Positions 1-64,000 of a DNA stretch of 64,000 bases are shown piece after piece. Within the stretch, counting starts at the first letter, position 1. Each line of letters opens with the position of its first letter. The stretch covers positions 480,001 to 544,000 of the forward strand of contig CAVRDX010000001.1 in NCBI GenBank assembly GCA_963719945.1, in the 5' to 3' direction. The DNA comes from an uncultured Thermoplasmata archaeon (GTDB lineage Archaea; Thermoplasmatota; Thermoplasmata; UBA10834). Both the position numbers and the translations under genes were made by a program. The notes beneath the pieces are model-generated. The model was not told the origin of the DNA, did not search any database, and was given only the letters and a program-made list of their open reading frames with translations.

Positions 1-99
1 AATCGTCTATTCGAAGATAGAGATGGACCATCAAGAACACAGCCGCGTCCTAAACCTTTGATTGAAAAGCGAGAATATATGTCTGGCTATGCATAGGTG

Positions 100-171
100 T
101 GGACCCTGTGGGATTTGAACCCACGACCTCTTCCTTGCGAAGGAAGCGATCTTCCACTGATCTAAGGGCCC
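100..171 (-). tRNA. tRNA-Ala(CGC)
   Basis: Reverse complement folds as a cloverleaf: acceptor GGGCCCT/AGGGTCC with the G3:U70 Ala determinant, anticodon arm CTTCC-TTCGCAA-GGAAG, T-arm GTGGG-TTCAAAT-CCCAC. Confidence 0.96.
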
Positions 172-214
172 GTATGCTTGCTCGGGAGCTGACGAGAGAT
201 ATTTCTATCTTTCG

Positions 215-1552
215 TCAGGCTACAATTCTCAGGATGTTGTCCACGGTCTGTCCCGCCGTGCCCAGATACGCCCTGGGATCCAATGCTGCATCTATGTCCG
301 CTTCCGACAGCAGGCCAGCAACTTCCTTGTTCGCCATCAAATATGATTTGAAATCCTCGCATGCTCTCTGGGATTCCATGCTGCACTTCCGTATCAGTTC
401 GTGAGCGTCCTGTCTTCCCATCCCTTTTCCGACGAGTGCGAGAATGACCGATTCGGCCATTATGACGCTTCCAGCCCTTGCAAGATTGCGCTGCATCTGC
501 TCTTTGTTAACCACAAGGCCCGCGTACATCTGGGTCATCTTTGCAAGCATGTCATCCAACAGTATGAACGAATGCGGGATGAAGAATCGCTCGGCCGATG
601 AGTTGGTCAGGTCCCTCTCGTGCCATAGGATTGCGCTCTCGAAAGCAGGCGTCATGAATCCCCTGACTATCCTTGCTAGACCACAGACATTCTCCGCAGT
701 GACAGGATTTTTCTTGTGGGCCATCGTGGAACTGCCGACTTGGTTGTTTTCGTCGAAAGGCTCTGAGACCTCTCCCAACTCCCCTCTCTGGAGGTTCCTG
801 ACCTCAGTTGCGAACTTCTCAATCGAACATGCGATGTTCGTAAGGACTGCCATCAGCTCAACGTATCTGTCGCGGCCGACTATCTGTGTAGGTCCTTCCT
901 CGACGCCAAGCCCAAGTTCCTCCATCACAGCCTTCTGGATCTCGGTTGCCTTGGGCCCGAAGCCTGCGCCTGTGCCCACCGCTCCGCTCATCTTGCCCAC
1001 GAGTATCCGCGTGGAGCATTCCCTCAGCCGCTGCTCCTGTCTGTGTATCTCAAGGGCGTAGTTGGCGACCTTGAGTCCGAATGTGATTGGAAGTGCGTAT
1101 TGACCATGGGTCCTGCCGACCATGATAGTGTCACGGTTCTCCTTCGCTCTCTCAGCGAGGACTTTCTTGAACTCTGCGAGATCCTTCTGGATGATCTCGA
1201 TCGCGTCCTTGATCTGTAATGCCGCAGCCGTATCGAGGATGTCATTCGAGGTGGCGCCCACATGCACGTATTTCCCGCTCTCGCCACATTGCTCGCTCAA
1301 CGCGCGTATCAACGCCGTTATCTCATGGTTTATCTTGGCATCGATCTCCTGCACTCGGGCGAGTTTGACGTACCTTGTCGATGCGGTCTTCTTTATGATG
1401 TCCGCATGGTCCTGCTTGATGTTCCCTACCTTGGCATGAGCAAGCGACAATGCAGCCTCCACATCTAGCAGTCGCTGGAGACGGTTCTCCTCTTCGAAAG
1501 TCTTCTTCATTTCGGCTCTGCCGTACCTGAAATCCAATGGACAGACTGGCAT
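215..1552 (-). CDS. purB: adenylosuccinate lyase
   Basis: GRTHGQ and SSTMAHKKNP fumarase/ASL signature, HERDLTNS; start placed at ATG of MPVCPLDFRYG. Confidence 0.96.
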   Translation of the reverse strand: MPVCPLDFRYGRAEMKKTFEEENRLQRLLDVEAALSLAHAKVGNIKQDHADIIKKTASTRYVKLARVQEIDAKINHEITALIRALSEQCGESGKYVHVGATSNDILDTAAALQIKDAIEIIQKDLAEFKKVLAERAKENRDTIMVGRTHGQYALPITFGLKVANYALEIHRQEQRLRECSTRILVGKMSGAVGTGAGFGPKATEIQKAVMEELGLGVEEGPTQIVGRDRYVELMAVLTNIACSIEKFATEVRNLQRGELGEVSEPFDENNQVGSSTMAHKKNPVTAENVCGLARIVRGFMTPAFESAILWHERDLTNSSAERFFIPHSFILLDDMLAKMTQMYAGLVVNKEQMQRNLARAGSVIMAESVILALVGKGMGRQDAHELIRKCSMESQRACEDFKSYLMANKEVAGLLSEADIDAALDPRAYLGTAGQTVDNILRIVA

Positions 1553-1705
1553 GGGACTCTCTCCCGACAATAGGACATATACACAAGAGACATAATGGTT
1601 TCGCGCATCCGGCAGCCCCTCCGTATATTGCCAGGACCCTTATCACCACTGATAACCTGACGAAAACCTGCTTAAATGGTGCCAATGCTCTTTCAATGGA
1701 GCTAG

Positions 1706-2077
1706 ATGACCCCCGAAGAGAAATCCCAGGAAGTGTCCAAGCTTCTGGCGGACAATTATTCCCAGAAGATCCTTGCGTACACCTACTCATCGCCCATGTC
1801 TGCCCAGAAACTGAGCAAGCTATGCCGCATACCCATCGCTGCTTGCTACAGGAGGATACACGAGCTGGAAGAGGCAGGGCTCATAACCATAGACCAGGAG
1901 AAGGAGGTCTATAAAGGTCGTAGAGTGAGGATGTACAAGTGTCGTCTGAAGTCGGCTGCGATCAAATTCTCAAAAGGTAGGTTCTCGGTCAAGTTCGATG
2001 TTCATCCTGAAAATGGCGATTTGGATGAGGAAGACACGGGGAACAGGGTCACGCGTCTGGGGTCCCAGTATTCTTAG
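1706..2077 (+). CDS. winged-helix (ArsR-like) transcriptional regulator
   Basis: PMSAQKLSKLCRIPIAACYRRIHELEEAGL wHTH; paralog at 7892-8275. Confidence 0.8.
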   Translation: MTPEEKSQEVSKLLADNYSQKILAYTYSSPMSAQKLSKLCRIPIAACYRRIHELEEAGLITIDQEKEVYKGRRVRMYKCRLKSAAIKFSKGRFSVKFDVHPENGDLDEEDTGNRVTRLGSQYS

Positions 2078-2670
2078 GCGATGTTCCTTCGGTCCAGCTC
2101 GTTATTCACTAGCGTCAGACAGTGGTCTGCATGGTAGCTGACCGGTCCCAGGGAGATCTTCTTCGGCTCGTAGTTCATCAGTATCTCCTCCTCCTCGGGA
2201 GTGAGGTCCTGGTCGTCACCAAGAACGAATGTGTTGTCCTGAACGAAGTCGCATGACCTGATGTCCACCCCGTCCTCTTTGAGATAGTACATCTGGGACT
2301 CCTTTGAAATGTTCGACAAGACCTCCTCATAGCTGCGTTCGGAGACATATATGCCTGGAGAGCACCTTCTCTCGCCCTCACCCTTCTGCATCAGTGCGTT
2401 CCTGATCAGCGCGGCAGTGCTCCGTTCGTCAGGATTGAGGTATTTGACCTCTGACCCATCGATCCTTATGGTCTTGGGTGGGTTGGGCTCTCCCAGGAGC
2501 ATGAGGGTGATCTCCACGTCTCTTCGGATGGAATGTGATAGAAAGAACGCTGAGTTGACGCATCTGAGGAGGATATCCAATCGTCCGGTCGACCCGCAGA
2601 GGTCATCGAGCTTGAAATCTGCGGACGTGATGGCCCTATGGCCCAATACAACGAACCGTCTCATCGTCAT
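2074..2670 (-). CDS. trmY: tRNA (pseudouridine54-N1)-methyltransferase (SPOUT, DUF358)
   Basis: MRRFVV..H, GRLDILLRC..SAFFLSH..R, PDERS, LGD, ISLGP..YHADHC. Confidence 0.92.
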   Translation of the reverse strand: MTMRRFVVLGHRAITSADFKLDDLCGSTGRLDILLRCVNSAFFLSHSIRRDVEITLMLLGEPNPPKTIRIDGSEVKYLNPDERSTAALIRNALMQKGEGERRCSPGIYVSERSYEEVLSNISKESQMYYLKEDGVDIRSCDFVQDNTFVLGDDQDLTPEEEEILMNYEPKKISLGPVSYHADHCLTLVNNELDRRNIA

Positions 2671-4010
2671 GCCTCCTTGGTAGAGAAGTCCGCTCCTTTG
2701 AACTGCTTCATGAGCTGCCTGCGCATCTTCCGGTTGCCCATGAAACCCTTCATGGCCTTCTTGGACATGTCATATTGCTTCAACAGCTCCTTGACTTCCT
2801 TTGTTGTAGTTCCGCTCCCGCGCGCAACCCTGATGATCCTGGACGATTTGATGAGCTTCGGGTTCTCCAGCTCCTCTTCGGTCATGGAATCCATTATAAC
2901 CCTGAACCTTGCCAAACGCTCCTGGGTCGCCTCCATGTCCTGGTCCTGAAGCTTGTCTGACATGCCTGGCAACATGGATGCGATCTTCTTCAGAGGCCCC
3001 ATACCCTGGAGCATCTCCATCTGATCGTACATCTCCTTCAGAGAGAACTTGCCGGACATCATCTTGCGTGCGGATTCTTCGGCCTTCTCCTCATCCATGA
3101 CCTCGCTCGCGACCTCTATGAGGGACTTTATATCCCCCATCCCTAGCAGCCTGCTTATGAACCTATCAGGGTCGAACCGCTCGAGATCCTCGAGATGCTC
3201 TCCCACTCCGACGTAACATATCGGGGCACCTGTCTCCGCGACCGCGCTGAGTGCGCCGCCGCCTTTGGCGGTGCCGTCCAACTTGGTTATTATCACGCCA
3301 GTGACATGAACCGCGTCATGGAACGCCTTCGCCTGAGGACCTGCCTGCTGTCCCGTCTGGGCGTCCAGGACCAGTATCTTCTGCTCAGCGTCGACTATCT
3401 TGGCGACTGATTCGATCTCATCGATCAGGTCGTCCTCTAAGGCGTGTCTGCCAGATGTGTCGAATATGATGACATCGTAATCCGAGAACTCCTTCATCGC
3501 CCGCTTCGCTATCTTGACAGCGCTCTTCTCTTTGGGATCGCCGAACACGGGCACGTTTATCTTGGCGCCTATCTGGGTCAGCTGATCAAAGGCAGCAGGC
3601 CTGTGGACATCGGCGGCAACGAGGCCGACCTTCATGCCCCTCTTGTGGAGGTCCTTGGCCAATTTGCCGGAAGTGGTCGTCTTTCCTTGGCCATAGAGAC
3701 CCACCATCAGGATGCGCTGGGGTTTGGCAGGTATCTCCCTGCCCTTGCCGATGATCTTGACCAGCTCCTCATAGACTATCTTTATGACATGCTCTCGCGA
3801 ACTCATGCCCGCAGGAGGCTTCTCTGTGAGAGCTCTATGCTCGAGCTCCTTGGTCATCGAGATGACGAGCTTGACATTGATGTCGGCTTGGAGGAGCGCA
3901 CGCTGAATATCCTTCACGACTTCCTTGACAAGCCTCTGATCAACATGCGATGCGTTGGCGATCTTTTTTATCGCATCTTTTAGAGCGCCACCGAGGTTTT
4001 CCAGTACCAT
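2667..4010 (-). CDS. srp54: signal recognition particle 54 kDa protein
   Basis: GLYGQGKTT, DTSGR, TKLDGTAKGGG, Met-rich M domain with RIIRVARGSG. Confidence 0.97.
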   Translation of the reverse strand: MVLENLGGALKDAIKKIANASHVDQRLVKEVVKDIQRALLQADINVKLVISMTKELEHRALTEKPPAGMSSREHVIKIVYEELVKIIGKGREIPAKPQRILMVGLYGQGKTTTSGKLAKDLHKRGMKVGLVAADVHRPAAFDQLTQIGAKINVPVFGDPKEKSAVKIAKRAMKEFSDYDVIIFDTSGRHALEDDLIDEIESVAKIVDAEQKILVLDAQTGQQAGPQAKAFHDAVHVTGVIITKLDGTAKGGGALSAVAETGAPICYVGVGEHLEDLERFDPDRFISRLLGMGDIKSLIEVASEVMDEEKAEESARKMMSGKFSLKEMYDQMEMLQGMGPLKKIASMLPGMSDKLQDQDMEATQERLARFRVIMDSMTEEELENPKLIKSSRIIRVARGSGTTTKEVKELLKQYDMSKKAMKGFMGNRKMRRQLMKQFKGADFSTKEA

Positions 4011-4312
4011 CTGAATCTACTTCCGCCGCTAACGCTACGCTTCGGATAAATATGTTGCGTAGTTGTTCTTTGAATTACAAAAAAAGGGAAGGGAAGGGCT
4101 AGCCTTGTCAGAAGGGATGGGATGCACTCTAACAACTAGCCCAAAATTTCCCGAGTGATATATTGGCGGTGCTCTATTTATACTTGTCGAATCAGCCCTT
4201 AAATACTTTCCCAGGACAGAAGTCTTGGGCGAAGTGCCTAGCCAGCATGTCAAGGAAATAACGTCGCTTTTTCGACTGGCAAGACCCCCTCTTCATGTGG
4301 AGCCTGTGCACC

Positions 4313-5185
4313 TCACATGTACCCGGATTTCTGCAGTACCATGATGTCTTCGGTGCTGAGCTTCTCGCCACTCCGGAACTTGTCGTAGATCTCCTCTGCC
4401 TCTTTCTTGACAGAGTCCTCATCCTTCTCTCTACGAGATTTACGGCCCTTGTCCCGGATGCCCGTTATGATCTTATCGAAATCGTGAACCTGTCGGATAT
4501 GCTCGATGTGTTCGCGGTGCTCCTCGTCAGCAGTCAGTTTTGCCTCAATGAACTTCTCCTGGGCATCATCGGCCTGCTTTCTGATGTCGTCCGCTTGCTC
4601 ATAGAGCTTCAGCATGGCATCGTGCTCCATCTGCGCCTTCTCGGCGTATTCGGAGACCTGTCCGTGGAATGCCTCGGCCTGGTCCTTGGCTTCCCTTGCA
4701 TCGTGCTCAGCGGTCTTTACCTCGGTGAACTGCTCCATCTCCTTCTCCAAGGCGCGTATCTTGTTGCTGAGCGAGGATATCTCTTCGACCAGGGCCCTCT
4801 CCTTCTCTGTGGTCAGGACCGATGTCATATGCTTCTTCTCGAGGGCTCTCAGCTCGGCCTTGTATTTTCGGATCGATTGACCGCTCTTGGGCATGTTCTC
4901 ACGCTTGAGCGTGATGACTTTATCGCTCTGGTCGTTGAACTTCCTGTTCCACTCATCTCTCTTGGCCTTTACTGCTCGGACCTCGGCGTTGAGCTTGTCC
5001 CTCATCTCGCGTCTCGCGTTGGCCTCTTCTATAAGCTTTCGAACCTGTGCGTTCAATTCATCTCTTCGGTCGGCCCATTCCCTGGTCTTCTCATTGAGCT
5101 CATCTCTGAGCCTCTTGTGCCGTTCGGCATCGGCATTGTGCCGTGCCCGCTTCTCTTCGAGTTCCGCAACAAGCTCTTCCGTCAT
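4313..5185 (-). CDS. conserved archaeal coiled-coil protein (COG1340-like)
   Basis: All-helical E/K/R-rich sequence, RDELN repeats, C-terminal AEEIYDKFRSGEKLSTEDIMVLQ; start at MTEELVAELE. Confidence 0.8.
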   Translation of the reverse strand: MTEELVAELEEKRARHNADAERHKRLRDELNEKTREWADRRDELNAQVRKLIEEANARREMRDKLNAEVRAVKAKRDEWNRKFNDQSDKVITLKRENMPKSGQSIRKYKAELRALEKKHMTSVLTTEKERALVEEISSLSNKIRALEKEMEQFTEVKTAEHDAREAKDQAEAFHGQVSEYAEKAQMEHDAMLKLYEQADDIRKQADDAQEKFIEAKLTADEEHREHIEHIRQVHDFDKIITGIRDKGRKSRREKDEDSVKKEAEEIYDKFRSGEKLSTEDIMVLQKSGYM

Positions 5186-5416
5186 ACTGTACCAACACGC
5201 CGTCAGAACACACATTGTATTGTGGACGCAGTCAGGACAATGATAGGTCCCGTTTATATCTTTTTCGATGTATGGCAATCGCTTGGTAATGTATCCTCGG
5301 GATGGAATCGTGGTCGTTGGGACGACGAACCAAGGGTCGTCCGAACGCATATTCGTCTCGAAAACATCGGCAATCTGCTTATATGGAATAACACATTAGT
5401 GATTGATAGTCGCGTA

Positions 5417-6112
5417 GTGGGTGTGCGACCAGTGAATGAGAAAGATCTCCAGCTAGTCCAGATTATCAGCTCAGAGATTCAGACAGAAGGAGACAGCGCG
5501 CTGTATCTAATATCGGTGAAGTATACCAATCTGGTCCGATTGAACTTGGTTCTTCTGAAAGCGCTCTTGGAGCAGAAACAGAAGAAAGGCATCATGATAA
5601 CGATCGATCGACCTCATCAATATGTCTCGCATCTCCTCCAGCTCCATAGCATTGATCAGAGCAACCTCACTTTCGTTGATGCCATTTCCATACACTCATC
5701 AGATACGAAAGGCGGTGCAGTCGCTGCGGAATTCCAGAAAGGCCCTTTCCATATCGAGGTGTTGCCGGAGTTCATAGCGGGCTCGAACGGCTCCAATCCT
5801 GCCATCATTTCGGAGTTCTCACATGTCGAGTTCGTCGTGATGGACAATGTGTCCACTCTGCTGACATATAACACGATGGAGAGCGTCGAGACATTCTTCG
5901 CAAAGTATCTCGACGTCGTGAAGAATAGAGCTACCCACCGAGTGATCACTGTATTGGCGATGGACAAGGAGGTCCATTCGATCCTCTTCGAATTTGTGTC
6001 CAAAATTGCGACGAAGACTATCGAATTGTCTCCTGACATGAAGATACAACATGTCTTTCAGGGCAATCCTGGAGGACCGACTGAGCGCGAAATTTCGAAG
6101 GATGTGATGTGA
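5417..6112 (+). CDS. degenerate KaiC/RecA-fold protein without Walker A
   Basis: GIMITIDRP, LTFVDAIS, FVVMDNVSTLLTYN resemble the RecA-fold core, but no GxxGxGKT; overlaps the downstream KaiC gene; start uncertain (GTG 5417 or 5432). Confidence 0.65.
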   Translation: MGVRPVNEKDLQLVQIISSEIQTEGDSALYLISVKYTNLVRLNLVLLKALLEQKQKKGIMITIDRPHQYVSHLLQLHSIDQSNLTFVDAISIHSSDTKGGAVAAEFQKGPFHIEVLPEFIAGSNGSNPAIISEFSHVEFVVMDNVSTLLTYNTMESVETFFAKYLDVVKNRATHRVITVLAMDKEVHSILFEFVSKIATKTIELSPDMKIQHVFQGNPGGPTEREISKDVM

Positions 6113-6114
6113 AT

Positions 6115-6801
6115 ATGAACGAGAATGGCTTTCCGAGACTGAACAGTGGTATTCCAGGCCTGGACGATATGATAGAGGGCGGCTTCCCATATCCCTCGGT
6201 TATTCTCGTTGCTGGCGGAGCCGGCTCTGGGAAGACCACGTTCGCTCAGAAATTCCTGTTCTCAGGCGCTGAGAATGGCGAGCAGGGCCTCTACATCAGT
6301 ACACTGAGCGAGCCAGCGCAGTGGATGCTGAGATATGCGACCCAGTTCGAGTTCGCGAAGCGTGAGTTCTACGGCAAGGAGATTGTGTACTTCGACCTCG
6401 GCCTCGAGCTCCGAAAGAGAAGCGGAGAGGAGATACTCGACATCATAGACACGAAGATCGCAGAAGTGATGCCCACGAGGATCGTCATCGATCCAATCAC
6501 GGTCGTGGGAACCATGATGAAGGATGATTACAGGATATTCGCGTTCGATCTCACGACCAGATTGAAGAATTGGCAGGCCGTCACCCTTCTGACCGGCGAA
6601 GTGCATCCGGGCGAGCTGTATCCCGCCGAGATATCGTATGCAGTAGACGGGGTCATCCTTCTGATGCTCTCCGACGAAGGCGATGCCAGACGAAAATACA
6701 TAGAGGTGCTCAAGATGAGAGGCACCAACCATCTGACTGGGAAGCAGTCAGTCGATATAACGCGCAAAGATGGCGTGATTGTGCTCAAGGCGAGATTCTG
6801 A
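6115..6801 (+). CDS. single-domain KaiC/RAD55-family ATPase
   Basis: SGIPGLDDMIEGGF, Walker A GGAGSGKT, RIVIDPIT, DGVILL, LKMRGT. Confidence 0.9.
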   Translation: MNENGFPRLNSGIPGLDDMIEGGFPYPSVILVAGGAGSGKTTFAQKFLFSGAENGEQGLYISTLSEPAQWMLRYATQFEFAKREFYGKEIVYFDLGLELRKRSGEEILDIIDTKIAEVMPTRIVIDPITVVGTMMKDDYRIFAFDLTTRLKNWQAVTLLTGEVHPGELYPAEISYAVDGVILLMLSDEGDARRKYIEVLKMRGTNHLTGKQSVDITRKDGVIVLKARF

Positions 6802-6935
6802 ACCTCCTGGCGCCTAAGCACTGGCGTGTTCGGGTGTTATCAGCGCTGATTTCTGTGTCGACACCCGTATAAGTAATCCTCTCCAATTGTAAACTGAGAG
6901 AAACGATTCGAAACACTGAAGAGAGGATATGGGAG

Positions 6936-7880
6936 ATGAAAGCGAACCGCGAGAAGACTGATGAAAGAACCGACGATAATGATGCTCCAGACGAGGCCAG
7001 GAGATTAGGCAAGAAAGGTACGTTCATCACTGTCAAGGAAGAGAAGAGACATCTGAGGCGGGTCGTAAAGGCGAAGCCTATGAGCAGAAAGCACATGGCG
7101 GATGCCCTGAAAGCTCCCAAGGTGACCCGGGATGATATCCAGATCACCGCTCAAGTTCTAGATCAGTTCGTTGCCAAGCCTTCTAGCGCACCTCCGAGGC
7201 CCATAAGGCGGACTTTCCAATGCTTCGAGTGTGGCACACAGATGCCTGACGGCTCAGAGATGTGCCCGAAATGCCGCACATTGTACATACAAGGAATTGA
7301 CGAGGAGCAGATGGAGGAACTCTTGCGCGCCGAGAACCTCAAGGAATTCCAGCCAGAGGATTTCGTTGCAAAGGACGGCAATCCCATGATACACTTCGAC
7401 GCCGAGCTGGGCATTCTGCACTATCTGGAGGACGATAAGGGTGATCCAGACTTCGTCTTCGAGTGCACACATTGCGGTACAGTGGTTGAATTGAACACTG
7501 ACAGATGTCCGTTATGCGGCACCCGGCTGGAGCTTGGAGACACCGGTCTTGTGGGCATATTCGCGGATATGGAGTTCGACAACAACCCGCTCGATGAGGT
7601 AGACTGTCCTTTCTGCGGGCAGCATGGTGTGCTCGATTCAGGGAAGTGCTCCGCTTGTGGTCAGATGATTGAGAATCCAGATGGCATCGATGCTGGCAAG
7701 ATAATGCCCGTCCTGAAGGTTGACAATGTCGTGTTCCTTCATCTCGATATAGAGACGGGTGATGTGAATTATCTCCAGAGGGCTGCTAACAAGCCAGGCT
7801 TCGAGCACGCGTCAGTGCATCTGCAAGGCATCGGAAGCAGCAACTTCGACCAGGAATGGTCCGGTCTGTCAAGGATTTAG
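6936..7880 (+). CDS. multi zinc-ribbon protein
   Basis: Three CxxC..CxxC ribbons (CFECG/CPKCR, CTHCG/CPLCG, CPFCG/CSACG). Confidence 0.75.
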   Translation: MKANREKTDERTDDNDAPDEARRLGKKGTFITVKEEKRHLRRVVKAKPMSRKHMADALKAPKVTRDDIQITAQVLDQFVAKPSSAPPRPIRRTFQCFECGTQMPDGSEMCPKCRTLYIQGIDEEQMEELLRAENLKEFQPEDFVAKDGNPMIHFDAELGILHYLEDDKGDPDFVFECTHCGTVVELNTDRCPLCGTRLELGDTGLVGIFADMEFDNNPLDEVDCPFCGQHGVLDSGKCSACGQMIENPDGIDAGKIMPVLKVDNVVFLHLDIETGDVNYLQRAANKPGFEHASVHLQGIGSSNFDQEWSGLSRI

Positions 7881-7891
7881 GTTGTGATACG

Positions 7892-8275
7892 ATGAATGCA
7901 TTGGATTCCTTCAAACTCATGCTCGATGAATACTCATCGAAGATAATCTCCATGACGGAGGTGCAGGCCATGAATGCCACTGATATCAGTGAAGCGCTAG
8001 GAATACCAATCGCGGCCTGCTATAGGCGTATCCGTCTGCTCAGGCAGGCAGGAATGATCCGAGAAGAGGACAAGGCGGTGTCCATCGGCGGCAAGTCAGT
8101 TGCAATGTATCGTTCTACAGTCGAATCCGCCGAGGTGGTCCTCCAGGATGGAAGACTGCGCGTATTTGTCAAAGCCAATGGGGAATCCAGCTCCGAAACA
8201 GTCAACCTGGACGATGAGCCATCCTTCCTGCACTGGTCCGCACAGGACCAGGTATTAAGCCGAAAGATAAGGTGA
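7892..8275 (+). CDS. winged-helix (ArsR-like) transcriptional regulator
   Basis: MNATDISEALGIPIAACYRRIRLLRQAGMI; shares IPIAACYRRI with 1706-2077. Confidence 0.78.
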   Translation: MNALDSFKLMLDEYSSKIISMTEVQAMNATDISEALGIPIAACYRRIRLLRQAGMIREEDKAVSIGGKSVAMYRSTVESAEVVLQDGRLRVFVKANGESSSETVNLDDEPSFLHWSAQDQVLSRKIR

Positions 8276-8285
8276 TTTAGAGATA

Positions 8286-8978
8286 TCAGGCCTTCTCGAG
8301 GTTGTCCGCCCTCTTGCCATACATCCGGGACTCGCTCTCATGAGATTTGCTCTTCTCCAGGAACTTAGCGGCCCTCGTCCTATACTTGGCAGCCTTCTCA
8401 GTCTGATCCGCTGCGCGTGATTCATATTTTCTGGCAACTGACTCTTGCTTCGCCGTCTTTCGCTCAAGGACCGCTATCTTGTTCCTGAGGGCCTCAGGGC
8501 TCAGGTCGCTCTTGCCCTGCGCAGCTCCCCTCAGCTCAAGGTCATATTCTTTTGTCGCAGTTCTGTGCGCTTTGGCCTTCTCTCGTCTCACAGCTGCCTT
8601 CTCGCGGTATGCAACAGCTCTGGAAGAGCATTTCTGGCGTCTGGCCTCGTTGCTCTTGTATTTGTGGAAGAACTTTGCTGCCTTGTGGCTGTGTTCATGC
8701 GATTTCTTCCTGAGCACCGCTACATCGTGATATGCCTCAGCTGCAGCCCTTCCCGTCCTGGCTGCCTTGATCTGTTCATCGTGCTCCTCATCGGATGCTT
8801 CCTTAGGTGGTCGGTCCTCTTCCTCCTCCGATGGTTGGACTTTCTTGGCCGATGGTTCAGATGATACTGGCTTGGTGCTCTTAGAAGGCTCCCTCTTGGT
8901 GAGGAATGCATCTATATCATCGTCTTTGTTCTTCTGAAACTCACGCTTCTTGTAGACGCTTTCCTCCGGAGGACCCAT
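8286..8978 (-). CDS. hypothetical protein, acidic N-terminus and basic helical/coiled-coil C-terminus
   Basis: Long ORF with an AGGTGAG SD upstream of ATG; A/K/R/E-rich. Confidence 0.65.
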   Translation of the reverse strand: MGPPEESVYKKREFQKNKDDDIDAFLTKREPSKSTKPVSSEPSAKKVQPSEEEEDRPPKEASDEEHDEQIKAARTGRAAAEAYHDVAVLRKKSHEHSHKAAKFFHKYKSNEARRQKCSSRAVAYREKAAVRREKAKAHRTATKEYDLELRGAAQGKSDLSPEALRNKIAVLERKTAKQESVARKYESRAADQTEKAAKYRTRAAKFLEKSKSHESESRMYGKRADNLEKA

Positions 8979-9179
8979 TTGACTCACCTATGCGACACGA
9001 TGGCTTCCCATGTGTAAAATCATTGTGTTCCGTCATAATGCTTTTGTCCGAATTGTCACGACTGATGAGATTTGGGCCGGGAATCGCCTTTGGATACCGT
9101 GATTCTTTCTATCTATGGGTGGTTTCGGATAAATTATATACTCATAGACCCCGTTTGCAGCTTCAACGGAAGGGATTCC

Positions 9180-9413
9180 ATGGTAAAAGCATGCATATTA
9201 GTGTGTTGCAAATTGCTTAAAACAAAAAGGATCGTGGATATTGCGAAGAAGCTACCAGGTGTCGTTGAGGCTTTCCCAGTACACGGAAGATGGGATATTG
9301 CTATCGAAACCGAGGACATGGACTTGGCAAAGATCGCGAAGATAGGAATGACCATATACGGCTCCGAGGGCGTCGAGATCGTCGAAACCCTGATCGGATT
9401 CCCGGAGATCTGA
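9180..9413 (+). CDS. stand-alone Lrp/AsnC ligand-binding (RAM) domain protein
   Basis: VKACILV..LPGVVEAFPVHGRWDI..GVEIVETLI; no HTH. Confidence 0.8.
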   Translation: MVKACILVCCKLLKTKRIVDIAKKLPGVVEAFPVHGRWDIAIETEDMDLAKIAKIGMTIYGSEGVEIVETLIGFPEI

Positions 9414-9423
9414 GGTGATTCAA

Positions 9424-9645
9424 ATGGTTAAGGCAGTTGTACTCATAATGTTGGAGCCTAAGACATACCAGGACGCAGGAAAGATAACCAAGATCACCGG
9501 AGTCAAAGACGGATTCACAGTGTTCGGACACTATGATTACGTAGCATTCCTGGACGTTCAAGGTCTCGAGAAGGTCGGGCAGATCGCAGACAAGATCCAG
9601 AAGCTCGGCTTCGTCAGGTATGTCGAGACGCTCATTGAGAGATAG
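9424..9645 (+). CDS. stand-alone Lrp/AsnC ligand-binding (RAM) domain protein
   Basis: VKAVVLI..ITGVKDGFTVFGHYDYVA..VRYVETLI; SD GAGGTGA. Confidence 0.82.
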   Translation: MVKAVVLIMLEPKTYQDAGKITKITGVKDGFTVFGHYDYVAFLDVQGLEKVGQIADKIQKLGFVRYVETLIER

Positions 9646-9880
9646 GCGTCTACCATAACTGGACCCAAACCATTTACCCCAAATCATTTCCTTATGATTT
9701 TGCGTCGAATTCGACCTGCGGAGTCGTGATTCGTATACTCTGCAGCTATTGCGAACGAATCTCCGTGATTTCTATGACACTGGCTCAACGGACATTCAAG
9801 AGCACAAGCTGGGCACTTAGTTGGTTAATAATTTATATGGGGAGCCTAATCCTGCGCCAACCGGTAACGGAGAGTATAGG

Positions 9881-12032
9881 ATGGTAGACATCACACTTGT
9901 GATCCCGATTGCGGGATTGGTCGGTCTTGCCTTCGCAGGCTATCTGACCTGGTATGTTTTCAGAAAGGATCTCGGGACACCCGAGATGCAAGAGATCGGT
10001 GACGCTATCAGGCAGGGTGCGATGGCCTATATGAAGCGCCAATACACGACTATCATCATAATCAGCGTGATATTGGCGTTCCTCATAGGGGCCTTCATAG
10101 ATCCCACTCCTTGGGTAGGCGCATCATTCATGGTCGGTGCGGGCGCATCTGCGCTCTCTGGCTACATCGGAATGTATGTCAGCGTCAGATCCAACATAAG
10201 GACTGCAGCTGCTGCCCGGAGATCTCTGAACGAAGCGCTTGTCACCTCATTCCGCGGCGGAGCGGTATCTGGTATGGCAGTCGTTTCGCTCAGCCTGATT
10301 GGAGTAGCCGGTATCTATTATGTCTTCTCCAATGGCATGGGGCTTGAGGTAAAAGACTCCCTCAACGCAGCCATTGGTTTCGCGTTCGGGGCTAGCTTCG
10401 CTGCGCTGTTCGCTCAACTTGGTGGCGGGATATACACAAAGGCTGCTGACGTCGGTGCAGACCTCGTCGGAAAGATTGAGGCCGGAATTCCAGAGGACGA
10501 CCCGAGGAACCCTGCAGTCATAGCTGACCTCGTTGGTGACAATGTCGGTGACTGCGCAGGCAGAGGCGCCGACCTGTTCGAGTCGACAGCGGCAGAGAAC
10601 ATCGGTGCGATGGTTCTCGGTCTGACACTATACACATTCTCGACGAACTGGCTTGGCTGGAGCGAGGGAGACGCCCTCGCATGGATATTCTTCCCACTGG
10701 TTGCCAGATCATTCGGAATATTCGCTTCGATGGCTGGTGTAATGCTCGTCAAGATAAAGAAGGAAGACAAGGACCCTATGAGCGGGATCAATATGGGCCT
10801 TTATGTTACATGCGTGCTCGCAGCGGTGTTCTTCTACATATCTACCAAATACATGTTGGGAGACAACTATCTCTACTTCTTCGCTGCAGGACTCATCGGA
10901 ATCGGTCTGAGCATAGTAATCGTATACATAACTCAATACTACACATCAGGGAGCTGGAGACCTGTCAAGGAGATCGCAGAGGCTTCTAAGACTGGACCAG
11001 CCACGAACATCATAACTGGTCTGTCCATCGCAATGGAGAGCACGGCTTTCCCGGTTATCGCAATAATCATTGCTCTCCTGGGTGCGTTTGCACTCGGACA
11101 GGCAGCAGCTCCTGCGGATGCAGGATACGAGAATTATGATACGATAAAACTGGTGTACGGATTCTACGGCACAGCTGTCGCCACCATGGGTATGCTCGCT
11201 ACATGCGCATTCATACTTGCAACGGATACTTTCGGCCCCATTACCGATAATGCTGGTGGAATAGTCGAGATGTCTGGGCAACCCGAGGAGATCAGGCGGA
11301 GGACCGACAGACTGGATGCATGCGGGAACACCACAAAGGCATTGACCAAGGGATATGCGATGGCAAGCGCAGCTCTCGCGGCATTCCTGTTGTTCGGCGC
11401 ATATTTCGAGCGTGTTGCCGACAAGACTCGGAGGCAACCTGGCGGATGCATTCAAGGTGGATATCGCTCAACCGGATGTCTTCGCTGGTGCGTTGCTTGG
11501 TGCCATGCTTGTCTTCCTGTTCGCGTCGTTGGCCATCAGGGCCGTCGGCAAGACTGCTGGGAAGATGATCACTGAGGTCCGCAGGCAGTTCAAGGAGATA
11601 CCTGGAATAATGGAGAGAACCGCAAAGCCTGACTATGCGGCCTGTGTCGATATCGCGACAAAGGGTGCATTGAAGGCGATGGTGCTTCCGGCATTGTTGC
11701 CCGTCCTCGTGCCAGTGCTCTTCGGAGTTCTGATGAACCAGGCCGGCTACGACGCGCCACAGGCCGTCGGGGGTCTCCTGATGGTCGGCACGATCACAGG
11801 AATCATGGTCGCCAACATGTTCAACAACGGTGGCGGCGCATGGGACAACGGCAAGAAGTATGTCGAATCTGGGAACTTTGGCGGAAAAGGATCCTCCACG
11901 CACGCAGCTGCGGTCGTGGGAGACACAGTCGGTGACCCGCTGAAGGACACTGCAGGACCTTCGATACACGTGCTCGTGAAACTGCTCTCGACAGTGACGC
12001 TCGTGTTCGTCGGACTGTTCGTGATATCTTAA
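9881..12032 (+). pseudogene. hppA: membrane H+-translocating pyrophosphatase (K+-independent type), frameshifted near 11425 (assembly error or pseudogene)
   Basis: [39 protein letters not shown] and GNTTKA lie in ORF 9821-11575; GGAWDNGKKY and GDTVGDPLKDTAGPS lie in ORF 11355-12032; removing one base joins them. Confidence 0.9.
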
Positions 12033-12040
12033 ACTCAAAC

Positions 12041-12062
12041 CCGAGGGGGTCAATCCCCTCGG
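12041..12062 (+). terminator. GC-rich hairpin after hppA
   Basis: CCGAGGGG-GTCAAT-CCCCTCGG just after the stop codon. Confidence 0.4.
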
Positions 12063-12127
12063 CAAACCATAAATATATAAAGCGTAATCGAGAAACCTGC
12101 GATTCGTTGCATTAGAGGACTGTCCAA

Positions 12128-12691
12128 ATGTACGTAATAGCATCAAAAGAGGACGTAGTCAGGGTGCCCCCCAACCTGCTGGGAGAGGATTTCCAGAAGC
12201 TTTCGGAGCGCCTGACCCAGGAATCCTTCCAGAACAAGGTCGAAGCTGATGGCAGCTACACCGTTCTCGTCAGGAACATAGAGACTATGGGTGATGGCAG
12301 GATAATCCACGGTGACGGAGCGGTATATCAGAAGGTCCAGTTTGAGACTCTGATGTTCCGACCCACCTTGCACGAGATAGTCGAAGGCACTGTATGTGAG
12401 GTGATGAAGTTCGGCGCGTTCGTCAGATTCGGCCCGCTGGATGGACTTCTGCACATCAGTCAAATCATGGATGATAGGATAGATGTCGATGTGGATGGCA
12501 GACGCTTGCTCGGCAAGGATACCAAGCGCGAGCTACGCATTGGAGACAGCGTCAGGGCAAGGATAGTGTCATTGAGCATCAACGAGAGGAACCCGAGGGA
12601 GAGCAAGATCGGGCTAACTATGCGTCAGCCCGGCCTTGGAAAGCTCGAATGGCTCCAGGAAGAACGGAAGAAGAAGGAGGAAAAGAAATGA
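12128..12691 (+). CDS. rpoE1: RNA polymerase subunit Rpo7 (E')
   Basis: GDGAVY, S1 domain FGAFVRFGPLDGLLHISQIMDD, KIGLTMRQPGLGKLEW. Confidence 0.96.
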   Translation: MYVIASKEDVVRVPPNLLGEDFQKLSERLTQESFQNKVEADGSYTVLVRNIETMGDGRIIHGDGAVYQKVQFETLMFRPTLHEIVEGTVCEVMKFGAFVRFGPLDGLLHISQIMDDRIDVDVDGRRLLGKDTKRELRIGDSVRARIVSLSINERNPRESKIGLTMRQPGLGKLEWLQEERKKKEEKK

Positions 12692-12873
12692 AGATTGAGA
12701 GGGCCTGCAAGAAGTGCAGCGCGATCACCGAAGACGACAAATGCCCTCTCTGCGGTGCCGATACCTCCAAGGAGTGGCAGGGTTACGTCGTAATCATTGA
12801 TCACACCAAGTCCGAGATCGCGAGGAGGATGGGCTTAAGTGTCAACGGCAAGTTCGCCCTGCGGGTTCGATGA
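12688..12873 (+). CDS. spt4: transcription elongation factor Spt4 (RpoE'')
   Basis: RACKKC..CPLCG..SKEWQGYVVIID..SEIA..GKFALRVR; ATGA overlap with rpoE1. Confidence 0.95.
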   Translation: MKIERACKKCSAITEDDKCPLCGADTSKEWQGYVVIIDHTKSEIARRMGLSVNGKFALRVR

Positions 12874-13390
12874 ATCGTTCCCAGCAGATGACCTTGTCCT
12901 TCCTGAAGATATACGAGAAGAGCTTGCGAAGCCCTTCGGTGAGTTGGTTCGGGCAACTGACTTGAATGAACGAATCAAGGGCGCGAAACGTGTCATAACT
13001 GTTGGGGATGTCGTAACGACGACCCTGCTGGACATGGGCGTAGAGCCTGATCTTGCAGTGTTCGATTACAAAACCCGACGGTCCATTGATTGCGGTTCGA
13101 GGAACCGCATAGAGAAGATGTCCGGGACATTGATAATGGTCGAGAACCCCGCCGGGAAGATAACCCCCGGAATGTGGAGGGCCGTGAGGGATGCGGCTAG
13201 GTCGGACGCCCGCACCAAAGTCAAGGTGGAGGGCGAAGAGGACCTGGCAGCCCTTGTGGCGATAGTATATGCCCCTGAGGGAGCGCAAATCATATATGGA
13301 ATACCCAATAAGGGGATAGCAGTAGTCGAAGTAAATGGCGAATCGCGGGCGTTCGCGACTGCGGCCATTAATCGCATGATACGACGGTGA
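12839..13390 (+). CDS. GTP-dependent dephospho-CoA kinase (DUF359)
   Basis: TVGDVVT, DYKTRR, NPAGKIT, VEGEEDL, YGIPNKG; conserved position after spt4; start uncertain. Confidence 0.88.
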   Translation: MSTASSPCGFDESFPADDLVLPEDIREELAKPFGELVRATDLNERIKGAKRVITVGDVVTTTLLDMGVEPDLAVFDYKTRRSIDCGSRNRIEKMSGTLIMVENPAGKITPGMWRAVRDAARSDARTKVKVEGEEDLAALVAIVYAPEGAQIIYGIPNKGIAVVEVNGESRAFATAAINRMIRR

Positions 13391-13394
13391 AGAC

Positions 13395-13733
13395 ATGGAG
13401 ATCGAGGTAGTCGACAAGAAGGAGAACGAGCTGCTCGAGAGGATCGAGGTCACATTCAAGGCGTCTCACTCAAAGGAGGGAACTCCGCAGAGAGAAGCCG
13501 TAAAGGACAAACTGTCATCGCTCCTGAAGGCCCCGAAGGAGAGGATCGTAATCGATTCTATGACCTCCGAGTTCGGCAGGATGGAGACGGTTGGCTACGC
13601 CAAGGTGTACAAGACCAAGGACGCAGCCATGAAGTACGAGCGCGGACACATCCTCGTTAGGAACAAGCTCAAGGAGAAGGTAGCAGTCGTCAAGAAGCAG
13701 AAGGCTGCACGCGCACCACCGAAGGCGAAGTGA
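13395..13733 (+). CDS. rps24e: 30S ribosomal protein S24e
   Basis: ENELLERIEV, TPQR, FG..ETVGYAKVY. Confidence 0.95.
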   Translation: MEIEVVDKKENELLERIEVTFKASHSKEGTPQREAVKDKLSSLLKAPKERIVIDSMTSEFGRMETVGYAKVYKTKDAAMKYERGHILVRNKLKEKVAVVKKQKAARAPPKAK

Positions 13734-13746
13734 GGAGGTAGCGACT

Positions 13747-13944
13747 ATGGCTGAAAAGGAAAAGAAACCGAAGCCGAAGCAGATTAGGACGGCAAAGAAG
13801 GATTTCTTCAAGATCGAAGAGGGCAAGATCAAGAGGACGAGGAACCACTGCCCCAAGTGCGGGCCAGGCGTCTTCATGGCCGAGCATCCTAACCGAGTCG
13901 CCTGCGGAAAGTGCGGATACACCGAGTTCAAGAAGGCGAAGTAA
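13747..13944 (+). CDS. rps27ae: 30S ribosomal protein S27ae (eS31)
   Basis: CPKCGPGVFMAEH..R.ACGKCGYTE. Confidence 0.96.
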   Translation: MAEKEKKPKPKQIRTAKKDFFKIEEGKIKRTRNHCPKCGPGVFMAEHPNRVACGKCGYTEFKKAK

Positions 13945-14020
13945 GGTCCTATGATGGATCGCTTCGTCTAAACCCTTACAGGAAACTCCTTTCACATTTC
14001 TGTATCCATTCTCATTGGTG

Positions 14021-14413
14021 CTACCTGTACCTGAAGTAGGATCGGACCTTCTTTCGGCCTAGATACAAGAATATGAAGATATTGAGGACTAAGGTCAGCA
14101 CTGGACTTCCTGGATCGGCGAGCACGCCACTCAGAGATATCCCAATTAGAGCGATCATCATGGCGAATATGGCAGCCCTCCTCCCCCATCTTCTGGAGGA
14201 CTCTCGTCCTTTGAGGTACCCTGCGGTGATGAAGAAGTACCATATGCTCATGGTCATGTAGATGAGGCCGATGGCGAAAATAATGCCAGAATACTCGGTT
14301 GATGAAGCTGAGATGGCGAATATGACGAACGCCACGAGCAGGAACTGGATGGCTGAGACTAGCTGGACTATCGCGAGGATCGTCACTCCAAAAGGTCGCC
14401 GTCTCCTGGCCAT
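14021..14413 (-). CDS. small multi-pass membrane protein
   Basis: RRPFGVTILAI start, about 4 hydrophobic segments, YL..KVRSYF end. Confidence 0.7.
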   Translation of the reverse strand: MARRRRPFGVTILAIVQLVSAIQFLLVAFVIFAISASSTEYSGIIFAIGLIYMTMSIWYFFITAGYLKGRESSRRWGRRAAIFAMMIALIGISLSGVLADPGSPVLTLVLNIFIFLYLGRKKVRSYFRYR

Positions 14414-14512
14414 GATGCACCTGCGTGATGGTCCTTTTGACTTTTAGGTTTGCCCACAAGTCCGCCCCGAATAGTCGAATTCTGTGTCTGCATGAGAAAG
14501 CTTGATTAGCCG

Positions 14513-15433
14513 ATGCCTGATTCACCGCCAGCTACGCAATCATCGAACGGAGTGATCATGATGGAGAGCTGGTTCTTGCTGGCTGCGGTTGTTGCCCTCT
14601 TCTGGGGTCTTAGCGGTATATTCGCCAAGTACAGCACTGGCCGTCTGGGCGTTGCGAGGGTAGCACTCCTGATCACACTGGTCGAAGGCGTGATGTATAG
14701 CGCTGCATTCCTGCTCTGGCGGGAGGACATCCATATATCACTGGGCGATGCACTTCTTGCAGCAGGCTCCTGCATAATAGGTATATCCGGTTTCCTATGC
14801 TATTTCGAATCAATATTGGAAGGACAGGTGGCGATTGCCGGAACGATCTCAGCAGCATATCCTGCGCTCACCGTCATAGGCGCGGTCTTCCTACTGTCCG
14901 AAGACCTCAGCATCATGCAGGCGATGGGTGTGGCAGCTATTGTGGCAGGGGTGATCGCTCTATCGTACGAACCCGACGATAAAGCAGTCAATGCCTTGAA
15001 CAAGAGATCGATGGTATTCGCCATAATTGCATTCTTTGCGTGGGGTGCATGGAGTCTATCTTCGAAGGTAGCGGTGGATCGCGTGGGCCCAGGGAATCTA
15101 TTTGGGTTCTATGTCCTCTCATCTCTGACCGCACCTCTGATATATGCATGGGCTAGGAGGATTCGGCCTGCTCCGATGAGATCCGAGGACCCGACACGAA
15201 TCGCATGGACATTCGGAATTGTCGCCCTCTCATTGAATGTCATCGGCGCCTTCGCATACACCTATGCGTTGGAGGGAGGAAACGCGTCGTTGGTCGTGCC
15301 GATATCGAGCGCATATCCCATAGTGACTGTGATATTGGCTATTTCAATCCTCAAAGAGAAGATAAACTGGGTCCAAGGCGCAGCAGTCATGACCGTCGTC
15401 TGTGGTTTGACATTGATTGGCATTTCGATGTAG
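14513..15433 (+). CDS. DMT/EamA family transporter
   Basis: Two EamA repeats, about 10 TM, ISAAYP/ISSAYP, LKEK; true start may be 14558. Confidence 0.88.
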   Translation: MPDSPPATQSSNGVIMMESWFLLAAVVALFWGLSGIFAKYSTGRLGVARVALLITLVEGVMYSAAFLLWREDIHISLGDALLAAGSCIIGISGFLCYFESILEGQVAIAGTISAAYPALTVIGAVFLLSEDLSIMQAMGVAAIVAGVIALSYEPDDKAVNALNKRSMVFAIIAFFAWGAWSLSSKVAVDRVGPGNLFGFYVLSSLTAPLIYAWARRIRPAPMRSEDPTRIAWTFGIVALSLNVIGAFAYTYALEGGNASLVVPISSAYPIVTVILAISILKEKINWVQGAAVMTVVCGLTLIGISM

Positions 15434-15516
15434 TTATAATCATCATATCTTGCGAGACAACTATGGATCTTCGCCATTGCCAAGGTAGATATACGCACTC
15501 CGCTTTTCGACAGACT

Positions 15517-15616
15517 GGGCCTGTAGTGTAGCTTGGATATCACAGGGGCCTCCGGAGCCCCGAACTCGGGTTCGAAAGACGTTGATAATATACGTCCGAA
15601 ATTCCCGACAGGCCCG
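15517..15616 (+). tRNA. tRNA-Arg(CCG) with a 26-nt intron (15577-15602) at position 59/60 in the T-loop
   Basis: Acceptor GGGCCTG/CAGGCCC, anticodon arm GGGGC-CTCCGGA-GCCCC; T-arm interrupted by a perfect bulge-helix-bulge; splicing restores TCGGG-TTCGAAT-CCCGA. Confidence 0.93.
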
Positions 15617-15663
15617 CTCCCAGTCCCATCACAATATTATACTGGACACCCTTTTTCCAGACG

Positions 15664-16833
15664 ATGCATCTCACTTCGAAGGAAGAACGGATTCTAAAAG
15701 GCGAGGAAGGGCCTGGCAGGCAGAAAGCGATTGAGTTATTGGTCGCTCTGGGAGATATCTATGGCGCGAAGAGACTGGTCCCTATATCATCTGCCCAGGT
15801 ATCGGGCGCATCATTCAAGACTGTAGGCGACGCAGGAATAAAATTCATCGAGGATTTCTCCGAAGAGGCCAAGGTCACTGTGAGAGCATCCGTCAACCCT
15901 CTGGGCATGGATGTATTGAGATGGCGATCAATGGGGATCGACGAGAAGTTCAAGGAAAAGCAGATCAGGATCATCAAAGCATATTCCTCGATGGGGCTTG
16001 AGCCATTATACAGTTGCACTCCCTACTTGGCTGGCAATCGTCCCCGAGCGGGACAGCATATCGCTTGGGCAGAGTCTTCCGCAACTGTGTTCGCAAACTC
16101 CGTATTAGGCGCGTTGACCAACAGGGAAGGTGGACCTTCTGCCCTGGCCGCTGCCGTCATCGGCAAGACCGCCGAGTACGGATTGCACCTCATGGATAAC
16201 AGGCTTCCAAGGGTGAAGATTGACGTGGAATCGATACCTCAAGGCTCGGTGCCATTATTGGGCTATGTCGTCGGCAAGATCGCTGGTAACAGGATCCCGT
16301 ACATCACCAATCTCAACCTAACGAATGATGAACACAAATCCTTCGGAGCTGCAATGGCTGCGACGAGCGCTGTGTCGATGTATCTCTACACCAAACCCGG
16401 TCTCAGATCGAAGATTGACCTGAGCCGGATAGAGGAGTGTGTTTCACTCCCAGAATCCGAATTGAAGGAATGCAAGGATTCTCTCTCAGGTGACGATTCA
16501 TGGGACCTGGTGGCGATAGGATGCCCACATTGCTCCACCCAGGAGCTGCGCAGAATGGCGAGGTCCCTGGATGGAAAACGCCCTCGAAAAGACTGCAATG
16601 TGTGGTTCTGCACATCGCGAAAGGCATATGCGAACGCGCCTGAGGCGGTGAAGACATTGAAGAGGTTCGGAAAAGTCCTCTGCGATACATGCATGGTGGT
16701 TGCACCTATTGAGAAGATGTTCAAGAGAACGGCCTCTGATTCAGGCAAGGCCATGGTATATCTTCCGACTCTTGGGAAGCAGCGGGCAACCTTCAGAACA
16801 ACGGACCAACTTCTGGAGGCGATATCACGATAA
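15664..16833 (+). CDS. aconitase X catalytic subunit, probable phosphomevalonate dehydratase large subunit
   Basis: SAQVSGASFK, SCTPY, AWAESSA..FANSVLGA.TNREGGPS, IGCPH, DTCMVVAP. Confidence 0.88.
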   Translation: MHLTSKEERILKGEEGPGRQKAIELLVALGDIYGAKRLVPISSAQVSGASFKTVGDAGIKFIEDFSEEAKVTVRASVNPLGMDVLRWRSMGIDEKFKEKQIRIIKAYSSMGLEPLYSCTPYLAGNRPRAGQHIAWAESSATVFANSVLGALTNREGGPSALAAAVIGKTAEYGLHLMDNRLPRVKIDVESIPQGSVPLLGYVVGKIAGNRIPYITNLNLTNDEHKSFGAAMAATSAVSMYLYTKPGLRSKIDLSRIEECVSLPESELKECKDSLSGDDSWDLVAIGCPHCSTQELRRMARSLDGKRPRKDCNVWFCTSRKAYANAPEAVKTLKRFGKVLCDTCMVVAPIEKMFKRTASDSGKAMVYLPTLGKQRATFRTTDQLLEAISR

Positions 16834-17609
16834 TCAAGGGAAGGTGCGTCAGAGCTGGTCTCGCAAAGGGCCCAGTACTGGCTTGCAGCACTCCTCTGTC
16901 TTTCCTCGGAGGAGTGGACCCAAAGACGGGCAGGATTCTTGATCCAGAATGCGAATGCAGGGGGAAGAGCGTGTCAAAGACCGTACTGGCATTTCCCTAT
17001 GGTAAGGGCAGCACGGTCGGATCCTATTCCATGTATCAGCTAAAGATCAAGAATGCATCCCCAGCTGCGATAATCAACACGACTGCCGAGCCAATTGTGG
17101 CTACAGGAGCAATAATCGCGAGCATCCCGATGATGGATGGTATCGATATATCTCTGTTGAGGACCTCAGACCAAGCTATAGTGGATGCCAAGTCAGGGAC
17201 TCTGGAGCTGAAGAATGTGGAGGAGAAGCAAGTCGTCACGAACATACTCCGACACAAAGGGAAGATCCTCCTGTTGCAGAGGAGTGCTGAGGTCGGTTCC
17301 TATCGTGGATTATGGGCCGGGGTTTCAGGATTCATAGAACCGGGAGAGGATCCCAAGATTGCCGCCAAGCGTGAATTGGACGAAGAGGTCTCTCTGAAGA
17401 ACGCTAGAATGGCTCGCTCCATTGATCCTCAGAGCTTCAGAGATGGCGACATCGTGTGGACCGTGCACTCGTTCCTTTTCGATGTGCGCGAGCCTCAGAT
17501 ATCGATAGATTGGGAGCACCAGGGATATGAATGGGTATCTCCGGAAGACGTGGGCAGGTTCCATACAGTCCCTGGATTGCAGAAGATCGTCTGCAAGCTG
17601 CTGTCCTGA
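16830..17609 (+). CDS. phosphomevalonate dehydratase small subunit (DUF126 swivel domain) fused to a Nudix hydrolase
   Basis: IKGR..GLAKG..PLSFLGGVDPKTG, GKGSTVGSY, then WAGVSGFIEPGEDPKIAAKRELDEEV Nudix box; conserved N-terminus implies an ATA start at 16830. Confidence 0.85.
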   Translation: MIKGRCVRAGLAKGPVLACSTPLSFLGGVDPKTGRILDPECECRGKSVSKTVLAFPYGKGSTVGSYSMYQLKIKNASPAAIINTTAEPIVATGAIIASIPMMDGIDISLLRTSDQAIVDAKSGTLELKNVEEKQVVTNILRHKGKILLLQRSAEVGSYRGLWAGVSGFIEPGEDPKIAAKRELDEEVSLKNARMARSIDPQSFRDGDIVWTVHSFLFDVREPQISIDWEHQGYEWVSPEDVGRFHTVPGLQKIVCKLLS

Positions 17610-17615
17610 GCAGGC

Positions 17616-20600
17616 TCATCCGGTTATGGTGTAGTCTACCTCTCGCTCCAACAGATTGAGCTGATGGCTCTCGAGCGTCGACTTGTTCACTGCCATGAGC
17701 AGTATGGACTGGTTGATCGCGACCTGGTCCCTCAGAGACTGTATCAGCCTCAGCACGGTTATGAAGTTGTTATTGGTGATGAGGTATTCAAGGCCATCCA
17801 GTAGCACTATGCCTCCTCCCGGTTGTGAGAGGAATTGCTCGAGTGAGACGCTCAGCTTCTCAAGGTCCTTCGGTCTGATGGCGTTCTCACGGCCCACATT
17901 CGAGAGCCACACCAATGGCGTGTCCTTGAGGTCGAATTTGGTGCGTATCTTCGCTGGGTAGTTCCTCGTCACGCAGTATCCCTTCATGCCCTTCTTGAGC
18001 GAGCTTACGAACAGACTGTACGATGTCTCCGGTCTGTCCTCTTCGACGAGGTATGAGAATGACCTCTCGAGGTCGCTCACACCTTGCTTGATCTTCTGGG
18101 CGGGGACCTGAGTCGCTCCACCTGAATCGGTGGAACTCATGAATGCGTCCAACAATTGGGTTGCGGCATCGAGCGTTATCCCGACGACCTTCATCATATC
18201 ATCGACAGAAGCGTTTCTGATGGATTGCTCGGACACGAAACCTGCCTTGTACAATCCCTCCGCAAGGGATGGCGTGATGCCAGGAATGGTCTTCAATCGC
18301 GCCATGAACTCATTCTGGGACGGAGCTGTCGGCGCATCGATAGGTGCGACACTTGGAGTTGGCTTCTCTGCGGGGACGGGTTCTGCCGGTACGACCGCAT
18401 TTAGATGGTCATGGATCCTTCTGGCATCGGAGTTGGTGATGCCATCGATCGAGGCTATGTCCTGGATCGTCGCGTTCTTGAGGGCATCAATTGTCGTGTA
18501 GCCATGATCGAAGATCTTGAGCGCCTTGTCCGCGGTCATGCCAGGGATGGCTCCCAGTTCGTCCAATGCCTTCTTCATCTTCAGTGAGGTTATGCCAATC
18601 AGGAGCGGTTCGTTCGAGACATTCCATTCGACGATGTATTCCCCTCTGGGTGAATTGGCGACCTCAAGCCTCTTCGCTCTGGTCTCCTTTGAGATATGGT
18701 CCTTCCAGGTCTCTATCGCGTTCTCGATCTTGCGCGAACATTCTATCTCTACCCTTATGAATTCCTCTACATTGAGGCCCATATCCTTTCTCATCTGCTG
18801 TATCCTTCTGATGGTCTCCCTCGCGAACCCCTCCGCTTCCAGAGCGGGGGTCTCTTCGAGGTCGACGTAGAACAGACCCTTTGAGAACTCTGAGCTCACA
18901 ACATCTGGTGGGAGCGTCGATGTGAAAGACACCATGTTCGGAAGGATCTTCACGAGCTGCCCTTCGATACCGAGTGAATACTCGCCCTTGTCGATACCGG
19001 CTTTGATCGACTTCGCAGGCCTGTTCTTGAGAAGAACCGCGATCTTGCTAGACCACTGACGATAGACCTTTCCTATCGCGTTGGGGTTTGGCACGACGCT
19101 CAGGACCATCTCGTCCCATTCCTCGCCGACTGGCACGACATGCATATCCTTGATATTGTTCTGAGACAGGATGACATTCTTGAGCTGTATCAGCGCGTCA
19201 GCGACATCATCATTCTGGGGCTTGATGATGATCCGCTTCAAAGGCCATCGTAGGTTGACATTCGCCTCTTGGCGTATGCGGGCGATCACCTCGGACATTT
19301 CCCTCACCAGGTTCATGCCCTCCTCCAATCCCTCATCGATCCAGCTTGGATCATGTGTCGGCCATTGAGCCATATGCACGCTCTCTGCCCTTGAGTGGAG
19401 GTTAGTATAGATCGCTTCGCAAACATGAGGTGCTATCGGAGCGAGCATTGTTGCAGATGAAGACAACGCCTCGTGCAATACTTTGAACGCAGCGGTCTTG
19501 TCTCTGTCATCTCCCTCCTTCCAGAGTCTATCCCTGACAACCTTGACGTACCAGCGTGAGAGGTCGGTCACTATGAAGTCCTCGATTATCCTGGCTGCTC
19601 GGTGCACCTCGTATATCTCCATCGCCTGTGTAAAGTCCCTCTTCATCGACTCTATTCGAGAGAGCATCCATCGGTCCTCTGGCCTGAATGTCTCCCTCAG
19701 GGATTGTATCCGCCATTGTGATTCGTCGAATTTGTCTATTGACATGTACAGTACTGCGAATTTGTAGACGTTCCACAGGATGTTTATCGTCCTGTTGGCA
19801 GCTTTTACGCCCTCATTCTGGAAGAGTATGTCTTCCCAAGGGGCGTTGGCCTTCAGGAGATATAGTCTAAGCGAATCCGCGCCGAGTGTGTTCACGGTGC
19901 CTATGGGATCTATTGCTGTGCCCTCGCTCTTGGACATGGCCTCTCCCTGGGGCGTGAGCGCCCAGCCGTGCATGAGGACAGAATTGTACGGGGACCTGCC
20001 AAATGCCACGACTCCCGTCACTAACTGAGAGTAGAACCATCCTCTGGTCTGATCATGGGCCTCTGTGACCCACTCGCTTGGCCACCATTTGTCGAAGTCA
20101 TCCTTGCTCGCAGGGTATCCCAACGAAGCCCAAGAACAGACTCCCGCATCGAACCAGACATCCAGGACATCTGGTGTTCGGGTCATGGTCTGACCACACT
20201 TCTCGCAGTCATATGTGATGCTATCGATCCAGGGCCGATGGACATCCATGCCATCGACGTATCCCTTGCCAGACTTGAGCTCCTCTGTAGATGAGATTAC
20301 CTTCACATTACCGCATGCACATCTCCAGATAGGAACGGGCGTACCCCAGTACCTCTGCCGGCTGATGCACCAGTCTCTCGCATTGGATATCCAATCCTTC
20401 TCTCTGGATGAGCCAGCCCAGTCGGGGTACCACTTGATCTGTTCGTTGGCAGCTTCGAGCTGATCTCTTATCTCGGTGACCTTGAGGAACCATTGCTCGG
20501 TGATTCTGTATATGATCGGCCTCTTGCATCGCCAGCAGTGCCCGTATCTGTGCGTGATCTGTCCTTCATGGAACATGGCACCTCTGTCGACGAGGTCTGA

Positions 20601-21734
20601 TTTGATGAGGTCATTTGATTCCTTGACATTCTTCCCCGCATACCTCTCACCGACATCATCGGTGTACGATCCCATCTCATCCACGGGTGAGAATGGTTCG
20701 ATATCGTGAGCGATGCCTATGTCGAAGTCATCAGGGCCATGTCCTGGAGCTATGTGTACAATGCCCGTGCTCTCAGCGGTCACAGTCTCAGAAGGTACGA
20801 TCGCATGGACCCATTCGCCCTTTATCTGCTGCTGATATGGGACCACATCGGCCAGTGGGTGTCTGTAGTGCAAGCCCAGTAGATCGGCACCCTTCATCGT
20901 TTCGAGGATCTTTAGTTCCTCAATCCCAGCCGTCTTCCTCAGCTCTTCTACCTTCTCTTCGAGGAATATCAACTTCTCCTCTGTTCCTCCCCGACTCACC
21001 CATACCTTCGCGTATGTGAAATCGGGGTGGACGGCTGCAGCTAGGTTTCCGGGAATCGTCCAGGGAGTCGTCGTCCATATGAGTAGGTACTCATCCTCCG
21101 TCCCTTCGATCCTGAATTTGACGTATATTGATGGATCAGTCTCGTCCCAATATTCTATCTCGGCCTCTGCAAGGGCCGTCTGGCATCGCGGGCACCATGG
21201 TAGGACCCTCAGGTCCGTTGTCAAGAGCTTCTTATCATGAGCCTGCTTCAATGTCCACCAGACCGATCCGATATATGATGGGTTGACCGTGAGGTAAGGA
21301 TTATCCCAGTCCATCCACACGCCGAGCATCTTGAACTCGTCGGTCATCTTTGATTTGAACTTGGTTGCGAACTCGCGGCATGTGTTCACGAACTTGTCAA
21401 TGCCGTGCTCTTCTATGTCCTTCTTGTTCTTCATGGCGAGGGATTGCTCTACCTTGACCTCGATGGGGAGTCCATGCATATCATAGCCTGGCTGGTCCCT
21501 TACCTGGAATCCTTGCATCCTCCGGAACCTGATGTAGGTGTCCTTCAGGATCTTGTTCCATGCAGTACCGATGTGAATCGAGCCCGTCGTATAGGGCGGG
21601 CCGTCGAGGAAGTAATAAGGCTTGCCTGACTCGCGAGCCTTCTTCACTTTCTCGTAGATCCGAGTACGGTCCCACTGCGCCTTAATTTCTTTCTCAAGCT
21701 GGACAGGGGAGTAATTCTCGTCTACTTGACGCAT
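17616..21734 (-). CDS. ileS: isoleucine--tRNA ligase with C-terminal helix-hairpin-helix modules and a DUF835 (inactive KaiC-like) domain
   Basis: DGPPY..HIGT, WTTTPWT, GIVHIAPGHG, DWCISRQRYWG, DQTRGWF, AMSKS; extra ~320 aa C-terminal. Confidence 0.95.
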   Translation of the reverse strand: MRQVDENYSPVQLEKEIKAQWDRTRIYEKVKKARESGKPYYFLDGPPYTTGSIHIGTAWNKILKDTYIRFRRMQGFQVRDQPGYDMHGLPIEVKVEQSLAMKNKKDIEEHGIDKFVNTCREFATKFKSKMTDEFKMLGVWMDWDNPYLTVNPSYIGSVWWTLKQAHDKKLLTTDLRVLPWCPRCQTALAEAEIEYWDETDPSIYVKFRIEGTEDEYLLIWTTTPWTIPGNLAAAVHPDFTYAKVWVSRGGTEEKLIFLEEKVEELRKTAGIEELKILETMKGADLLGLHYRHPLADVVPYQQQIKGEWVHAIVPSETVTAESTGIVHIAPGHGPDDFDIGIAHDIEPFSPVDEMGSYTDDVGERYAGKNVKESNDLIKSDLVDRGAMFHEGQITHRYGHCWRCKRPIIYRITEQWFLKVTEIRDQLEAANEQIKWYPDWAGSSREKDWISNARDWCISRQRYWGTPVPIWRCACGNVKVISSTEELKSGKGYVDGMDVHRPWIDSITYDCEKCGQTMTRTPDVLDVWFDAGVCSWASLGYPASKDDFDKWWPSEWVTEAHDQTRGWFYSQLVTGVVAFGRSPYNSVLMHGWALTPQGEAMSKSEGTAIDPIGTVNTLGADSLRLYLLKANAPWEDILFQNEGVKAANRTINILWNVYKFAVLYMSIDKFDESQWRIQSLRETFRPEDRWMLSRIESMKRDFTQAMEIYEVHRAARIIEDFIVTDLSRWYVKVVRDRLWKEGDDRDKTAAFKVLHEALSSSATMLAPIAPHVCEAIYTNLHSRAESVHMAQWPTHDPSWIDEGLEEGMNLVREMSEVIARIRQEANVNLRWPLKRIIIKPQNDDVADALIQLKNVILSQNNIKDMHVVPVGEEWDEMVLSVVPNPNAIGKVYRQWSSKIAVLLKNRPAKSIKAGIDKGEYSLGIEGQLVKILPNMVSFTSTLPPDVVSSEFSKGLFYVDLEETPALEAEGFARETIRRIQQMRKDMGLNVEEFIRVEIECSRKIENAIETWKDHISKETRAKRLEVANSPRGEYIVEWNVSNEPLLIGITSLKMKKALDELGAIPGMTADKALKIFDHGYTTIDALKNATIQDIASIDGITNSDARRIHDHLNAVVPAEPVPAEKPTPSVAPIDAPTAPSQNEFMARLKTIPGITPSLAEGLYKAGFVSEQSIRNASVDDMMKVVGITLDAATQLLDAFMSSTDSGGATQVPAQKIKQGVSDLERSFSYLVEEDRPETSYSLFVSSLKKGMKGYCVTRNYPAKIRTKFDLKDTPLVWLSNVGRENAIRPKDLEKLSVSLEQFLSQPGGGIVLLDGLEYLITNNNFITVLRLIQSLRDQVAINQSILLMAVNKSTLESHQLNLLEREVDYTITG

Positions 21735-21832
21735 GATCCATCTTCCTTTGAACCATATTGATGCGAGGTATTTTAAATATGATGGACAGAGAATCGCATA
21801 TTGACTTCAGGAAGATATCGCTGCAAAGGGGA

Positions 21833-22852
21833 TCAACCCCATTGGTCCAGGCTCCTCTGGTTGGATGATTTCTCGGCCAAATCGAGCTTTCCGAGTATCG
21901 CATCTATCCTGTCCACCGAGAATCCATGCGTGTCGCACATCAGCCTGCGGATCCCTTCAGCATCCATGGCATTCCAATTGAGGATATAATCGTCTGTGGT
22001 TGGTGGATCGAGGAATATCTTCCGGATAGCACGGTAATCTGTCGGGATATCGACCTTTCCCTCGGATGCGAGCGATTCGAGGCTTCCCGTTCTCTTTATG
22101 GACATCAGTGCTCGCTTCGGTCCAATACCATGCACTCCATCATTGAAATCGGTCCCAATCAGAATGGCCATGTCAACCAATTGTTCCCTCGTCACTTCGA
22201 GCGTGGATAGCACTTCGCCCAAGCTAAGGATCTCTGGGACAACATCCTGGAATTTGCCTGAAGGGAGGCGTCTTCTGCCAGCAAGCGTAAGGTTCCTCAG
22301 AAGGGTGGAAGTGCCAAATAGAAGGGCATCGAAATCCTGGGACGCACCCGCCCAGACATCCCCCTTCTGGACCATGTATGCCATCTGAGCCTCTCCCTCG
22401 CTCGGCGCGTCTATGGTTGGGATACCCATGAGCTGCAAGAGCGACTTGGATTCTGTTATCATATCCTTGTCTAGTCGAGATGACCTCGATGCAAGGGATA
22501 AGGCCCTCTTCTGGTCCCCTCGCTCAAGGGCCAGTTTCCATTCCTTCTCGGCATCTTCTCGGATTGCACGCCTCGCTTCGATCGTCTTTCGCTTGAGTTC
22601 GGGAGGCGTGCCATCGAATACGAATGCAGGGCGAAGGCCGAATTGCATCAGGCTCGAAGTCCTGTAGAACAATCCTGACAGATGGGAGGTGACTCGCCCA
22701 TCTCTATCCATCAGTGGTGTGCCGTCAGGCTGGCGTATGCTCGATAGGAATTGATAGATGGTATTGAACGCGTCTATGGCTACAGTCCTTCCCGCCAGGT
22801 CTTCCAGCTTGACGGGCTTGCCTCGTAATAGGGCGGATATGTCCACTCCCAT
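21833..22852 (-). CDS. fen: flap endonuclease 1
   Basis: MGVDI, AIDAFNTIYQFL.SIRQPDG, EGEAQ, GTDFN.G..GIGPK, PIP box QRSLDQW. Confidence 0.97.
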   Translation of the reverse strand: MGVDISALLRGKPVKLEDLAGRTVAIDAFNTIYQFLSSIRQPDGTPLMDRDGRVTSHLSGLFYRTSSLMQFGLRPAFVFDGTPPELKRKTIEARRAIREDAEKEWKLALERGDQKRALSLASRSSRLDKDMITESKSLLQLMGIPTIDAPSEGEAQMAYMVQKGDVWAGASQDFDALLFGTSTLLRNLTLAGRRRLPSGKFQDVVPEILSLGEVLSTLEVTREQLVDMAILIGTDFNDGVHGIGPKRALMSIKRTGSLESLASEGKVDIPTDYRAIRKIFLDPPTTDDYILNWNAMDAEGIRRLMCDTHGFSVDRIDAILGKLDLAEKSSNQRSLDQWG

Positions 22853-22903
22853 GGTACCGGAACCTCATAGGTCGCTTATCGACTGCCTGATAGACGAATC
22901 CTT

Positions 22904-23092
22904 CTATCGAGACGAGCCGTTATCGTCCGACATCGGCACGAAGAATATCATGAATGCCACTCCCAGCCAGACGATTGTTATGATGATCAGGACCACGCTA
23001 GCGCCGAAGACAATACCCATCGCAAGGAGTAGCAGCGGCAGCCCGAATGTCAAATAGCTCAGTATCGGATGTTGAGACAGTCTCTCAGCCAT
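22904..23092 (-). CDS. small 2-TM membrane protein
   Basis: 62 aa with two hydrophobic helices; GGTGA SD upstream. Confidence 0.6.
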   Translation of the reverse strand: MAERLSQHPILSYLTFGLPLLLLAMGIVFGASVVLIIITIVWLGVAFMIFFVPMSDDNGSSR

Positions 23093-23125
23093 GGTCTATC
23101 GTCACCTTGAACGACACGTGGGCTA

Positions 23126-23800
23126 TTAATGCTTCGACGAGCCGCAGGCCCTAAGCGTCCTTATGGCAGCAGGCATGTCATCTGCCTTGAATACATAGGT
23201 GCCAGCAGCCAGTATGTCTGCACCTGCAAGAGCCGCCAATTCACCGGTCTTGTCGGTTATACCGCCATCAATCTCTACTGGGACGGACGACCCCTGGCGC
23301 TCCATCTCGCTCTTCGCGATGCCAATCTTGGGCAATGACGATTCCATGAACGATTGTCCACCGAATCCTGGGTTGACGGACATTATCAGCAGGAGGTCGA
23401 TCTCCCTGAGATAAGGAAATGAACGCTCTATGGGTGTTGGAGGATTCACTGCCAGGGCGGCTTTCTTGCCATGGTCACGTATTGACCTCAGGGTCTTGAC
23501 AAGGTCTTGCTCTGCCTCTATATGGACCTCTATGATGTCCGAACCACTATCCGCGAATGCCTTGATGTGCCGTTCTGGATGAGTTATCATCAGATGGGCA
23601 ATGAATGGGAGCTTCGAATATTCCCTTATGCTGGACACAGTCGATGGTCCCATCGTTATGTTTGGTACGAAGACACCGTCCATGACATCGATATGTATGT
23701 AATCGGCGCCAGCGAGCGAAACCCTTGCGACATCCTCACCCAATCTCGCGAAATCTGCGGCTAGAATTGATGGTGCTACTGATGGCATTGACTCGCTCAT
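23126..23800 (-). CDS. rpe: ribulose-phosphate 3-epimerase
   Basis: APSILAADF, HIDVMDGVFVPNITMG, MSVNPGFGGQ, EIDGGI. Confidence 0.95.
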   Translation of the reverse strand: MSESMPSVAPSILAADFARLGEDVARVSLAGADYIHIDVMDGVFVPNITMGPSTVSSIREYSKLPFIAHLMITHPERHIKAFADSGSDIIEVHIEAEQDLVKTLRSIRDHGKKAALAVNPPTPIERSFPYLREIDLLLIMSVNPGFGGQSFMESSLPKIGIAKSEMERQGSSVPVEIDGGITDKTGELAALAGADILAAGTYVFKADDMPAAIRTLRACGSSKH

Positions 23801-23880
23801 GAGCGAACTTCGTATTATGGGTTTTGGTGTCTTCCCGTGATAGTGCGAGCTTATTTGTAGTTCCTGATAAATTAACTGAC

Positions 23881-24099
23881 ATGGCCGAGCCAAAGCATGC
23901 GATATCAAAGGCTGCGACTTGCGATATAGAGGGATGCGACGGGGAATCGACCAGATCCATCTCGGGCAAGAAGGTCGAGAAGGCGGGCTTCAAGATCAAG
24001 GTCGACCCCTCAAAGAACGCTCATCTGTGCAAGGAGCATTACAGGCAGTTCAAGAAGAAGACCAAGACCGACAGGGAGTACGAACGACTGGGCAGGTAA
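23881..24099 (+). CDS. small basic zinc-binding protein (conserved archaeal hypothetical)
   Basis: CDIEGC..LCKEHYRQFKK pattern. Confidence 0.7.
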   Translation: MAEPKHAISKAATCDIEGCDGESTRSISGKKVEKAGFKIKVDPSKNAHLCKEHYRQFKKKTKTDREYERLGR

Positions 24100-24179
24100 T
24101 CAAAGCCTGCCACCTCTGCAATCAAGTTTTCAGCGTGATATGCAAAAATAGGTAATAGTGAACCCTGATTCGCCCCTTC

Positions 24180-25301
24180 GTGAAGCCAGAGGGCATTCAG
24201 CTTCTATCAAGCGCGGGAGTGTTCGGTCCCGCTATCATTGTCCCCGTCATACTCGCGGACCAGTTCGAGGCGTCTAAGAGTCTGATCGGCCTCATTGCAG
24301 GGCTATATGCCACGGCAGGATTCATATCGACCTATGCGTTCGGACGAGCATCCGACGTCTATGGCCGTCGAAAGATACTCCTCGCCGGGTTGGGGCTGAC
24401 GGTAATCGCCACGATGGCGCAGGCGATGTCCCTCATATACAACAGCTTCGAGGCGTTCGTTTTCGTCAGGATCCTCATAGGTTTCGCTGCAGGCATGTTC
24501 CCCGCAGCACTCCTCGCATATGCATATGATGCCAAGAGCAAGATGGGGAAGTTCAGCTCTTGGGCTGCCGCAGGCTGGGGAATAGGAAATCTGGGCGTTG
24601 GCGTCTTCGGTTCGCTGTACGAATGGGCATATTTCTATTGCGCAGGCATACTGATGGTATCATTCATACTCGCCTTGACGCTGAAATTCGGCAAGGAGTG
24701 CAGGATGGATGTCCCCCTATTCCCCATTGCGCTCATAAAGAGGAACGCGCCAGTCTACTCTGCCATGCTCATAAGGCATACAGGTGCGAACATGATATGG
24801 GTCACATATCCGCTCTTCCTTAAGAGCATCGGCGCAGACATCACATGGATAGGTGCAATATATGCAGTAAATGCCTTTGGCCAGTTCTTCATAATGAATA
24901 TACTCGACAGATATGATCCTGCAGTACTCGTCGCAGTTGGTCTGGGCAGCTCGGCGGTAACATTCTTCGCGTTCCTCTTCGTCGGGACACATTGGCAGAT
25001 TATCCCTGCGCAACTCCTTCTTGCCGCATCCTGGGCATCCCTGTACGTAGGCAGTCTGAGGTATGTGATGGACAAGAACAAGGAGAAGGCCACCGCATCT
25101 GGCATATTATCAAGCGTGATGAGCATATCCGGCATCGCAGGCCCGATCCTAGGTGGCGTGGCAGCGGCTGCCTTGGGGTTCAAGGGGACTATAACTATCG
25201 CATCTATCATGTCCGCAATTGCGCTTATGATATTCATATATGAGCTGCGTGTCTCTGGAGAACTTTATCGCCTGAGACGACTCTTTGGGAGGCCGGCATG
25301 A
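24180..25301 (+). CDS. MFS transporter
   Basis: GRASDVYGRRK motif A, about 12 TM. Confidence 0.88.
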   Translation: MKPEGIQLLSSAGVFGPAIIVPVILADQFEASKSLIGLIAGLYATAGFISTYAFGRASDVYGRRKILLAGLGLTVIATMAQAMSLIYNSFEAFVFVRILIGFAAGMFPAALLAYAYDAKSKMGKFSSWAAAGWGIGNLGVGVFGSLYEWAYFYCAGILMVSFILALTLKFGKECRMDVPLFPIALIKRNAPVYSAMLIRHTGANMIWVTYPLFLKSIGADITWIGAIYAVNAFGQFFIMNILDRYDPAVLVAVGLGSSAVTFFAFLFVGTHWQIIPAQLLLAASWASLYVGSLRYVMDKNKEKATASGILSSVMSISGIAGPILGGVAAAALGFKGTITIASIMSAIALMIFIYELRVSGELYRLRRLFGRPA

Positions 25302-26206
25302 AACTGATATTCCTCGGCACCGGTGGCACATATCCGTCGCTCAAGCGAGGCGTAACATCGATTGCGGTTCAGCTCCAATCGGAAGTGCTCCTCCTCGATT
25401 GTGGGGAATGTACGCAACGACAGCTGATGGGTTCATCCGTCTCATTCATGAAGATCTCCAGGATCCTAATCACTCATCTTCACGCGGACCATTTCCTGGG
25501 ATTACCTGGTCTAATACAGAGCATGAGCCTGAACGGCCGAGAAGACAAGCTCACGGTTCTTGGTCCAGAGGGGACCGATGAGATGATGGAGTCAATAATG
25601 AACCTGGGGCATTTCGACTGCGGATATGAAGTCCTATCTCAGGAACTAGCTTCGGGAGACTCGATCGATGTTGAGACCTACCAGATCACTGCCGCTGATG
25701 CAGACCATACCGTCCCTGCTTTGGCCTATTCAATCGAAGAGAAGGCACGTCTCGGTAAATTCTCACTTGACAAGGCTCGCGCTCTCGGGATACCTCCAAG
25801 CGCTCTGTATAGCCGCCTGCAGCGTGGTGAGACCATCGACTACAGAGGGATAGTTATCCGCCCCGAACAGGTGATGGGTGAACCTCGGAGAGGTCGTAAG
25901 ATCGTCTATACTGGCGATACAAGGAAATGCTCCTCGGTCACGGACCTCGCCAAGGCTGCAGACGTCCTCATACATGATGCGACCTTCGATTCGTCCTTTG
26001 AGGATCAGGCCATCAGGTACGGACACTCGACGGCAAGGCAGGCCGCTGAGGTCGCCATCGAGGCGGGGGTAGACCGGCTCTTTCTTGTGCACATCAGTCC
26101 TAGATACGATGACCCCGGCCTGATTGCAGCAGAGGCCATCAAGGTGTTTGCTAGTTCAATGGTCCCCGAGGAATTGTCGGAATATGTGATCGACCTCCCC
26201 GATTGA
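25298..26206 (+). CDS. rnz: ribonuclease Z
   Basis: FLGTGG, DCGE.TQRQ, THLHADHFLG, exosite, YTGDT, HDATF, HISPRY. Confidence 0.95.
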   Translation: MKLIFLGTGGTYPSLKRGVTSIAVQLQSEVLLLDCGECTQRQLMGSSVSFMKISRILITHLHADHFLGLPGLIQSMSLNGREDKLTVLGPEGTDEMMESIMNLGHFDCGYEVLSQELASGDSIDVETYQITAADADHTVPALAYSIEEKARLGKFSLDKARALGIPPSALYSRLQRGETIDYRGIVIRPEQVMGEPRRGRKIVYTGDTRKCSSVTDLAKAADVLIHDATFDSSFEDQAIRYGHSTARQAAEVAIEAGVDRLFLVHISPRYDDPGLIAAEAIKVFASSMVPEELSEYVIDLPD

Positions 26207-26429
26207 ATAGTCGGATCTTTCATTCTGAATGTATCCAGCACTTGGTGGACTCGTGAACCTTGCATCTATGTTGGGCATGAACATCCATCGGAGTCGTTTA
26301 GATACGCATTTATAGCAAAATACGATTCACGTGACATCCAGGGATTGAATGGGAACTAGCCTATTGCTACCCTGATATTCCTGTATCCGCTCACAAGCGA
26401 CAACGGACTTAGTTGAGGGGGAACAAGAG

Positions 26430-27395
26430 ATGGCCTTACTAGAAGTCCAAGGGCTAAGGACTTATTTCAAAACGCAAGAAGGAACGCTGAAAGCAGTCGA
26501 TGGTATCGATTTCAACCTGGACAAGGGTCAGGCAATGGGTCTGGCCGGAGAATCAGGTTGTGGAAAAACCACCGCGGCTCTGTCCATCATGAAGCTTCTG
26601 CCAGCAAACGGATATATCGCTGGCGGAAAGATCAATTTCATGGGCCAGGACATGGCAAGGGTCACGGGCGACAAGCTCCGTGCAATCCGGTGGAGGGATA
26701 TTTCCATCATTTTCCAGGGTGCGATGAACGCTCTCAATCCGGTCAAGCGTGTCGGCGAACAGATTGTCGAGCCCATCGTTCTACATGAGAAGGTGGATCA
26801 AGAAGTCGCATTGAAGCGTGTCAAGGAACTCTTCGAGATGGTGGGTATCAACCCGAACAGGATACGGGAATATCCGCATGAGTTCAGCGGCGGTATGCGG
26901 CAGAGGGTCATGATCGCAATGGCTCTTGCATGTAAGCCAAGACTCGTGATCGCAGATGAGCCAACGACCGCACTTGATGTTATGATACAGGCTCAGATCA
27001 TAGCACTTCTGAAGAGCCTTCAGAGGGATCTCGACCTGGCTATGATTGTCATTTCTCACGACTTGTCTGTCCTAGCCGAGACCTGCGACCTCTTGGCAAT
27101 CATGTACGCAGGGAAGATTGTCGAGAAGGCTCCTGCGGAGCAGGTCTTCTATGATCCACAGCATCCATACACCAGGGGACTGATTGCAGCTTTCCCCAAC
27201 ATTCACGGTGAGAAGAAGATGCCTGCATCGATCGCGGGTAACCCACCGAACCTGATCAACCCAACAATCGGCTGCAGGTTCTATGACAGGTGCTTCATGA
27301 AGCAGGACGCCTGTAAGACAAAAGAGCCTCCACTCGTAGAGGTAAAGCCCGGGCACTGGGCTGCATGTCATTTCGTGCCACCGATGAAGGGGTGA
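26430..27395 (+). CDS. oligopeptide/dipeptide ABC transporter ATPase (OppD-like)
   Basis: [31 protein letters not shown]-terminal Cys cluster. Confidence 0.92.
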
Positions 27396-27401
27396 TCTGA
27401 G

Positions 27402-28502
27402 ATGGTCAAGGATATTCTGGTTGTCAAAGACTTGCAGGTTTGGTTCCCCGTAAGACAGGGATTCGTCGAGAGTCTAGTCTCAAAGGAGCAGAGGTTTGTG
27501 AAGGCAGTGGATGGCGTCTCATTCAACATCAAGGAGAGGGAGATATTCTGCCTCGTTGGTGAATCCGGATGCGGCAAGACCACCACTGGAAAAGGTATTC
27601 TGAGACTCGTCGAACCGACTGGTGGCAGCGTCAAGTATTACGGCAAAGGCAAGGAGATCCTCCTCAAGGATATGATATCTGAGGCGCTTGCAAAGAAGAA
27701 GATCACGAAGGCGCAGGCTGACAAGATGACGGCTGACAGCGGAATTGATGTCCGTGCTCTCCATAAGGGCAAGATGAAGAAACTCCGCCAGAAGATGCAG
27801 ATCATCTTCCAGGACCCGTATGAATCGCTCAATCCGAAGCAGTCGATTTATGACATAATCGCCGAACCGTTGGTCGTCAACGGGATAGGCTCGACTGAGG
27901 CTGAGAGAGAGAAGAGGGTCATAAAGGCACTCGAGGATGCAGGTCTCAGACCGCCGAAGGACTACATGTGGAGATATCCGCACGAGGTATCTGGAGGTCA
28001 GAGACAGAGGGTAGGCATTGCAGGGTCCCTCGTGCTCGAGCCAGAGTTCCTGGTTGCCGATGAACCGGTCTCTATGCTCGATGTTTCGATCAGGTCCGAG
28101 ATCCTGAAGCTCATGCTCGACCTGAGAGACAACAGAGGTCTCGCATTCCTGTTCATAACGCACGATCTTGGTGTGGCATATGTGTTCAGTGACAGGATCG
28201 GCATCATGTACTTGGGCAAGATCGTGGAGCTTGGGCCAACGGAAGAGGTCGTCAAGAACCCGAAGCACCCGTACACGAAGGCACTGATATCGGTCGTTCC
28301 GACCCCGGATCCTGAGCGGAGGAGAGACAAGATCATCCTCAAGGGCGAGAGACCAGATCCATCGCACATACCTCCAGGATGCAGGTTCCACCCGAGATGC
28401 CCGTTCGTAATGGACATCTGCCGGAAGGAAGCTCCCGCGTCGGTATTCGTATCAGAAGGCCACTGGGTCGCGTGTCACCTCGAGAAGGGGAAGCCCCTAT
28501 AG
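27402..28502 (+). CDS. oligopeptide/dipeptide ABC transporter ATPase (OppF-like)
   Basis: [39 protein letters not shown]. Confidence 0.92.
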
Positions 28503-28659
28503 ACACGGTCTGATCGACCGTTCAGAGGGTCTTTCGATCCAAACCACCTCAAACTCTTTGATTATCTACTTAAGCACTGTCAAGCGAGCATGAGATACTT
28601 TTTTAGTGTGTGGAACGATTGCTCCAGGCTGCCGATGCAGCACATAGATGGTCGATTGA

Positions 28660-29868
28660 ATGAAGGCCAATAAATCAGATACATTCAATAACGTCAAACG
28701 AGCGGTCCCCAAATCGGAGATAGAATCATTGGTCAAGGACCTGGTGAGGATACCTAGCCATAGTCAGGTACCTACTCGCGAGAAAGAGGTCGCAGAGTTC
28801 CTGCACGAGTTCTTGACAGATGAGGGAATCGATTCCAAGCTCAGAAAGGTCGAGAAGGACCGATATAATGTCATAGCGACGCTCAAGGGGTCAGGAACGG
28901 GAAGCAGTCTAATGCTCAATGGGCATCTGGACACAGTCCCTCCGTATGACATGGACATCCCGCCGTTCACGCCAAAGGTTCAGGGAGGGAAGTTGTACGG
29001 ACGCGGCGCCCTCGATATGAAGGGTGGCTTGGGTGCGATGGCAGCGACCATATTGGCACTGGACCGTGCGAAGATAGGCCTGAAAGGCAATGTCTATCTC
29101 ACGGCGGTCGTGGGCGAAGAGGAACGAAGCGAAGGGACCGAGGATATCGTCATCAGAGGCCCCAAGGCAGACATGGCCATAGTGGGGGAACCTACAGACC
29201 TGGAGATTCAACCGTCCCACAGAGGCCTGGAATGGCTCGAGGTGCACTTCTACGGAAAGGCGGCACATGGTGGACAGGCGGCCCAGGGCGTGAATGCGAT
29301 ATCGATGGCCGCGAGGTTCGTCAATCTACTGGATACTGAACTGTTGCCACGTATTCGCGAGCGGAAGAGTGCTCACACGGACCCGCCAACGCTGAATATT
29401 GGCGTGATTCAGGGGGGTCAGCAACCCAGTTCAGTCGCTGATCATTGCGTGGTGAAGATCGATAGACGATGGACTCCAGAGGAGGACCTCCAACAGGTCT
29501 TCAAGGAGATATACAAGTTGTTCGACGAGCTGAAACGCGATGACCCTCATTTCAAGGCGGAGCTCAAGCGAGACTCGACGAACATGAAGACGATGACGCA
29601 TGTGCCAAACGTCGTCCCAACCGATCATAGGTTGGTCAAATCCCTCAGTGAATCCGTGAAGACGGTCACGGGCAAACCAGCAAAGATGACAAGTTTCTGG
29701 GGATGGACGGATGCGGCTCTCCTGACACATTTCGGAAAGACCCCTGCGGTCATATTCGGTCCTGGAGGGAAAGGCGCACACTCGAGAGTGGAATATGTTC
29801 TCGTCGACGATCTGCAGAAGTGCATGCACGTGTACGCCAAGACCGCCATGGACATGTGTGGCGAGTGA
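28660..29868 (+). CDS. M20 family deacylase (ArgE/DapE-like)
   Basis: NGHLDTVP, GRGALDMKGG, GEE, GEPT, G..AH. Confidence 0.88.
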   Translation: MKANKSDTFNNVKRAVPKSEIESLVKDLVRIPSHSQVPTREKEVAEFLHEFLTDEGIDSKLRKVEKDRYNVIATLKGSGTGSSLMLNGHLDTVPPYDMDIPPFTPKVQGGKLYGRGALDMKGGLGAMAATILALDRAKIGLKGNVYLTAVVGEEERSEGTEDIVIRGPKADMAIVGEPTDLEIQPSHRGLEWLEVHFYGKAAHGGQAAQGVNAISMAARFVNLLDTELLPRIRERKSAHTDPPTLNIGVIQGGQQPSSVADHCVVKIDRRWTPEEDLQQVFKEIYKLFDELKRDDPHFKAELKRDSTNMKTMTHVPNVVPTDHRLVKSLSESVKTVTGKPAKMTSFWGWTDAALLTHFGKTPAVIFGPGGKGAHSRVEYVLVDDLQKCMHVYAKTAMDMCGE

Positions 29869-29871
29869 GGT

Positions 29872-31482
29872 TCAGGATACACGTGGCTTGTGTCTCAATA
29901 CCTGGCCAGCTCGCTCCTTCGTATGATCTCCATCTTGTATGGTGATGAGGCCGTTTACGAATACATGGACTATTCCTTCTGGATACTGATGAGAGTCTTC
30001 GAACGTAGCCTTGTCTCTGATGGATTCTGGGTCGAACACGACGATGTCCGCAGCCATCCCTTTGGCTAGCATTCCCCGGTCATTAAGACCGATCCGCTCA
30101 GCAGGCGATGAGGTCATCTTCCGAATAGCCTCCTCCATCGAGAATAATCCCTGCTCGATGGAATATCGTCTTATGACCCTGGGGAAAGTTCCGTATGATC
30201 GGGGATGCGTCTGCGTGTCTCCCGTCGGACCATAAGGGGCCTCCGACTCGCCATCTGACCCGATGACAGACAGCGGATGGCTGATCACCGTTTTCACATC
30301 ATCTTCGGATATCTCATGGAATATCGCGAAGGAGCCCAACTCTTCTTCGATGAGAATGTCAAGGGCGAGGTTGTCCGGATCGACTTGCAGCTCGGACGCT
30401 GCGTGCGATATCGACCGATTCTCGAACATGCGATACTTCTCACTCTTCAGCCCAATAAGTACTATCCTGTCCCAGCCATCTTCTGCGACTGTGTTCTCCC
30501 ACTCGGTCTCCTTGTTCAGAAAGGCTCGCTTTATCTCGTCCCTCGTCTCGTCATCTCTTAGTCTCTTCAATATGGAATCTTTCCCACCATCTCGGATGGC
30601 TGGAGGAAGGATTGAATCAAGCCAGGTCGAGGACGCAGTGTAGGGATATACGTCGAAAGCGACATCGACTCCCTCTGATCGGGCAGCCTCGATCATAGCT
30701 ATTGTTTTCTCAACCAAGCCCCAGTTATCTATCCCGATCGCCTTGTGATGAGATATCTGGACGCGACTCGCCGCTTCTCGTCCAATCTGGATCGCCTCGG
30801 CCACTGCTCTCACGACAGTTCTGCCTTCTCCGCGTATATGACTCGCGTATAATCCACCCAAGGATGCGGACGTCGATGCAAGGGCTATCAATTCGTCTGT
30901 GGATGCAAAGCATCCAGGGGCATATATGAGGCCGGAGGATATGCCGTAGGCGCCTTCGATCATGGCCTGTGCCAATAATTCGTTCATCTGCCGTAGCTGG
31001 CTCTCTGTCGCCTTGATATCATCCGCTCCGATCACACCAAGCCTGAGCGTCTCCGCTCCTACGAGTGATGCGACATTTACAGAGGTCCTCACATCCGATA
31101 GATGTAGAAGATATTCATCGAATGTCGACCATGTAATGTCTACCCAGAGTTTCTTTGCTTCTTCCACCGCTTGTTTTTTGGCTGCTCCGATCAGAGGTGC
31201 GGCGGAGCCACCACAATTCCCCATCAGCTCTGTGGTCACTCCCTGTCGTATCTTGCTTTCCGCCAGCGGACATCCCAGGAGGTTGATGTCCGAATGAGTG
31301 TGAATGTCTATGAAGCCTGGGCAGACCACGAGACCTTCGGCATCTATGTTCATGGAAGCTTTGCCATCTCCAGGCTTGTATAGCCTGCCTATCCTGAAGC
31401 CATCGATCACGAGATCCATCTTCACGCCCGGCGAACCCGTTCCATCTATGATTGTCCCGTTACGAATGAGGATGTCGTGCAT
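29872..31482 (-). CDS. N-acyl-D-amino-acid deacylase (D-aminoacylase) family amidohydrolase
   Basis: PGFIDIHTHSD, GVTTE.MGNCG, SHIRGE, DVYPY, HPRSYGTFPR. Confidence 0.88.
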   Translation of the reverse strand: MHDILIRNGTIIDGTGSPGVKMDLVIDGFRIGRLYKPGDGKASMNIDAEGLVVCPGFIDIHTHSDINLLGCPLAESKIRQGVTTELMGNCGGSAAPLIGAAKKQAVEEAKKLWVDITWSTFDEYLLHLSDVRTSVNVASLVGAETLRLGVIGADDIKATESQLRQMNELLAQAMIEGAYGISSGLIYAPGCFASTDELIALASTSASLGGLYASHIRGEGRTVVRAVAEAIQIGREAASRVQISHHKAIGIDNWGLVEKTIAMIEAARSEGVDVAFDVYPYTASSTWLDSILPPAIRDGGKDSILKRLRDDETRDEIKRAFLNKETEWENTVAEDGWDRIVLIGLKSEKYRMFENRSISHAASELQVDPDNLALDILIEEELGSFAIFHEISEDDVKTVISHPLSVIGSDGESEAPYGPTGDTQTHPRSYGTFPRVIRRYSIEQGLFSMEEAIRKMTSSPAERIGLNDRGMLAKGMAADIVVFDPESIRDKATFEDSHQYPEGIVHVFVNGLITIQDGDHTKERAGQVLRHKPRVS

Positions 31483-31608
31483 TAGAAGCCTCCAAGGATC
31501 TCTCTCGAGGGGGAGAGTATCTCCATATTCTATGTCATTTTGGGCTGATTATTTAACATTATGTCGCGCTGACAAGGATTATATCGTATCTGCACATTAA
31601 TCGAAGCG

Positions 31609-32469
31609 ATGAAGTACGAGTTCCGTTTTGAGAAATATCAGGGCTGTGGGAATGATTTCATCCTTAAGGATGAGATGGATGATGACAGAATTCCTGATGA
31701 TCACAGAAGCGAGATGGCAAAGTTCCTTTGGGATAGGCATTTCTGGGTAGGCGCGGATGGAGTCCTATTCGTCGAGAAAGCTCCTGGAGTCGACGGATCG
31801 ATGCGCCTCTTCGAGCCTGCCGGGAACGAGGCCGATATGTGTGGGAACGGACTCAGATGCGTGGCCGCTTTCCTGATGGAGAAGCTTGGCAAGAATACGG
31901 TAGACGTCCTCACGAAGGATGGAGTCAAGCATGTCGAACGCACGCCAGAGGGAATCAGGGTGGATATGGGATTGGTGAGGACCCTCCGGAAGGACTTGGA
32001 TCAGTATATCACAGATAAAGGCGGACCTGAAGACTCCATGATGTCTATCGCCCTGTCCATCGGGGATTCCACTGTAACGGCATCGCTGATCAATACTGGC
32101 GAGCCGCATATGATAATCTTCACCGACGACATAGATGCGGTCCCAATGGTGAATATCGGGACACATGTCAATAAAGACAGAGCACGATTCCCAAAGGGGA
32201 TGAACATCAACTATGTCCAGATCACGGGGCCTCATGACATAAGCGTGAGGACTTACGAACGAGGAGTCTACAACGAGAGCATGGCCTGTGGCACGGGATC
32301 GACGGCATGTGCAGCGGCCTCACTGATGCTAGATAAGATACAGCCTGGAGCCGTCAACGTCAAGACTCTAGGCGGCATGCTCGTCATAGAAGTAGATGAA
32401 AATGCGAGAGCGGTCATGACCGGTCCCGCAGAGAAAGCGTTTGAAGGGAAACTGACGGTCGAGGTATGA
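31609..32469 (+). CDS. DapF-fold epimerase/racemase with an altered distal substrate pocket
   Basis: GNDF, catalytic MCGNG and ACGTG, YERG; but RLFEP and GEPH where DapF normally has RIFN and GNPH. Confidence 0.85.
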   Translation: MKYEFRFEKYQGCGNDFILKDEMDDDRIPDDHRSEMAKFLWDRHFWVGADGVLFVEKAPGVDGSMRLFEPAGNEADMCGNGLRCVAAFLMEKLGKNTVDVLTKDGVKHVERTPEGIRVDMGLVRTLRKDLDQYITDKGGPEDSMMSIALSIGDSTVTASLINTGEPHMIIFTDDIDAVPMVNIGTHVNKDRARFPKGMNINYVQITGPHDISVRTYERGVYNESMACGTGSTACAAASLMLDKIQPGAVNVKTLGGMLVIEVDENARAVMTGPAEKAFEGKLTVEV

Positions 32470-32504
32470 TGGATAACTGGCATCCTCGAACCGTGTTTCT
32501 TTGA

Positions 32505-33881
32505 TCACTTCGCGGACTTCATCTTCTTGAGGACTTCCTCTGCAGCCTTGAGCGTGTTATCTATGTCCTTATCGGTATGCTCAGTGCATGTATAGAACGG
32601 CTTGTCCGGATGGAAGTGCATGCCCCGTGCCAGCAGACCGTAATCGAACTGCTTCCGCGCGGTTTCATCCATCTTGAGGGTATGCCTGTAATCGCGGATA
32701 TCGTCCAGCTTCTGGCCCTCCTTCCCGAACAGAACATTGAACGTCGATCCCGGACCCAGGGCTTTCGCATTGAATCCAAGCCTCTGGAACAGGTCGTTCA
32801 ATCCATCCTGGAACTTGTCCGTGATCCTCATGAGGTATGGATAGGTCTCTGGCTGCTCCAGTATATCCATTGTCGCCATGCCTGCGGCCAATACCGTCGG
32901 GTGTCCGTTGAATGTACCTCCATGGAAGACTCGATTGTCCTTTGCGCGGGTGACAGGGTTCACGACATCCATTATCTCCTCTTGTCCCAGGAACGCGCCA
33001 CACGGGAATCCGCCGCCGATGATCTTTCCGAGGCACATCAAGTCCGGAGTTATCCCGACCATGGTCTGTGCCCCACCGAGCTTATCCATCCTGAACCCGG
33101 ACATTACCTCGTCGAATATGAGGATGATATCGAGCTCCGTGGTGGTCTCCCTGACGGCCTTCAGGAACTCAGGTTCCCCTTCGATGAAGCCACGCTGTAC
33201 GGGCTCCATGATAACCGCTGCCAGGTCGTTCTTGTGGGCTTTCAGGAGCCGAATCGTGTCGTGGATATCGTTGAATGGGAGCACCTGCGTGCTCTGAAGC
33301 GTGTATTCTGATGTCCCCAGGGAACATGCGACGGCCTGAGGCGCGGCTTCGGGCCCTGCGACCTCTTCGCTCGGGGTCAGGCTCACTAGAGCCTCATCGT
33401 AGCATCCATGATAATGCCCCTCGAACTTAGCAATCCTGTTCCTCTTTTTGTATCCCCTAGAAACTCTAAGGGCGTGGAGCGTCGCCTCAAGTCCTGAATT
33501 GGTGAAGCGAACATATTCCGCGCATGGGAATATCTTTTCCAGACGCTGAGCCATCTTTGCTTCCATCTCGTGTGGAGCGCCGAATATCGCAGTTCCATCA
33601 GTGTCCAGCTGCTTCTTGATGGCCTCATGGACCTTTGGATGTCCGTGGCCGAGGATCATGGGCCCGAAGCATAGCATGTAGTCGATGTATTCGTTCCCGT
33701 CCAGGTCCCATATGTGGGATCCCTTGGCCTTGTTTGCATAGACAGGGTATGGCGGGTAGTACTTGACGTTCCCCGTCACGCCTCCTGGCAGGTACTCCTT
33801 CGCGAATTCGAACCATTTGGCGCTCTTCTGCGTTTTAGCCTTGTATTCAGCCACCGCGTCGTATGGTGTCATTTCAATCAC
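32505..33881 (-). CDS. class III PLP aminotransferase (GSAM-like; candidate beta-aminoacyl-CoA transaminase)
   Basis: DLDGNEYID, RFTNSG.EA, FEGHYHG, IFDEVMSGFR, GKIIGGG, GTFNGHP. Confidence 0.88.
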   Translation of the reverse strand: MIEMTPYDAVAEYKAKTQKSAKWFEFAKEYLPGGVTGNVKYYPPYPVYANKAKGSHIWDLDGNEYIDYMLCFGPMILGHGHPKVHEAIKKQLDTDGTAIFGAPHEMEAKMAQRLEKIFPCAEYVRFTNSGLEATLHALRVSRGYKKRNRIAKFEGHYHGCYDEALVSLTPSEEVAGPEAAPQAVACSLGTSEYTLQSTQVLPFNDIHDTIRLLKAHKNDLAAVIMEPVQRGFIEGEPEFLKAVRETTTELDIILIFDEVMSGFRMDKLGGAQTMVGITPDLMCLGKIIGGGFPCGAFLGQEEIMDVVNPVTRAKDNRVFHGGTFNGHPTVLAAGMATMDILEQPETYPYLMRITDKFQDGLNDLFQRLGFNAKALGPGSTFNVLFGKEGQKLDDIRDYRHTLKMDETARKQFDYGLLARGMHFHPDKPFYTCTEHTDKDIDNTLKAAEEVLKKMKSAK

Positions 33882-34645
33882 CCGAGGTATATCTTCTCTG
33901 GATCGAGCGCTCTGAGCGTGGAGATCTCCTTCTCGGTCGGTGGAGGGGTATTCTCCAGCTTAGGCGAGACCTTCAGATCCCATGGAGTGTTCTCCTTTAC
34001 CTTCTCCACAGTAGCTCCTGGGTGCAGGGACACCAGAGTCATCTCTCCAGTGACCTCATCGAACTTCATCGTGCCCAGGTTTGTTACGACGGCATATGGG
34101 CCGCCGCCCTGAAGCCCGAGCTTCTTCCAGGCTTCTTTTCCGTCCATGAATCCAGGACTGGTCTTGAAATCGACCTTCTCCACGAATCTGCGCTTCTCAT
34201 GTGGAGTTATCACTATGATCTTCTTGACGTTCGAGGCAATGTCACAAGCGCCACCGCTTCCAGGCAGTCTTACCTTAGGCGTCTTGTACTTGCCGATTAT
34301 CGTGGAGTTGATGTTGCCATATTTGTCGATCTGCGCCCCTCCGAGGAATCCAACATCAATCCTGCCGCCTTGAAGATAGTATGCGAACTGTTCGTACATC
34401 GAGCATACACTCTTCGCGCCGGTGACGAGGCATGGGTCCCCTATGGACAAAGGCATCCTGCTAGGGTTGGAACCGACTGCTCCGGACTCGTATACCATGT
34501 TGAGTCCGGGTGCCTGCAACTTCTTCGCGAGGTTGGCTGCCAGGTTGGGTATTCCCACACCGACCAGGACAGATTCTCCGTCCTTGAGTTCCCTCGCAGC
34601 GACTATGACCATCAGCTCACTTGGTGAAACTTCTGTCATCTTCAT
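33878..34645 (-). CDS. family I CoA-transferase beta subunit (GctB-like)
   Basis: VGVGIP, YESG (catalytic Glu), FLGGAQIDKYGNINST, LPGSGGA. Confidence 0.9.
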   Translation of the reverse strand: MKMTEVSPSELMVIVAARELKDGESVLVGVGIPNLAANLAKKLQAPGLNMVYESGAVGSNPSRMPLSIGDPCLVTGAKSVCSMYEQFAYYLQGGRIDVGFLGGAQIDKYGNINSTIIGKYKTPKVRLPGSGGACDIASNVKKIIVITPHEKRRFVEKVDFKTSPGFMDGKEAWKKLGLQGGGPYAVVTNLGTMKFDEVTGEMTLVSLHPGATVEKVKENTPWDLKVSPKLENTPPPTEKEISTLRALDPEKIYLG

Positions 34646-34652
34646 GACCTCC

Positions 34653-35570
34653 TCATACACTCCCATAATTCACAGGGGCACTGTAAGCTGCCTTCGGAAG
34701 GAGCTTCAATACCTTCTCTGACGAGAGCTTCTTCATGTATGCCGCACGGTCCTCCACTCCATATACCCACTCATCGAGGTACTTCATGGTCGTCTCGTGC
34801 TCCTTCGTTACATCATCCCATTGCATGTAGAACTCGTTATCCCTGTCGTAATATCCCTGGGTATAGGAGGGATGCGCACACCATGGCTCGCAGACCACCG
34901 CATGAGAGATGAAATCAGGTATCAAGGTCCTGTTCGGATCGGACCGGATGACCGACTCATCAACTATCTCCTCACAGCTTATGATGACCTTCTTGGCAGC
35001 GAACGCTGCATCCTTCTGTTCGCCAGTTATGCCCCAGATGTGACAGTTGCCCATAGCATCTGCCCTCTGGACATGCACGACGGCGACATCAGGGTTCAAG
35101 GGTGGCACGATGGATACCTCCTCGCCAGTGTACGGGTTGTTGATGGTCTTCATCAACGGGTTCTCTGGTGGCAGGTCCGAGCCGAGATTGGTCCTCATCG
35201 GGAGGAACGGCATCTTGGTGGCTCCCGCAAACAATCTTCCCGAGAGCCCGAAATGTGTGTACTCCTCAATCTCGATTGGATTTGGAACGCCCTTCTCAAG
35301 AGCCCTTCTGAAGCATCTTAGAGAGCCAACGCCAGGGTTCCCAGCGTAGCTGAACATCATCTTCTTGGCGCAGCCAGCTGCGATCATCTGGTCATAGATG
35401 ATGTCCGGCGTAGCTCTGCACAAGGTGAGGTCTTTGCGCTTCTGCCTGATGATCTCATGTCCTGCAGCGAACGGGATCATGTGAGTGAATCCCGCCAGGT
35501 ACACGGTGTCCCCGTCCTTGACGAACTTTGACACCGCTTCCTTCATTGTCATCGATTTCGTCGAATCCAT
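34653..35570 (-). CDS. family I CoA-transferase alpha subunit (GctA-like)
   Basis: EAVSKFVKDGD, GFTH.IPFA, PDVAVVHVQRAD..GN, AHPS....YYDRD. Confidence 0.9.
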   Translation of the reverse strand: MDSTKSMTMKEAVSKFVKDGDTVYLAGFTHMIPFAAGHEIIRQKRKDLTLCRATPDIIYDQMIAAGCAKKMMFSYAGNPGVGSLRCFRRALEKGVPNPIEIEEYTHFGLSGRLFAGATKMPFLPMRTNLGSDLPPENPLMKTINNPYTGEEVSIVPPLNPDVAVVHVQRADAMGNCHIWGITGEQKDAAFAAKKVIISCEEIVDESVIRSDPNRTLIPDFISHAVVCEPWCAHPSYTQGYYDRDNEFYMQWDDVTKEHETTMKYLDEWVYGVEDRAAYMKKLSSEKVLKLLPKAAYSAPVNYGSV

Positions 35571-35571
35571 A

Positions 35572-35997
35572 TCAGTTCCCCTCCAAATCGGGTGTGAACT
35601 TGAAACCATATCGGATTACGCCTTCTTCGACATAGACCTTCTTCAACTCCGCTTTGACGGGCATATCGAACTTGACCTCTTTCGGGTTGACATCGCTCAT
35701 CTGGCCTATGACCTTGGGGCCTTCCTCTAGCTCAACGATGGCGACAGGATATGACCCGCCGGACCTCATCTGTTCAGCGAACTCCGGAGGAGCGCCACCA
35801 GCGCCGATCAGAACGAAGGTGTGTATCTTGCCCTTTCCGCTGAGTTGGATTTCATCGAACTCGGACGAGGCGTTGCAGTACTTGCACACACCCTTCGGGG
35901 GGAAGTTGACGGCCCCGCACTTCTTGCACTTCTGGCCGACCATCTTGTATCTCTGGGGTATTGTCCTCCAATACATCGGGACTGAAACATGTGCCAT
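35572..35997 (-). CDS. DUF35 Zn-ribbon/OB-fold thiolase partner
   Basis: WR..PQRY...G.KCKKCG...FPP...CKYC, IRYGFKF. Confidence 0.92.
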   Translation of the reverse strand: MAHVSVPMYWRTIPQRYKMVGQKCKKCGAVNFPPKGVCKYCNASSEFDEIQLSGKGKIHTFVLIGAGGAPPEFAEQMRSGGSYPVAIVELEEGPKVIGQMSDVNPKEVKFDMPVKAELKKVYVEEGVIRYGFKFTPDLEGN

Positions 35998-36008
35998 ATC
36001 TGTTCACC

Positions 36009-37025
36009 TCACTTTAGGGCTCCCTTGAGTTTGAGGTATTGGATGTAATCGATGTACTCCTTCTTCTCAAGCTGAGCCTTCAGACTCGGATTTGCTTTCC
36101 TCTCGCCTACCACTTTGAAGCTCATTGCATCGCTACCGGCGCCAGAGCCATAGGAGACTACCATGATCCTGTCACCGACTTTTGCAGATTCGAGCGCGGA
36201 CACCAATCCAACCGGAGTCGACGCCGCTCCCAGGTCTCCCATTGTAGCGGAAACCATGCTGGATGCGAGCTTCGCAGGATCGATTGTCAGTTTTCCAGCG
36301 ACTGATGCCGGGGCCTTCGCATCAGCCTGATGAATAACCACATGGGCATAATCCTCGGGTTTGGAGCCAAGCTTCTTCATCAGCGAAGAGCAGGCCTTTG
36401 TCGTTGTGGAAACAAATGCAGATGCTGAGAACTTCTTTACACCCAAATCTTGGATCATGTCCTCGTTGGATGGTCTGAAGCGCTCACCGAAATGCTCCAT
36501 GGCATAGGATGCAGAACCCTCGAATTCCGCCATCAGGTTCTCCGAAGACAGAACGAAACCAGCAGCACCTGCGCCGAGGCCATGCTCCGTCGAATCCCAC
36601 ATGCTCGCCTTTGGCGCGTCACAAGCAGCAACGACCGCTACACCACTCGGATTCGCCTTGAGATGCTCGAAGGCAGATATCAACGCCTCCGTCCCTGCGC
36701 GCGTTGAGGAAGTATGGTCGCTGCAGAATGCAGAGTTCGGCATGCCGACATTTACGATAACTGTGCCAGACAACATCTTCTCTAGGTACGGTGCGGATGT
36801 CGATGCGAATGCGAACCTCGACACCTTATCTGCCGTCATCGGTACGGATGCCAGGGCACTTTTCGAGACCTTCGCAGCGGCTGTGAGGACGTCCTCATCA
36901 AAGCTCATCACCGACTTCTCGGCCACTCCTGGCGCCTGGAATGATCCCCATACCTTTGCATAATCTTCCTTCTTGATCCTGAGCCGTGGGACATATACCC
37001 CATATCCAGATATTCCAACTGCCAT
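36009..37025 (-). CDS. HMG-CoA synthase-like protein lacking the catalytic Cys/Glu (scaffold, PhlA-like)
   Basis: GYGVYVPRLRI, DEDVLT, SYGSGAGSDA fold motifs; ASTSAPY instead of GSES.PY and DHTSSTRAG instead of FACKAG. Confidence 0.8.
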   Translation of the reverse strand: MAVGISGYGVYVPRLRIKKEDYAKVWGSFQAPGVAEKSVMSFDEDVLTAAAKVSKSALASVPMTADKVSRFAFASTSAPYLEKMLSGTVIVNVGMPNSAFCSDHTSSTRAGTEALISAFEHLKANPSGVAVVAACDAPKASMWDSTEHGLGAGAAGFVLSSENLMAEFEGSASYAMEHFGERFRPSNEDMIQDLGVKKFSASAFVSTTTKACSSLMKKLGSKPEDYAHVVIHQADAKAPASVAGKLTIDPAKLASSMVSATMGDLGAASTPVGLVSALESAKVGDRIMVVSYGSGAGSDAMSFKVVGERKANPSLKAQLEKKEYIDYIQYLKLKGALK

Positions 37026-37031
37026 CCAGAA

Positions 37032-38198
37032 TCACCTCTCCATAATAGACACGGAAACTGTGCCGCCGGACCCACCGACATTATGTATGAGCCCTCTCTC
37101 AGCGTTCTTGACCTGACGGACGGGTTTGTTGACCTGTCCACGCAGCTGGTTGAACATCTCATATGCCTGACCGGTCCCGGTGGAGCCGATCGGGTGCCCC
37201 TTGGATTTGAGTCCTCCGCTCGGGTTGATGGGCATATCCCCTCCAATCTGAGTATGCCCCTCCTCGATGAACTGACCTGCCTTCCCCTTCTCGCAGAATC
37301 CGAGATCCTCGGTTGCTAGAAGTTCGGCAATAGTGAAGCAGTCATGGACTTCAGCCAAGTTCATGTCCTTCGCTGTCCTGCCTGCCATCTTATATGCCTG
37401 ATCAGCAGCCCTTCTGCTGCCCTCGAGCGTGACTGTCCTTACCCTGTCATGTATTGCTAGGTAGTCACTCGATGTGCCGAAACCGGTGACATATATCGGA
37501 GTGTCCGTGAACTGCTTAGCGATCTCAGCATCGCATACCAGGACCGATGATGCGCCATCCGTAGTCGAGCAACAGTCGAACAGATTCAGAGGATATGCTA
37601 CGATCGGGGCCTTCATGGCCTGTTCCAAGGTAATCTCTCGTTGGAATTGAGCCTTGGGGTTCTGAGCCCCGTTCTTGTGGTTCTTCAATGCCACCATTGA
37701 TAGATGCTCCCTCTTGGTGCCGAACTCATGCATATGCCTGTGGGCTATGAGCGCGTAAAGACCCGCAAATGTAGTTCCAGCGAGCCTCTCGTATTCAGTG
37801 TCTCCAGACACGCCAAGCCAATACTTCTGCTTCATTCCAGAAACATCGGTCATCTTCTCGACGCCACCTGCTATGACCATCTTGTGGGCGCCTGAAAGAA
37901 CATCCATTATCGCGGCAACCAATGCATAACCACCGGATCCGCATGCGTTTTCAATCCTTACAGTGTGTATGTAGGGCAGTCCCGCGTACTCTGCGACAAG
38001 TGCCGACATGTTACCCAGCTGGAATCCACCGGACCCAAGGTTGCCAATGTATGCACCTTCGATCAGCTTCGGGTCGTAATTCTTGTCCACACTCGAAGCC
38101 ATGTCCTTGTACGCTTCAAAGAACAGTTCCTTTATTCCCTTCTCGGGAAATTCGCCGTACTTGCTCTGCCCTGCTCCGACAATCGCTACTTTCCTCAT
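37032..38198 (-). CDS. archaeal/SCP2-type thiolase
   Basis: ENACGSG, EVHDCFTIAE, NPSGGLKSKGHPIG.TG, HNVGGSG. Confidence 0.92.
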   Translation of the reverse strand: MRKVAIVGAGQSKYGEFPEKGIKELFFEAYKDMASSVDKNYDPKLIEGAYIGNLGSGGFQLGNMSALVAEYAGLPYIHTVRIENACGSGGYALVAAIMDVLSGAHKMVIAGGVEKMTDVSGMKQKYWLGVSGDTEYERLAGTTFAGLYALIAHRHMHEFGTKREHLSMVALKNHKNGAQNPKAQFQREITLEQAMKAPIVAYPLNLFDCCSTTDGASSVLVCDAEIAKQFTDTPIYVTGFGTSSDYLAIHDRVRTVTLEGSRRAADQAYKMAGRTAKDMNLAEVHDCFTIAELLATEDLGFCEKGKAGQFIEEGHTQIGGDMPINPSGGLKSKGHPIGSTGTGQAYEMFNQLRGQVNKPVRQVKNAERGLIHNVGGSGGTVSVSIMER

Positions 38199-38396
38199 AT
38201 TAGGTCCCTCGCATCGCTCGCCACAACCTGCCACACGCACGAAGTCGTGCGACGGTCGTCAGCAGCCATTCTGCGAGTCTGGTATGGCAATTTTTCGAAA
38301 CACGAATCCGCCTATATAACCATTGGTGATTAACACACATCTCTGGACCGTTTTAGACAGCGTATTACGAATCCGTGTTATCGGTCACGGTCATTT

Positions 38397-38420
38397 GTTC
38401 CCTTTTTCGTAGTTTATAAA
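38397..38420 (+). promoter_or_regulatory. candidate Lrp-type operator GTTCCCTTTTTCGTAG abutting the kamA TATA box TTTATAAA
   Basis: 13/16 match to GTTCCTATTTTCGTAC upstream of the Lrp gene at 48384-48399. Confidence 0.5.
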
Positions 38421-38513
38421 CGACAGTTCGTAACAAGTTCGACGATAGCCTGAGCAGATGATAAATACGCAGTCTAATATTTAGTCAATCGAACATCTGA
38501 TGAGGTATTGCGC

Positions 38514-39785
38514 ATGAGGTCTTACAAGGATATTGCTCTGTGGAAAGACGTCACACCCGAAGAATGGAATGATTGGAAGTGGCAACTGAGAAACAGGATC
38601 ACGAGCGTAGACCAACTGAAGCAAGTAATCAACCTCACGCCTGAGGAAGAGGCTGGTGTCCGTGATTCGCTTAGGATTCTGAGAATGGCAATCACGCCAT
38701 TCTACGCGACCCTCATGGACCCTAACGACCCCCATTGTCCGGTTAGGATGCAGGCGGTCCCGACAGCCAAGGAGATCGATTTCAGCGAGGATGACATGGA
38801 GGACCCTCTCTTCGAGGACATAGACTCACCAGTCCACGGATTGACTCACAGATATCCAGATAAGGTACTCTTCCTGATAACCGATCAATGCGGCATGTAC
38901 TGCAGGCACTGCACTCGGAGGAGGCTCGCAGGTCAGACGGACACTGAAAGGGATTCTAATACAATCGATGCCGTCATAAAATACATCGAAGAGCACGAAG
39001 AGATACGCGATGTGTTGCTTTCCGGCGGTGACCCACTCACCGTGTCCGACAAGGTCTTGGAAAACATCATATCACGGTTGCAGGCGATCGACCATGTCGA
39101 GATTGTTAGACTGGGAAGCAGGACACCATGCGTCCTGCCTCAGAGAATAACACCTGAGCTATGCGATATGCTGAAGAAGCATCACCCCATCTGGCTCAAC
39201 ACGCATTTCAACCACCCAAAGGAGATAACCCCTGAAGCGAAAGCTGCTGTCGAGAGACTTGCGGACGCAGGTATTCCCGTCGGAAACCAGAGCGTTCTTC
39301 TCAAGGGCATAAACGATTGTCCAACGATAATGAAGAAACTCGTCCACGAACTTGTGAAGATGAGGTGCAGGCCATACTACTATTACCAATGTGATATGTC
39401 CCGAGGAATCGAACACTTTAGGACCTCTGTCGCCAAGGGTGTGGAGATCCAGGAGGCCTTGAGAGGACACACATCAGGATATGCCGTCCCATTGTTCATT
39501 GTCGATGCTCCTGGAGGCGGAGGGAAGATCCCGCTCAGTCCGAATTACTTCGTGAGCATGTCCGACAAGCGCATAGTGCTCAGGAACTATGAGGGCGGTA
39601 CTTTCCAGTACCCAGAGCCAAAGGACCGTGTCAGCACATGTCCACCTACCTGCAAGATGTGCAAGGATTACAGCAACATTGAGAGCAAGGAAGGTGTCGC
39701 GGGTGTTCTATCTGGAAATAAATTCGCGCTGATACCAGAAGGGAACGCAAGGGCCGAGAGACGCAAGCATTACGACAAACACTGA
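38514..39785 (+). CDS. kamA: lysine 2,3-aminomutase (radical SAM, PLP)
   Basis: WNDWKWQ, HRYPD, CGMYCRHC, LLSGGDPL, YQCD and VDAPGGGGK (both Lys-binding Asp plus PLP Lys), C-terminal Zn Cys. Confidence 0.93.
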   Translation: MRSYKDIALWKDVTPEEWNDWKWQLRNRITSVDQLKQVINLTPEEEAGVRDSLRILRMAITPFYATLMDPNDPHCPVRMQAVPTAKEIDFSEDDMEDPLFEDIDSPVHGLTHRYPDKVLFLITDQCGMYCRHCTRRRLAGQTDTERDSNTIDAVIKYIEEHEEIRDVLLSGGDPLTVSDKVLENIISRLQAIDHVEIVRLGSRTPCVLPQRITPELCDMLKKHHPIWLNTHFNHPKEITPEAKAAVERLADAGIPVGNQSVLLKGINDCPTIMKKLVHELVKMRCRPYYYYQCDMSRGIEHFRTSVAKGVEIQEALRGHTSGYAVPLFIVDAPGGGGKIPLSPNYFVSMSDKRIVLRNYEGGTFQYPEPKDRVSTCPPTCKMCKDYSNIESKEGVAGVLSGNKFALIPEGNARAERRKHYDKH

Positions 39786-39882
39786 CGGCCTTATCAAACC
39801 CCTTAGGAAGCCATTTTGTTTAAATCCGAAACAATTAAGAATGAATATCATATCTTCGGATTCAAGCCTGCGAGGCGAGCCT

Positions 39883-41079
39883 ATGGACAGGAACATTCTA
39901 ATTGAGGAGTTGACGCACACTCCAATTGAACAACAGACTGTTGAATTCGTCGAAAGAAAAGGTATCGGCCATCCGGATAGCATTGCGGACGGGCTTGCCG
40001 AGAGTGTAAGCCGTGCACTGTCTCAGATGTATATCGAGAGATACGGAAGGATTCTCCACCACAATACTGACGAGACCCAGATCGTGGGTGGACAGTCTGC
40101 ACCGAAGTTCGGTGGCGGCTCGATCCTCGAGCCGATATACATACTCCTAGTAGGAAGGGCTACCACGAATGTCAATGGCGAGCGACTTCCGTACAGAACT
40201 GTCGCAATGAAGGCGGCATATTCCTACCTCGAGAAGACGTGCAAGAATCTCGACGTCGATTGGGACGTAGTCCTTGACTGCATGATCGGCCAGGGTAGCG
40301 TTGACTTGACGGGCCTCTACGAAACCCAGAGACTGTTGGCCAACGATACGTCGTTTGGTGTTGGATTTGCACCATTCAGCGAGACAGAGAAGATAACTCT
40401 CGAAACTGAGAGATACATTAACGGCAAGCTCTGGAAGAAGATGCCGGAGGTAGGCGAAGACGTTAAAGTCATGGCCTGCAGGAACGGCTCTAGCATCGAT
40501 CTTACAGTTGCGGCAGCGATGGTATCCTCCAAAATTCCAGACAAGAGCCACTACAAGAGCGTCGTAGAGGAACTCCGGGAGAATATCGCTGATTTTGCAT
40601 CAAAGTACACTAAGCGGAACCTCAGAGTGTTTGTCAACACGGCGGATGACTACAAGAAGAACATCTATTACCTGACAGTATCCGGCCTTTCGATGGAGAA
40701 CGGCGACGATGGATCTGTTGGCAGGGGAAATCGAGCTAACGGCCTCATCACGCCGATGAGGCCCATGAGCATGGAGGCATCAGCCGGCAAGAACCCTGTC
40801 ACACATGTCGGTAAGTTGTACAACCTGCTCTCGATCAGGGTTGCCGATGAGATCTACAAGATGGGCAAGGGTGACATACTGGAAGTTCACACGAGGATAC
40901 TGTCACAGATTGGAAAGCCCATCGATTATCCACAAGCGGCGAGTGCCAACATGATATTCGCGCCCAATGTGGACAAGAAGAAATATCAGAAGGAAGCAAC
41001 CGCAATCTTCGACGAGAAGCTCGCGACAATAAACAAACTGACTGACGAGATCGTCGCTGGTAAGTTGACAGTATTCTGA
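39883..41079 (+). CDS. mat: S-adenosylmethionine synthetase (archaeal type)
   Basis: [49 protein letters not shown]. Confidence 0.96.
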
Positions 41080-41118
41080 GAAAACCTATAAACCCTGGAC
41101 ATGGGTCCTTTACAGGAC

Positions 41119-44100
41119 CTATGACCCTAGTTCTATTCTTTTGATCTCCTCTTCTCTATCTCTGAGGATCTTGGCCAGCTGCTCGAGCTCATCTTGGATG
41201 GATTGAAGCCTGCTCCATTCCTCCTCGAGCCTCTGTTCATCTTTTCGGATCGTCTCCTCGCGGTCTGAAATCTTCAGGTAGAGTCCGTCCAGTTCCTCTT
41301 TGCGGCGCTCGAGTTCCTCGAAAGTCTTCTCATCGACCGATGTAAGACCCTGCTTAGAGGCATCGACCTTCTCCCACAAGTCCTGGATTTCGGCTCGTTC
41401 ACGCTCAAGCCGTTCTAGCTCGATTATGAGGGTCTTCTCGCGGCTCTCAGTATCGCGTTCCTTAGCCTTGATCGATTCGTCCATGCGGCGCAATTCTAGT
41501 TCGCGCCTAAGGAGGGCATCCTCGTCTGGGGTGACAGGTTTCGGCTTAGATACGGCCATCTCCTTCGATATCTCAGCGACGCGTTCGCGCACTTCCTCCT
41601 CCAGCTTCTCCCTACGCTCCAATAGCTCCTCGCGCCACTTCTCGAGCTCAATACGGAGCTGGTCCAGCCCTGCATCCTTCTGTGCTATGGTGGATCGTTC
41701 TCTATCCAGCTCTATCTGGAGAAGCTCGAACTCATCTATTCCACGCTCTAATTCGACCACGCGCTTATCCAACGACTCCTCTTTGGCCCTAAGCGCCTCC
41801 TTCTCCTTTGAGATCTCATCAAGCACGGTCCTGTAATCGGATATTGATTGGTCAACACCTTGCTCTCGCATGTTCAGAGCAGTCTCCCGTGATGTCTGTT
41901 TCTCAAGGTGTGACTGTAATTCTGACTCTCTACGGACAAATTCGTCTTCTTGTGATGACAATCTGCTCTCGCGTTCCAGCAGGGCCGCCTCTTTCCCAGC
42001 GAGTACCGCTTCGACTTCCCCGGAGGCGCTCATCGCATTATCTATCTCAGCCTTCTGCTGTTCCAGCTCATTTCTGAGGCGTTCCAGCTCTTCTCTTTCT
42101 TGAGATGCAGCGATAGATTCGTCCTGGGATATGCGCTTCATCTCCGACTCCATCAACGCCAATGCAGTTTCTCGGGCCTCTAGCTCACTCATCTTCTTTC
42201 CAAACTCAGCTTCACTTGAGGATACGTGAGTGACCCGTTCTTGATGCTCCGCCTCAAAAGCAGATATCCGTTCGGATAGGCTCTTCTCAGCATCTGACAA
42301 TTCGGCCCTGAATGCTTCGAGCTCCTGTTCCTTGGTCTCCATCAGAGCTGATCTCTCCCGCAGCTCATCCTCTTTTGTTGAGATGTTGGCATTCAATTCT
42401 CTAAGGCCTGCATCCTTCTCTTCGAGCTCCCGTCTATGCGCTTCGATCTCTGCCTTGGATGCTGTTATGTCAGATTCCAATTTTGCAGCTGCAACCTCAT
42501 ACGATTCGCGATCGGCTGCGAGTGATTCGATGCTCTTATCCAATTGATCTCTATCGGAGTTGAATGATGAAACCTGATGCTCGAATTGACTCATCTTTTC
42601 AGCGAGGGTCGCTCTATCCGCGTTCAGGAGCGACATAGCCTCGTCAAGTGATACTCTCCTTCGCTCGATATCCTGCTCAAGAGAAGATAGCTCCTCCCGC
42701 TTGGATGCGCTCTGAGATTGAGTATCTGAGAGCTCGCCTCGGATCGTCTCAATCTCCCTCCGCTGTGATTCGATCTCCGACAACTGACTCTCCAGGTCAT
42801 TCTTGCCAGCCTTCAGCGACTCATCCTTCTCTGCAAGCCCCTGTTCCATGGATTCGAGGTCAGACCTGAGATTCTCGAGTTCGGCATTCTTGGTCTCAAC
42901 ATCCTTCTCTCTCTGCTCAAGTTCAATTGACCTCTGATCAAGTGTCTCAGCATGTTCGGTATGAGCTTTCCTGTGAGATTCGATCTCCACTCTTGATGAT
43001 TCGATCTCCGCCTGCATCCTCGCTAAATCATCAGATGCGCGGGCCCGTTCCTCCTCGAACAATTTCCGCTCTGCCTCGGTCGAACTGCGGATTTCATCGA
43101 GGTCGCTCTGGGCTCTATCAAACTCACGCTGGCGATCCTCGATTGCTCGTTCCTGTTCGGCCAGACGCTGCTCACGTCCACTGACTTCCTTTTCGAGTTC
43201 CCCCATCTCGCTTTTGACTGTCTCGAGAGCCGCCTCTGTCTGCGTCATCCGCACATCTCGTTCTTCCAATGAAGCCAGTTTGGCCGAGTACTCCGAACGC
43301 ATCTGTGCCAGGGCATCTTCCGATTCGCGCTTCGTTGCCTCCAATGACGCTTTTGTGGATTCGAATTCGTGATCTCTCGTCTTGAGATCTCTTTCCTTTG
43401 CACTGAGGCCGGATGCTATCTCATCCAATTCAATCTTCCAAGTCTCGAGCTCTGACTGCATGGATGATATCTCCATGGACTTCGCATCCAACTCATCCTT
43501 CGTCTTGTTGAATTCAGTCATCTTCTCGTCGACTTCGATACTCTTCTTCTCCAGTTCCGACAGCTCGACCTCATTCTTCACCAGTTGATCCTTCAGAACT
43601 CTTTCTCGCTCATCTAGTGTGCTTCGAGTCTGTTGTAGCATCTCGGCTGTCGATTTCAGATTATCTTGTTTTACTGCAAGTTCCCGCTCCATATCCTCGT
43701 AGCTCTCAGAGCGCTTGTTATGCTCACGCCTAATAAGGTCCAGTTCGACGCGCTCCTCCGCCATCTTGAGTTCTTGCGCGGCGATATCACTGGACCTCTG
43801 ATCCAGTATATTCTTCATCTCATCGACGGAGTAGCTCTTCTCTTCAATCTCCTTTCGCTCCTCCTCGATCTTTGCAAGCTTATCCTCATATGATGATTGC
43901 AGTTCGGAAATCCTCCTCTGCGTATCCGCGCTGGAGTTATCGAACGCGATCTTATCTTGCTCCAAGGAATTGCGGTCGAGAGTCAGTTTCTCCCTTGTAT
44001 CCTCGACTTCCTTGGCGAAAGAATTCTTCTCGTCCACGATTATATTCCGCTCTTCTTCGAGAGAATTCCGTTCTGCTTCGATTTTTGAACTCAGACCCTT

Positions 44101-45978
44101 GAGATCAATTTCACGCTTGGCGATCTCGGACATCTGTTCTGATAAGTTCGCATCTCTCTCCTTCAATCTGGATTCGAATTCCGATAGAGCGTCCTTCCTT
44201 GATGCGTACTCGCTTGAGAAGCGGTCTTCATCTGAGCGCAGCTTTTCCTCTCTTGTCTGCATCTCTGAAAGCTTCGAATTTGCCTCAGATTTCAACTGGT
44301 CGACCTCTTCAAGCAGTCTCTTCCGTTCATCATCCAGAGCAGACTGCCTCCGCTCACATGTCTCTTCCAACGATGCAGCGGTCTCCATCCGCTGTCGGCC
44401 CTCCTCCTCAACGGATGCAAGCTCCCTCTCCCGCTCGGCTATCTCCTCGAGCTTGCTAGTGACCTTTGCCTCTCGATCAGTCAGATTCTGTTCCTGAGAG
44501 ACGAGTCGGGCCCTGAGCGCATCGATCTCATGTGTCAAATGCGATACGGATTCTTCTCGCTGGGATACCTCGGATATGGAACGATCTATTGCCGAGCGTC
44601 TCTCGGAGAGTTCGTCCTCCTGGACCGTCCTTATTCGATCCAGTTCCTTCCTCTCGGAGTCAATTGACGCCCTCTCCTTCTCAAGCTCTACTTTGGACAG
44701 AGCGAATGTGTGCTCCTTCGCCTCCAATCCCGTTTCCCTTGAGCGAAGTTCTGCAGATAGGCTCTCCAGGGCGTTCTCCTTCTCCTGATGAATCCTCATC
44801 CGCTCGTCAAGAGACCGTCGGTCTGATTCAATTCTGGCCGTCAGGTCGACAAGGCGGCTCCGCTCACCTTCGAGACGCTTGGATTCGCCCTGTATCTCCA
44901 TCATCTTCTGTTCGGTCTTGAGGCTGACTATCTTGTCCAGCTGAAGATATCTTGCCTCTATCTCCTTCTCGACAGATTCAAGGTTGGCCTTCTTCGCATC
45001 CAACGCATGCATCTCTTTTTCCAGCTTGGCCTTCACCTTGGATGTCAACTGGGCTTCGTCACGAGTGAGTCTCACTCGGAAATCCTCGAGTTCTTTTCTC
45101 GTCTGGCGCACCTTGACGAGAGTCTGTCGAACTTCTTCACGTTCCTTTTCCAATGAGGCCCGTTCCGAAATTAGCTTCTGACCATCCTCATTTAATTTTC
45201 GTTCTTTTGAAAGGAGCTTCTCACGAGTTTCCTCCAGATTCTCCGCCTCTATCATCATCTCGTCTTGGCGGAGTTCTGCCAGAAGCTTGGCCTCGACATC
45301 TACCCTTATGGGCATTTGTTGCGAATCATCTGGAGAATATACTTCGAGTTCGCGCTGGATGGCCCCGAGCTTGGATGACTCCAATGTGGAAGACTTGAGT
45401 GATACTATGCAGACCGCTTTCTGCAATGCCACCAAGTCCCTTATGCTCTGAAGCAGCCTCATGACGCTTACAAATTTATTGTTCGTGATCAGGTACTCGA
45501 GAGAATCTATCAGGACCAGCCGTCCTCCACCCTCTTCCAAGAACCTCTTGATCGTCAAATTAAGCCGTTCGAGGTCCTTTGGACCTATGGCGTCCTCGCT
45601 CATCGCATTTGTGAGCCAGAATACTGGCACGTCCTTGAGATTGAAAGCCTTCTTGAGATTCTTCGGGTAGGTCCTGGAGACAATCATGCCCCTTTTGCCA
45701 TCTGCAAGGAATGATAGGAACAGGGAGTATGCGATTTCTGGCCGCTCTTCCTCCACGAGATAGGTCACAGAAGGCTCCAGCTGCCTGAGCTTATGAATAT
45801 CAGCCTTGGCCTCGTCAGCTCGGGGAATCTCATTTGGCTCTTCAGGGACGGTAACTCGCTCAGCCTGGGATAAAGGCTCGACCGCCTGGTCGGATATAGG
45901 TTCCTCGACCTTTGCACTGCTCTCTCTCGCCTTATCTCTCAAACCCATGGTGCCGGGCTCCATGTGTATGACGTTCAT
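41119..45978 (-). CDS. DUF835 (inactive KaiC-like) domain followed by a ~1,400-aa coiled coil
   Basis: YLVEEERP..FWLT..LIDSLEYLITNNKF N-terminal domain, then near-continuous E/K/R/L heptads. Confidence 0.82.
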   Translation of the reverse strand: MNVIHMEPGTMGLRDKARESSAKVEEPISDQAVEPLSQAERVTVPEEPNEIPRADEAKADIHKLRQLEPSVTYLVEEERPEIAYSLFLSFLADGKRGMIVSRTYPKNLKKAFNLKDVPVFWLTNAMSEDAIGPKDLERLNLTIKRFLEEGGGRLVLIDSLEYLITNNKFVSVMRLLQSIRDLVALQKAVCIVSLKSSTLESSKLGAIQRELEVYSPDDSQQMPIRVDVEAKLLAELRQDEMMIEAENLEETREKLLSKERKLNEDGQKLISERASLEKEREEVRQTLVKVRQTRKELEDFRVRLTRDEAQLTSKVKAKLEKEMHALDAKKANLESVEKEIEARYLQLDKIVSLKTEQKMMEIQGESKRLEGERSRLVDLTARIESDRRSLDERMRIHQEKENALESLSAELRSRETGLEAKEHTFALSKVELEKERASIDSERKELDRIRTVQEDELSERRSAIDRSISEVSQREESVSHLTHEIDALRARLVSQEQNLTDREAKVTSKLEEIAERERELASVEEEGRQRMETAASLEETCERRQSALDDERKRLLEEVDQLKSEANSKLSEMQTREEKLRSDEDRFSSEYASRKDALSEFESRLKERDANLSEQMSEIAKREIDLKGLSSKIEAERNSLEEERNIIVDEKNSFAKEVEDTREKLTLDRNSLEQDKIAFDNSSADTQRRISELQSSYEDKLAKIEEERKEIEEKSYSVDEMKNILDQRSSDIAAQELKMAEERVELDLIRREHNKRSESYEDMERELAVKQDNLKSTAEMLQQTRSTLDERERVLKDQLVKNEVELSELEKKSIEVDEKMTEFNKTKDELDAKSMEISSMQSELETWKIELDEIASGLSAKERDLKTRDHEFESTKASLEATKRESEDALAQMRSEYSAKLASLEERDVRMTQTEAALETVKSEMGELEKEVSGREQRLAEQERAIEDRQREFDRAQSDLDEIRSSTEAERKLFEEERARASDDLARMQAEIESSRVEIESHRKAHTEHAETLDQRSIELEQREKDVETKNAELENLRSDLESMEQGLAEKDESLKAGKNDLESQLSEIESQRREIETIRGELSDTQSQSASKREELSSLEQDIERRRVSLDEAMSLLNADRATLAEKMSQFEHQVSSFNSDRDQLDKSIESLAADRESYEVAAAKLESDITASKAEIEAHRRELEEKDAGLRELNANISTKEDELRERSALMETKEQELEAFRAELSDAEKSLSERISAFEAEHQERVTHVSSSEAEFGKKMSELEARETALALMESEMKRISQDESIAASQEREELERLRNELEQQKAEIDNAMSASGEVEAVLAGKEAALLERESRLSSQEDEFVRRESELQSHLEKQTSRETALNMREQGVDQSISDYRTVLDEISKEKEALRAKEESLDKRVVELERGIDEFELLQIELDRERSTIAQKDAGLDQLRIELEKWREELLERREKLEEEVRERVAEISKEMAVSKPKPVTPDEDALLRRELELRRMDESIKAKERDTESREKTLIIELERLERERAEIQDLWEKVDASKQGLTSVDEKTFEELERRKEELDGLYLKISDREETIRKDEQRLEEEWSRLQSIQDELEQLAKILRDREEEIKRIELGS

Positions 45979-46047
45979 CTCCGGGGGGAGGCTAACGCCA
46001 AAGAGTCTTGCTCTCGTAATATAGCGTAATATACATTAAATCATGGT

Positions 46048-47244
46048 TCAAATTTTCATGCGGTCAAGTACGCGTTCGTAAAGTGTGAAATCCTCAGATT
46101 TCGAGAATTTATCTATTACTTCGCTCGGCAGCTGCCCCAGCAGGTTGTCCAAAACCTTGAGGAGACGACGGACCTCCTCATCAGCCCCTGAGATATCTGA
46201 GAGCCTACCCTCCATCTCCTTCTTATCATTCAATATCGCACTTATGTGGTTGGACGCATCTTGAATCACAGCCGAAATATCATTTGCCCCTTCCATATCA
46301 ACAGCCATATCGATCATCTGACACAAGCCCGAGATTGCACGAACGAGATCTTCTCGATCATCTGTCGTCATGACACTGACTGCGGGCGCATCCGAAGCAG
46401 GTTCTGTGTTCCCTCCTTCACGCAGTTCAGCTTCGCGAGCCTCTAGCTGTTTCATCTTCGAGGCATATGCTTTGATCTTCCTATCGACCATCTCCTCTCG
46501 CTTTGCAATCTGCATCTCCCTCTCAGAGCGGTCAGCCACAGGATCCCCGCATGATTCATTGACCATGGATTCCAAGAGCGGTCGCATATCGCGTCCTTCC
46601 AACATCGAGGCTATCGCCGGTAATTGTATGATACGGTCAACATCGATGGACAACCCATGTATCCTCCGCTCCAGAGCCGATATGTCTGCAAAGTCTTTCG
46701 AGAGTGCAGATAATGCCCCCTCGAAGTCGTCTGGCCCAATCGGAGGGGATCCATCGCCGGATGAAGTGAATGCAGAGATATTGACACGTACCTGATCGAT
46801 CCTGTTCCTCATCCTAGAGAGCGTCGCCTCACGTTCGGATATGAATGCCTCAAGCGCCTCGCCGAGATCACCAATAGAAGATGCTACTTCTTCAGAGATG
46901 CTAGTCGTCTCATTCGGCGCCTCTGCAGACATCTTGGATATTTCATCCTCCTCGCCAGTCTCACTCACTGGCCTCTTGCCCCAATCCATGAGCTTGGCCA
47001 GGAGCTTGTCATCCTCCGCTGGGTCTTTTGGCTTGACTGATTTGACAATGAATCTCATCGAGCATTTGGTGCATTGCGCAGTGCCGAGTTCCATGACAGT
47101 TTTGCAGCGCGGGCAATTGAACGCCTTGACTTCGCTGTCCAGCTCGGAATAGCATGACTGACATCTATCGCTGTTCTGGTCGACCACCGCGCCGCAGCTC
47201 ATGCAGTATGCTTCACCAGCCTTCGTTATTCCCTTTGAAACCAA
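46048..47244 (-). CDS. double zinc-ribbon plus coiled-coil protein
   Basis: CMSCG/CQSC and CPRCK/CTKC ribbons; helical body; directly upstream of and co-oriented with the giant coiled coil. Confidence 0.72.
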   Translation of the reverse strand: MVSKGITKAGEAYCMSCGAVVDQNSDRCQSCYSELDSEVKAFNCPRCKTVMELGTAQCTKCSMRFIVKSVKPKDPAEDDKLLAKLMDWGKRPVSETGEEDEISKMSAEAPNETTSISEEVASSIGDLGEALEAFISEREATLSRMRNRIDQVRVNISAFTSSGDGSPPIGPDDFEGALSALSKDFADISALERRIHGLSIDVDRIIQLPAIASMLEGRDMRPLLESMVNESCGDPVADRSEREMQIAKREEMVDRKIKAYASKMKQLEAREAELREGGNTEPASDAPAVSVMTTDDREDLVRAISGLCQMIDMAVDMEGANDISAVIQDASNHISAILNDKKEMEGRLSDISGADEEVRRLLKVLDNLLGQLPSEVIDKFSKSEDFTLYERVLDRMKI

Positions 47245-47327
47245 CTCAATCTCTCCTCTTCGGACCGGGGGGGTTCGCAGGTTGGTCCTTTTCCTCTGAA
47301 CACAGATAGCCGCAAGTGCCTTTAGGC

Positions 47328-47879
47328 TTATTGGTATCGATCGTACATCACGAGATCTTCGATATTCTTACGCGGAACGCGTACTGGAACCTCGTCAGGA
47401 TATCCGAGAGGGGTCATCGCAATCACCTTGACGTCCTCAGGTATCGACAACGCCTCACGCACCTTATCCTCCTTGAACCAGGCGATCCAGCAAGTGCCAA
47501 GACCCGTTGCATGGGCCATCAGCGTCAAGTGATCCATGGCGATAGATGCATCAATCACATGACTGCTCATATATCCACCAACTGTCTGGAACGCCTCGTC
47601 TGGAATCCCACAGATCACGAGGACAACCGGCGCCTGAGCGATGAACTTCTGGCCATTTGCTGCTGCCACCAGCTTGAGCTTAGTATCCTCATCCCTAACC
47701 ACCAGGATTCTCCAGGGTTGAGCATTGTTTGCGGATGGCGCATACCTCGCAGCGATCAGGACCTCTCGGAGTAAATCGTCAGGTACTGGCATCGCTTTGT
47801 ATCGTCTGATACTGCGTCTTCCCTTGATGGCATCCATCAAGTCCATGGGGTCCCTGGCATCAGTAAGGATTACTGCCAA
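47328..47879 (-). CDS. nitroreductase family protein
   Basis: RRSIRRY, APSANNAQPW, GLGTCW, LGYP. Confidence 0.92.
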   Translation of the reverse strand: MAVILTDARDPMDLMDAIKGRRSIRRYKAMPVPDDLLREVLIAARYAPSANNAQPWRILVVRDEDTKLKLVAAANGQKFIAQAPVVLVICGIPDEAFQTVGGYMSSHVIDASIAMDHLTLMAHATGLGTCWIAWFKEDKVREALSIPEDVKVIAMTPLGYPDEVPVRVPRKNIEDLVMYDRYQ

Positions 47880-47967
47880 TAATAATCTTTACTCATTAGC
47901 CACGGCTGTTCATGGAGCATCGAATCAGTGCGCATCTACAGAGACAGATATGATTCTGCAGCTATGA

Positions 47968-48366
47968 TCACTTCTCAATCAGCTTGATCAGCGTAGCTGT
48001 CCTCAGGACTCCTGGAAATGCTCTCAGTTCGTCGACTCTTTTGTTCAGTTCGTCCAGGCTATCCGCCCTCAAACGCACCGCGACGTCGAACTCGCCTGAA
48101 CATTCGAACACGCTTTCAGACAGCTCAGTCGCTTTCGCCTTGACCGCTGGAGTCCTACCGACATGCGTGTCGATCAGCACGATCCCCTCGAATCCGACTG
48201 GGGTTGTCTCTATCGTGAACTTGCGAATGACTCCCTCGCGAACGAGCTTCTCTATCCTGGCACGGACCGCTCTTTCAGTCAGATTGACCCTGCGGGCGAT
48301 CTCCGTATTCTTCATCCTTGAGTTGTCCCTCAGGAGGTTAAGGATCTTTACGTCGGTATCGTCCAT
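47968..48366 (-). CDS. Lrp/AsnC family transcriptional regulator (LysM-like)
   Basis: DDTDVKILNLL..NSR....EIA..VNLTE.AVRARI..L...GVI HTH plus RAM domain (SGEFDVAV). Confidence 0.9.
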   Translation of the reverse strand: MDDTDVKILNLLRDNSRMKNTEIARRVNLTERAVRARIEKLVREGVIRKFTIETTPVGFEGIVLIDTHVGRTPAVKAKATELSESVFECSGEFDVAVRLRADSLDELNKRVDELRAFPGVLRTATLIKLIEK

Positions 48367-48510
48367 GAATCCGGGTATACGTCGTTCCTATTTTCGTACC
48401 TTTCGATGAAAAACATGCAAAAACGTCGTTTATGCCGGGTTCGCACCCCGGCAGACGCCCCCTAGAGTACACATATGATCCCTAGGGGTGTGTCTTGAAT
48501 AGGGTTTACT

Positions 48511-48843
48511 TCAGATCTTCTGAAGGATATAGATCGTTGCTTCGTCGCTCTCAGTCGGCCTTTCGGAGAACTTATAGAGCTTTCCAAGCTTGTTCATTAG
48601 GTCCTGTCTCTTCTCGCCCTTCTTTGCCTCGAGGTCGTACTCAAGAAATGCAAGAGGTACATCCTTCAGCTTCACGGTCGTAGCCATCAGGACACGTGCC
48701 CTGAACTTGACCTTGGGGCCCTGTACCTCAACCGTCTCATCCGGAACAAACTTCAGGTCGCCTCTCTGCACTCTGATTGTGGCGAATACCCTGTCCTTCA
48801 ATTTATCCCAGTCCTGTGAGAACTTCATCGTTCTAGCTTTCAT
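48511..48843 (-). CDS. hypothetical protein, possibly ASCH/PUA-like
   Basis: MKFS....KL....ATIR pattern reminiscent of ASCH; weak. Confidence 0.5.
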   Translation of the reverse strand: MKARTMKFSQDWDKLKDRVFATIRVQRGDLKFVPDETVEVQGPKVKFRARVLMATTVKLKDVPLAFLEYDLEAKKGEKRQDLMNKLGKLYKFSERPTESDEATIYILQKI

Positions 48844-49038
48844 CGAATATCACTGATATCCCGTGATATCTACCGAATATTAAGTGTTGCTGGCAAACAA
48901 CCTGTTAAGTGCTCAATTGCGTGCACGGTCAAAGTATCATCACCAGAAAGAAAATCCACCTCCGTTCAAGGGCTATCAAACCATGCTTTTGAATATGTGG
49001 ACTACAACTGAATATACAGCTGATCAGAAAAGGATGGA

Positions 49039-49116
49039 TGGTGGGCCCAACCGGATTTGAACCGGTGACCTCCCGGTTATCAGCCGGGTGCTCCAGCCAA
49101 CCTAAGCTATGGGCCC
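49039..49116 (-). tRNA. tRNA-Ile(GAT), CCA encoded
   Basis: GGGCCCA/TGGGCCC acceptor, CCCGG-CTGATAA-CCGGG, ACCGG-TTCAAAT-CCGGT, ACCA end. Confidence 0.96.
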
Positions 49117-49185
49117 ATGTGGCTTTTTGCGCAATACAGTGATTGGGATTAAATACTTTCCATCCAGGTTATATTATCATATTGT

Positions 49186-50262
49186 TCATTCCTTGAGGTC
49201 GAATGAGCCATATGTGCCCGTACATGGCTTCCCACTGCATATATGTGCGCGAAGATTTGTCAAATCGTATATCACGGAGAATATGGTCTCTGATACATCC
49301 AGGGGATGATCTTTCGGGTCTGCGTGCCTGCACACTGACCCGGGTTTGTCCACATGATCCCTGAAGATGGATATGATTGATTCGACTGTGACCTCACCCA
49401 GCTGTGCCTCGATCAACCTCAGCGCGCGATGGTATCTTACCAGAGAACACGCAATGGAATCAGGGTACTGTTCAAAGCGAGACATCTTCTCCGTCAGGTA
49501 GTGATTCGTATGGACTAGGTATCCATCAATAGCATACATGCACGCATAATCGGTTGCCGAACCTTCCAGAGAGTATATCTCCCCGCTCTTATCCGAGCAG
49601 ATATTGTTGTAACTCGAAGCACGGCTTGGAGGCATTGCATATCCGATTGCCTCCCCTATCCGTCTTGACTCTAGAGCCTTTCTGACTGGGAAGAGCTTCG
49701 GAATGCCGATCCTAGTATCGTTAGGATTGAGGGCGTTTCCCGTCAGGCTGATTCCGCTGCTGTTCATTCCTGAGGAAGGCACAAGCCCGGCATATGATGT
49801 AGCGATGAATGCGGGCTTCTTGCTGGGGCGCGCGTGAAGCAGCACGACAGTCTCTAGTTGATTCTCGGACCAGTCCTCGTTGTGTCCAATGAGGACATCA
49901 CCGTTCTTAGTCACATCCCCGTTCGTGGCGACATCCGTGCATCCCCGGAATCCCAACGGATTGAGCAGCTCGTGGCAACAGAGGACAAAGGCGTCCTCGA
50001 AAGGCATCCTTGCGCCATCGGAATAACCTCTGATCTCCTCAATGAAATCAGGGTAGAATCCCTCAGCATGAGGCAGGTACAATTTTGCTCTCCTGACCGT
50101 TTTCTCCCAAGACATACCCGTCGAATGAATTATGGTCTGAGAGATGGCGTCTCTGTAGACACGTGCCTTTTTCGCGCATTTTGAGCCTGCCTGTTTACCC
50201 ATGTCGTATGGCTTGCCTGACACCTCGACTATCGGAAGGCCGCCGACAGACTGCTTCTTCAT
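49186..50262 (-). CDS. C45 family Ntn-hydrolase/acyltransferase
   Basis: GCT autocleavage site, GHNEDW, GMNSSG, HTNHY. Confidence 0.88.
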   Translation of the reverse strand: MKKQSVGGLPIVEVSGKPYDMGKQAGSKCAKKARVYRDAISQTIIHSTGMSWEKTVRRAKLYLPHAEGFYPDFIEEIRGYSDGARMPFEDAFVLCCHELLNPLGFRGCTDVATNGDVTKNGDVLIGHNEDWSENQLETVVLLHARPSKKPAFIATSYAGLVPSSGMNSSGISLTGNALNPNDTRIGIPKLFPVRKALESRRIGEAIGYAMPPSRASSYNNICSDKSGEIYSLEGSATDYACMYAIDGYLVHTNHYLTEKMSRFEQYPDSIACSLVRYHRALRLIEAQLGEVTVESIISIFRDHVDKPGSVCRHADPKDHPLDVSETIFSVIYDLTNLRAHICSGKPCTGTYGSFDLKE

Positions 50263-50317
50263 GGCGCCTGCAAGGAGCAATCTTCCCTAAAAACCCTAGG
50301 ATTCAGAATGATATCAT

Positions 50318-51154
50318 TCAAATCCTCGCATCGAACGAAGGGACAGCCTGCATTATCTTGAGGATTGATTTTGGAACCTTCTTATGAGAGTCTACGATTA
50401 TCCCGCTCCTTGTGATGCTCATCGGTCGGGGTTGAGTGTCATGGGCCGATCCTCGAAATTTCTCGATTGTCACGAATCTCTCAGTCTTCGACGCGACCAT
50501 GAGCTTGTGGAATCTTATCATACCCCTTGCCATGAGTGTCTCAGGCTCCATCGACGTAGGGTCAGGCATGTCCGTTATCAGGATACAAGTGACATTTGAC
50601 TCTGAAAGGAATCTCAGCAATGACATGACCCCCATATCCACATCATCTTCTCCACCGGATAGCCGCTTCAATGACGTCATCGAATCGATGACGACACGTG
50701 AGTATCTTACTTCCTGCAGCTCCTGCCGAAGCATCATCTGAAGCGATTGCGGAGATAGGTCAGGTGAGACCTGTTTCATGGCCTCTGCGCGACCATCCTG
50801 TCGAGCTTCTCGAAGCGATCCCACGCTCCTCTGCGCGCCAACTTCCACAAGCGAGTCTTTCCTATTGTAGGCTTTTGCGGAAGGATGAACGTCAAGTATC
50901 CGTATCTTCCCTACGTCCCAGCCCAGGAATCTCACATTCTCCCTAAGCTCGGATGGAGGTTCGTCTATCGACACGAAAAGCGCCCTCTCGCCCTGTCTGA
51001 CCCCCTGTTGAAGGAATTGTATGCTAAACGTGGTCTTGCCGCTGCCTGTCGTGCCTGCCACCACATAAGGGCGGCCAGCTATCAACCCGCCCTTTAGCAT
51101 GTCATCCATCCCAGGGATGCCAGTGCTCATCCTAGTCTGTTTATCTTGAGTCAT
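50318..51154 (-). CDS. single-domain KaiC/RAD55-family ATPase
   Basis: STGIPGMDDMLKGG, GTTGSGKT, SIDEPP, VVIDS, EKFRGS; SD GGAGGTG. Confidence 0.9.
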   Translation of the reverse strand: MTQDKQTRMSTGIPGMDDMLKGGLIAGRPYVVAGTTGSGKTTFSIQFLQQGVRQGERALFVSIDEPPSELRENVRFLGWDVGKIRILDVHPSAKAYNRKDSLVEVGAQRSVGSLREARQDGRAEAMKQVSPDLSPQSLQMMLRQELQEVRYSRVVIDSMTSLKRLSGGEDDVDMGVMSLLRFLSESNVTCILITDMPDPTSMEPETLMARGMIRFHKLMVASKTERFVTIEKFRGSAHDTQPRPMSITRSGIIVDSHKKVPKSILKIMQAVPSFDARI

Positions 51155-52190
51155 CTGGATCTCCACCTCCATAAGGACCATCAATTCGATCGGATGATGG
51201 CGATACTGGCAATGCCTTGTCCTCTGGCGGAGGAGGCAATTCCTCTGGGACGACCTCCGGTGGCGGTCTTCCATCCTCAGGTGGAGGAGGCTCGCTATTC
51301 GAAGGCTCGGATGCAGGCTTTGATATCTCAGAAGATTCAGCTGCAGCTCCAGTTGCTTCTGCATCTTTCGACTCATCCATAGTATCTGGGGATTCCGCCT
51401 CTTCTTCCTTCGGTTTCTCCTTCTTCTTTGGTGTGTTGACCTTGATATGGACGCCAGTATCATCCAGTTTCATGGAACGCATGGAGGAATCGTGGGACGA
51501 CCCTCTGTATTTCTCGATGGTTGCGCCCCTCACCAGACCTCGTCCGTCGAACCATTTATACAGCCTTATCTCGCCCCGAGCCATGTGCGACTCAGCGTCT
51601 GGTTTGGAAATCTCTGGCAGCTCTACCGTCAGGATAGTCGTTATTCCTAGGTCAGACAGCAATCTGAAGAATGATTGGAGGATCAGATACTCCTCACTTG
51701 TGCGTATGTAGAATCGCCTAAGAGATGTGACGGAATCAACCACTACTCGGGAGTACTTCCTTATCTTCATCTCTTGTTTCAGCAGTTCCTGAATGGTGTT
51801 TATAGTCATGTCAGAAGGACCTTTCTCGGATGTTTTTCGTATGTTATCTGGGAGGTCTCTGAACATCACGACTCTTCTCTCAGTCGAGATATCTCGCACA
51901 GGCGTCTTATCGTAGCTCAGGACGTCAGGCGTCCCATCGAACACGAATATTTTGGAGATATCCCATCCGAACGAGGTCATATTGGCCCTCACCTCGTTAG
52001 GGGGTTCATCTATTGCCACGTACAATACCTGTTCACCATTCATGGCACCTTCCATCAGGAATCGCATGGCAATGGCAGTCTTGCCAGTACCAGCTGTACC
52101 AGAGACTATGTATGGCCGAGCGGGGATCAATCCGCCTTCAAGCATCTCATCGATACCTGGTATTCCAATCTCGACTTTGTCCTTGATCAT
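51141..52190 (-). CDS. KaiC/RAD55-family ATPase with an acidic Pro-rich disordered tail
   Basis: GIPGIDEMLEGG, GTAGTGKT, AIDEPP, VVVDS, EKYRGS, then ~95 aa of E/P/S/D low complexity. Confidence 0.9.
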   Translation of the reverse strand: MIKDKVEIGIPGIDEMLEGGLIPARPYIVSGTAGTGKTAIAMRFLMEGAMNGEQVLYVAIDEPPNEVRANMTSFGWDISKIFVFDGTPDVLSYDKTPVRDISTERRVVMFRDLPDNIRKTSEKGPSDMTINTIQELLKQEMKIRKYSRVVVDSVTSLRRFYIRTSEEYLILQSFFRLLSDLGITTILTVELPEISKPDAESHMARGEIRLYKWFDGRGLVRGATIEKYRGSSHDSSMRSMKLDDTGVHIKVNTPKKKEKPKEEEAESPDTMDESKDAEATGAAAESSEISKPASEPSNSEPPPPEDGRPPPEVVPEELPPPPEDKALPVSPSSDRIDGPYGGGDPDDSR

Positions 52191-52435
52191 CTCGAGCCCC
52201 AGCCCCGCGCCGGATATAGCGTAACTGCACCATCCGATTTAGAATCAGGATGCTTATATTTTTCCATCAGAATCCAAATGATGAGAATTATGGTCATGAC
52301 AATGAAGATTTTACCGTTAAAACGGATGTTTTATTAGTGGAGATGGAAATACGCCTTGTAGCTGGCTTCGTGCTCGAATCATGGTCATAAATGACCGATT
52401 TACTCATGAATCAAGCCCATCGATGGTGATAGATC

Positions 52436-53725
52436 ATGTCAGACAAACCGGGCGAATCCGGAATCCTGGGCAAATTGAGGAGCTCAGTACTTCTATCAAG
52501 GGATTTTTCAATACTCATGATGGGACTCATGGTCGTCAGCCTTGGCTTTGGGCTCCTCGCACCTATCATACCAGATTTGGCGAGGCGGCTGGGGATAAGC
52601 GATGGTGCCATGGGAGGCATCTTTGCTCTCTACTTCGTCGCTCTCGTCCTCGCAATGCCCCCTTCCGGATACCTAGCAGACAAGGTCGGCAGGAAGAAGA
52701 TGATAATCGGAGGACTCATCGTCTTCAGTGTAACCACATTTGCACTTGCCTTCGTGACTGATGCGCTCCAGTTCGCTGTGCTTAGGTCTATCGAGGGAGT
52801 CGGCGCTGCGATGATGGCTCCAGCATCATTCGCTCTGACAGTAGATATCGTCCCTGAGGACAAGCGGGCAACCGCGATGGGTATCGAAGGGACGGCTCAA
52901 GTAATCGGTGTCTTCGCCGGACCTGCAATTGGAGGTTATGTCGCAGGAGAGATCAATTTCTACTATCCATTTTACATCGGGGCGGGATTATCCATCATAT
53001 GCGCATTGATCGTCAGCTTTGTAAGGGAACCTGAAATCATCCAGACCGATGAGCACCCATCACTGTTGACAATGTTCGGTGCATGGAAGAGAAATGTGCA
53101 AGCCAATCGGACCATGATCGCTCTCACCGTCAGAGGCTTGGTCATGGGCGTCGTTCAAGGATTGTTCATGCTCGGCATCATCCTGTACTGGCGGGATGAG
53201 ATAGACATGTCGCTCACACAGGTTGGGATTGCGATGTCCATTGGGACAGCTGTCATGGCCGCAGGCACGCTATACTTCGGGACTTTGTCGGACAAGTATG
53301 GGAGAGTGCCATTCATCCTCGTGGGAGGGACACTTATGGCAGCCGGCCTCGCGGCCATGGTATTTGCTGAAAATGTCATGCACATCTATCTCCTTGTCGC
53401 CATCTCAGACCTCGGAGCTGCTATCTCAAATCCCTCTGTGGGAGCGCTACTTGCAGATACCATGCTGAAGGAGGAGCGCGGACGGGTAATGGGTGCATAT
53501 CAGACGGTCCAAGGCATCGGAAGCATCATCGGTCTGACAGGTCTCGGCATCGTATATGATAGCATAAATCATGATATGCCGATCATCATTGGAGCACTGG
53601 CCCTGGCGGTCGCGACGACAATCATAGCCATATATATCAGAGATAAGAGAAAACTGCCCTCTTCGGAAGCGAACGTCGCTTCATCGAACACCTCTGCAAT
53701 CAGATCAACACCAAGAGACGAATGA
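52436..53725 (+). CDS. MFS transporter
   Basis: GYLADKVGRKK and GTLSDKYGR motifs, 12 TM. Confidence 0.9.
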   Translation: MSDKPGESGILGKLRSSVLLSRDFSILMMGLMVVSLGFGLLAPIIPDLARRLGISDGAMGGIFALYFVALVLAMPPSGYLADKVGRKKMIIGGLIVFSVTTFALAFVTDALQFAVLRSIEGVGAAMMAPASFALTVDIVPEDKRATAMGIEGTAQVIGVFAGPAIGGYVAGEINFYYPFYIGAGLSIICALIVSFVREPEIIQTDEHPSLLTMFGAWKRNVQANRTMIALTVRGLVMGVVQGLFMLGIILYWRDEIDMSLTQVGIAMSIGTAVMAAGTLYFGTLSDKYGRVPFILVGGTLMAAGLAAMVFAENVMHIYLLVAISDLGAAISNPSVGALLADTMLKEERGRVMGAYQTVQGIGSIIGLTGLGIVYDSINHDMPIIIGALALAVATTIIAIYIRDKRKLPSSEANVASSNTSAIRSTPRDE

Positions 53726-53797
53726 GCAGGTACTCCCTGGAAATTCCTGATAACCTTTTATATGCGCATCGGCTTTTCTCAGAATTGCCGATTGACC

Positions 53798-55453
53798 ATG
53801 CCAGTAATCAATTTCAGCTATTCCGATCTATGCCACTTGCTAGGAATGCAGGTCTCCAGGCAGACACTCCGAGAGAAGCTTCCCATGATGGGTGCGGACC
53901 TCAACTCAGTCGATGAAGGATCCGATGATGTCTCTTTCGAGTTCTTTCCAGATCGACCGGACCTCTACTCAGTAGAAGGAATCGCAAGAGCCCTTCGTGC
54001 ATTCCTTGGCAAAGAAACTGGCCTCAAATCGTATCCTGTCACCCGTTCAGATGTTTCGGTCCTTGTCGATCCGAGCGTGGACCAAGTTCGACCATATATC
54101 TGGACAGCGATCGTCGAGGGGAATCGAATAGATGACGCATTGATACGGTCCATGATGGACCTGCAGGAGAAGCTGCACATAACCCTGGGACGGAACAGAA
54201 GAAAGGTAGCCATAGGACTTCACGACATCAAGGAAGTGAAACCACCATTCACCTACAAAGCGGTGGGACCGGACGAGATATCGTTCTTTCCACTGCAGGG
54301 TTCTCGAGAGATGAGTCTGAAGGAAATCCTAGAAGAACATGAGAAAGGAAAAGCTTATTCGTTCGTGCTTGAAGGGAAGGATAAGTATCCGATTATCCTC
54401 GACCGAGAAGGAAAGGTGCTCTCATTTCCACCAATAATAAATGGGATCACGACAGCAGTCACTGATAATACGAGAGACATCTTCGTCGATTGTACGGGGA
54501 CTGACGCGAATGCAGTTATGGCCGCAGTGAATATCATCGCAACGGCACTCGCAGAGCGCGGAGGGAGCATCAAATCAGTTTCCATGCAGCAGGGCGGCAG
54601 CAGCGCCAGTGCACCGAATCTCGAGCCGCGCATCATGAACCTCGAGATAGACTATGTAAAGCGCCTCATCGGCATTGATTTGGATGCTAGAGAAATGACT
54701 GAGTGTCTCGCAAGAATGGGCTATGGTGCCACATCAGGTGATGATGGACTCCAGGTCCTCATTCCTGCATACAGAGCAGATATCATCCATCCTGCTGACC
54801 TGGCAGAGGACGTCGCTATCGGATACGGCTTTGACAAATTCGGCGCTGAACTCCCACGAAAAGCGACTTTTGGCGTAGAGGATCCAACCATTGGATTCTC
54901 TTCAAGAGTACGACCCATTCTGACGGGGCTTGGATACCTCGAGATTGTAACCCTGTCCCTTTCAAATCCAAGAGATCAATACGAATTCTTGGGCCTGCCG
55001 GTTAGAGACGACGCGGTGCGCATCATGAACCCCGTCAGTGAGGATCATGTCCAGATACGCACGTCACTCCTACCGAGCATATTGACCATTCTCAGAAAGA
55101 ACAAGCACCGTGAACTTCCGCAGAGAGTTTTCGAAATTGGGGACACGGTCATCAACCATAGAAACTTGACATATCTATCAGGAGCATCCATACATGCAAA
55201 AGCGAGCTTCACAGAATGCAAATCAGACATACAATCATTAATGACTGCGCTCGGTCTCTCAGTGACCGTCGAGAAGATGGATAATAAGGCATTTGCCGAT
55301 GGCAGATGCGCTGCGATCAGGCACGCTTCAGGCCTTCTCGGCGTATTCGGAGAATTGGCCCCTTCGACTATCGAGTCGTTTGAACTCGGTTATCCAATCG
55401 CAGCATTTGAGTTCGATCTTGAATTGATAATCAGGGCAAGAAGATCACGATGA
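53798..55453 (+). CDS. pheT: phenylalanine--tRNA ligase beta subunit (archaeal type)
   Basis: MPVI, PDRPDLYSVEGIARA, QEKLH, SFPPIING, YRADIIHP.DLAEDVAIGYG, RTSLLP. Confidence 0.96.
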   Translation: MPVINFSYSDLCHLLGMQVSRQTLREKLPMMGADLNSVDEGSDDVSFEFFPDRPDLYSVEGIARALRAFLGKETGLKSYPVTRSDVSVLVDPSVDQVRPYIWTAIVEGNRIDDALIRSMMDLQEKLHITLGRNRRKVAIGLHDIKEVKPPFTYKAVGPDEISFFPLQGSREMSLKEILEEHEKGKAYSFVLEGKDKYPIILDREGKVLSFPPIINGITTAVTDNTRDIFVDCTGTDANAVMAAVNIIATALAERGGSIKSVSMQQGGSSASAPNLEPRIMNLEIDYVKRLIGIDLDAREMTECLARMGYGATSGDDGLQVLIPAYRADIIHPADLAEDVAIGYGFDKFGAELPRKATFGVEDPTIGFSSRVRPILTGLGYLEIVTLSLSNPRDQYEFLGLPVRDDAVRIMNPVSEDHVQIRTSLLPSILTILRKNKHRELPQRVFEIGDTVINHRNLTYLSGASIHAKASFTECKSDIQSLMTALGLSVTVEKMDNKAFADGRCAAIRHASGLLGVFGELAPSTIESFELGYPIAAFEFDLELIIRARRSR

Positions 55454-55469
55454 TTGTGGATCATCACCT

Positions 55470-55556
55470 GCTGAGGTAGCTAAGCCCGGTTCACGGCGCC
55501 AGCCTTGAGAGTTGGTGGTACTACGTACCACGGGAGTTCAAATCTCCCCCTCAGCG
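55470..55556 (+). tRNA. tRNA-Ser(TGA)
   Basis: GCTGAGG/CCTCAGC acceptor, CCAGC-CTTGAGA-GTTGG, long variable arm GGTAC-TAC-GTACC, GGGAG-TTCAAAT-CTCCC. Confidence 0.95.
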
Positions 55557-55642
55557 CTCAATCCACTCCTGCAACAACATATAATATCCCTAATCCTCAT
55601 TAACAATGTCAATCGATGTTCGAATTGAGGGAGGCATAATTC

Positions 55643-58267
55643 CTGATTCGCGTACTCCTCGTGGACGATGAGCCTCAGCTCCTAGAACTCGCAAGATTCT
55701 TTCTCGATAAACAGGGCCAATTCACGGTCGATACGGCGACATCCGCGAAAGACGCTCTGAAAAAAATCTCCAAGGGTGGGCTAGATGCGATCGTCTCAGA
55801 TTACCAGATGTCAGAGATGGATGGCATAGAATTCCTGAAAGTCCTCAGAGCGCAGAATAATGACATCCCATTCATCCTATTCACAGGACGAGGCAGGGAA
55901 GATGTCGCCATAGAGGCGCTCAATTCCGGCGCGAACTTCTATCTGCAGAAAGGAGGCGACCCGAAGTCTCAGTTCGCAGAACTGGCCAACATGGTGAAAT
56001 CATCCGTCGAGAAGATCCACGATAGACAGGAACTCATGGAGTCAGAGCGCCGATTCAGAAGCATGCTTGCCAATATCCATCATGCAGCCCTCGTCCTCGA
56101 TAAGGATGGCAATATCACATATTGCAATGATCATTTGCTCAAGATTATTGGCTATGAATCTCATGAGCTGATGGGTCGAAACGCAACCGAGATATTTCTC
56201 TCACCTGAAAAGAGGGAGGAGTTTCGAGAAGAGCAACGACGAGTGATGGACCTCGGCACATACCCTACAGGAATCCAATATGAGACCATCTTGAATACAA
56301 AGACCGGAGGGAAAGTCCTGATTGGATGGGACTCAACTGCACTCAGAGACCGAGATGGGAATCCAATCGGTACTGCAAGCATAGGCGAGGACATAACACA
56401 GAAACGGAAGGTAGAGGAAGAACTAAGGCGATCAGAATCACAGTACCGAAGACTCGCTGTCACAGCGCCCTGCCTCATCTGTGCATTATCTCCAGATGGT
56501 CAGACCATTTTTGTCAATGATTATGTCGAGGCATTGAGCGGTTACAAACCATCCGAACTCATAGGCAAGAATTGGCTGGATATATTCTATCCAGACGACC
56601 TTCACAACCAGATTGACGAACTCTTTCGCTTGTTCGAGCAGGGGGATGTTGAGAACCACGAGATGACCCTCCGTGCCAAGGACGGCAGCCTGCACACCGT
56701 CGTCTGGAATTCATTCAATGCATGGTCTGAGGATGGTACCCAGCTCATTGAGATAAATGGCGCGGGACTGGATGTCACATCAAGGAAGAGAACGGAGGAC
56801 GCACTCAGAGAGAGTGGCGCATTCAATCGTGCGGTACTAGATTCACTTGATGCAAACATAGCCGTACTTGATAGGAGAGGAGACATCGTCGCTGTCAATC
56901 GTGGCTGGTGGATGTTCGCCAGGGAGAACAAAGGAGACAGTAGTAAAGTAGGGGTGGGAGCGAACTACCTCGACGAATGTGATAAGGCATCGAGTGACGT
57001 CCAAGAAGCTCGCACCATGCGCAATGGCATAGTCTCAGTTCTTAGCGGAGAGAATGAATCCTTCACGCTTGAATACTCAGGCGAAGTCAATAGTGAAGAG
57101 CGATGGTTCTTGGCGCAGATCAATTCGCTGCAAAGGAAGCGGGGAGGGGCGGTCGTATCGCACATCGATGTGACAAAGCGCAAGATGGCACAGAAAGAGT
57201 TAGCCCAAAGCGAAGATCGCTATAGAACCATCTTCGAGACGGTTGGTGATTCGCTCATAATTGCGGACAATACTTCGACAGCAATTCTAGTCAACTCCGA
57301 ATTCGAGAAGGTTTCTGGCTACCAGAAATTCGATGTCGAGGGGAAGATGAACCTAGCAGATTTCTTCGCAGAGCACGATGTGAAGACCCTCATAGACATC
57401 GCTAAGAAGAAGAGAGACGATCCTGTGTCAACAATTCAGCCACATGAATTCAGAACTAAGGACAAATTTGGAAACGAGAAGGCTTTCATGGCGACTGTGT
57501 CTATTCTTCCGACATCGGAACGCATCGTGATATCCTTGGTAGACCAGACTGAGAGGAAATATTACGAAGATGCGCTTGAGCAGGTCAGGCGAAAGATGGA
57601 CATTCTCAGCAAAATCACTCGGCACGACATTCTAAACCAGCTTTCTGTGATATATGGATATGTGGATTTGGCGAGCGATCAGACAACCGATATGAAGCTC
57701 TCGGGGACATTAGAGCGATTGCATCTGGCTACCGATTCAATAAAGCACCATCTGGAATTTGCCAGGGACTATCAGAACATGGGGACGAAGAGACCGCAAT
57801 GGGTGGATGTCAGAGCAGCCTGTAAGAGGGCGGCAAGCAACATGGACACGAAAGATGTCTCCGTAGTCATCGAACTGAGGGACCTGGAGGTGTTCACGGA
57901 TCCTATGCTGGAGAAGGTCTTCTACAACTTGCTCGATAACTCAATCAGACATGGTGGCGACGTCAAGAGTGTCAAATTCGCCTTCGTACGTGACCGACAG
58001 GGCATGAGGATAATCTGCCAAGATGATGGAATCGGAATCCCAGTGGAGCGCAAGACTGCGATATTCAAAAGAGACGATGGCAGGGAAGGGGAGCAGCGCG
58101 GCTACGGTCTATACCTTGCCAAGGAGATATTGGGCATCACGGGCATGACAATATCTGAAAATGGAACGCCGGGCGAGTGTGCTAGGTTCGTCATTCACAT
58201 TCCTCAAGGCAAGTATAGGACTAAGCCTCCTTTGAGAAGACGCAGAAATCAAAAATCAGCGTATTGA
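55643..58267 (+). CDS. hybrid sensor histidine kinase: REC, four PAS, HisKA, HATPase
   Basis: IRVLLVDDE..VSDYQM..FTGRG..LQKG receiver; repeated DIT/DVT PAS ends; RHDILNQL H-box; NLLDNSIRHG, DDGIGI, GYGL; REC N-terminus needs CTG 55643 or ATT 55646. Confidence 0.92.
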   Translation: MIRVLLVDDEPQLLELARFFLDKQGQFTVDTATSAKDALKKISKGGLDAIVSDYQMSEMDGIEFLKVLRAQNNDIPFILFTGRGREDVAIEALNSGANFYLQKGGDPKSQFAELANMVKSSVEKIHDRQELMESERRFRSMLANIHHAALVLDKDGNITYCNDHLLKIIGYESHELMGRNATEIFLSPEKREEFREEQRRVMDLGTYPTGIQYETILNTKTGGKVLIGWDSTALRDRDGNPIGTASIGEDITQKRKVEEELRRSESQYRRLAVTAPCLICALSPDGQTIFVNDYVEALSGYKPSELIGKNWLDIFYPDDLHNQIDELFRLFEQGDVENHEMTLRAKDGSLHTVVWNSFNAWSEDGTQLIEINGAGLDVTSRKRTEDALRESGAFNRAVLDSLDANIAVLDRRGDIVAVNRGWWMFARENKGDSSKVGVGANYLDECDKASSDVQEARTMRNGIVSVLSGENESFTLEYSGEVNSEERWFLAQINSLQRKRGGAVVSHIDVTKRKMAQKELAQSEDRYRTIFETVGDSLIIADNTSTAILVNSEFEKVSGYQKFDVEGKMNLADFFAEHDVKTLIDIAKKKRDDPVSTIQPHEFRTKDKFGNEKAFMATVSILPTSERIVISLVDQTERKYYEDALEQVRRKMDILSKITRHDILNQLSVIYGYVDLASDQTTDMKLSGTLERLHLATDSIKHHLEFARDYQNMGTKRPQWVDVRAACKRAASNMDTKDVSVVIELRDLEVFTDPMLEKVFYNLLDNSIRHGGDVKSVKFAFVRDRQGMRIICQDDGIGIPVERKTAIFKRDDGREGEQRGYGLYLAKEILGITGMTISENGTPGECARFVIHIPQGKYRTKPPLRRRRNQKSAY

Positions 58268-58396
58268 GGGATTAGGAATCATCAAAACCCTGTTCCCTTC
58301 AGAGATAACACCGAGATAAAACGCGACATATCGCATACATTTATGTGCGCTCACGCGCATTCTGTATTGTCCGATAGGATACGGGATGGGAAACGA

Positions 58397-58684
58397 ATGT
58401 GTAAGTACAGCTACCTTAGCGGAGCTTGTGCTAACCGCCACATAGATAGCCTTGAATGCGTCGGAGAGAATGAGTGCAAGTTCTCGGATATGAACATACT
58501 CACCAAGAGAACGACATCGCAATCCAATGCCGAATGTGGAGCCGACAAATGGCTAGGGCTCTATTGTGAGAAGTACAAACGATTCTTCTGTGCCGGGAAA
58601 GACAATTGCGCAACCCCTGATTCATACATGACCCACTTCAGCGAGCATCAGGATAGACTTTTCAAGAGATTCGAGGAGGAATGA
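58397..58684 (+). CDS. small Cys-rich protein
   Basis: 8 Cys, YCEKYKRFFCAGKDNC; paralog of the next gene. Confidence 0.6.
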   Translation: MCKYSYLSGACANRHIDSLECVGENECKFSDMNILTKRTTSQSNAECGADKWLGLYCEKYKRFFCAGKDNCATPDSYMTHFSEHQDRLFKRFEEE

Positions 58685-58688
58685 TATC

Positions 58689-58919
58689 CTGCATTGTAAA
58701 CACCTCAGCAAGAACGGCATGTGCGAGGGGAAATACTCCGGATATGCGTGCATCCGAACGCATTGCGCGATAGTCCGTGAATCCAAGTTGTGCGAGCACC
58801 ACGACATCTCAGGAGATTATTGCAGGAAATATGCTAGATTCGGGTGCGTCGGCAAGGGAAACTGTGAATCAGCCGAAGATTATCTTGATTCGATATGCGA
58901 GGACGAGCAGACATCCTAG
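58689..58919 (+). CDS. small Cys-rich protein
   Basis: YCRKYARFGCVGKGNC; GGAGG SD upstream of a probable CTG start. Confidence 0.6.
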   Translation: MHCKHLSKNGMCEGKYSGYACIRTHCAIVRESKLCEHHDISGDYCRKYARFGCVGKGNCESAEDYLDSICEDEQTS

Positions 58920-59899
58920 ACTTGTTCACAATACAACTCACACCTTATCCGTGGTATGATTGCCATCAAGACCGCGATTTCGGTTAGCGACGTCCGATCT
59001 ATGAGCCCATCCGACAGATATCCTACGGATCCGGATTTGTGACCAATCCTGTCTATCCCAGTTAGTTCGCTCATCACATCGCCTACTGCCCTTCCTTCTG
59101 AAACTGCCTTCAGCACCGATGGAGGATACTCGAATCCTGGCCCATGACCGATTGTCGTACGACGAGCGGAATCAATCACAACACAATACTGGACGTCCAA
59201 TCGGCGTTTCATGTAGCGATCTATGTGCAGACCCGCTTCAATCCCTACCCCGAAGTCCGCTCCTTCAACCAAGACCGCTTTCTCCGCTCGCTTCATCGCA
59301 CCCTGGAGCACCTGTTCATCCATCGGTTGCCGAATAAGGTCGTCTCCTGGATCTATGGACGATACATCCACAAGCCCGAACGCCTGGGTGAATATGTTTC
59401 TGACCGCATCAATCTTCACCTTATTTGTCGAGCCCACGACAACCCTAAGCGGGCGAAGCAGGTGTCCGTCTTTATCGATCTCGCCTTTCATGATACGGGT
59501 GGAACTGATTGGAACGGAATCCTCTGCCTTGACCGATCGTATACAGAAGACCTTGAGCGCATTGAGACCGTGTGCCTTCCTTGCAGAATTTATGGATTCG
59601 GCGTTATGTTTGGTCTCAGGTGAGACGACTATGCCATCCAACCGCTCCGAAGTAGCGGCCGTCCCGAATTCGTCGGTGATCATTATTATCTCGAATGGCT
59701 TTCCAAAGCGTTCAAGGAATCTGATCAGGTTGGCCTTGCGCTGGAAGTACGGGGCTACCAGCGTCTTTCGCGTTGACCTGGCGAATTCGTCTGAGGTAAG
59801 ACCTATCTCGACCTCGTCCGCGACCGAGAATGCGGTCTCGAACAGAAGTTCATGACCACCATGGATCAAGTTGAACGTCCCACCAACACCTACGCGCAG
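58916..59899 (-). CDS. coaD: phosphopantetheine adenylyltransferase fused to an inosine/xanthosine triphosphatase (DUF84/YjjX)
   Basis: VGVGGTFNLIHGGH, GLTSD, VSPET, ISSTRI; then VGSTN.VKI.AV, GVGIEAG, G.GPGF; N-terminal motif needs a CTG start at 59899. Confidence 0.9.
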   Translation of the reverse strand: MRVGVGGTFNLIHGGHELLFETAFSVADEVEIGLTSDEFARSTRKTLVAPYFQRKANLIRFLERFGKPFEIIMITDEFGTAATSERLDGIVVSPETKHNAESINSARKAHGLNALKVFCIRSVKAEDSVPISSTRIMKGEIDKDGHLLRPLRVVVGSTNKVKIDAVRNIFTQAFGLVDVSSIDPGDDLIRQPMDEQVLQGAMKRAEKAVLVEGADFGVGIEAGLHIDRYMKRRLDVQYCVVIDSARRTTIGHGPGFEYPPSVLKAVSEGRAVGDVMSELTGIDRIGHKSGSVGYLSDGLIDRTSLTEIAVLMAIIPRIRCELYCEQV

Positions 59900-59903
59900 G
59901 CCA

Positions 59904-60101
59904 TCACCCCAAGAACATCAGCGTGACTGCAAATATCATTATGATGACCATCACGACGTAGAAGTACATCAACTGGTTCTTCTTCTTGGACATCTTCGTC
60001 TTCCACTCTGTCTCGCATTTATCATCACAGTACTGATCCTTGTACGGAATCGCCTTCTCGCAGTTTCTGCAATGTCTATGCTGACCAATGCGTTCTACCA
60101 A
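59904..60101 (-). CDS. DUF2116-like Zn-ribbon protein with a C-terminal TM helix
   Basis: HRHCRNCEKAIP....YCDDKC plus hydrophobic tail. Confidence 0.8.
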   Translation of the reverse strand: MVERIGQHRHCRNCEKAIPYKDQYCDDKCETEWKTKMSKKKNQLMYFYVVMVIIMIFAVTLMFLG

Positions 60102-60173
60102 TATCTCACCATCCTTGCTAACATTATGCGAACTTATTATCGTTTTCCCAATGGGTTCGCGCTCTTATGATGA

Positions 60174-61100
60174 TCAGAGTTCGACCCTTACGCCTTCGCA
60201 ACCGACCTTGACCGAGTATGGTCTTCCGCCTGCATCTATGATGGCGTCACATACTTCAGCGGGATGGTCGGTCAGTGCAATCATGCTTCCGCCACCACCG
60301 GCTCCAGTGAGTTTAGCACCATATGAATGACTCGATGCTGCATCGATTAACCTATCAAGGGTCGGATGACCAACACCCAGAGATATGAGCAGGGAATTGT
60401 TCTCTGTCATCAGATGACCTATCTTGACCTTGTCATTTTTGCGCATCGCATCCATGCCATCCAAAACTAGCTCCCCTATGCGATCCACTGCTCTCCTCGC
60501 ATCTAGGCTTGAGTCCACTAGCTTCCGGACCCCCTCCACCAATGGTCCAGTCAAGGCATGCGTTCCCGTGTATCCAATGACAAAGGTGAGGTCAGGGACT
60601 TCGCAATCGTGGATGTTCCACATACGATTGCCGTTCATTATGCACCACAAATGATTATCCATCTTCTCAGGGCTGACAAGGATTCCCCGTCCGTTCGTTG
60701 AGACGGATGTATCTGTTGGGCTAGCATTGCCTTGCACAGACAATTCCACCCGGAATGCTTTTCTTGCGATGGATTCCAACTCGAATGCGTTCTTCTCTGA
60801 CAGGAGGGAGCCAATGGTCGCCACGGTCACCGCTGCAGACGACCCCAGGCCGGATCCAGATGGAATCCATGATCGAGTCCTAATGTCAATAGGAGGACCA
60901 GCCCAAGCTTCATCCAACGCTGCCGATATATAGCCATGATGTCGACTGTTCATCGGTCGGCCGTTCACGAGATAGCTGCTAGCGGGTCTCATGCTGCTCT
61001 TAATTCTGAGATCTATGGCCAAAGCTAGCGCGGGCTTCCCGAATACCACCGCATGCTCGCCGAAGAGTATTATCTTCCCAGGAGCCGAGCACTTGCTCAT
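60174..61100 (-). CDS. mvk: mevalonate kinase
   Basis: SAPGKIILFGEHAVV, P.GSGLGSSAA, GAKLTGAGGGG; divergent from hmgA. Confidence 0.93.
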   Translation of the reverse strand: MSKCSAPGKIILFGEHAVVFGKPALALAIDLRIKSSMRPASSYLVNGRPMNSRHHGYISAALDEAWAGPPIDIRTRSWIPSGSGLGSSAAVTVATIGSLLSEKNAFELESIARKAFRVELSVQGNASPTDTSVSTNGRGILVSPEKMDNHLWCIMNGNRMWNIHDCEVPDLTFVIGYTGTHALTGPLVEGVRKLVDSSLDARRAVDRIGELVLDGMDAMRKNDKVKIGHLMTENNSLLISLGVGHPTLDRLIDAASSHSYGAKLTGAGGGGSMIALTDHPAEVCDAIIDAGGRPYSVKVGCEGVRVEL

Positions 61101-61220
61101 CGAATCCCCCAGACATCACAGCAGATATATCCTTTTCTTAGACAGATGCCGAAGATTGAGATTGCCTGCGCGCAAGGGTTATTACTCGTTAATCACTTGT
61201 CGAAAGCACCAGTGGTCCAC

Positions 61221-62501
61221 ATGACAGGAACTTCAAGGATAGAAGGATTCTACAAGCTGAGCATCCCAGAGAGGCTCAAGATATTGAAAGAATTCGCGAC
61301 ACTGACCGACGAAGAAGTCAATGCTCTAGCGGGGACCAACGGACTCAACGTCGAAGCCGCGGACAAGATGATCGAGAATGCAGTAGGTACCTTCTCGTTG
61401 CCACTTGGGATAGCCACTAATTTCGTCATCAATGGAAAGGATACCCTGATCCCGATGGTCATCGAAGAACCATCGGTGGTGGCCGCCGCGTCGAACTCCG
61501 CGAAGATAGCGAGGGAGAGGGGAGGTTTCACTACTAGCAGCACTCCCCCGATAATGATAGGCCAGATTCAGATCACCAACATCGATGATCCAGATATGGC
61601 CGCCAAGAGCATACTTGACAACAAGATAGCCATAATCGACCTCGCCAACAAGCAGGACCCCATGTTGATAAGTCTGGGGGGCGGCGCCAAGGACATGGAT
61701 GTCAGAGTCATTCAGACGATAAAAGGTCCAAACGTGATCATACATCTGCACGTGGATGTGCGTGATGCCATGGGGGCCAACGCTGTTAACACGATGGCTG
61801 AGGCAGTGGCTCCGCTTGCTGAGAAATTGACCGGAGGGAGAGTCTACCTCAGAATACTATCAAACCTCGCAATATACAGACTGGCGAGAGCAGAGGCTAT
61901 CTGGTCAAAGGAAGCTATCGGCGGAGAGGATGTAGTCGACGGCATCATAGAAGCCTATTCGTTCGCTGATGCGGACCCGTTCAGATGCGCAACCCATAAC
62001 AAAGGAATAATGAACGGCATAGATGCAGTCATGATAGCGACTGGGAATGATTGGAGGGCGATAGAGGCAGGTGTCCACGCATATGCTTCGCTCAAAGGAT
62101 CGTATAAGCCTCTGACAATCTTCGAGAAGACCTTGGACGGTGACCTTCACGGCACTATCGAAATCCCAATGGCGGTAGGATTGATAGGCGGAGCGACAAA
62201 GGTTCACCCTACAGCTCGAGCATGCATCAGATTACTAGCTGTGACCAAAGCCAACGAACTTGCTGAGATCGGAGCAGCGGTGGGACTCGCCCAGAACCTC
62301 GCTGCACTGAGAGCACTCGCAACCATTGGGATCCAGAAGGGACATATGTCTCTTCATGCCAGGAATATAGTGGCCAGTGTCGGTTGTCCTCCGGAGCTGA
62401 TGCTGGAGGCCGTTGACATAATCGTAGGAGAACGCAAGATACGCATGGATAGGGCCAAGGAAGTCGTAGATGAGCTTAAACGAAAAAGGGGCCTCGGTTG
62501 A
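61221..62501 (+). CDS. hmgA: HMG-CoA reductase, class II
   Basis: SRIEGFYKL, MIEN, EEPSVVAA, DAMGAN.VN, LRILSN, ATHNKGIMNG, GIQKGHMSLHA. Confidence 0.95.
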   Translation: MTGTSRIEGFYKLSIPERLKILKEFATLTDEEVNALAGTNGLNVEAADKMIENAVGTFSLPLGIATNFVINGKDTLIPMVIEEPSVVAAASNSAKIARERGGFTTSSTPPIMIGQIQITNIDDPDMAAKSILDNKIAIIDLANKQDPMLISLGGGAKDMDVRVIQTIKGPNVIIHLHVDVRDAMGANAVNTMAEAVAPLAEKLTGGRVYLRILSNLAIYRLARAEAIWSKEAIGGEDVVDGIIEAYSFADADPFRCATHNKGIMNGIDAVMIATGNDWRAIEAGVHAYASLKGSYKPLTIFEKTLDGDLHGTIEIPMAVGLIGGATKVHPTARACIRLLAVTKANELAEIGAAVGLAQNLAALRALATIGIQKGHMSLHARNIVASVGCPPELMLEAVDIIVGERKIRMDRAKEVVDELKRKRGLG

Positions 62502-62566
62502 TTTATTATCTCTGGGGGCCAGGCAAAGCATATATGCCCATATAGGTGATAATCAGGGGAGTGCCC

Positions 62567-63253
62567 ATGCCTACACAAGGCGATCTGATTGGATTGGCGG
62601 GTGTCTATGGCTATGTCTCGGCAATAATCATTATCACATGGGCATCAAGAAGCAGAATGCATAACCCGAGAAAAGTCCTCCACATCCTTACAGGAGGCAT
62701 AGTGTTCTTCTGGTGGACCTTTGAGTCCCGAGAGATCATGGCGTTCCTGGCTGCAGCGCCTTTCGCCATTCTGCTATTATTATGCTCTCCCATGTCCCCC
62801 ATCCGCAGTCTCCGTGAGAGCCCACTCGGAAGCCGTTCGTCAGAAGGCCATCCTTATGGCCTCGTCATGTATGCAATCTCATGGACATTGATTGCATACT
62901 TCCTGTTCGAAGACCTATTCGCAGCATCCATCGCGATAGCTGCCATGTCATTCGGGGACGGAATGGGAGAATTCATCGGCAAGAGATACGGAAAGATACG
63001 ATATTTCAATCACAGAACCCTCGAGGGAAGCGCAGCTGTGTTCATATCGACCTTCATCGCAATAATCATCCTTGAATGGTTCTACTTCGAGATGATTGGA
63101 TACTCTGGTGGTGGGGTACCGGACATGCTCATCCTTTTCGGATTGTCCGCTGCAGGCATCGTCACCTGTCTTGAGGCGATCACACCAGGCCAGATAGACA
63201 ACCTGGTCATACCACTCCTGGTTGGAGGTTACTTACACATGCTGGGGGTTTGA
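62567..63253 (+). CDS. phytol/dolichol-kinase-like CTP-dependent polyprenol kinase
   Basis: RKVLHI, MSFGDG....G..YG, RTLEGS, DNL.IP. Confidence 0.85.
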   Translation: MPTQGDLIGLAGVYGYVSAIIIITWASRSRMHNPRKVLHILTGGIVFFWWTFESREIMAFLAAAPFAILLLLCSPMSPIRSLRESPLGSRSSEGHPYGLVMYAISWTLIAYFLFEDLFAASIAIAAMSFGDGMGEFIGKRYGKIRYFNHRTLEGSAAVFISTFIAIIILEWFYFEMIGYSGGGVPDMLILFGLSAAGIVTCLEAITPGQIDNLVIPLLVGGYLHMLGV

Positions 63254-63831
63254 GACTGAAGAGACTGATAGCAGTAGACGGACTAGATGGAAGCGGTAAG
63301 AATACGCATGCTTCGAGTATCAAGACCCTGATTGAACGTAATGGCGAGGTTGTTGTCATTAGATCCCATCCATCGGCCGGAAGACTGGGAAGGGCGTCCA
63401 AGAATGCCCTGCAAGGGGAAGGGCATGTCGCCAGGTTCCTTGCCACGATATTCTTCACACTAGATGTGCTAGTCTCAGTCAGATGGTACAATAGGAAGGC
63501 TGATAGCACGGTGATATTCGTCAGGTACATCCTAGGAACGGCATATCTGCCTCGAAGACTCGCCCCATACGGCTACCGTCTATTCAGAAACATGCTCCCA
63601 TTCCCTGATCTGGCGCTATTCATAGACATCGATCCTGAGATCGCCATCCGTAGGATAGAGCAGAGAGATCACACACGAGAGATGTTCGAGACAAAGGACA
63701 AGCTCGACAAGGTCAGACATACGGTCGGAAGACTCATCGGAGACGAATGGACTGTTGTGGACAATTCAGAAGATGGAGAACGAGCCTTCAGACAGATAGA
63801 GGAAATCCTAGGGGAAAGAGGATTCATCTGA
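63250..63831 (+). CDS. tmk: thymidylate kinase
   Basis: IAVDGLDGSGK, PD..LFIDIDPE.A..RI..R. Confidence 0.85.
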   Translation: MRLKRLIAVDGLDGSGKNTHASSIKTLIERNGEVVVIRSHPSAGRLGRASKNALQGEGHVARFLATIFFTLDVLVSVRWYNRKADSTVIFVRYILGTAYLPRRLAPYGYRLFRNMLPFPDLALFIDIDPEIAIRRIEQRDHTREMFETKDKLDKVRHTVGRLIGDEWTVVDNSEDGERAFRQIEEILGERGFI

Positions 63832-63850
63832 ATGCAGTCTCCGCCTTGGC

Positions 63851-64000
63851 TCAAATGCCTCTGAATACCTTCTCAGCATCCTTCAGCTTGCACTTCCTGC
63901 AATCCTTGTCACAGGGCTCGATATGGATTATGGCAGTGCTCCCTGGCAAAGCTTTCCTTATCTCTGTTTCCAGATGTTCCACCAAATCGTGACCATCCTT
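63851..64000 (-). CDS. C-terminal fragment of a cation diffusion facilitator (runs off the window)
   Basis: My translation KDGHDLVEHLETEIRKALPGSTAIIHIEPC..* matches the CDF dimerisation-domain end. Confidence 0.75.
   Translation of the reverse strand, partial: KDGHDLVEHLETEIRKALPGSTAIIHIEPCDKDCRKCKLKDAEKVFRGI

Follow-up and report, generated by a model that had tools for sequence, protein, structure and literature searches.

The degradation of beta-lysine by Pseudomonas B4, studied by the Barker laboratory around 1979–1981, is reportedly independent of vitamin B12 and is said to begin with N6-acetylation. Transamination at C3 reportedly leads to 3-keto-6-(acetamido)hexanoate, and CoA-dependent C-C cleavage is said to yield a C2/C4 unit together with 4-(acetamido)butyryl-CoA, whose deacylation gives 4-aminobutyrate. 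The cleavage reportedly gives acetoacetate via a Kce-like enzyme and not by means of a thiolase. To our knowledge, no genes have been assigned to this route.

Perret et al. (2011, PMC3149608) described a variant lysine fermentation involving the 3-aminobutyryl-CoA aminotransferase Kat, AtoAD and a thiolase for Cloacimonas acidaminovorans and a Bacteroidetes genome. Kat represents a known beta-aminoacyl-CoA transaminase that was annotated as HemL-like and is encoded beside a thiolase gene (PMC3149608). Furthermore, B. subtilis harbors a kamA-yodP ... yodT cluster, the function of which is unassigned in the literature (PMC6522883, PMC9049628). Regarding archaeal thiolases, it was reported that ACAT and HMGS possess a fused common CoA site and lack solubility or activity if expressed singly (PMC12960953).

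Gene content and conservation of the cluster

In the uncultured Thermoplasmata archaeon analyzed here, the gene kamA1 is oriented divergently from a six-gene operon on the minus strand encoding a thiolase, an HMGS-like protein, a DUF35 protein, CoA-transferase subunits A and B and a class III aminotransferase. All coordinates refer to the window, namely the whole 64-kb stretch of DNA that was analyzed. Every gene named in an earlier sequence-only reading was present, essentially at the positions given there. The tight packing of the operon, also claimed in that reading, is evident from gaps of 6 and 11 bp and overlaps of 38, 14 and 4 bp between neighboring genes, and owing to these overlaps co-transcription is very likely. 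Based on genome interpretation, the locus is tentatively proposed to be a catabolic cluster for lysine via beta-lysine, found so far in one uncultured Thermoplasmatota family; we regard this assignment as quite possible, though short of probable.

Whole-genome searches were conducted in a genome of 1.78 Mb that is 87% complete. The sequence-only reading had proposed a synteny comparison across Thermoplasmatota, and the arrangement of kamA1, operon and M20 deacylase gene, with kamA divergent, was indeed recovered from each of the four genera that were sampled in one family. Outside this family no copy was found: the orthologous cluster was absent from 16 other genomes of the class, and none was among the matches listed in an aminotransferase-profile scan of 185,579 species. 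Within the family, collinearity spans the entire neighborhood from MFS to MetK. Since this whole block is collinear in a single family, adjacency is no independent test of a functional link, and common descent explains the proximity of kamA and the operon without one. Moreover, the closed family genome G017 contains neither the thiolase nor KamA1, although its aminotransferase and CoA-transferase genes are intact, which counts against the lysine route.

Divergent control region and Lrp-type regulator

When 15 genomes from four genera were aligned, the control region between kamA and the operon (38199..38513) proved to contain conserved blocks. TATA-like boxes are located at approximately 38312-38319 for the operon and 38460-38467 for kamA. 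Conserved TTCGTA elements occur at 38406-38434, with an inverted copy at 38365-38372, and this repeat is unique in the window. Furthermore, the region includes a 15-base motif (38397-38411) with an expectation of about 0.04 matches per window. It has two matches in the 1.78-Mb genome, the other one (48384..48398, plus strand) being located 18 bp upstream of the start codon of a gene encoding an Lrp/AsnC-family regulator (47968..48366, minus strand), whose ten best feature-based atlas matches are all Lrp/AsnC clusters (top 0.99). Three other genera have the regulator gene with 82-88% conservation, and the motif upstream of it is also kept in genomes G018 and G013. The divergent promoter region is probably under the control of this Lrp-type regulator. 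Restriction of the motif to the kamA/operon region and the Lrp gene adds some support to the lysine route.

KamA1 and missing genes of known lysine pathways

KamA1 (38514..39785, plus strand) was assigned to the radical SAM, PLP-containing lysine 2,3-aminomutases with 600.8 bits for TIGR03820 (cut-off 525.4). ATG 38514 was chosen as its start, this being the point from which relatives align. In the alignment to C. subterminale LAM (2A5H, E 3e-171), equivalents of Asp293 (YQCD), Asp330 (VDAPGGGGK) and Lys337 are kept, in agreement with the earlier statement that both lysine-specific Asp residues are present; judged by this score and these residues, KamA1 is a genuine lysine-type aminomutase. 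A second KamA encoded elsewhere in the genome is 65% identical and likewise possesses both Asp residues, and each of the two proteins exceeds the AblA equivalog cut-off. In view of this second copy, KamA1 is considered an extra copy tied to the operon; among the family genomes compared, it was found only where the operon is.

The lack of kamD, kce and ablB, previously noted for the window, extends to the whole 87%-complete genome. Here, no match was obtained for kamD (PF09043, a model that matched no control genome either), nothing was above the cut-off for BKACE/kce, and the best TIGR03827 match for ablB reached 19 bits versus a cut-off of 205. Comparison with the Bacillales cluster enzymes likewise revealed no AblB homologue in the genome. 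Accordingly, the genome check proposed in the sequence-only reading returned neither a canonical kamDE/kce set nor ablB, and the lack of canonical downstream lysine-fermentation genes and ablB counts in favor of the lysine route. B12-binding matches considered for KamE were rejected as corrinoid proteins encoded beside MttB/MtmB-like genes. GNAT matches numbered 28 in the genome and none in the 64-kb window. No match to dapA or lysA was found in the 87%-complete genome, hence lysine is probably imported as peptides.

Aminotransferase, CoA-transferase and flanking genes

The aminotransferase AT3 (32505..33881, minus strand; PF00202) is a GSAM-like class III enzyme, as the sequence-only reading had stated, and HemL identity was rejected: TIGR00713 gave 364, below the threshold of 527, neither the GSAM Arg32 motif nor the QFEA Glu is present, and the protein falls into a clade apart from HemL. 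Of the placement proposed earlier relative to Kat and HemL, the tree covered HemL, from which AT3 was separate. PDB matches of AT3 include the beta-amino-acid transaminases 4AO9 and 2YKU, and the protein may act as a transaminase of beta-amino acids or of beta-aminoacyl-CoA. Outside its own family, no orthologue reaching 67% identity was found. In its sister group, a Geomicrobium enzyme is encoded divergently adjoining a KamA-family radical SAM gene, and the gene of a metagenomic enzyme (45% identical) directly follows two CoA-transferase genes; both speak for the lysine route. The cluster of the metagenomic gene also encodes amidohydrolases and Opp permeases.

The family-I CoA-transferase consists of subunit A (34653..35609, minus strand; PF01144), of which the genome contains no paralogue, and subunit B (33878..34666, minus strand). 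Their closest solved relatives are GctA (1POI chain A, 1.1e-46) and GctB (1POI chain B, 5.2e-51), placing the enzyme in the glutaconate and not the AtoAD type. The catalytic Glu of subunit B (ESG) aligns with that of GctB and is invariant in the family. Dicarboxylates and short acids are the substrates of the nearest solved relative, a point against the lysine route. More distant homologues adjoin thiolase/DUF35 genes without an aminotransferase or KamA, a context that fits 3-oxoacid activation about as well as CoA activation ahead of transamination and likewise counts against the lysine route.

The flanking genes named earlier, coding for a DapF-fold protein, a D-aminoacylase, an M20 deacylase and SAM synthetase, were verified by model or structure matches. 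The M20 ArgE/DapE-family deacylase (28660..29868, plus strand) scored 282.8 bits for TIGR01910 (cut-off 217.6), and its closest equivalog model, NF005373 (236 bits, under the cut-off of 428), describes the family of the Bacillales kamA-cluster M20 enzyme (702 bits). With the Bacillales enzyme as query, the window M20 ranked first in the genome (37%, 1e-56; next paralogue 1e-23). It is possibly a deacetylase of an N-acyl intermediate or an Opp-unit peptidase; membership in an OppDF/S58 peptide-uptake unit would count against the lysine route. The D-aminoacylase-like amidohydrolase (29872..31482, minus strand; PF07969) resembles D-aminoacylase 1M7J (2e-84) and N-acyl-D-glutamate deacylase 3GIP (2e-78). 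The DapF-fold epimerase (31609..32469, plus strand; TIGR00652 226 bits, cut-off 114.65) kept both catalytic Cys motifs and shows two Asn-to-Glu changes in its distal site (RIFN to RLFE, GNPH to GEPH); its gene is missing at the locus in one genus of the family. Participation of these two proteins in the pathway is uncertain. Most relatives encode an S58 DmpA/BapA-type peptidase at the locus. The archaeal S-adenosylmethionine synthetase MetK (39841..41079, plus strand; PF01941, 560 bits) is encoded by a single-copy gene 55 bp past kamA, and this adjacency is kept across the family; its functional membership in the cluster is doubtful.

These surroundings could also point to a general module for the breakdown of beta-amino acids and 3-oxoacids, for which KamA1 would be at most one feeder among several or a mere neighbor. 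It could act on 3-aminobutyrate, beta-alanine-type compounds, beta-glutamate and beta- or D-amino acids from imported peptides. Such a module would suit the flanking set for peptides and D- or beta-amino acids (OppDF, M20, D-aminoacylase, altered DapF, and S58 in most relatives), the glutaconate (dicarboxylate) type of the transferase, the transferase homologues found with thiolase/DUF35 and no KamA in other families, the 45%-identical aminotransferase beside CoA-transferase genes with no kamA within 10 kb, and the gene content of G017. Against it stand KamA1 as an extra copy occurring only with the operon, the single conserved control region whose motif otherwise occurs only at the Lrp gene, and the association of KamA with equal enzyme classes in Bacillales. 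We consider this explanation rather unlikely, albeit the most serious rival.

Thiolase complex

The thiolase (37032..38198, minus strand) belongs to the archaeal ACAT type (NF004720, 477.7 bits, cut-off 420), with 6ESQ chain A as closest solved relative (1.7e-90). It is predicted to be catalytically intact since the CxS, HDxF (HDCF) and GHx motifs, as defined in PMC12960953, are present and invariant across the four genera. The HMGS-like protein (36009..37025, minus strand) reached 181 for TIGR00748, under the cut-off of 353. Aligned to the genuine HMGS of the genome, its E-C-H-N tetrad reads T, T, H, D; in other family genomes it reads T, T/S, Q, D, so that the His is also gone. Loss of the Glu, Cys and Asn bears out its earlier description as inactive. 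Its closest solved relatives are PhlA (9SKH/5M3K, 1.5e-42), narrowly above archaeal HMGS 6ESQ chain I. This pseudo-enzyme probably serves the thiolase as scaffold and CoA-site partner; retention of a dead subunit is explained by the fused CoA site of archaeal ACAT/HMGS and their failure when expressed alone. The third subunit is the DUF35 protein (35572..35997, minus strand), featuring a zinc ribbon and an OB fold (PF12172, PF01796).

A second, mevalonate-type thiolase/HMGS/DUF35 trio is encoded elsewhere in the genome. Its DUF35 protein shares 37% identity and its thiolase 47% identity with the counterparts in the operon, the operon thiolase having kept all ACAT motifs. The mevalonate-type thiolase carries Gly for the nucleophilic Cys and Asp for the GHx His, and its HMGS is genuine; in the window trio this is reversed, the thiolase being live and the HMGS dead. 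Catalytically dead mevalonate-type thiolases were observed in 29 of 30 genomes inspected. These genomes come from several families of the class, and the majority of those families lack the operon.

Given these complementary defects, the operon might serve as acetoacetyl-CoA source for the mevalonate pathway, replacing the dead thiolase. This is very improbable, since most families with the dead thiolase lack the operon, G004 and the closed genome G017 keep the mevalonate-type trio without the window thiolase, and the aminotransferase and KamA would have no role. About as improbable is a PhlACB/MucABC-like C-acyltransferase or condensing trio in a cluster that would build a small molecule of beta-amino or acylated type: among solved structures, PhlA comes closest to the HMGS-like protein and tetrad loss is a hallmark of bacterial Friedel-Crafts complexes (PMC12960953), but the thiolase subunits of those acylases lack the HDxF, whereas HDCF, CxS and GHx are invariant here, the window thiolase is nearest to archaeal ACAT, and the setting is one of peptide uptake and hydrolysis with no further biosynthetic genes nearby.

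Proposed route for lysine

We infer all steps of the lysine route from sequence and gene context. KamA1 would convert L-lysine to L-beta-lysine, as suggested by the TIGR03820 score and by both lysine-specific Asp residues. The GSAM-like aminotransferase would remove the 3-amino group with a 2-oxoacid as acceptor, and the glutaconate-type CoA-transferase would load the carbon chain onto CoA; this transfer could take place before or after transamination, with N6 either protected or free. The thiolase would cleave 3-oxo-6-aminohexanoyl-CoA, or its N6-acyl form, to acetyl-CoA and 4-aminobutyryl-CoA, or its N-acyl form. It would act within a complex that descends from the mevalonate pathway of archaea and in which the tetrad-less HMGS subunit and DUF35 may provide only a scaffold and a shared CoA-binding partner. 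Finally, the transferase would probably hand the product CoA to the next substrate molecule and release 4-aminobutyrate. Lysine would probably be broken down through beta-lysine without vitamin B12, with the help of a thiolase complex recruited from lipid synthesis.

The pathway interpretation of the sequence-only reading is partly supported, namely by the conserved linkage, the intact motifs, the missing canonical genes, the non-HemL character of the aminotransferase and the Bacillales clusters. Its order of events, with CoA activation first and transamination of beta-lysyl-CoA thereafter, received no specific support, distant transferases being paired with thiolase/DUF35 alone. Intact thiolase and CoA-transferase residues in four genera, together with tetrad loss in all of them, count for the lysine route. 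Free 6-amino-3-oxohexanoyl intermediates should, on chemical grounds, cyclise to 1-pyrroline, which, given a genome without an AblB homologue, counts against it.

Comparison with known systems

The proposed route shares with the Kat route the start by KamA, a 'HemL-like' class III aminotransferase accompanied by a thiolase and a two-subunit CoA-transferase, and the proposed conversion of a beta-amino compound to a 3-oxo compound prior to thiolase cleavage; the aminotransferase is likened to Kat by description. The Kat route requires B12-dependent KamDE, Kdd and Kce, and Kat works on the C4 product, whereas here no kamD or kce match was found, the transferase is of the glutaconate instead of the AtoAD type and the thiolase is an archaeal three-subunit complex. 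With the Pseudomonas B4 route it would share independence from B12, transamination at C3, CoA-dependent C-C cleavage and the formation of 4-aminobutyrate, but no acetyltransferase is linked to the archaeal cluster and a thiolase would take the place of the Kce-like enzyme.

Four Bacillales kamA loci (Fictibacillus, Alkalihalophilus, Bacillus sp. SD075) encode a lysine-type KamA (56-58% identical) along with CoA-transferase A/B, a class III aminotransferase and an M20 deacylase. The latter shares 32-37% identity with the window M20, its best genome match. These clusters differ in encoding the beta-lysine acetyltransferase AblB/YodP and no thiolase; moreover, their aminotransferase is BioA-like (24-27% identical) and their transferase of the 3-oxoacid (SCOT/Ato) type. 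Because these enzymes derive from other subfamilies, an equal enzyme set has been assembled around KamA independently, its parts being analogous and not orthologous, which adds some support to the lysine route.

As far as the 2018 study is represented in PMC12960953, the three subunits and their gene neighborhood correspond to the archaeal mevalonate thiolase/HMGS/DUF35 complex. Unlike that complex, the operon version should make no HMG-CoA because its HMGS subunit lacks the catalytic tetrad, and a CoA-transferase and an aminotransferase replace the mevalonate-pathway genes. Three subunits and a tetrad-less HMGS-like protein are also features of the Friedel-Crafts acyltransferases PhlACB/MucABC (5M3K, 9SKH; PMC6392133, PMC12960953); their thiolase-like subunit lost the HDxF kept here, and the context gives no hint of an aromatic or tetramic-acid acceptor. 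Compared with the AblA/AblB system, KamA1 and KamA2 both pass the AblA cut-off, but AblB is missing and the partner genes look catabolic.

Organization and Control Region of the kamA Locus

The gene content noticed at this locus by the sequence-only reading was recovered completely within the source genome (1.78 Mb, four contigs, 87% complete). The kamA gene (38514-39785, plus strand) is oriented divergently from a six-gene minus-strand operon encoding a thiolase (37032-38198), an HMGS-like protein (36009-37025), a DUF35 protein (35572-35997), CoA-transferase subunits A (34653-35609) and B (33878-34666) and a class III aminotransferase, termed AT in the following (32505-33881). Within the operon, two junctions have gaps of 6 and 11 bp, and at the other three the genes overlap (38, 14 and 4 bp). 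On the other side, the only SAM synthetase gene of the genome follows kamA on the plus strand at a distance of 55 bp. Genes for the OppD and OppF ATPases (26430-28502, plus strand), an M20 ArgE/DapE deacylase (28660-29868, plus strand), a D-aminoacylase-like amidohydrolase (29872-31482, minus strand) and a DapF-fold protein (31609-32469, plus strand) flank the operon. Positions 41119-45978 encode a 1619-aa protein with an N-terminal DUF835 domain, the remainder of which has no Pfam match.

The divergent control region of 315 bp features blocks, TTCGTA elements among them, that are conserved across four genera of the family of uncultured Thermoplasmatota to which the source genome belongs. It also harbors, at 38397-38411, one of exactly two genomic matches to the 15-base pattern GTTCC-NN-TTTTCGTA. 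The second match (48384-48398) is located 8 kb away and precedes an Lrp/AsnC regulator gene (47968-48366, minus strand) by 18 bp; this copy is kept in two other genera. The divergent promoter between the Amidohydro_3 and DapF genes does not contain the kamA-type motif. The element TTTATAAA next to the motif was rejected as the kamA TATA box, being not conserved in relatives; a conserved GATAAATA is situated closer to the kamA start codon.

Lysine 2,3-Aminomutases

In lysine 2,3-aminomutase, two lysine-specific Asp residues hold the epsilon-amino group of lysine. Alignment of the window enzyme (KamA1) to the Clostridium subterminale enzyme (2A5H) confirmed that the equivalents of both, Asp293 and Asp330, are kept (YQCD, VDAPGGGGK), as previously read from the sequence, and that the match extends to the PLP lysine (Lys337) as well as to the cluster cysteines (CxxxCxxC; CGMYCRHC). 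Moreover, KamA1 scored 600.8 bits against the KamA/AblA equivalog model TIGR03820 (cut-off 525.4) and remained under the cut-offs of the glutamate and arginine aminomutase models. Judged by family score and specificity residues, KamA1 is classified as a lysine 2,3-aminomutase. A second copy, KamA2 (C3:297613-298887; L001:9620-10927), is 65% identical to KamA1 and shares its specificity residues. In the source genome, KamA2 stands alone on another contig between histidine-kinase-like and diphthamide synthase genes, with no AblB present; it was observed in nearly all family genomes, including those without the operon.

Thiolase Complex and CoA-Transferase

Among solved structures, the window thiolase comes closest to 6ESQ (1.7e-90), the acetoacetyl-CoA thiolase from the archaeal mevalonate complex. 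All ACAT motifs as defined in PMC12960953, namely CxS (CGS/CAS), HDxF (HDCF) and GHx (GHP), are kept and invariant in 15 genomes. The adjoining HMGS-like protein, for which PhlA is the best solved relative, reached 181 bits against TIGR00748 and thus lies under the cut-off of 353. Its E-C-H-N tetrad reads T, T, H, D in the source genome, with Glu, Cys and Asn replaced, and T, T/S, Q, D in every other family genome, where His is also exchanged for Gln; the earlier description of this protein as inactive therefore holds. Since only the HMGS half of the trio is dead, the simplest reading is that the window thiolase would be a true Claisen thiolase keeping its old partners as a scaffold.

A second, mevalonate-type trio (C1:679211-681839; L002:7200-9840) comprises a genuine HMGS (578 bits). 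In the thiolase of this trio, the CxS Cys is replaced by Gly (Asp in one genome) and the GHx His by Asp, Gln or Asn. Catalytic residues were missing in 29 of the 30 genomes inspected, representing several families of the class (L002, L040-L069); both Cys and His are kept only in genome G030. The HMGS adjoining the altered thiolase is genuine. The loss of catalytic residues in the mevalonate-type thiolase may be of consequence for lipid synthesis in archaea.

The CoA-transferase subunits (318 and 262 aa) are closest to chains A (1.1e-46) and B (5.2e-51) of 1POI, i.e., GctA and GctB, and the Glu of the ESG motif in subunit B aligns with the catalytic Glu of GctB. From these matches the enzyme is assigned to the glutaconate CoA-transferase subgroup of family I; similarity to Gct of approximately 35-40% would leave its substrate specificity unfixed, and the glutaconate type hints at acidic substrates. 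Distant homologues (29-41% identical) adjoin thiolase and DUF35 genes in three other families, at one locus together with a short-chain dehydrogenase gene. Because neither an aminotransferase nor KamA is encoded at these distant loci, the module of transferase and thiolase is the older one, with aminotransferase and KamA added in the family studied here.

Identity of the Class III Aminotransferase

Database comparison showed AT to be closest to glutamate-1-semialdehyde 2,1-aminomutase (GSAM/HemL; 288 bits), and a search of the atlas with AT returned generic names only. Three lines of evidence nevertheless set AT apart from HemL. AT scored under both HemL cut-offs (TIGR00713, 363.9 vs. 527.3; NF000818, 392.3 vs. 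398). All HemL-clade sequences of the comparison set share SSPVRAF (with Arg32) and the Glu of QFEA; at the former site AT reads TGNVKYY (TGNVK[YF][YF] including its orthologues), and the QFEA stretch is absent. Furthermore, in the phylogenetic tree proposed earlier for placing the enzyme relative to HemL, the HemL clade (cyanobacteria, Bacillota, Nitrospira and Methanosarcinaceae) was well supported and separate from AT (SH-aLRT 95-97), which groups with an enzyme from a Thermoplasmata MAG, the AT representative P0121 and non-HemL Bacillales enzymes.

Among the nearest representatives of AT, the gene neighbors of P0122 and P0281 are unrelated, P0121 and P0123 lie on contigs too short to inform, and only P0124 was informative. 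The sister group of AT includes one metagenomic enzyme encoded after two CoA-transferase genes. Another relative from this group, 42% identical to AT, was observed in Geomicrobium halophilum (L087:7378-11347), where its gene is divergent from an unassigned radical SAM gene of the KamA family and surrounded by genes for a fumarylacetoacetate-hydrolase-family protein, an RpiR regulator and a TRAP transporter. This locus may represent another aminomutase-linked beta-amino-acid route.

Neighboring Hydrolases and Genome-Wide Searches

The sequence-only reading had noted that kamD, kce and ablB are absent from the window, and a search of the entire, 87% complete genome likewise recovered none of them above cut-off: KamD (PF09043) and BKACE/Kce (PF05853) had no match, the best match to the AblB model TIGR03827 scored 19 bits, and Bacillus AblB gave no tblastn hit at E 1e-3. 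All 28 GNAT matches of the genome are located outside the window. Four B12-binding matches were rejected as KamE, as they include corrinoid proteins beside MttB- and MtmB-like genes. The latter genes (C1:234734-238119, L169; C1:336014-338193, L170) have no in-frame stop and each adjoin a corrinoid protein gene, in one case together with a pterin-binding protein gene, an arrangement suggestive of a non-methanogen demethylating methylamine or betaine.

The window M20 enzyme scored 236 bits against NF005373 (cut-off 428) and is by far the best genomic match to the Bacillus M20 enzyme. Together with the D-aminoacylase it could strip an N6-acyl group; both enzymes may equally serve the adjoining peptide-uptake unit instead. 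In most family genomes, a Peptidase_S58 gene (DmpA/BapA-type D- or beta-aminopeptidase) lies between the OppF and M20 genes (e.g., L025:4362-5453 and L029:4209-5441); it is absent from the equivalent window position (28503-28659) and from the rest of the source genome. The DapF-fold protein is the sole DapF homologue of the genome and scores as DapF; its distal site carries Glu for two Asn (RLFE for RIFN, GEPH for GNPH), and its gene is not at the locus in one genus. A role of the DapF and M20 genes in lysine biosynthesis was rejected: dapA and lysA were not found in the source genome, so the DapF-fold protein is probably not a lysine-biosynthesis enzyme.

Conservation of the Cluster and a Parallel in Bacillales

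AT orthologues (at least 67% identical) were detected in all 24 sampled family genomes except one of the same genus, and 14 loci, drawn from four genera, share one gene order from the MFS to the MetK gene. The cluster is stable across the family, and the expectation that kamA and the operon stay together was upheld in these genera. In 16 genomes from 14 other families of the class, no AT orthologue was detected; within the family, adjacency is no test of function, because the whole neighborhood is collinear. Partial losses were also found. Operon and KamA1 are both absent from genome G004. In the closed genome G017, thiolase and KamA1 are absent and the HMGS-like protein, DUF35, CoA-transferase A/B and aminotransferase are kept. 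In G017 (L024), the place of thiolase, KamA1 and MetK is taken by genes for translation factors and for a NosD/PKD surface protein. In G016 (L038), a type I restriction enzyme fragment replaces the stretch from KamA1 to half of CoA-transferase A, which is thus truncated. Searching genome contigs with the AT profile, the cluster was not among the matches listed, which were mostly true HemL and Bacillales enzymes; this list left out the family's own members and is no measure of the cluster's absence elsewhere.

Via loci from the latter search, five Bacillales genomes were selected and searched for KamA, and four kamA clusters were identified in three of them. Their gene order (sigma-54 regulator, AblB, KamA, class III aminotransferase, 3-oxoacid CoA-transferase A/B, M20 deacylase, amino-acid permease) matches the kamA-yodP region of B. 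subtilis, the function of which is still unknown according to reviews (PMC6522883, PMC9049628). Compared to the window, the Bacillales clusters differ in encoding an AblB-type beta-lysine N-acetyltransferase, which was not found in the source genome, and their aminotransferase and transferase belong to other subfamilies. Thus, on at least two occasions, one and the same set of enzyme classes is deduced to have been assembled around a KamA of the lysine type.

Proposed Pathway and Comparison with Known Systems

According to the sequence-only reading, beta-lysine or its N6-acyl form is CoA-activated, transaminated and cleaved to acetyl-CoA and 4-aminobutyryl-CoA. As a hypothesis this is reasonable and gains some independent support from the Bacillales clusters, the AT relatives and the shared control-region motif. 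That beta-lysine is broken down by transamination plus thiolysis, irrespective of the step order, is regarded as a serious, tentatively held possibility, and the exact step sequence as far less probable. In the fully developed version, a duplicated mevalonate-pathway thiolase/HMGS/DUF35 set would have been converted into a thiolase specialized in 3-oxo-6-aminohexanoyl-CoA, one of its subunits being a pseudo-enzyme. This complex would be fed by a new GSAM-derived transaminase of beta-lysine or beta-lysyl-CoA and by the glutaconate-type CoA-transferase, which would also recycle CoA from 4-aminobutyryl-CoA, and a lysine-sensing Lrp regulator would govern the whole pathway. Taken jointly, a complete B12-independent route from lysine to acetyl-CoA and 4-aminobutyrate comprising the repurposed trio, AT, CoA-transferase and Lrp is rather unlikely.

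On chemical grounds, a 6-amino-3-oxo chain with a free N6 is expected to cyclize to a pyrroline. In the Pseudomonas beta-lysine route, N6 is reportedly acetylated first; no N6-acetyltransferase was recognizable in the source genome. To our knowledge, the latter biochemical route was never tied to genes, and for lysine fermentation via beta-lysine, no version other than that with the B12-dependent 5,6-aminomutase is known. Literature searches returned nothing on Pseudomonas beta-lysine enzymes and, for marine group II archaea, no papers mentioning beta-lysine or the aminomutase. If true, the proposed route would be the first of the thiolytic type to be described at gene level for beta-lysine in any organism, and genes would be assigned to a short route free of B12. 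It would also hint at what the long-unexplained kamA cluster of Bacillus does, illustrate the re-use of a primary-metabolism complex in which one subunit persists solely as a scaffold, and provide an abundant, uncultured archaeal lineage apparently living on peptides with a sink for amino acids.

The cluster is considered a variation on already known routes for lysine and beta-lysine and not a new kind of system. The aminotransferase of 3-aminobutyryl-CoA known as Kat (EC 2.6.1.111) is a HemL-like class III aminotransferase encoded next to thiolase and CoA-transferase genes (PMC3149608). The same combination occurs at the window locus, whereas kamDE and kce, which together with kdd supply Kat with 3-aminobutyryl-CoA, were not found in the source genome. 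In the bacterial MucABC and PhlACB acylases, the HMGS tetrad has disappeared and so has HDxF in the thiolase, as described in a 2026 paper (PMC12960953). The window trio shares the tetrad-less HMGS-like subunit with these C-acyltransferases but differs in retaining HDCF in its thiolase. Compared to the archaeal mevalonate-type complex, it departs in the HMGS-like subunit, where the E-C-H-N tetrad is not kept, and agrees in the thiolase, which has kept its ACAT motifs.

Follow-up and report, generated by a model that had tools for sequence, protein, structure and literature searches.

An acidic-pocket subfamily of DapF-fold proteins in Thermoplasmata and a possible cofactor-independent racemase outside lysine biosynthesis

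Introduction

What does a protein do that has the fold and the catalytic cysteines of diaminopimelate (DAP) epimerase, DapF, and carries two glutamates among the residues with which DapF holds the far end of DAP? This question is raised by a gene in a 64,000-nucleotide stretch of DNA from an uncultured Thermoplasmata archaeon, the whole of which is called the window here. A sequence-only reading had taken the gene product for a possible racemase of lysine or another diamino acid, and the computational analysis reported here followed up this reading.

In the DapF of H. influenzae, the distal carboxylate of DAP is hydrogen-bonded by N64, N157 and N190 and forms a salt bridge with R209, the distal amine is bound by E208 and Q44, and the reacting centre is held by N11, G74, N75, G218 and S219 (PMC8225329). 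The 1.5-Å structures of the Anabaena enzyme show the same pattern for N66, N164, N197, R216 and E215 (PMC12039745). E. coli grows normally when its dapF is deleted (bioRxiv 10.1101/2024.10.14.618325). The substrates given in reviews for the DapF fold are DAP, histidine, proline, hydroxyproline, O-ureidoserine, isoleucine and 2,4-diaminobutyrate (Dab), and a PLP-free racemase of lysine, ornithine or arginine is named as still undiscovered (PMC8225329, PMC11602996, PMC12039745). The lysine racemases in the literature that we searched were PLP-dependent ones only.

Results

An intact DapF-fold protein with two glutamates in the distal site

The gene is an uninterrupted open reading frame (ORF) and appears to be monocistronic (Table 1). 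Its product consists of two DAP_epimerase domains (Pfam PF01678 twice, E 8e-48), with no PLP-binding alanine-racemase-type domain among its Pfam matches. Proteins of this family are labelled below by their residues at the distal-site positions 69 and 165 of the window protein (E/E, N/N or N/V). An AlphaFold model made from 24 E/E sequences reached a pLDDT of 92.6 and a pTM of 0.91, and its top matches in the PDB are DapFs, ligand-bound ones included, with TM scores of 0.86-0.89. When the PDB was searched with the window protein sequence, DcsC (7vdy) was matched at E 1.5e-24, below all true DapFs, and HisR and CntK gave no match at E <= 0.01; the search revealed orthology to none of the three.

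Table 1. Positions of the DapF-like gene, its key residues and its neighbours in the window
Feature	Position	Strand	Basis
Opp/Dpp-type peptide ABC transporter ATPases, oppD and oppF	26430..28502	+	
M20 ArgE/DapE-family deacylase	28660..29868	+	TIGR01910, 283 bits against a cut-off of 218; Pfam M20
D-aminoacylase (N-acyl-D-amino-acid deacylase) homologue, 536 aa	29872..31482	-	PDB 1m7j, E 2e-84; 3gip, E 2e-78
Divergent intergenic region between the DapF-like and D-aminoacylase genes, 126 bp	31483..31608	.	sequence
Two-cysteine racemase/epimerase gene, DapF-fold, E/E acidic-pocket subfamily, 286 aa	31609..32469	+	Pfam, TIGR00652, AlphaFold
RLFEP, Glu69 codon GAG, replacing a distal-site Asn (H. 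influenzae N64, Anabaena N66)	31813..31815	+	HMMER alignment
Catalytic Cys78 (C73 equivalent), MCGNG	31840..31842	+	alignment
GEPH, Glu165 codon GAG, replacing a distal-site Asn (N157 / N164)	32101..32103	+	HMMER alignment
Distal-site residues kept: Asn199 (N190), Glu217 (E208), Arg218 (R209)	32203..32262	+	alignment; roles from PMC8225329, PMC12039745
Catalytic Cys227 (C217 equivalent), ACGTG	32287..32289	+	alignment
Convergent six-gene operon: class-III aminotransferase, CoA-transferase B, CoA-transferase A, DUF35, HMGCS-like, thiolase	32505..38240	-	
kamA, lysine 2,3-aminomutase (KamA/AblA)	38508..39785	+	TIGR03820, 601 bits against a cut-off of 525

The letters of the ORF bore out what the sequence-only reading had said of the motifs: the catalytic MCGNG (Cys78) and ACGTG (Cys227) are both intact, and RLFEP and GEPH stand where RIFN and GNPH are usual. 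The protein retains N15, C78, G79, N80, H167, N199, E217, R218, C227, G228 and T229, among them every residue of the reacting centre (C78, C227, N15, G79, N80, G228 and T229). Ten of the 13 ligand-contact positions are retained, the changed ones being the two Asn-to-Glu positions and that of Q44, which is Gly in the window protein and likewise in most N/N and N/V representatives. The sequence thus holds all elements of a two-base cofactor-free mechanism, together with a far-end site that has gained two carboxylates.

The claimed equivalence of Glu69 and Glu165 to N64 and N157 also held, since HMMER alignments to 9mro (Anabaena), 5ha4 and 8qzy match them to the Asn residues of RIFN and GNPH. 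Their spacing to the catalytic cysteines and to Arg218/Asn199 is that of N66/N164/N197/R216 in Anabaena and of N64/N157/N190/R209 in H. influenzae. Of the four distal-carboxylate ligands of DapF, the window protein therefore has two changed to Glu (N64 to Glu69, N157 to Glu165) and the other two, N190 and R209, kept. With Arg218 and Asn199 in place, there is still positive charge in the distal site, which counts against a cationic substrate.

In Anabaena DapF, a loop Glu forms a salt bridge with the distal Arg; the corresponding residue of the window protein is Asp76, and among the representatives this position is Asp in 18 of 26 E/E proteins and Glu in 45 of 60 N/N proteins. Under strict thresholds applied to family-wide representatives, only positions 69 and 165 cleanly split the E/E from the canonical proteins, with Asp76, Cys13 and Ser/Asp at the Q44 position as weaker E/E trends. 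N157 is V or S in some lysA-linked DapFs and N64 is Q in some methanogen DapFs, so these positions are not strictly needed for DAP epimerisation by bona fide enzymes; a LysA-DapF fusion (P0164) is of the N/V type, which indicates that N157 itself is dispensable for true DapFs. Judged from the sequences, the marker of the clade is the acidic pair and not the loss of N157. The DapFs of Methanomicrobiales (L051-L054, L060 and L061) carry Q/V at the two distal positions; as these are presumably genuine DAP epimerases, N157 is not conserved in such enzymes.

The acidic pair marks a clade

In a search of 1.84 billion representatives, identity to the window protein drops sharply from 57% in its own clade to 38-42%. 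The best 150 representatives and the query together comprise 26 E/E, 60 N/N and 44 N/V proteins and a few mixed ones, and Glu69 and Glu165 are invariant across all 26 E/E representatives. Both glutamates also occur in 119 of the 120 closest database homologues, in all 25 orthologues read from related genomes by alignment, and in 59 of 70 metagenome loci that had been chosen solely by E at the first position. This recurrence shows that the pair is not a chance variant. The pattern of the metagenome scan for E/E-type loci was E..DG.E..MCGNG; in a scan of genome contigs, the patterns drawn from the E/E alignment were ones that all DapFs share, and only one of the 80 loci was E/E.

Two trees were built after removal of the two trait columns (positions 69 and 165). 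The acidic-pocket proteins formed one group in both, namely 35 of 151 rows with an SH-like value of 94 in FastTree and 37 of 65 rows with an SH-aLRT of 94 in IQ-TREE (inner branch, 97), and the lysA-linked N/N proteins of Thermoplasmata grouped with bacteria in the canonical clade (99). Members of the E/E type are known from Thermoplasmata, Nanohaloarchaea, Woesearchaeota and Caldisericota. The window protein scores 226 bits with TIGR00652, the DapF equivalog model of NCBIfam, against a cut-off of 114.65, so this model fails to separate the E/E clade. A subgroup of the acidic clade (L139, L145, L148, L154, L176 and L184) combines E at position 69 with V at 165 and has N199 replaced by Cys and R218 by Ser; its whole distal site is rebuilt, and its genes adjoin GT2, ThiF and DUF6754 genes.

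The lysine/DAP pathway is not found in the host or its family

The host genome, a Thermoplasmata MAG, comprises four contigs with a total of 1.78 Mb, and the DapF-like gene is its sole DAP_epimerase gene. The earlier observation that no dap genes lie near this gene proved correct and extends to the whole genome, since lysA, dapA, dapB and lysW were not found in the assembly, which is 87% complete. The window gene, accordingly, was not seen to work within a DAP/lysine pathway as a DapF does. In a comparison sample of 251 genomes of the class Thermoplasmata, an E/E orthologue (51-91% identity) was present in 24 of the 30 genomes of the host family (f1), and lysA was above the cut-off in none of these 30, one of which is a single-contig genome of 98% completeness. 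In contrast, a methanogen-like family of Thermoplasmata has DapFs of 32-40% identity a few tens of bases from lysA, and the four of them that were read by alignment all have N at both positions. Set against the N/N or N/V DapFs that are linked to lysA, this pattern, which holds across the family and the phylum, is strong evidence that the protein no longer takes part in lysine biosynthesis; the biosynthetic role of DapF has very probably been lost in it.

Caldisericota repeat the split independently

Caldisericota are an independent replicate of the split between lysA-linked and E/E genes. An N/V DapF is found in 13 of their genomes and lies within about 6 kb of lysA in all 13, whereas the E/E gene is never near lysA in this phylum; three genomes carry both types. 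The E/E orthologue is present in 22 of 81 Caldisericota genomes, and its presence is uncorrelated with that of lysA, which occurs in 10 of the 22 genomes with the orthologue and in 23 of the 59 without it.

One result from this phylum counts against our best reading: five genomes with lysA have no DAP_epimerase-family gene other than the E/E gene, and Ddh was not found in them. Ddh was found in none of the Caldisericota genomes checked, and with the DapL model TIGR03542 the only matches were aminotransferases below the threshold. However, 13 further lysA-positive genomes had no DapF-family match to the protein query at E <= 1e-10, which makes it probable that Caldisericota use an unrecognised epimerase. 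These data suggest an unrecognised DAP epimerase or a pathway variant in Caldisericota, and DAP epimerase activity of the E/E proteins is unlikely. The lysA-positive genomes with neither a DapF-family match nor Ddh include G277, G279, G300, G305, G311, G314, G318-G320, G326 and G330.

The gene lies between peptide uptake and lysine breakdown

The gene order in the window is MFS, MBL, oppD, oppF, M20, D-aminoacylase (-) and the DapF-like gene (+), followed by the six-gene operon (all -), kamA (+) and SAM synthetase. In family f1, the DapF-like gene thus stands between a peptide-uptake/deacylase cluster and the kamA lysine-breakdown operon. The sequence-only reading had placed it beside a D-aminoacylase and the kamA locus. 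The first of these adjoins it divergently and has its ligands intact, with HxH, the Cys of NCG and the equivalents of His220, His250 and Asp366 all aligned; one of its PDB matches, 3gip, is an N-acyl-D-Glu deacylase. The second is indeed in the neighbourhood but not adjacent, being 6 kb away behind the six-gene operon.

A TTATAT 30 nt 5' of the ATG of the DapF-like gene is a possible TATA box of a leaderless transcript. The 15-bp motif GTTCCYWTTTTCGTA occurs exactly at the kamA promoter (38397-38411) and 5' of a gene near 48.4 kb (48384-48398), with nine matches at up to three mismatches against 2.85 expected; it is absent from the DapF-like/D-aminoacylase intergenic region, and the nearest match (two mismatches) lies inside the aminotransferase gene.

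Sixteen genomes from four genera share the gene order of the window exactly; common ancestry within one family may be the sole cause of this 17-kb synteny. The DapF-like gene is cleanly missing from four genomes of genus g3, while the D-aminoacylase gene, the kamA operon and all other neighbours are kept; the loci (L203-L206, in G144, G172, G030 and G137) have 180-260 bp between the D-aminoacylase and aminotransferase genes, with no DapF-like remnant at E <= 1e-3. This clean loss marks the DapF-like function as accessory and counts against our best explanation. A Peptidase_S58 gene (DmpA/BapA, D-/beta-aminopeptidase family) stands between oppF and M20 in genera g2-g4 and in one g1 genome (for example L036:5362-6453 in G040), and the window is without it, with oppF ending at 28502 and M20 starting at 28660. 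In relatives, second kamA paralogues (65-67% identity) and D-aminoacylase paralogues (about 40%) lie about 50 kb apart (G144:C1:1239788-1292006; G137:C1:1622430-1675880; G078:C34:168777-229226).

Outside the family, D-aminoacylase homologues (35-47% identity) stand beside metagenome E/E genes in arrangements other than that of the window: co-directional upstream (L131, L181), co-directional downstream (L156, L160) and convergent (L196). Together with the divergent order of the window, a D-aminoacylase gene is next to an E/E gene in at least four arrangements, spread over two deep subclades. Class-III aminotransferases of another subfamily are encoded near the E/E genes of L181, L196, L166, L149 and L153. 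One E/E protein (P0126) is fused to a DUF917/S-Me-THD-like domain, and in L166 the E/E gene is followed by a DUF917/S-Me-THD-like gene, a gene of the Asp/Glu/hydantoin-racemase family and a D-aminoacylase gene; in this locus (L166:4310-8805), both the E/E and the D-aminoacylase genes appear split, through a frameshift or an assembly error. Further contexts include a Liv-type amino-acid transporter, an aspartate-dehydrogenase/MFS pair and, on Caldisericota-like contigs, a murA-like cell-envelope cluster. The E/E contexts in other lineages are not lysine-specific, which counts against lysine as the substrate.

Discussion

Our best explanation, to which we give a probability of about 0.5, is that the protein is a PLP-independent two-cysteine racemase for an amino acid with a cationic or NH-donor side chain, working outside lysine/DAP synthesis. 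In such an enzyme, the two glutamates would repel the distal carboxylate of a DAP-type substrate, and their longer side chains could fill the place of that carboxylate and pair with the kept Arg218 and Asn199, so supplying in cis the carboxylate that the substrate is missing. Glu217 and the new glutamates might then bind the ammonium or NH-donor end of a side chain of roughly the length of lysine.

Lysine is the simplest fit because it is DAP minus the distal carboxylate, and it also fits the KamA pathway, the ArgE/DapE-type deacylase, the omega-amine aminotransferase partners and the lysine activity of T. maritima DapF; as the specific substrate, it is nevertheless only a tentative choice. 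Ornithine, arginine or a ureido or amide analogue could take its place, and the retention of Arg218/Asn199 means that a neutral NH-donor side chain (ureido, amide or guanidino) fits as well. A plausible route would begin with uptake by Opp, continue with the release of a D-amino acid by the D-aminoacylase and the M20 deacylase, and end with its conversion to the L-form by the DapF-like protein; with D-lysine, the product would be L-lysine, the substrate of the nearby KamA pathway. Beta-lysine, also put forward by the sequence-only reading, is chemically unlikely: the two-cysteine mechanism takes the proton alpha to the carboxylate and the stereocentre of beta-lysine is not alpha to it, from which we infer that this candidate should be rejected.

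In the strongest rival reading, the protein racemises or epimerises a non-cationic compound that the neighbouring hydrolases set free. This might be a neutral, polar D-amino acid, an amino acid that is N-acylated or bound in a peptide, or a hydantoin-type ring-opening product, and the Glu pair would act as hydrogen-bond acceptors or shape the pocket. The breadth of substrates already handled by the fold (His, Pro, Hyp, O-ureidoserine, Ile and Dab) agrees with this idea, as do the differing contexts of E/E genes among lineages and, in particular, their fusion or adjacency to DUF917/S-Me-THD-like genes near a hydantoin-racemase-family gene; the kept Arg218 would go well with a distal group that has an anionic or acceptor atom. 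We consider it rather unlikely all the same, because two new carboxylates together with Glu217 make a strongly acidic site that a cation matches best, class-III (omega-amine) aminotransferases and an ArgE/DapE-type deacylase recur as partners, and the nearest catabolic pathway in family f1 is that of lysine.

That the protein is still a DAP epimerase, which salvages meso-/LL-DAP from bacterial wall peptides or remains biosynthetic in some lineages and tolerates or protonates the glutamates, is improbable. Its score above the TIGR00652 equivalog cut-off, true DapFs as its closest sequence and structure matches, the retained Arg218, Asn199 and Glu217, and the five lysA-bearing Caldisericota genomes in which neither Ddh nor any family member but the E/E gene was found all speak for this function, and the DapE-like M20 protein and the D-aminoacylase could free DAP from muropeptides. 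In the host, however, DAP would have no onward route without lysA, dapA, dapB and lysW, and none of the 30 f1 genomes has lysA above the cut-off. Two carboxylates at a carboxylate site should repel DAP, and E/E genes are never lysA-linked while N/N and N/V genes are. The coexistence of both types in three Caldisericota genomes, and the 13 lysA-positive ones without a DapF-family match (E <= 1e-10), where an unrecognised epimerase is probable, argue the same way. A histidine racemase like HisR or CntK, with Glu hydrogen-bonding the imidazole ring, is very improbable: HisR is likewise annotated as DapF in an organism without a DAP pathway, and both enzymes are proposed to bind imidazole through Glu residues, but these lie at other positions, E69/E165 sit at the far end of a DAP-length pocket, neither enzyme is among the PDB sequence matches (E <= 0.01), which places the protein much closer to true DapFs, and no staphylopine-type or histidine-related neighbour genes were seen.

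A racemase for basic D-amino acids, as preferred here, can be set against the known systems. With DapF (EC 5.1.1.7; PF01678, TIGR00652; 9mro, 2gke, 3ejx), the window protein shares the two-domain pseudosymmetric fold and the Cys pair, the cradle for the alpha-carboxylate and alpha-amine (N15, G79, N80, G228 and T229), and His167, Glu217, Arg218 and Asn199, with 36% identity to the Anabaena enzyme. It differs in the distal pair (Asn to Glu), in the loop (Glu to Asp) and in belonging to a separate clade, and its gene has no lysA/dap linkage and its host no DAP pathway. Like the repurposed DapFs, it combines the fold and the Cys pair with a re-tooled side-chain site and a context outside DAP synthesis.

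Closest in concept is PddB, a PLP-independent, DapF-derived 2,4-diaminobutyrate racemase that does not accept LL- or meso-DAP (PMC8225329). As proposed here for the window protein, it acts on a diamino acid without a distal carboxylate and has distal-site Asn replaced; however, N64, N157 and N190 are all replaced in PddB, R209 is Val and there is an N-terminal extension, whereas the window protein keeps N190 and R209, a distinction that follows the published description of PddB. PddB, which resembles DapF only weakly, is strictly Dab-specific, with Lys, Orn and Arg inert, and functions in the biosynthesis of actinobacterial secondary metabolites (PMC8225329). HisR and CntK (PMC11602996) resemble the window protein in being annotated as DapF without a DAP pathway in the organism and in using acidic residues to bind a basic side chain, but they are far more distant in sequence, have these residues elsewhere and occur in other contexts (staphylopine synthesis; a V-ATPase neighbourhood).

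That the scaffold can racemise lysine is indicated by T. maritima DapF, for which a weak lysine racemase side activity is reported (Miyamoto 2019, as cited in PMC9790342); going by that citation, this enzyme differs in being a genuine lysine-pathway DapF whose lysine activity is minor. The dedicated lysine racemase of T. maritima is PLP-dependent. The PLP-dependent lysine and broad-spectrum racemases (Lyr, and Alr of P. putida; PMC3485190, PMC6034422) catalyse the same proposed reaction in a catabolic role for D-/L-Lys and Arg, but they have the alanine-racemase fold and PLP chemistry and are unrelated to the window protein. If the window protein racemises lysine, it would be a non-homologous isofunctional enzyme of EC 5.1.1.5. 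Racemisation of a basic D-amino acid is probably an activity not yet described for the DapF fold. That the E/E clade as a whole is the first cofactor-independent family of lysine or basic amino acid racemases, widespread in Thermoplasmata, DPANN archaea and Caldisericota, is a doubtful extension.

The two-residue Asn-to-Glu switch would be a simple and testable determinant of specificity, and a PLP-free racemase of lysine, ornithine or arginine would, if real, be of biocatalytic interest. If our explanation is right, hundreds of archaeal entries called diaminopimelate epimerase, in organisms without peptidoglycan or a DAP pathway, would be misannotated, and the failure of TIGR00652 to set the E/E proteins apart would distort reconstructions of lysine biosynthesis. 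It would also suggest a concrete, testable way for the abundant heterotrophic archaea of sediments to use the D-amino acids of aged organic matter and bacterial walls, linking the scavenging of D-amino-acid detritus by D-aminoacylase to KamA-initiated lysine fermentation.
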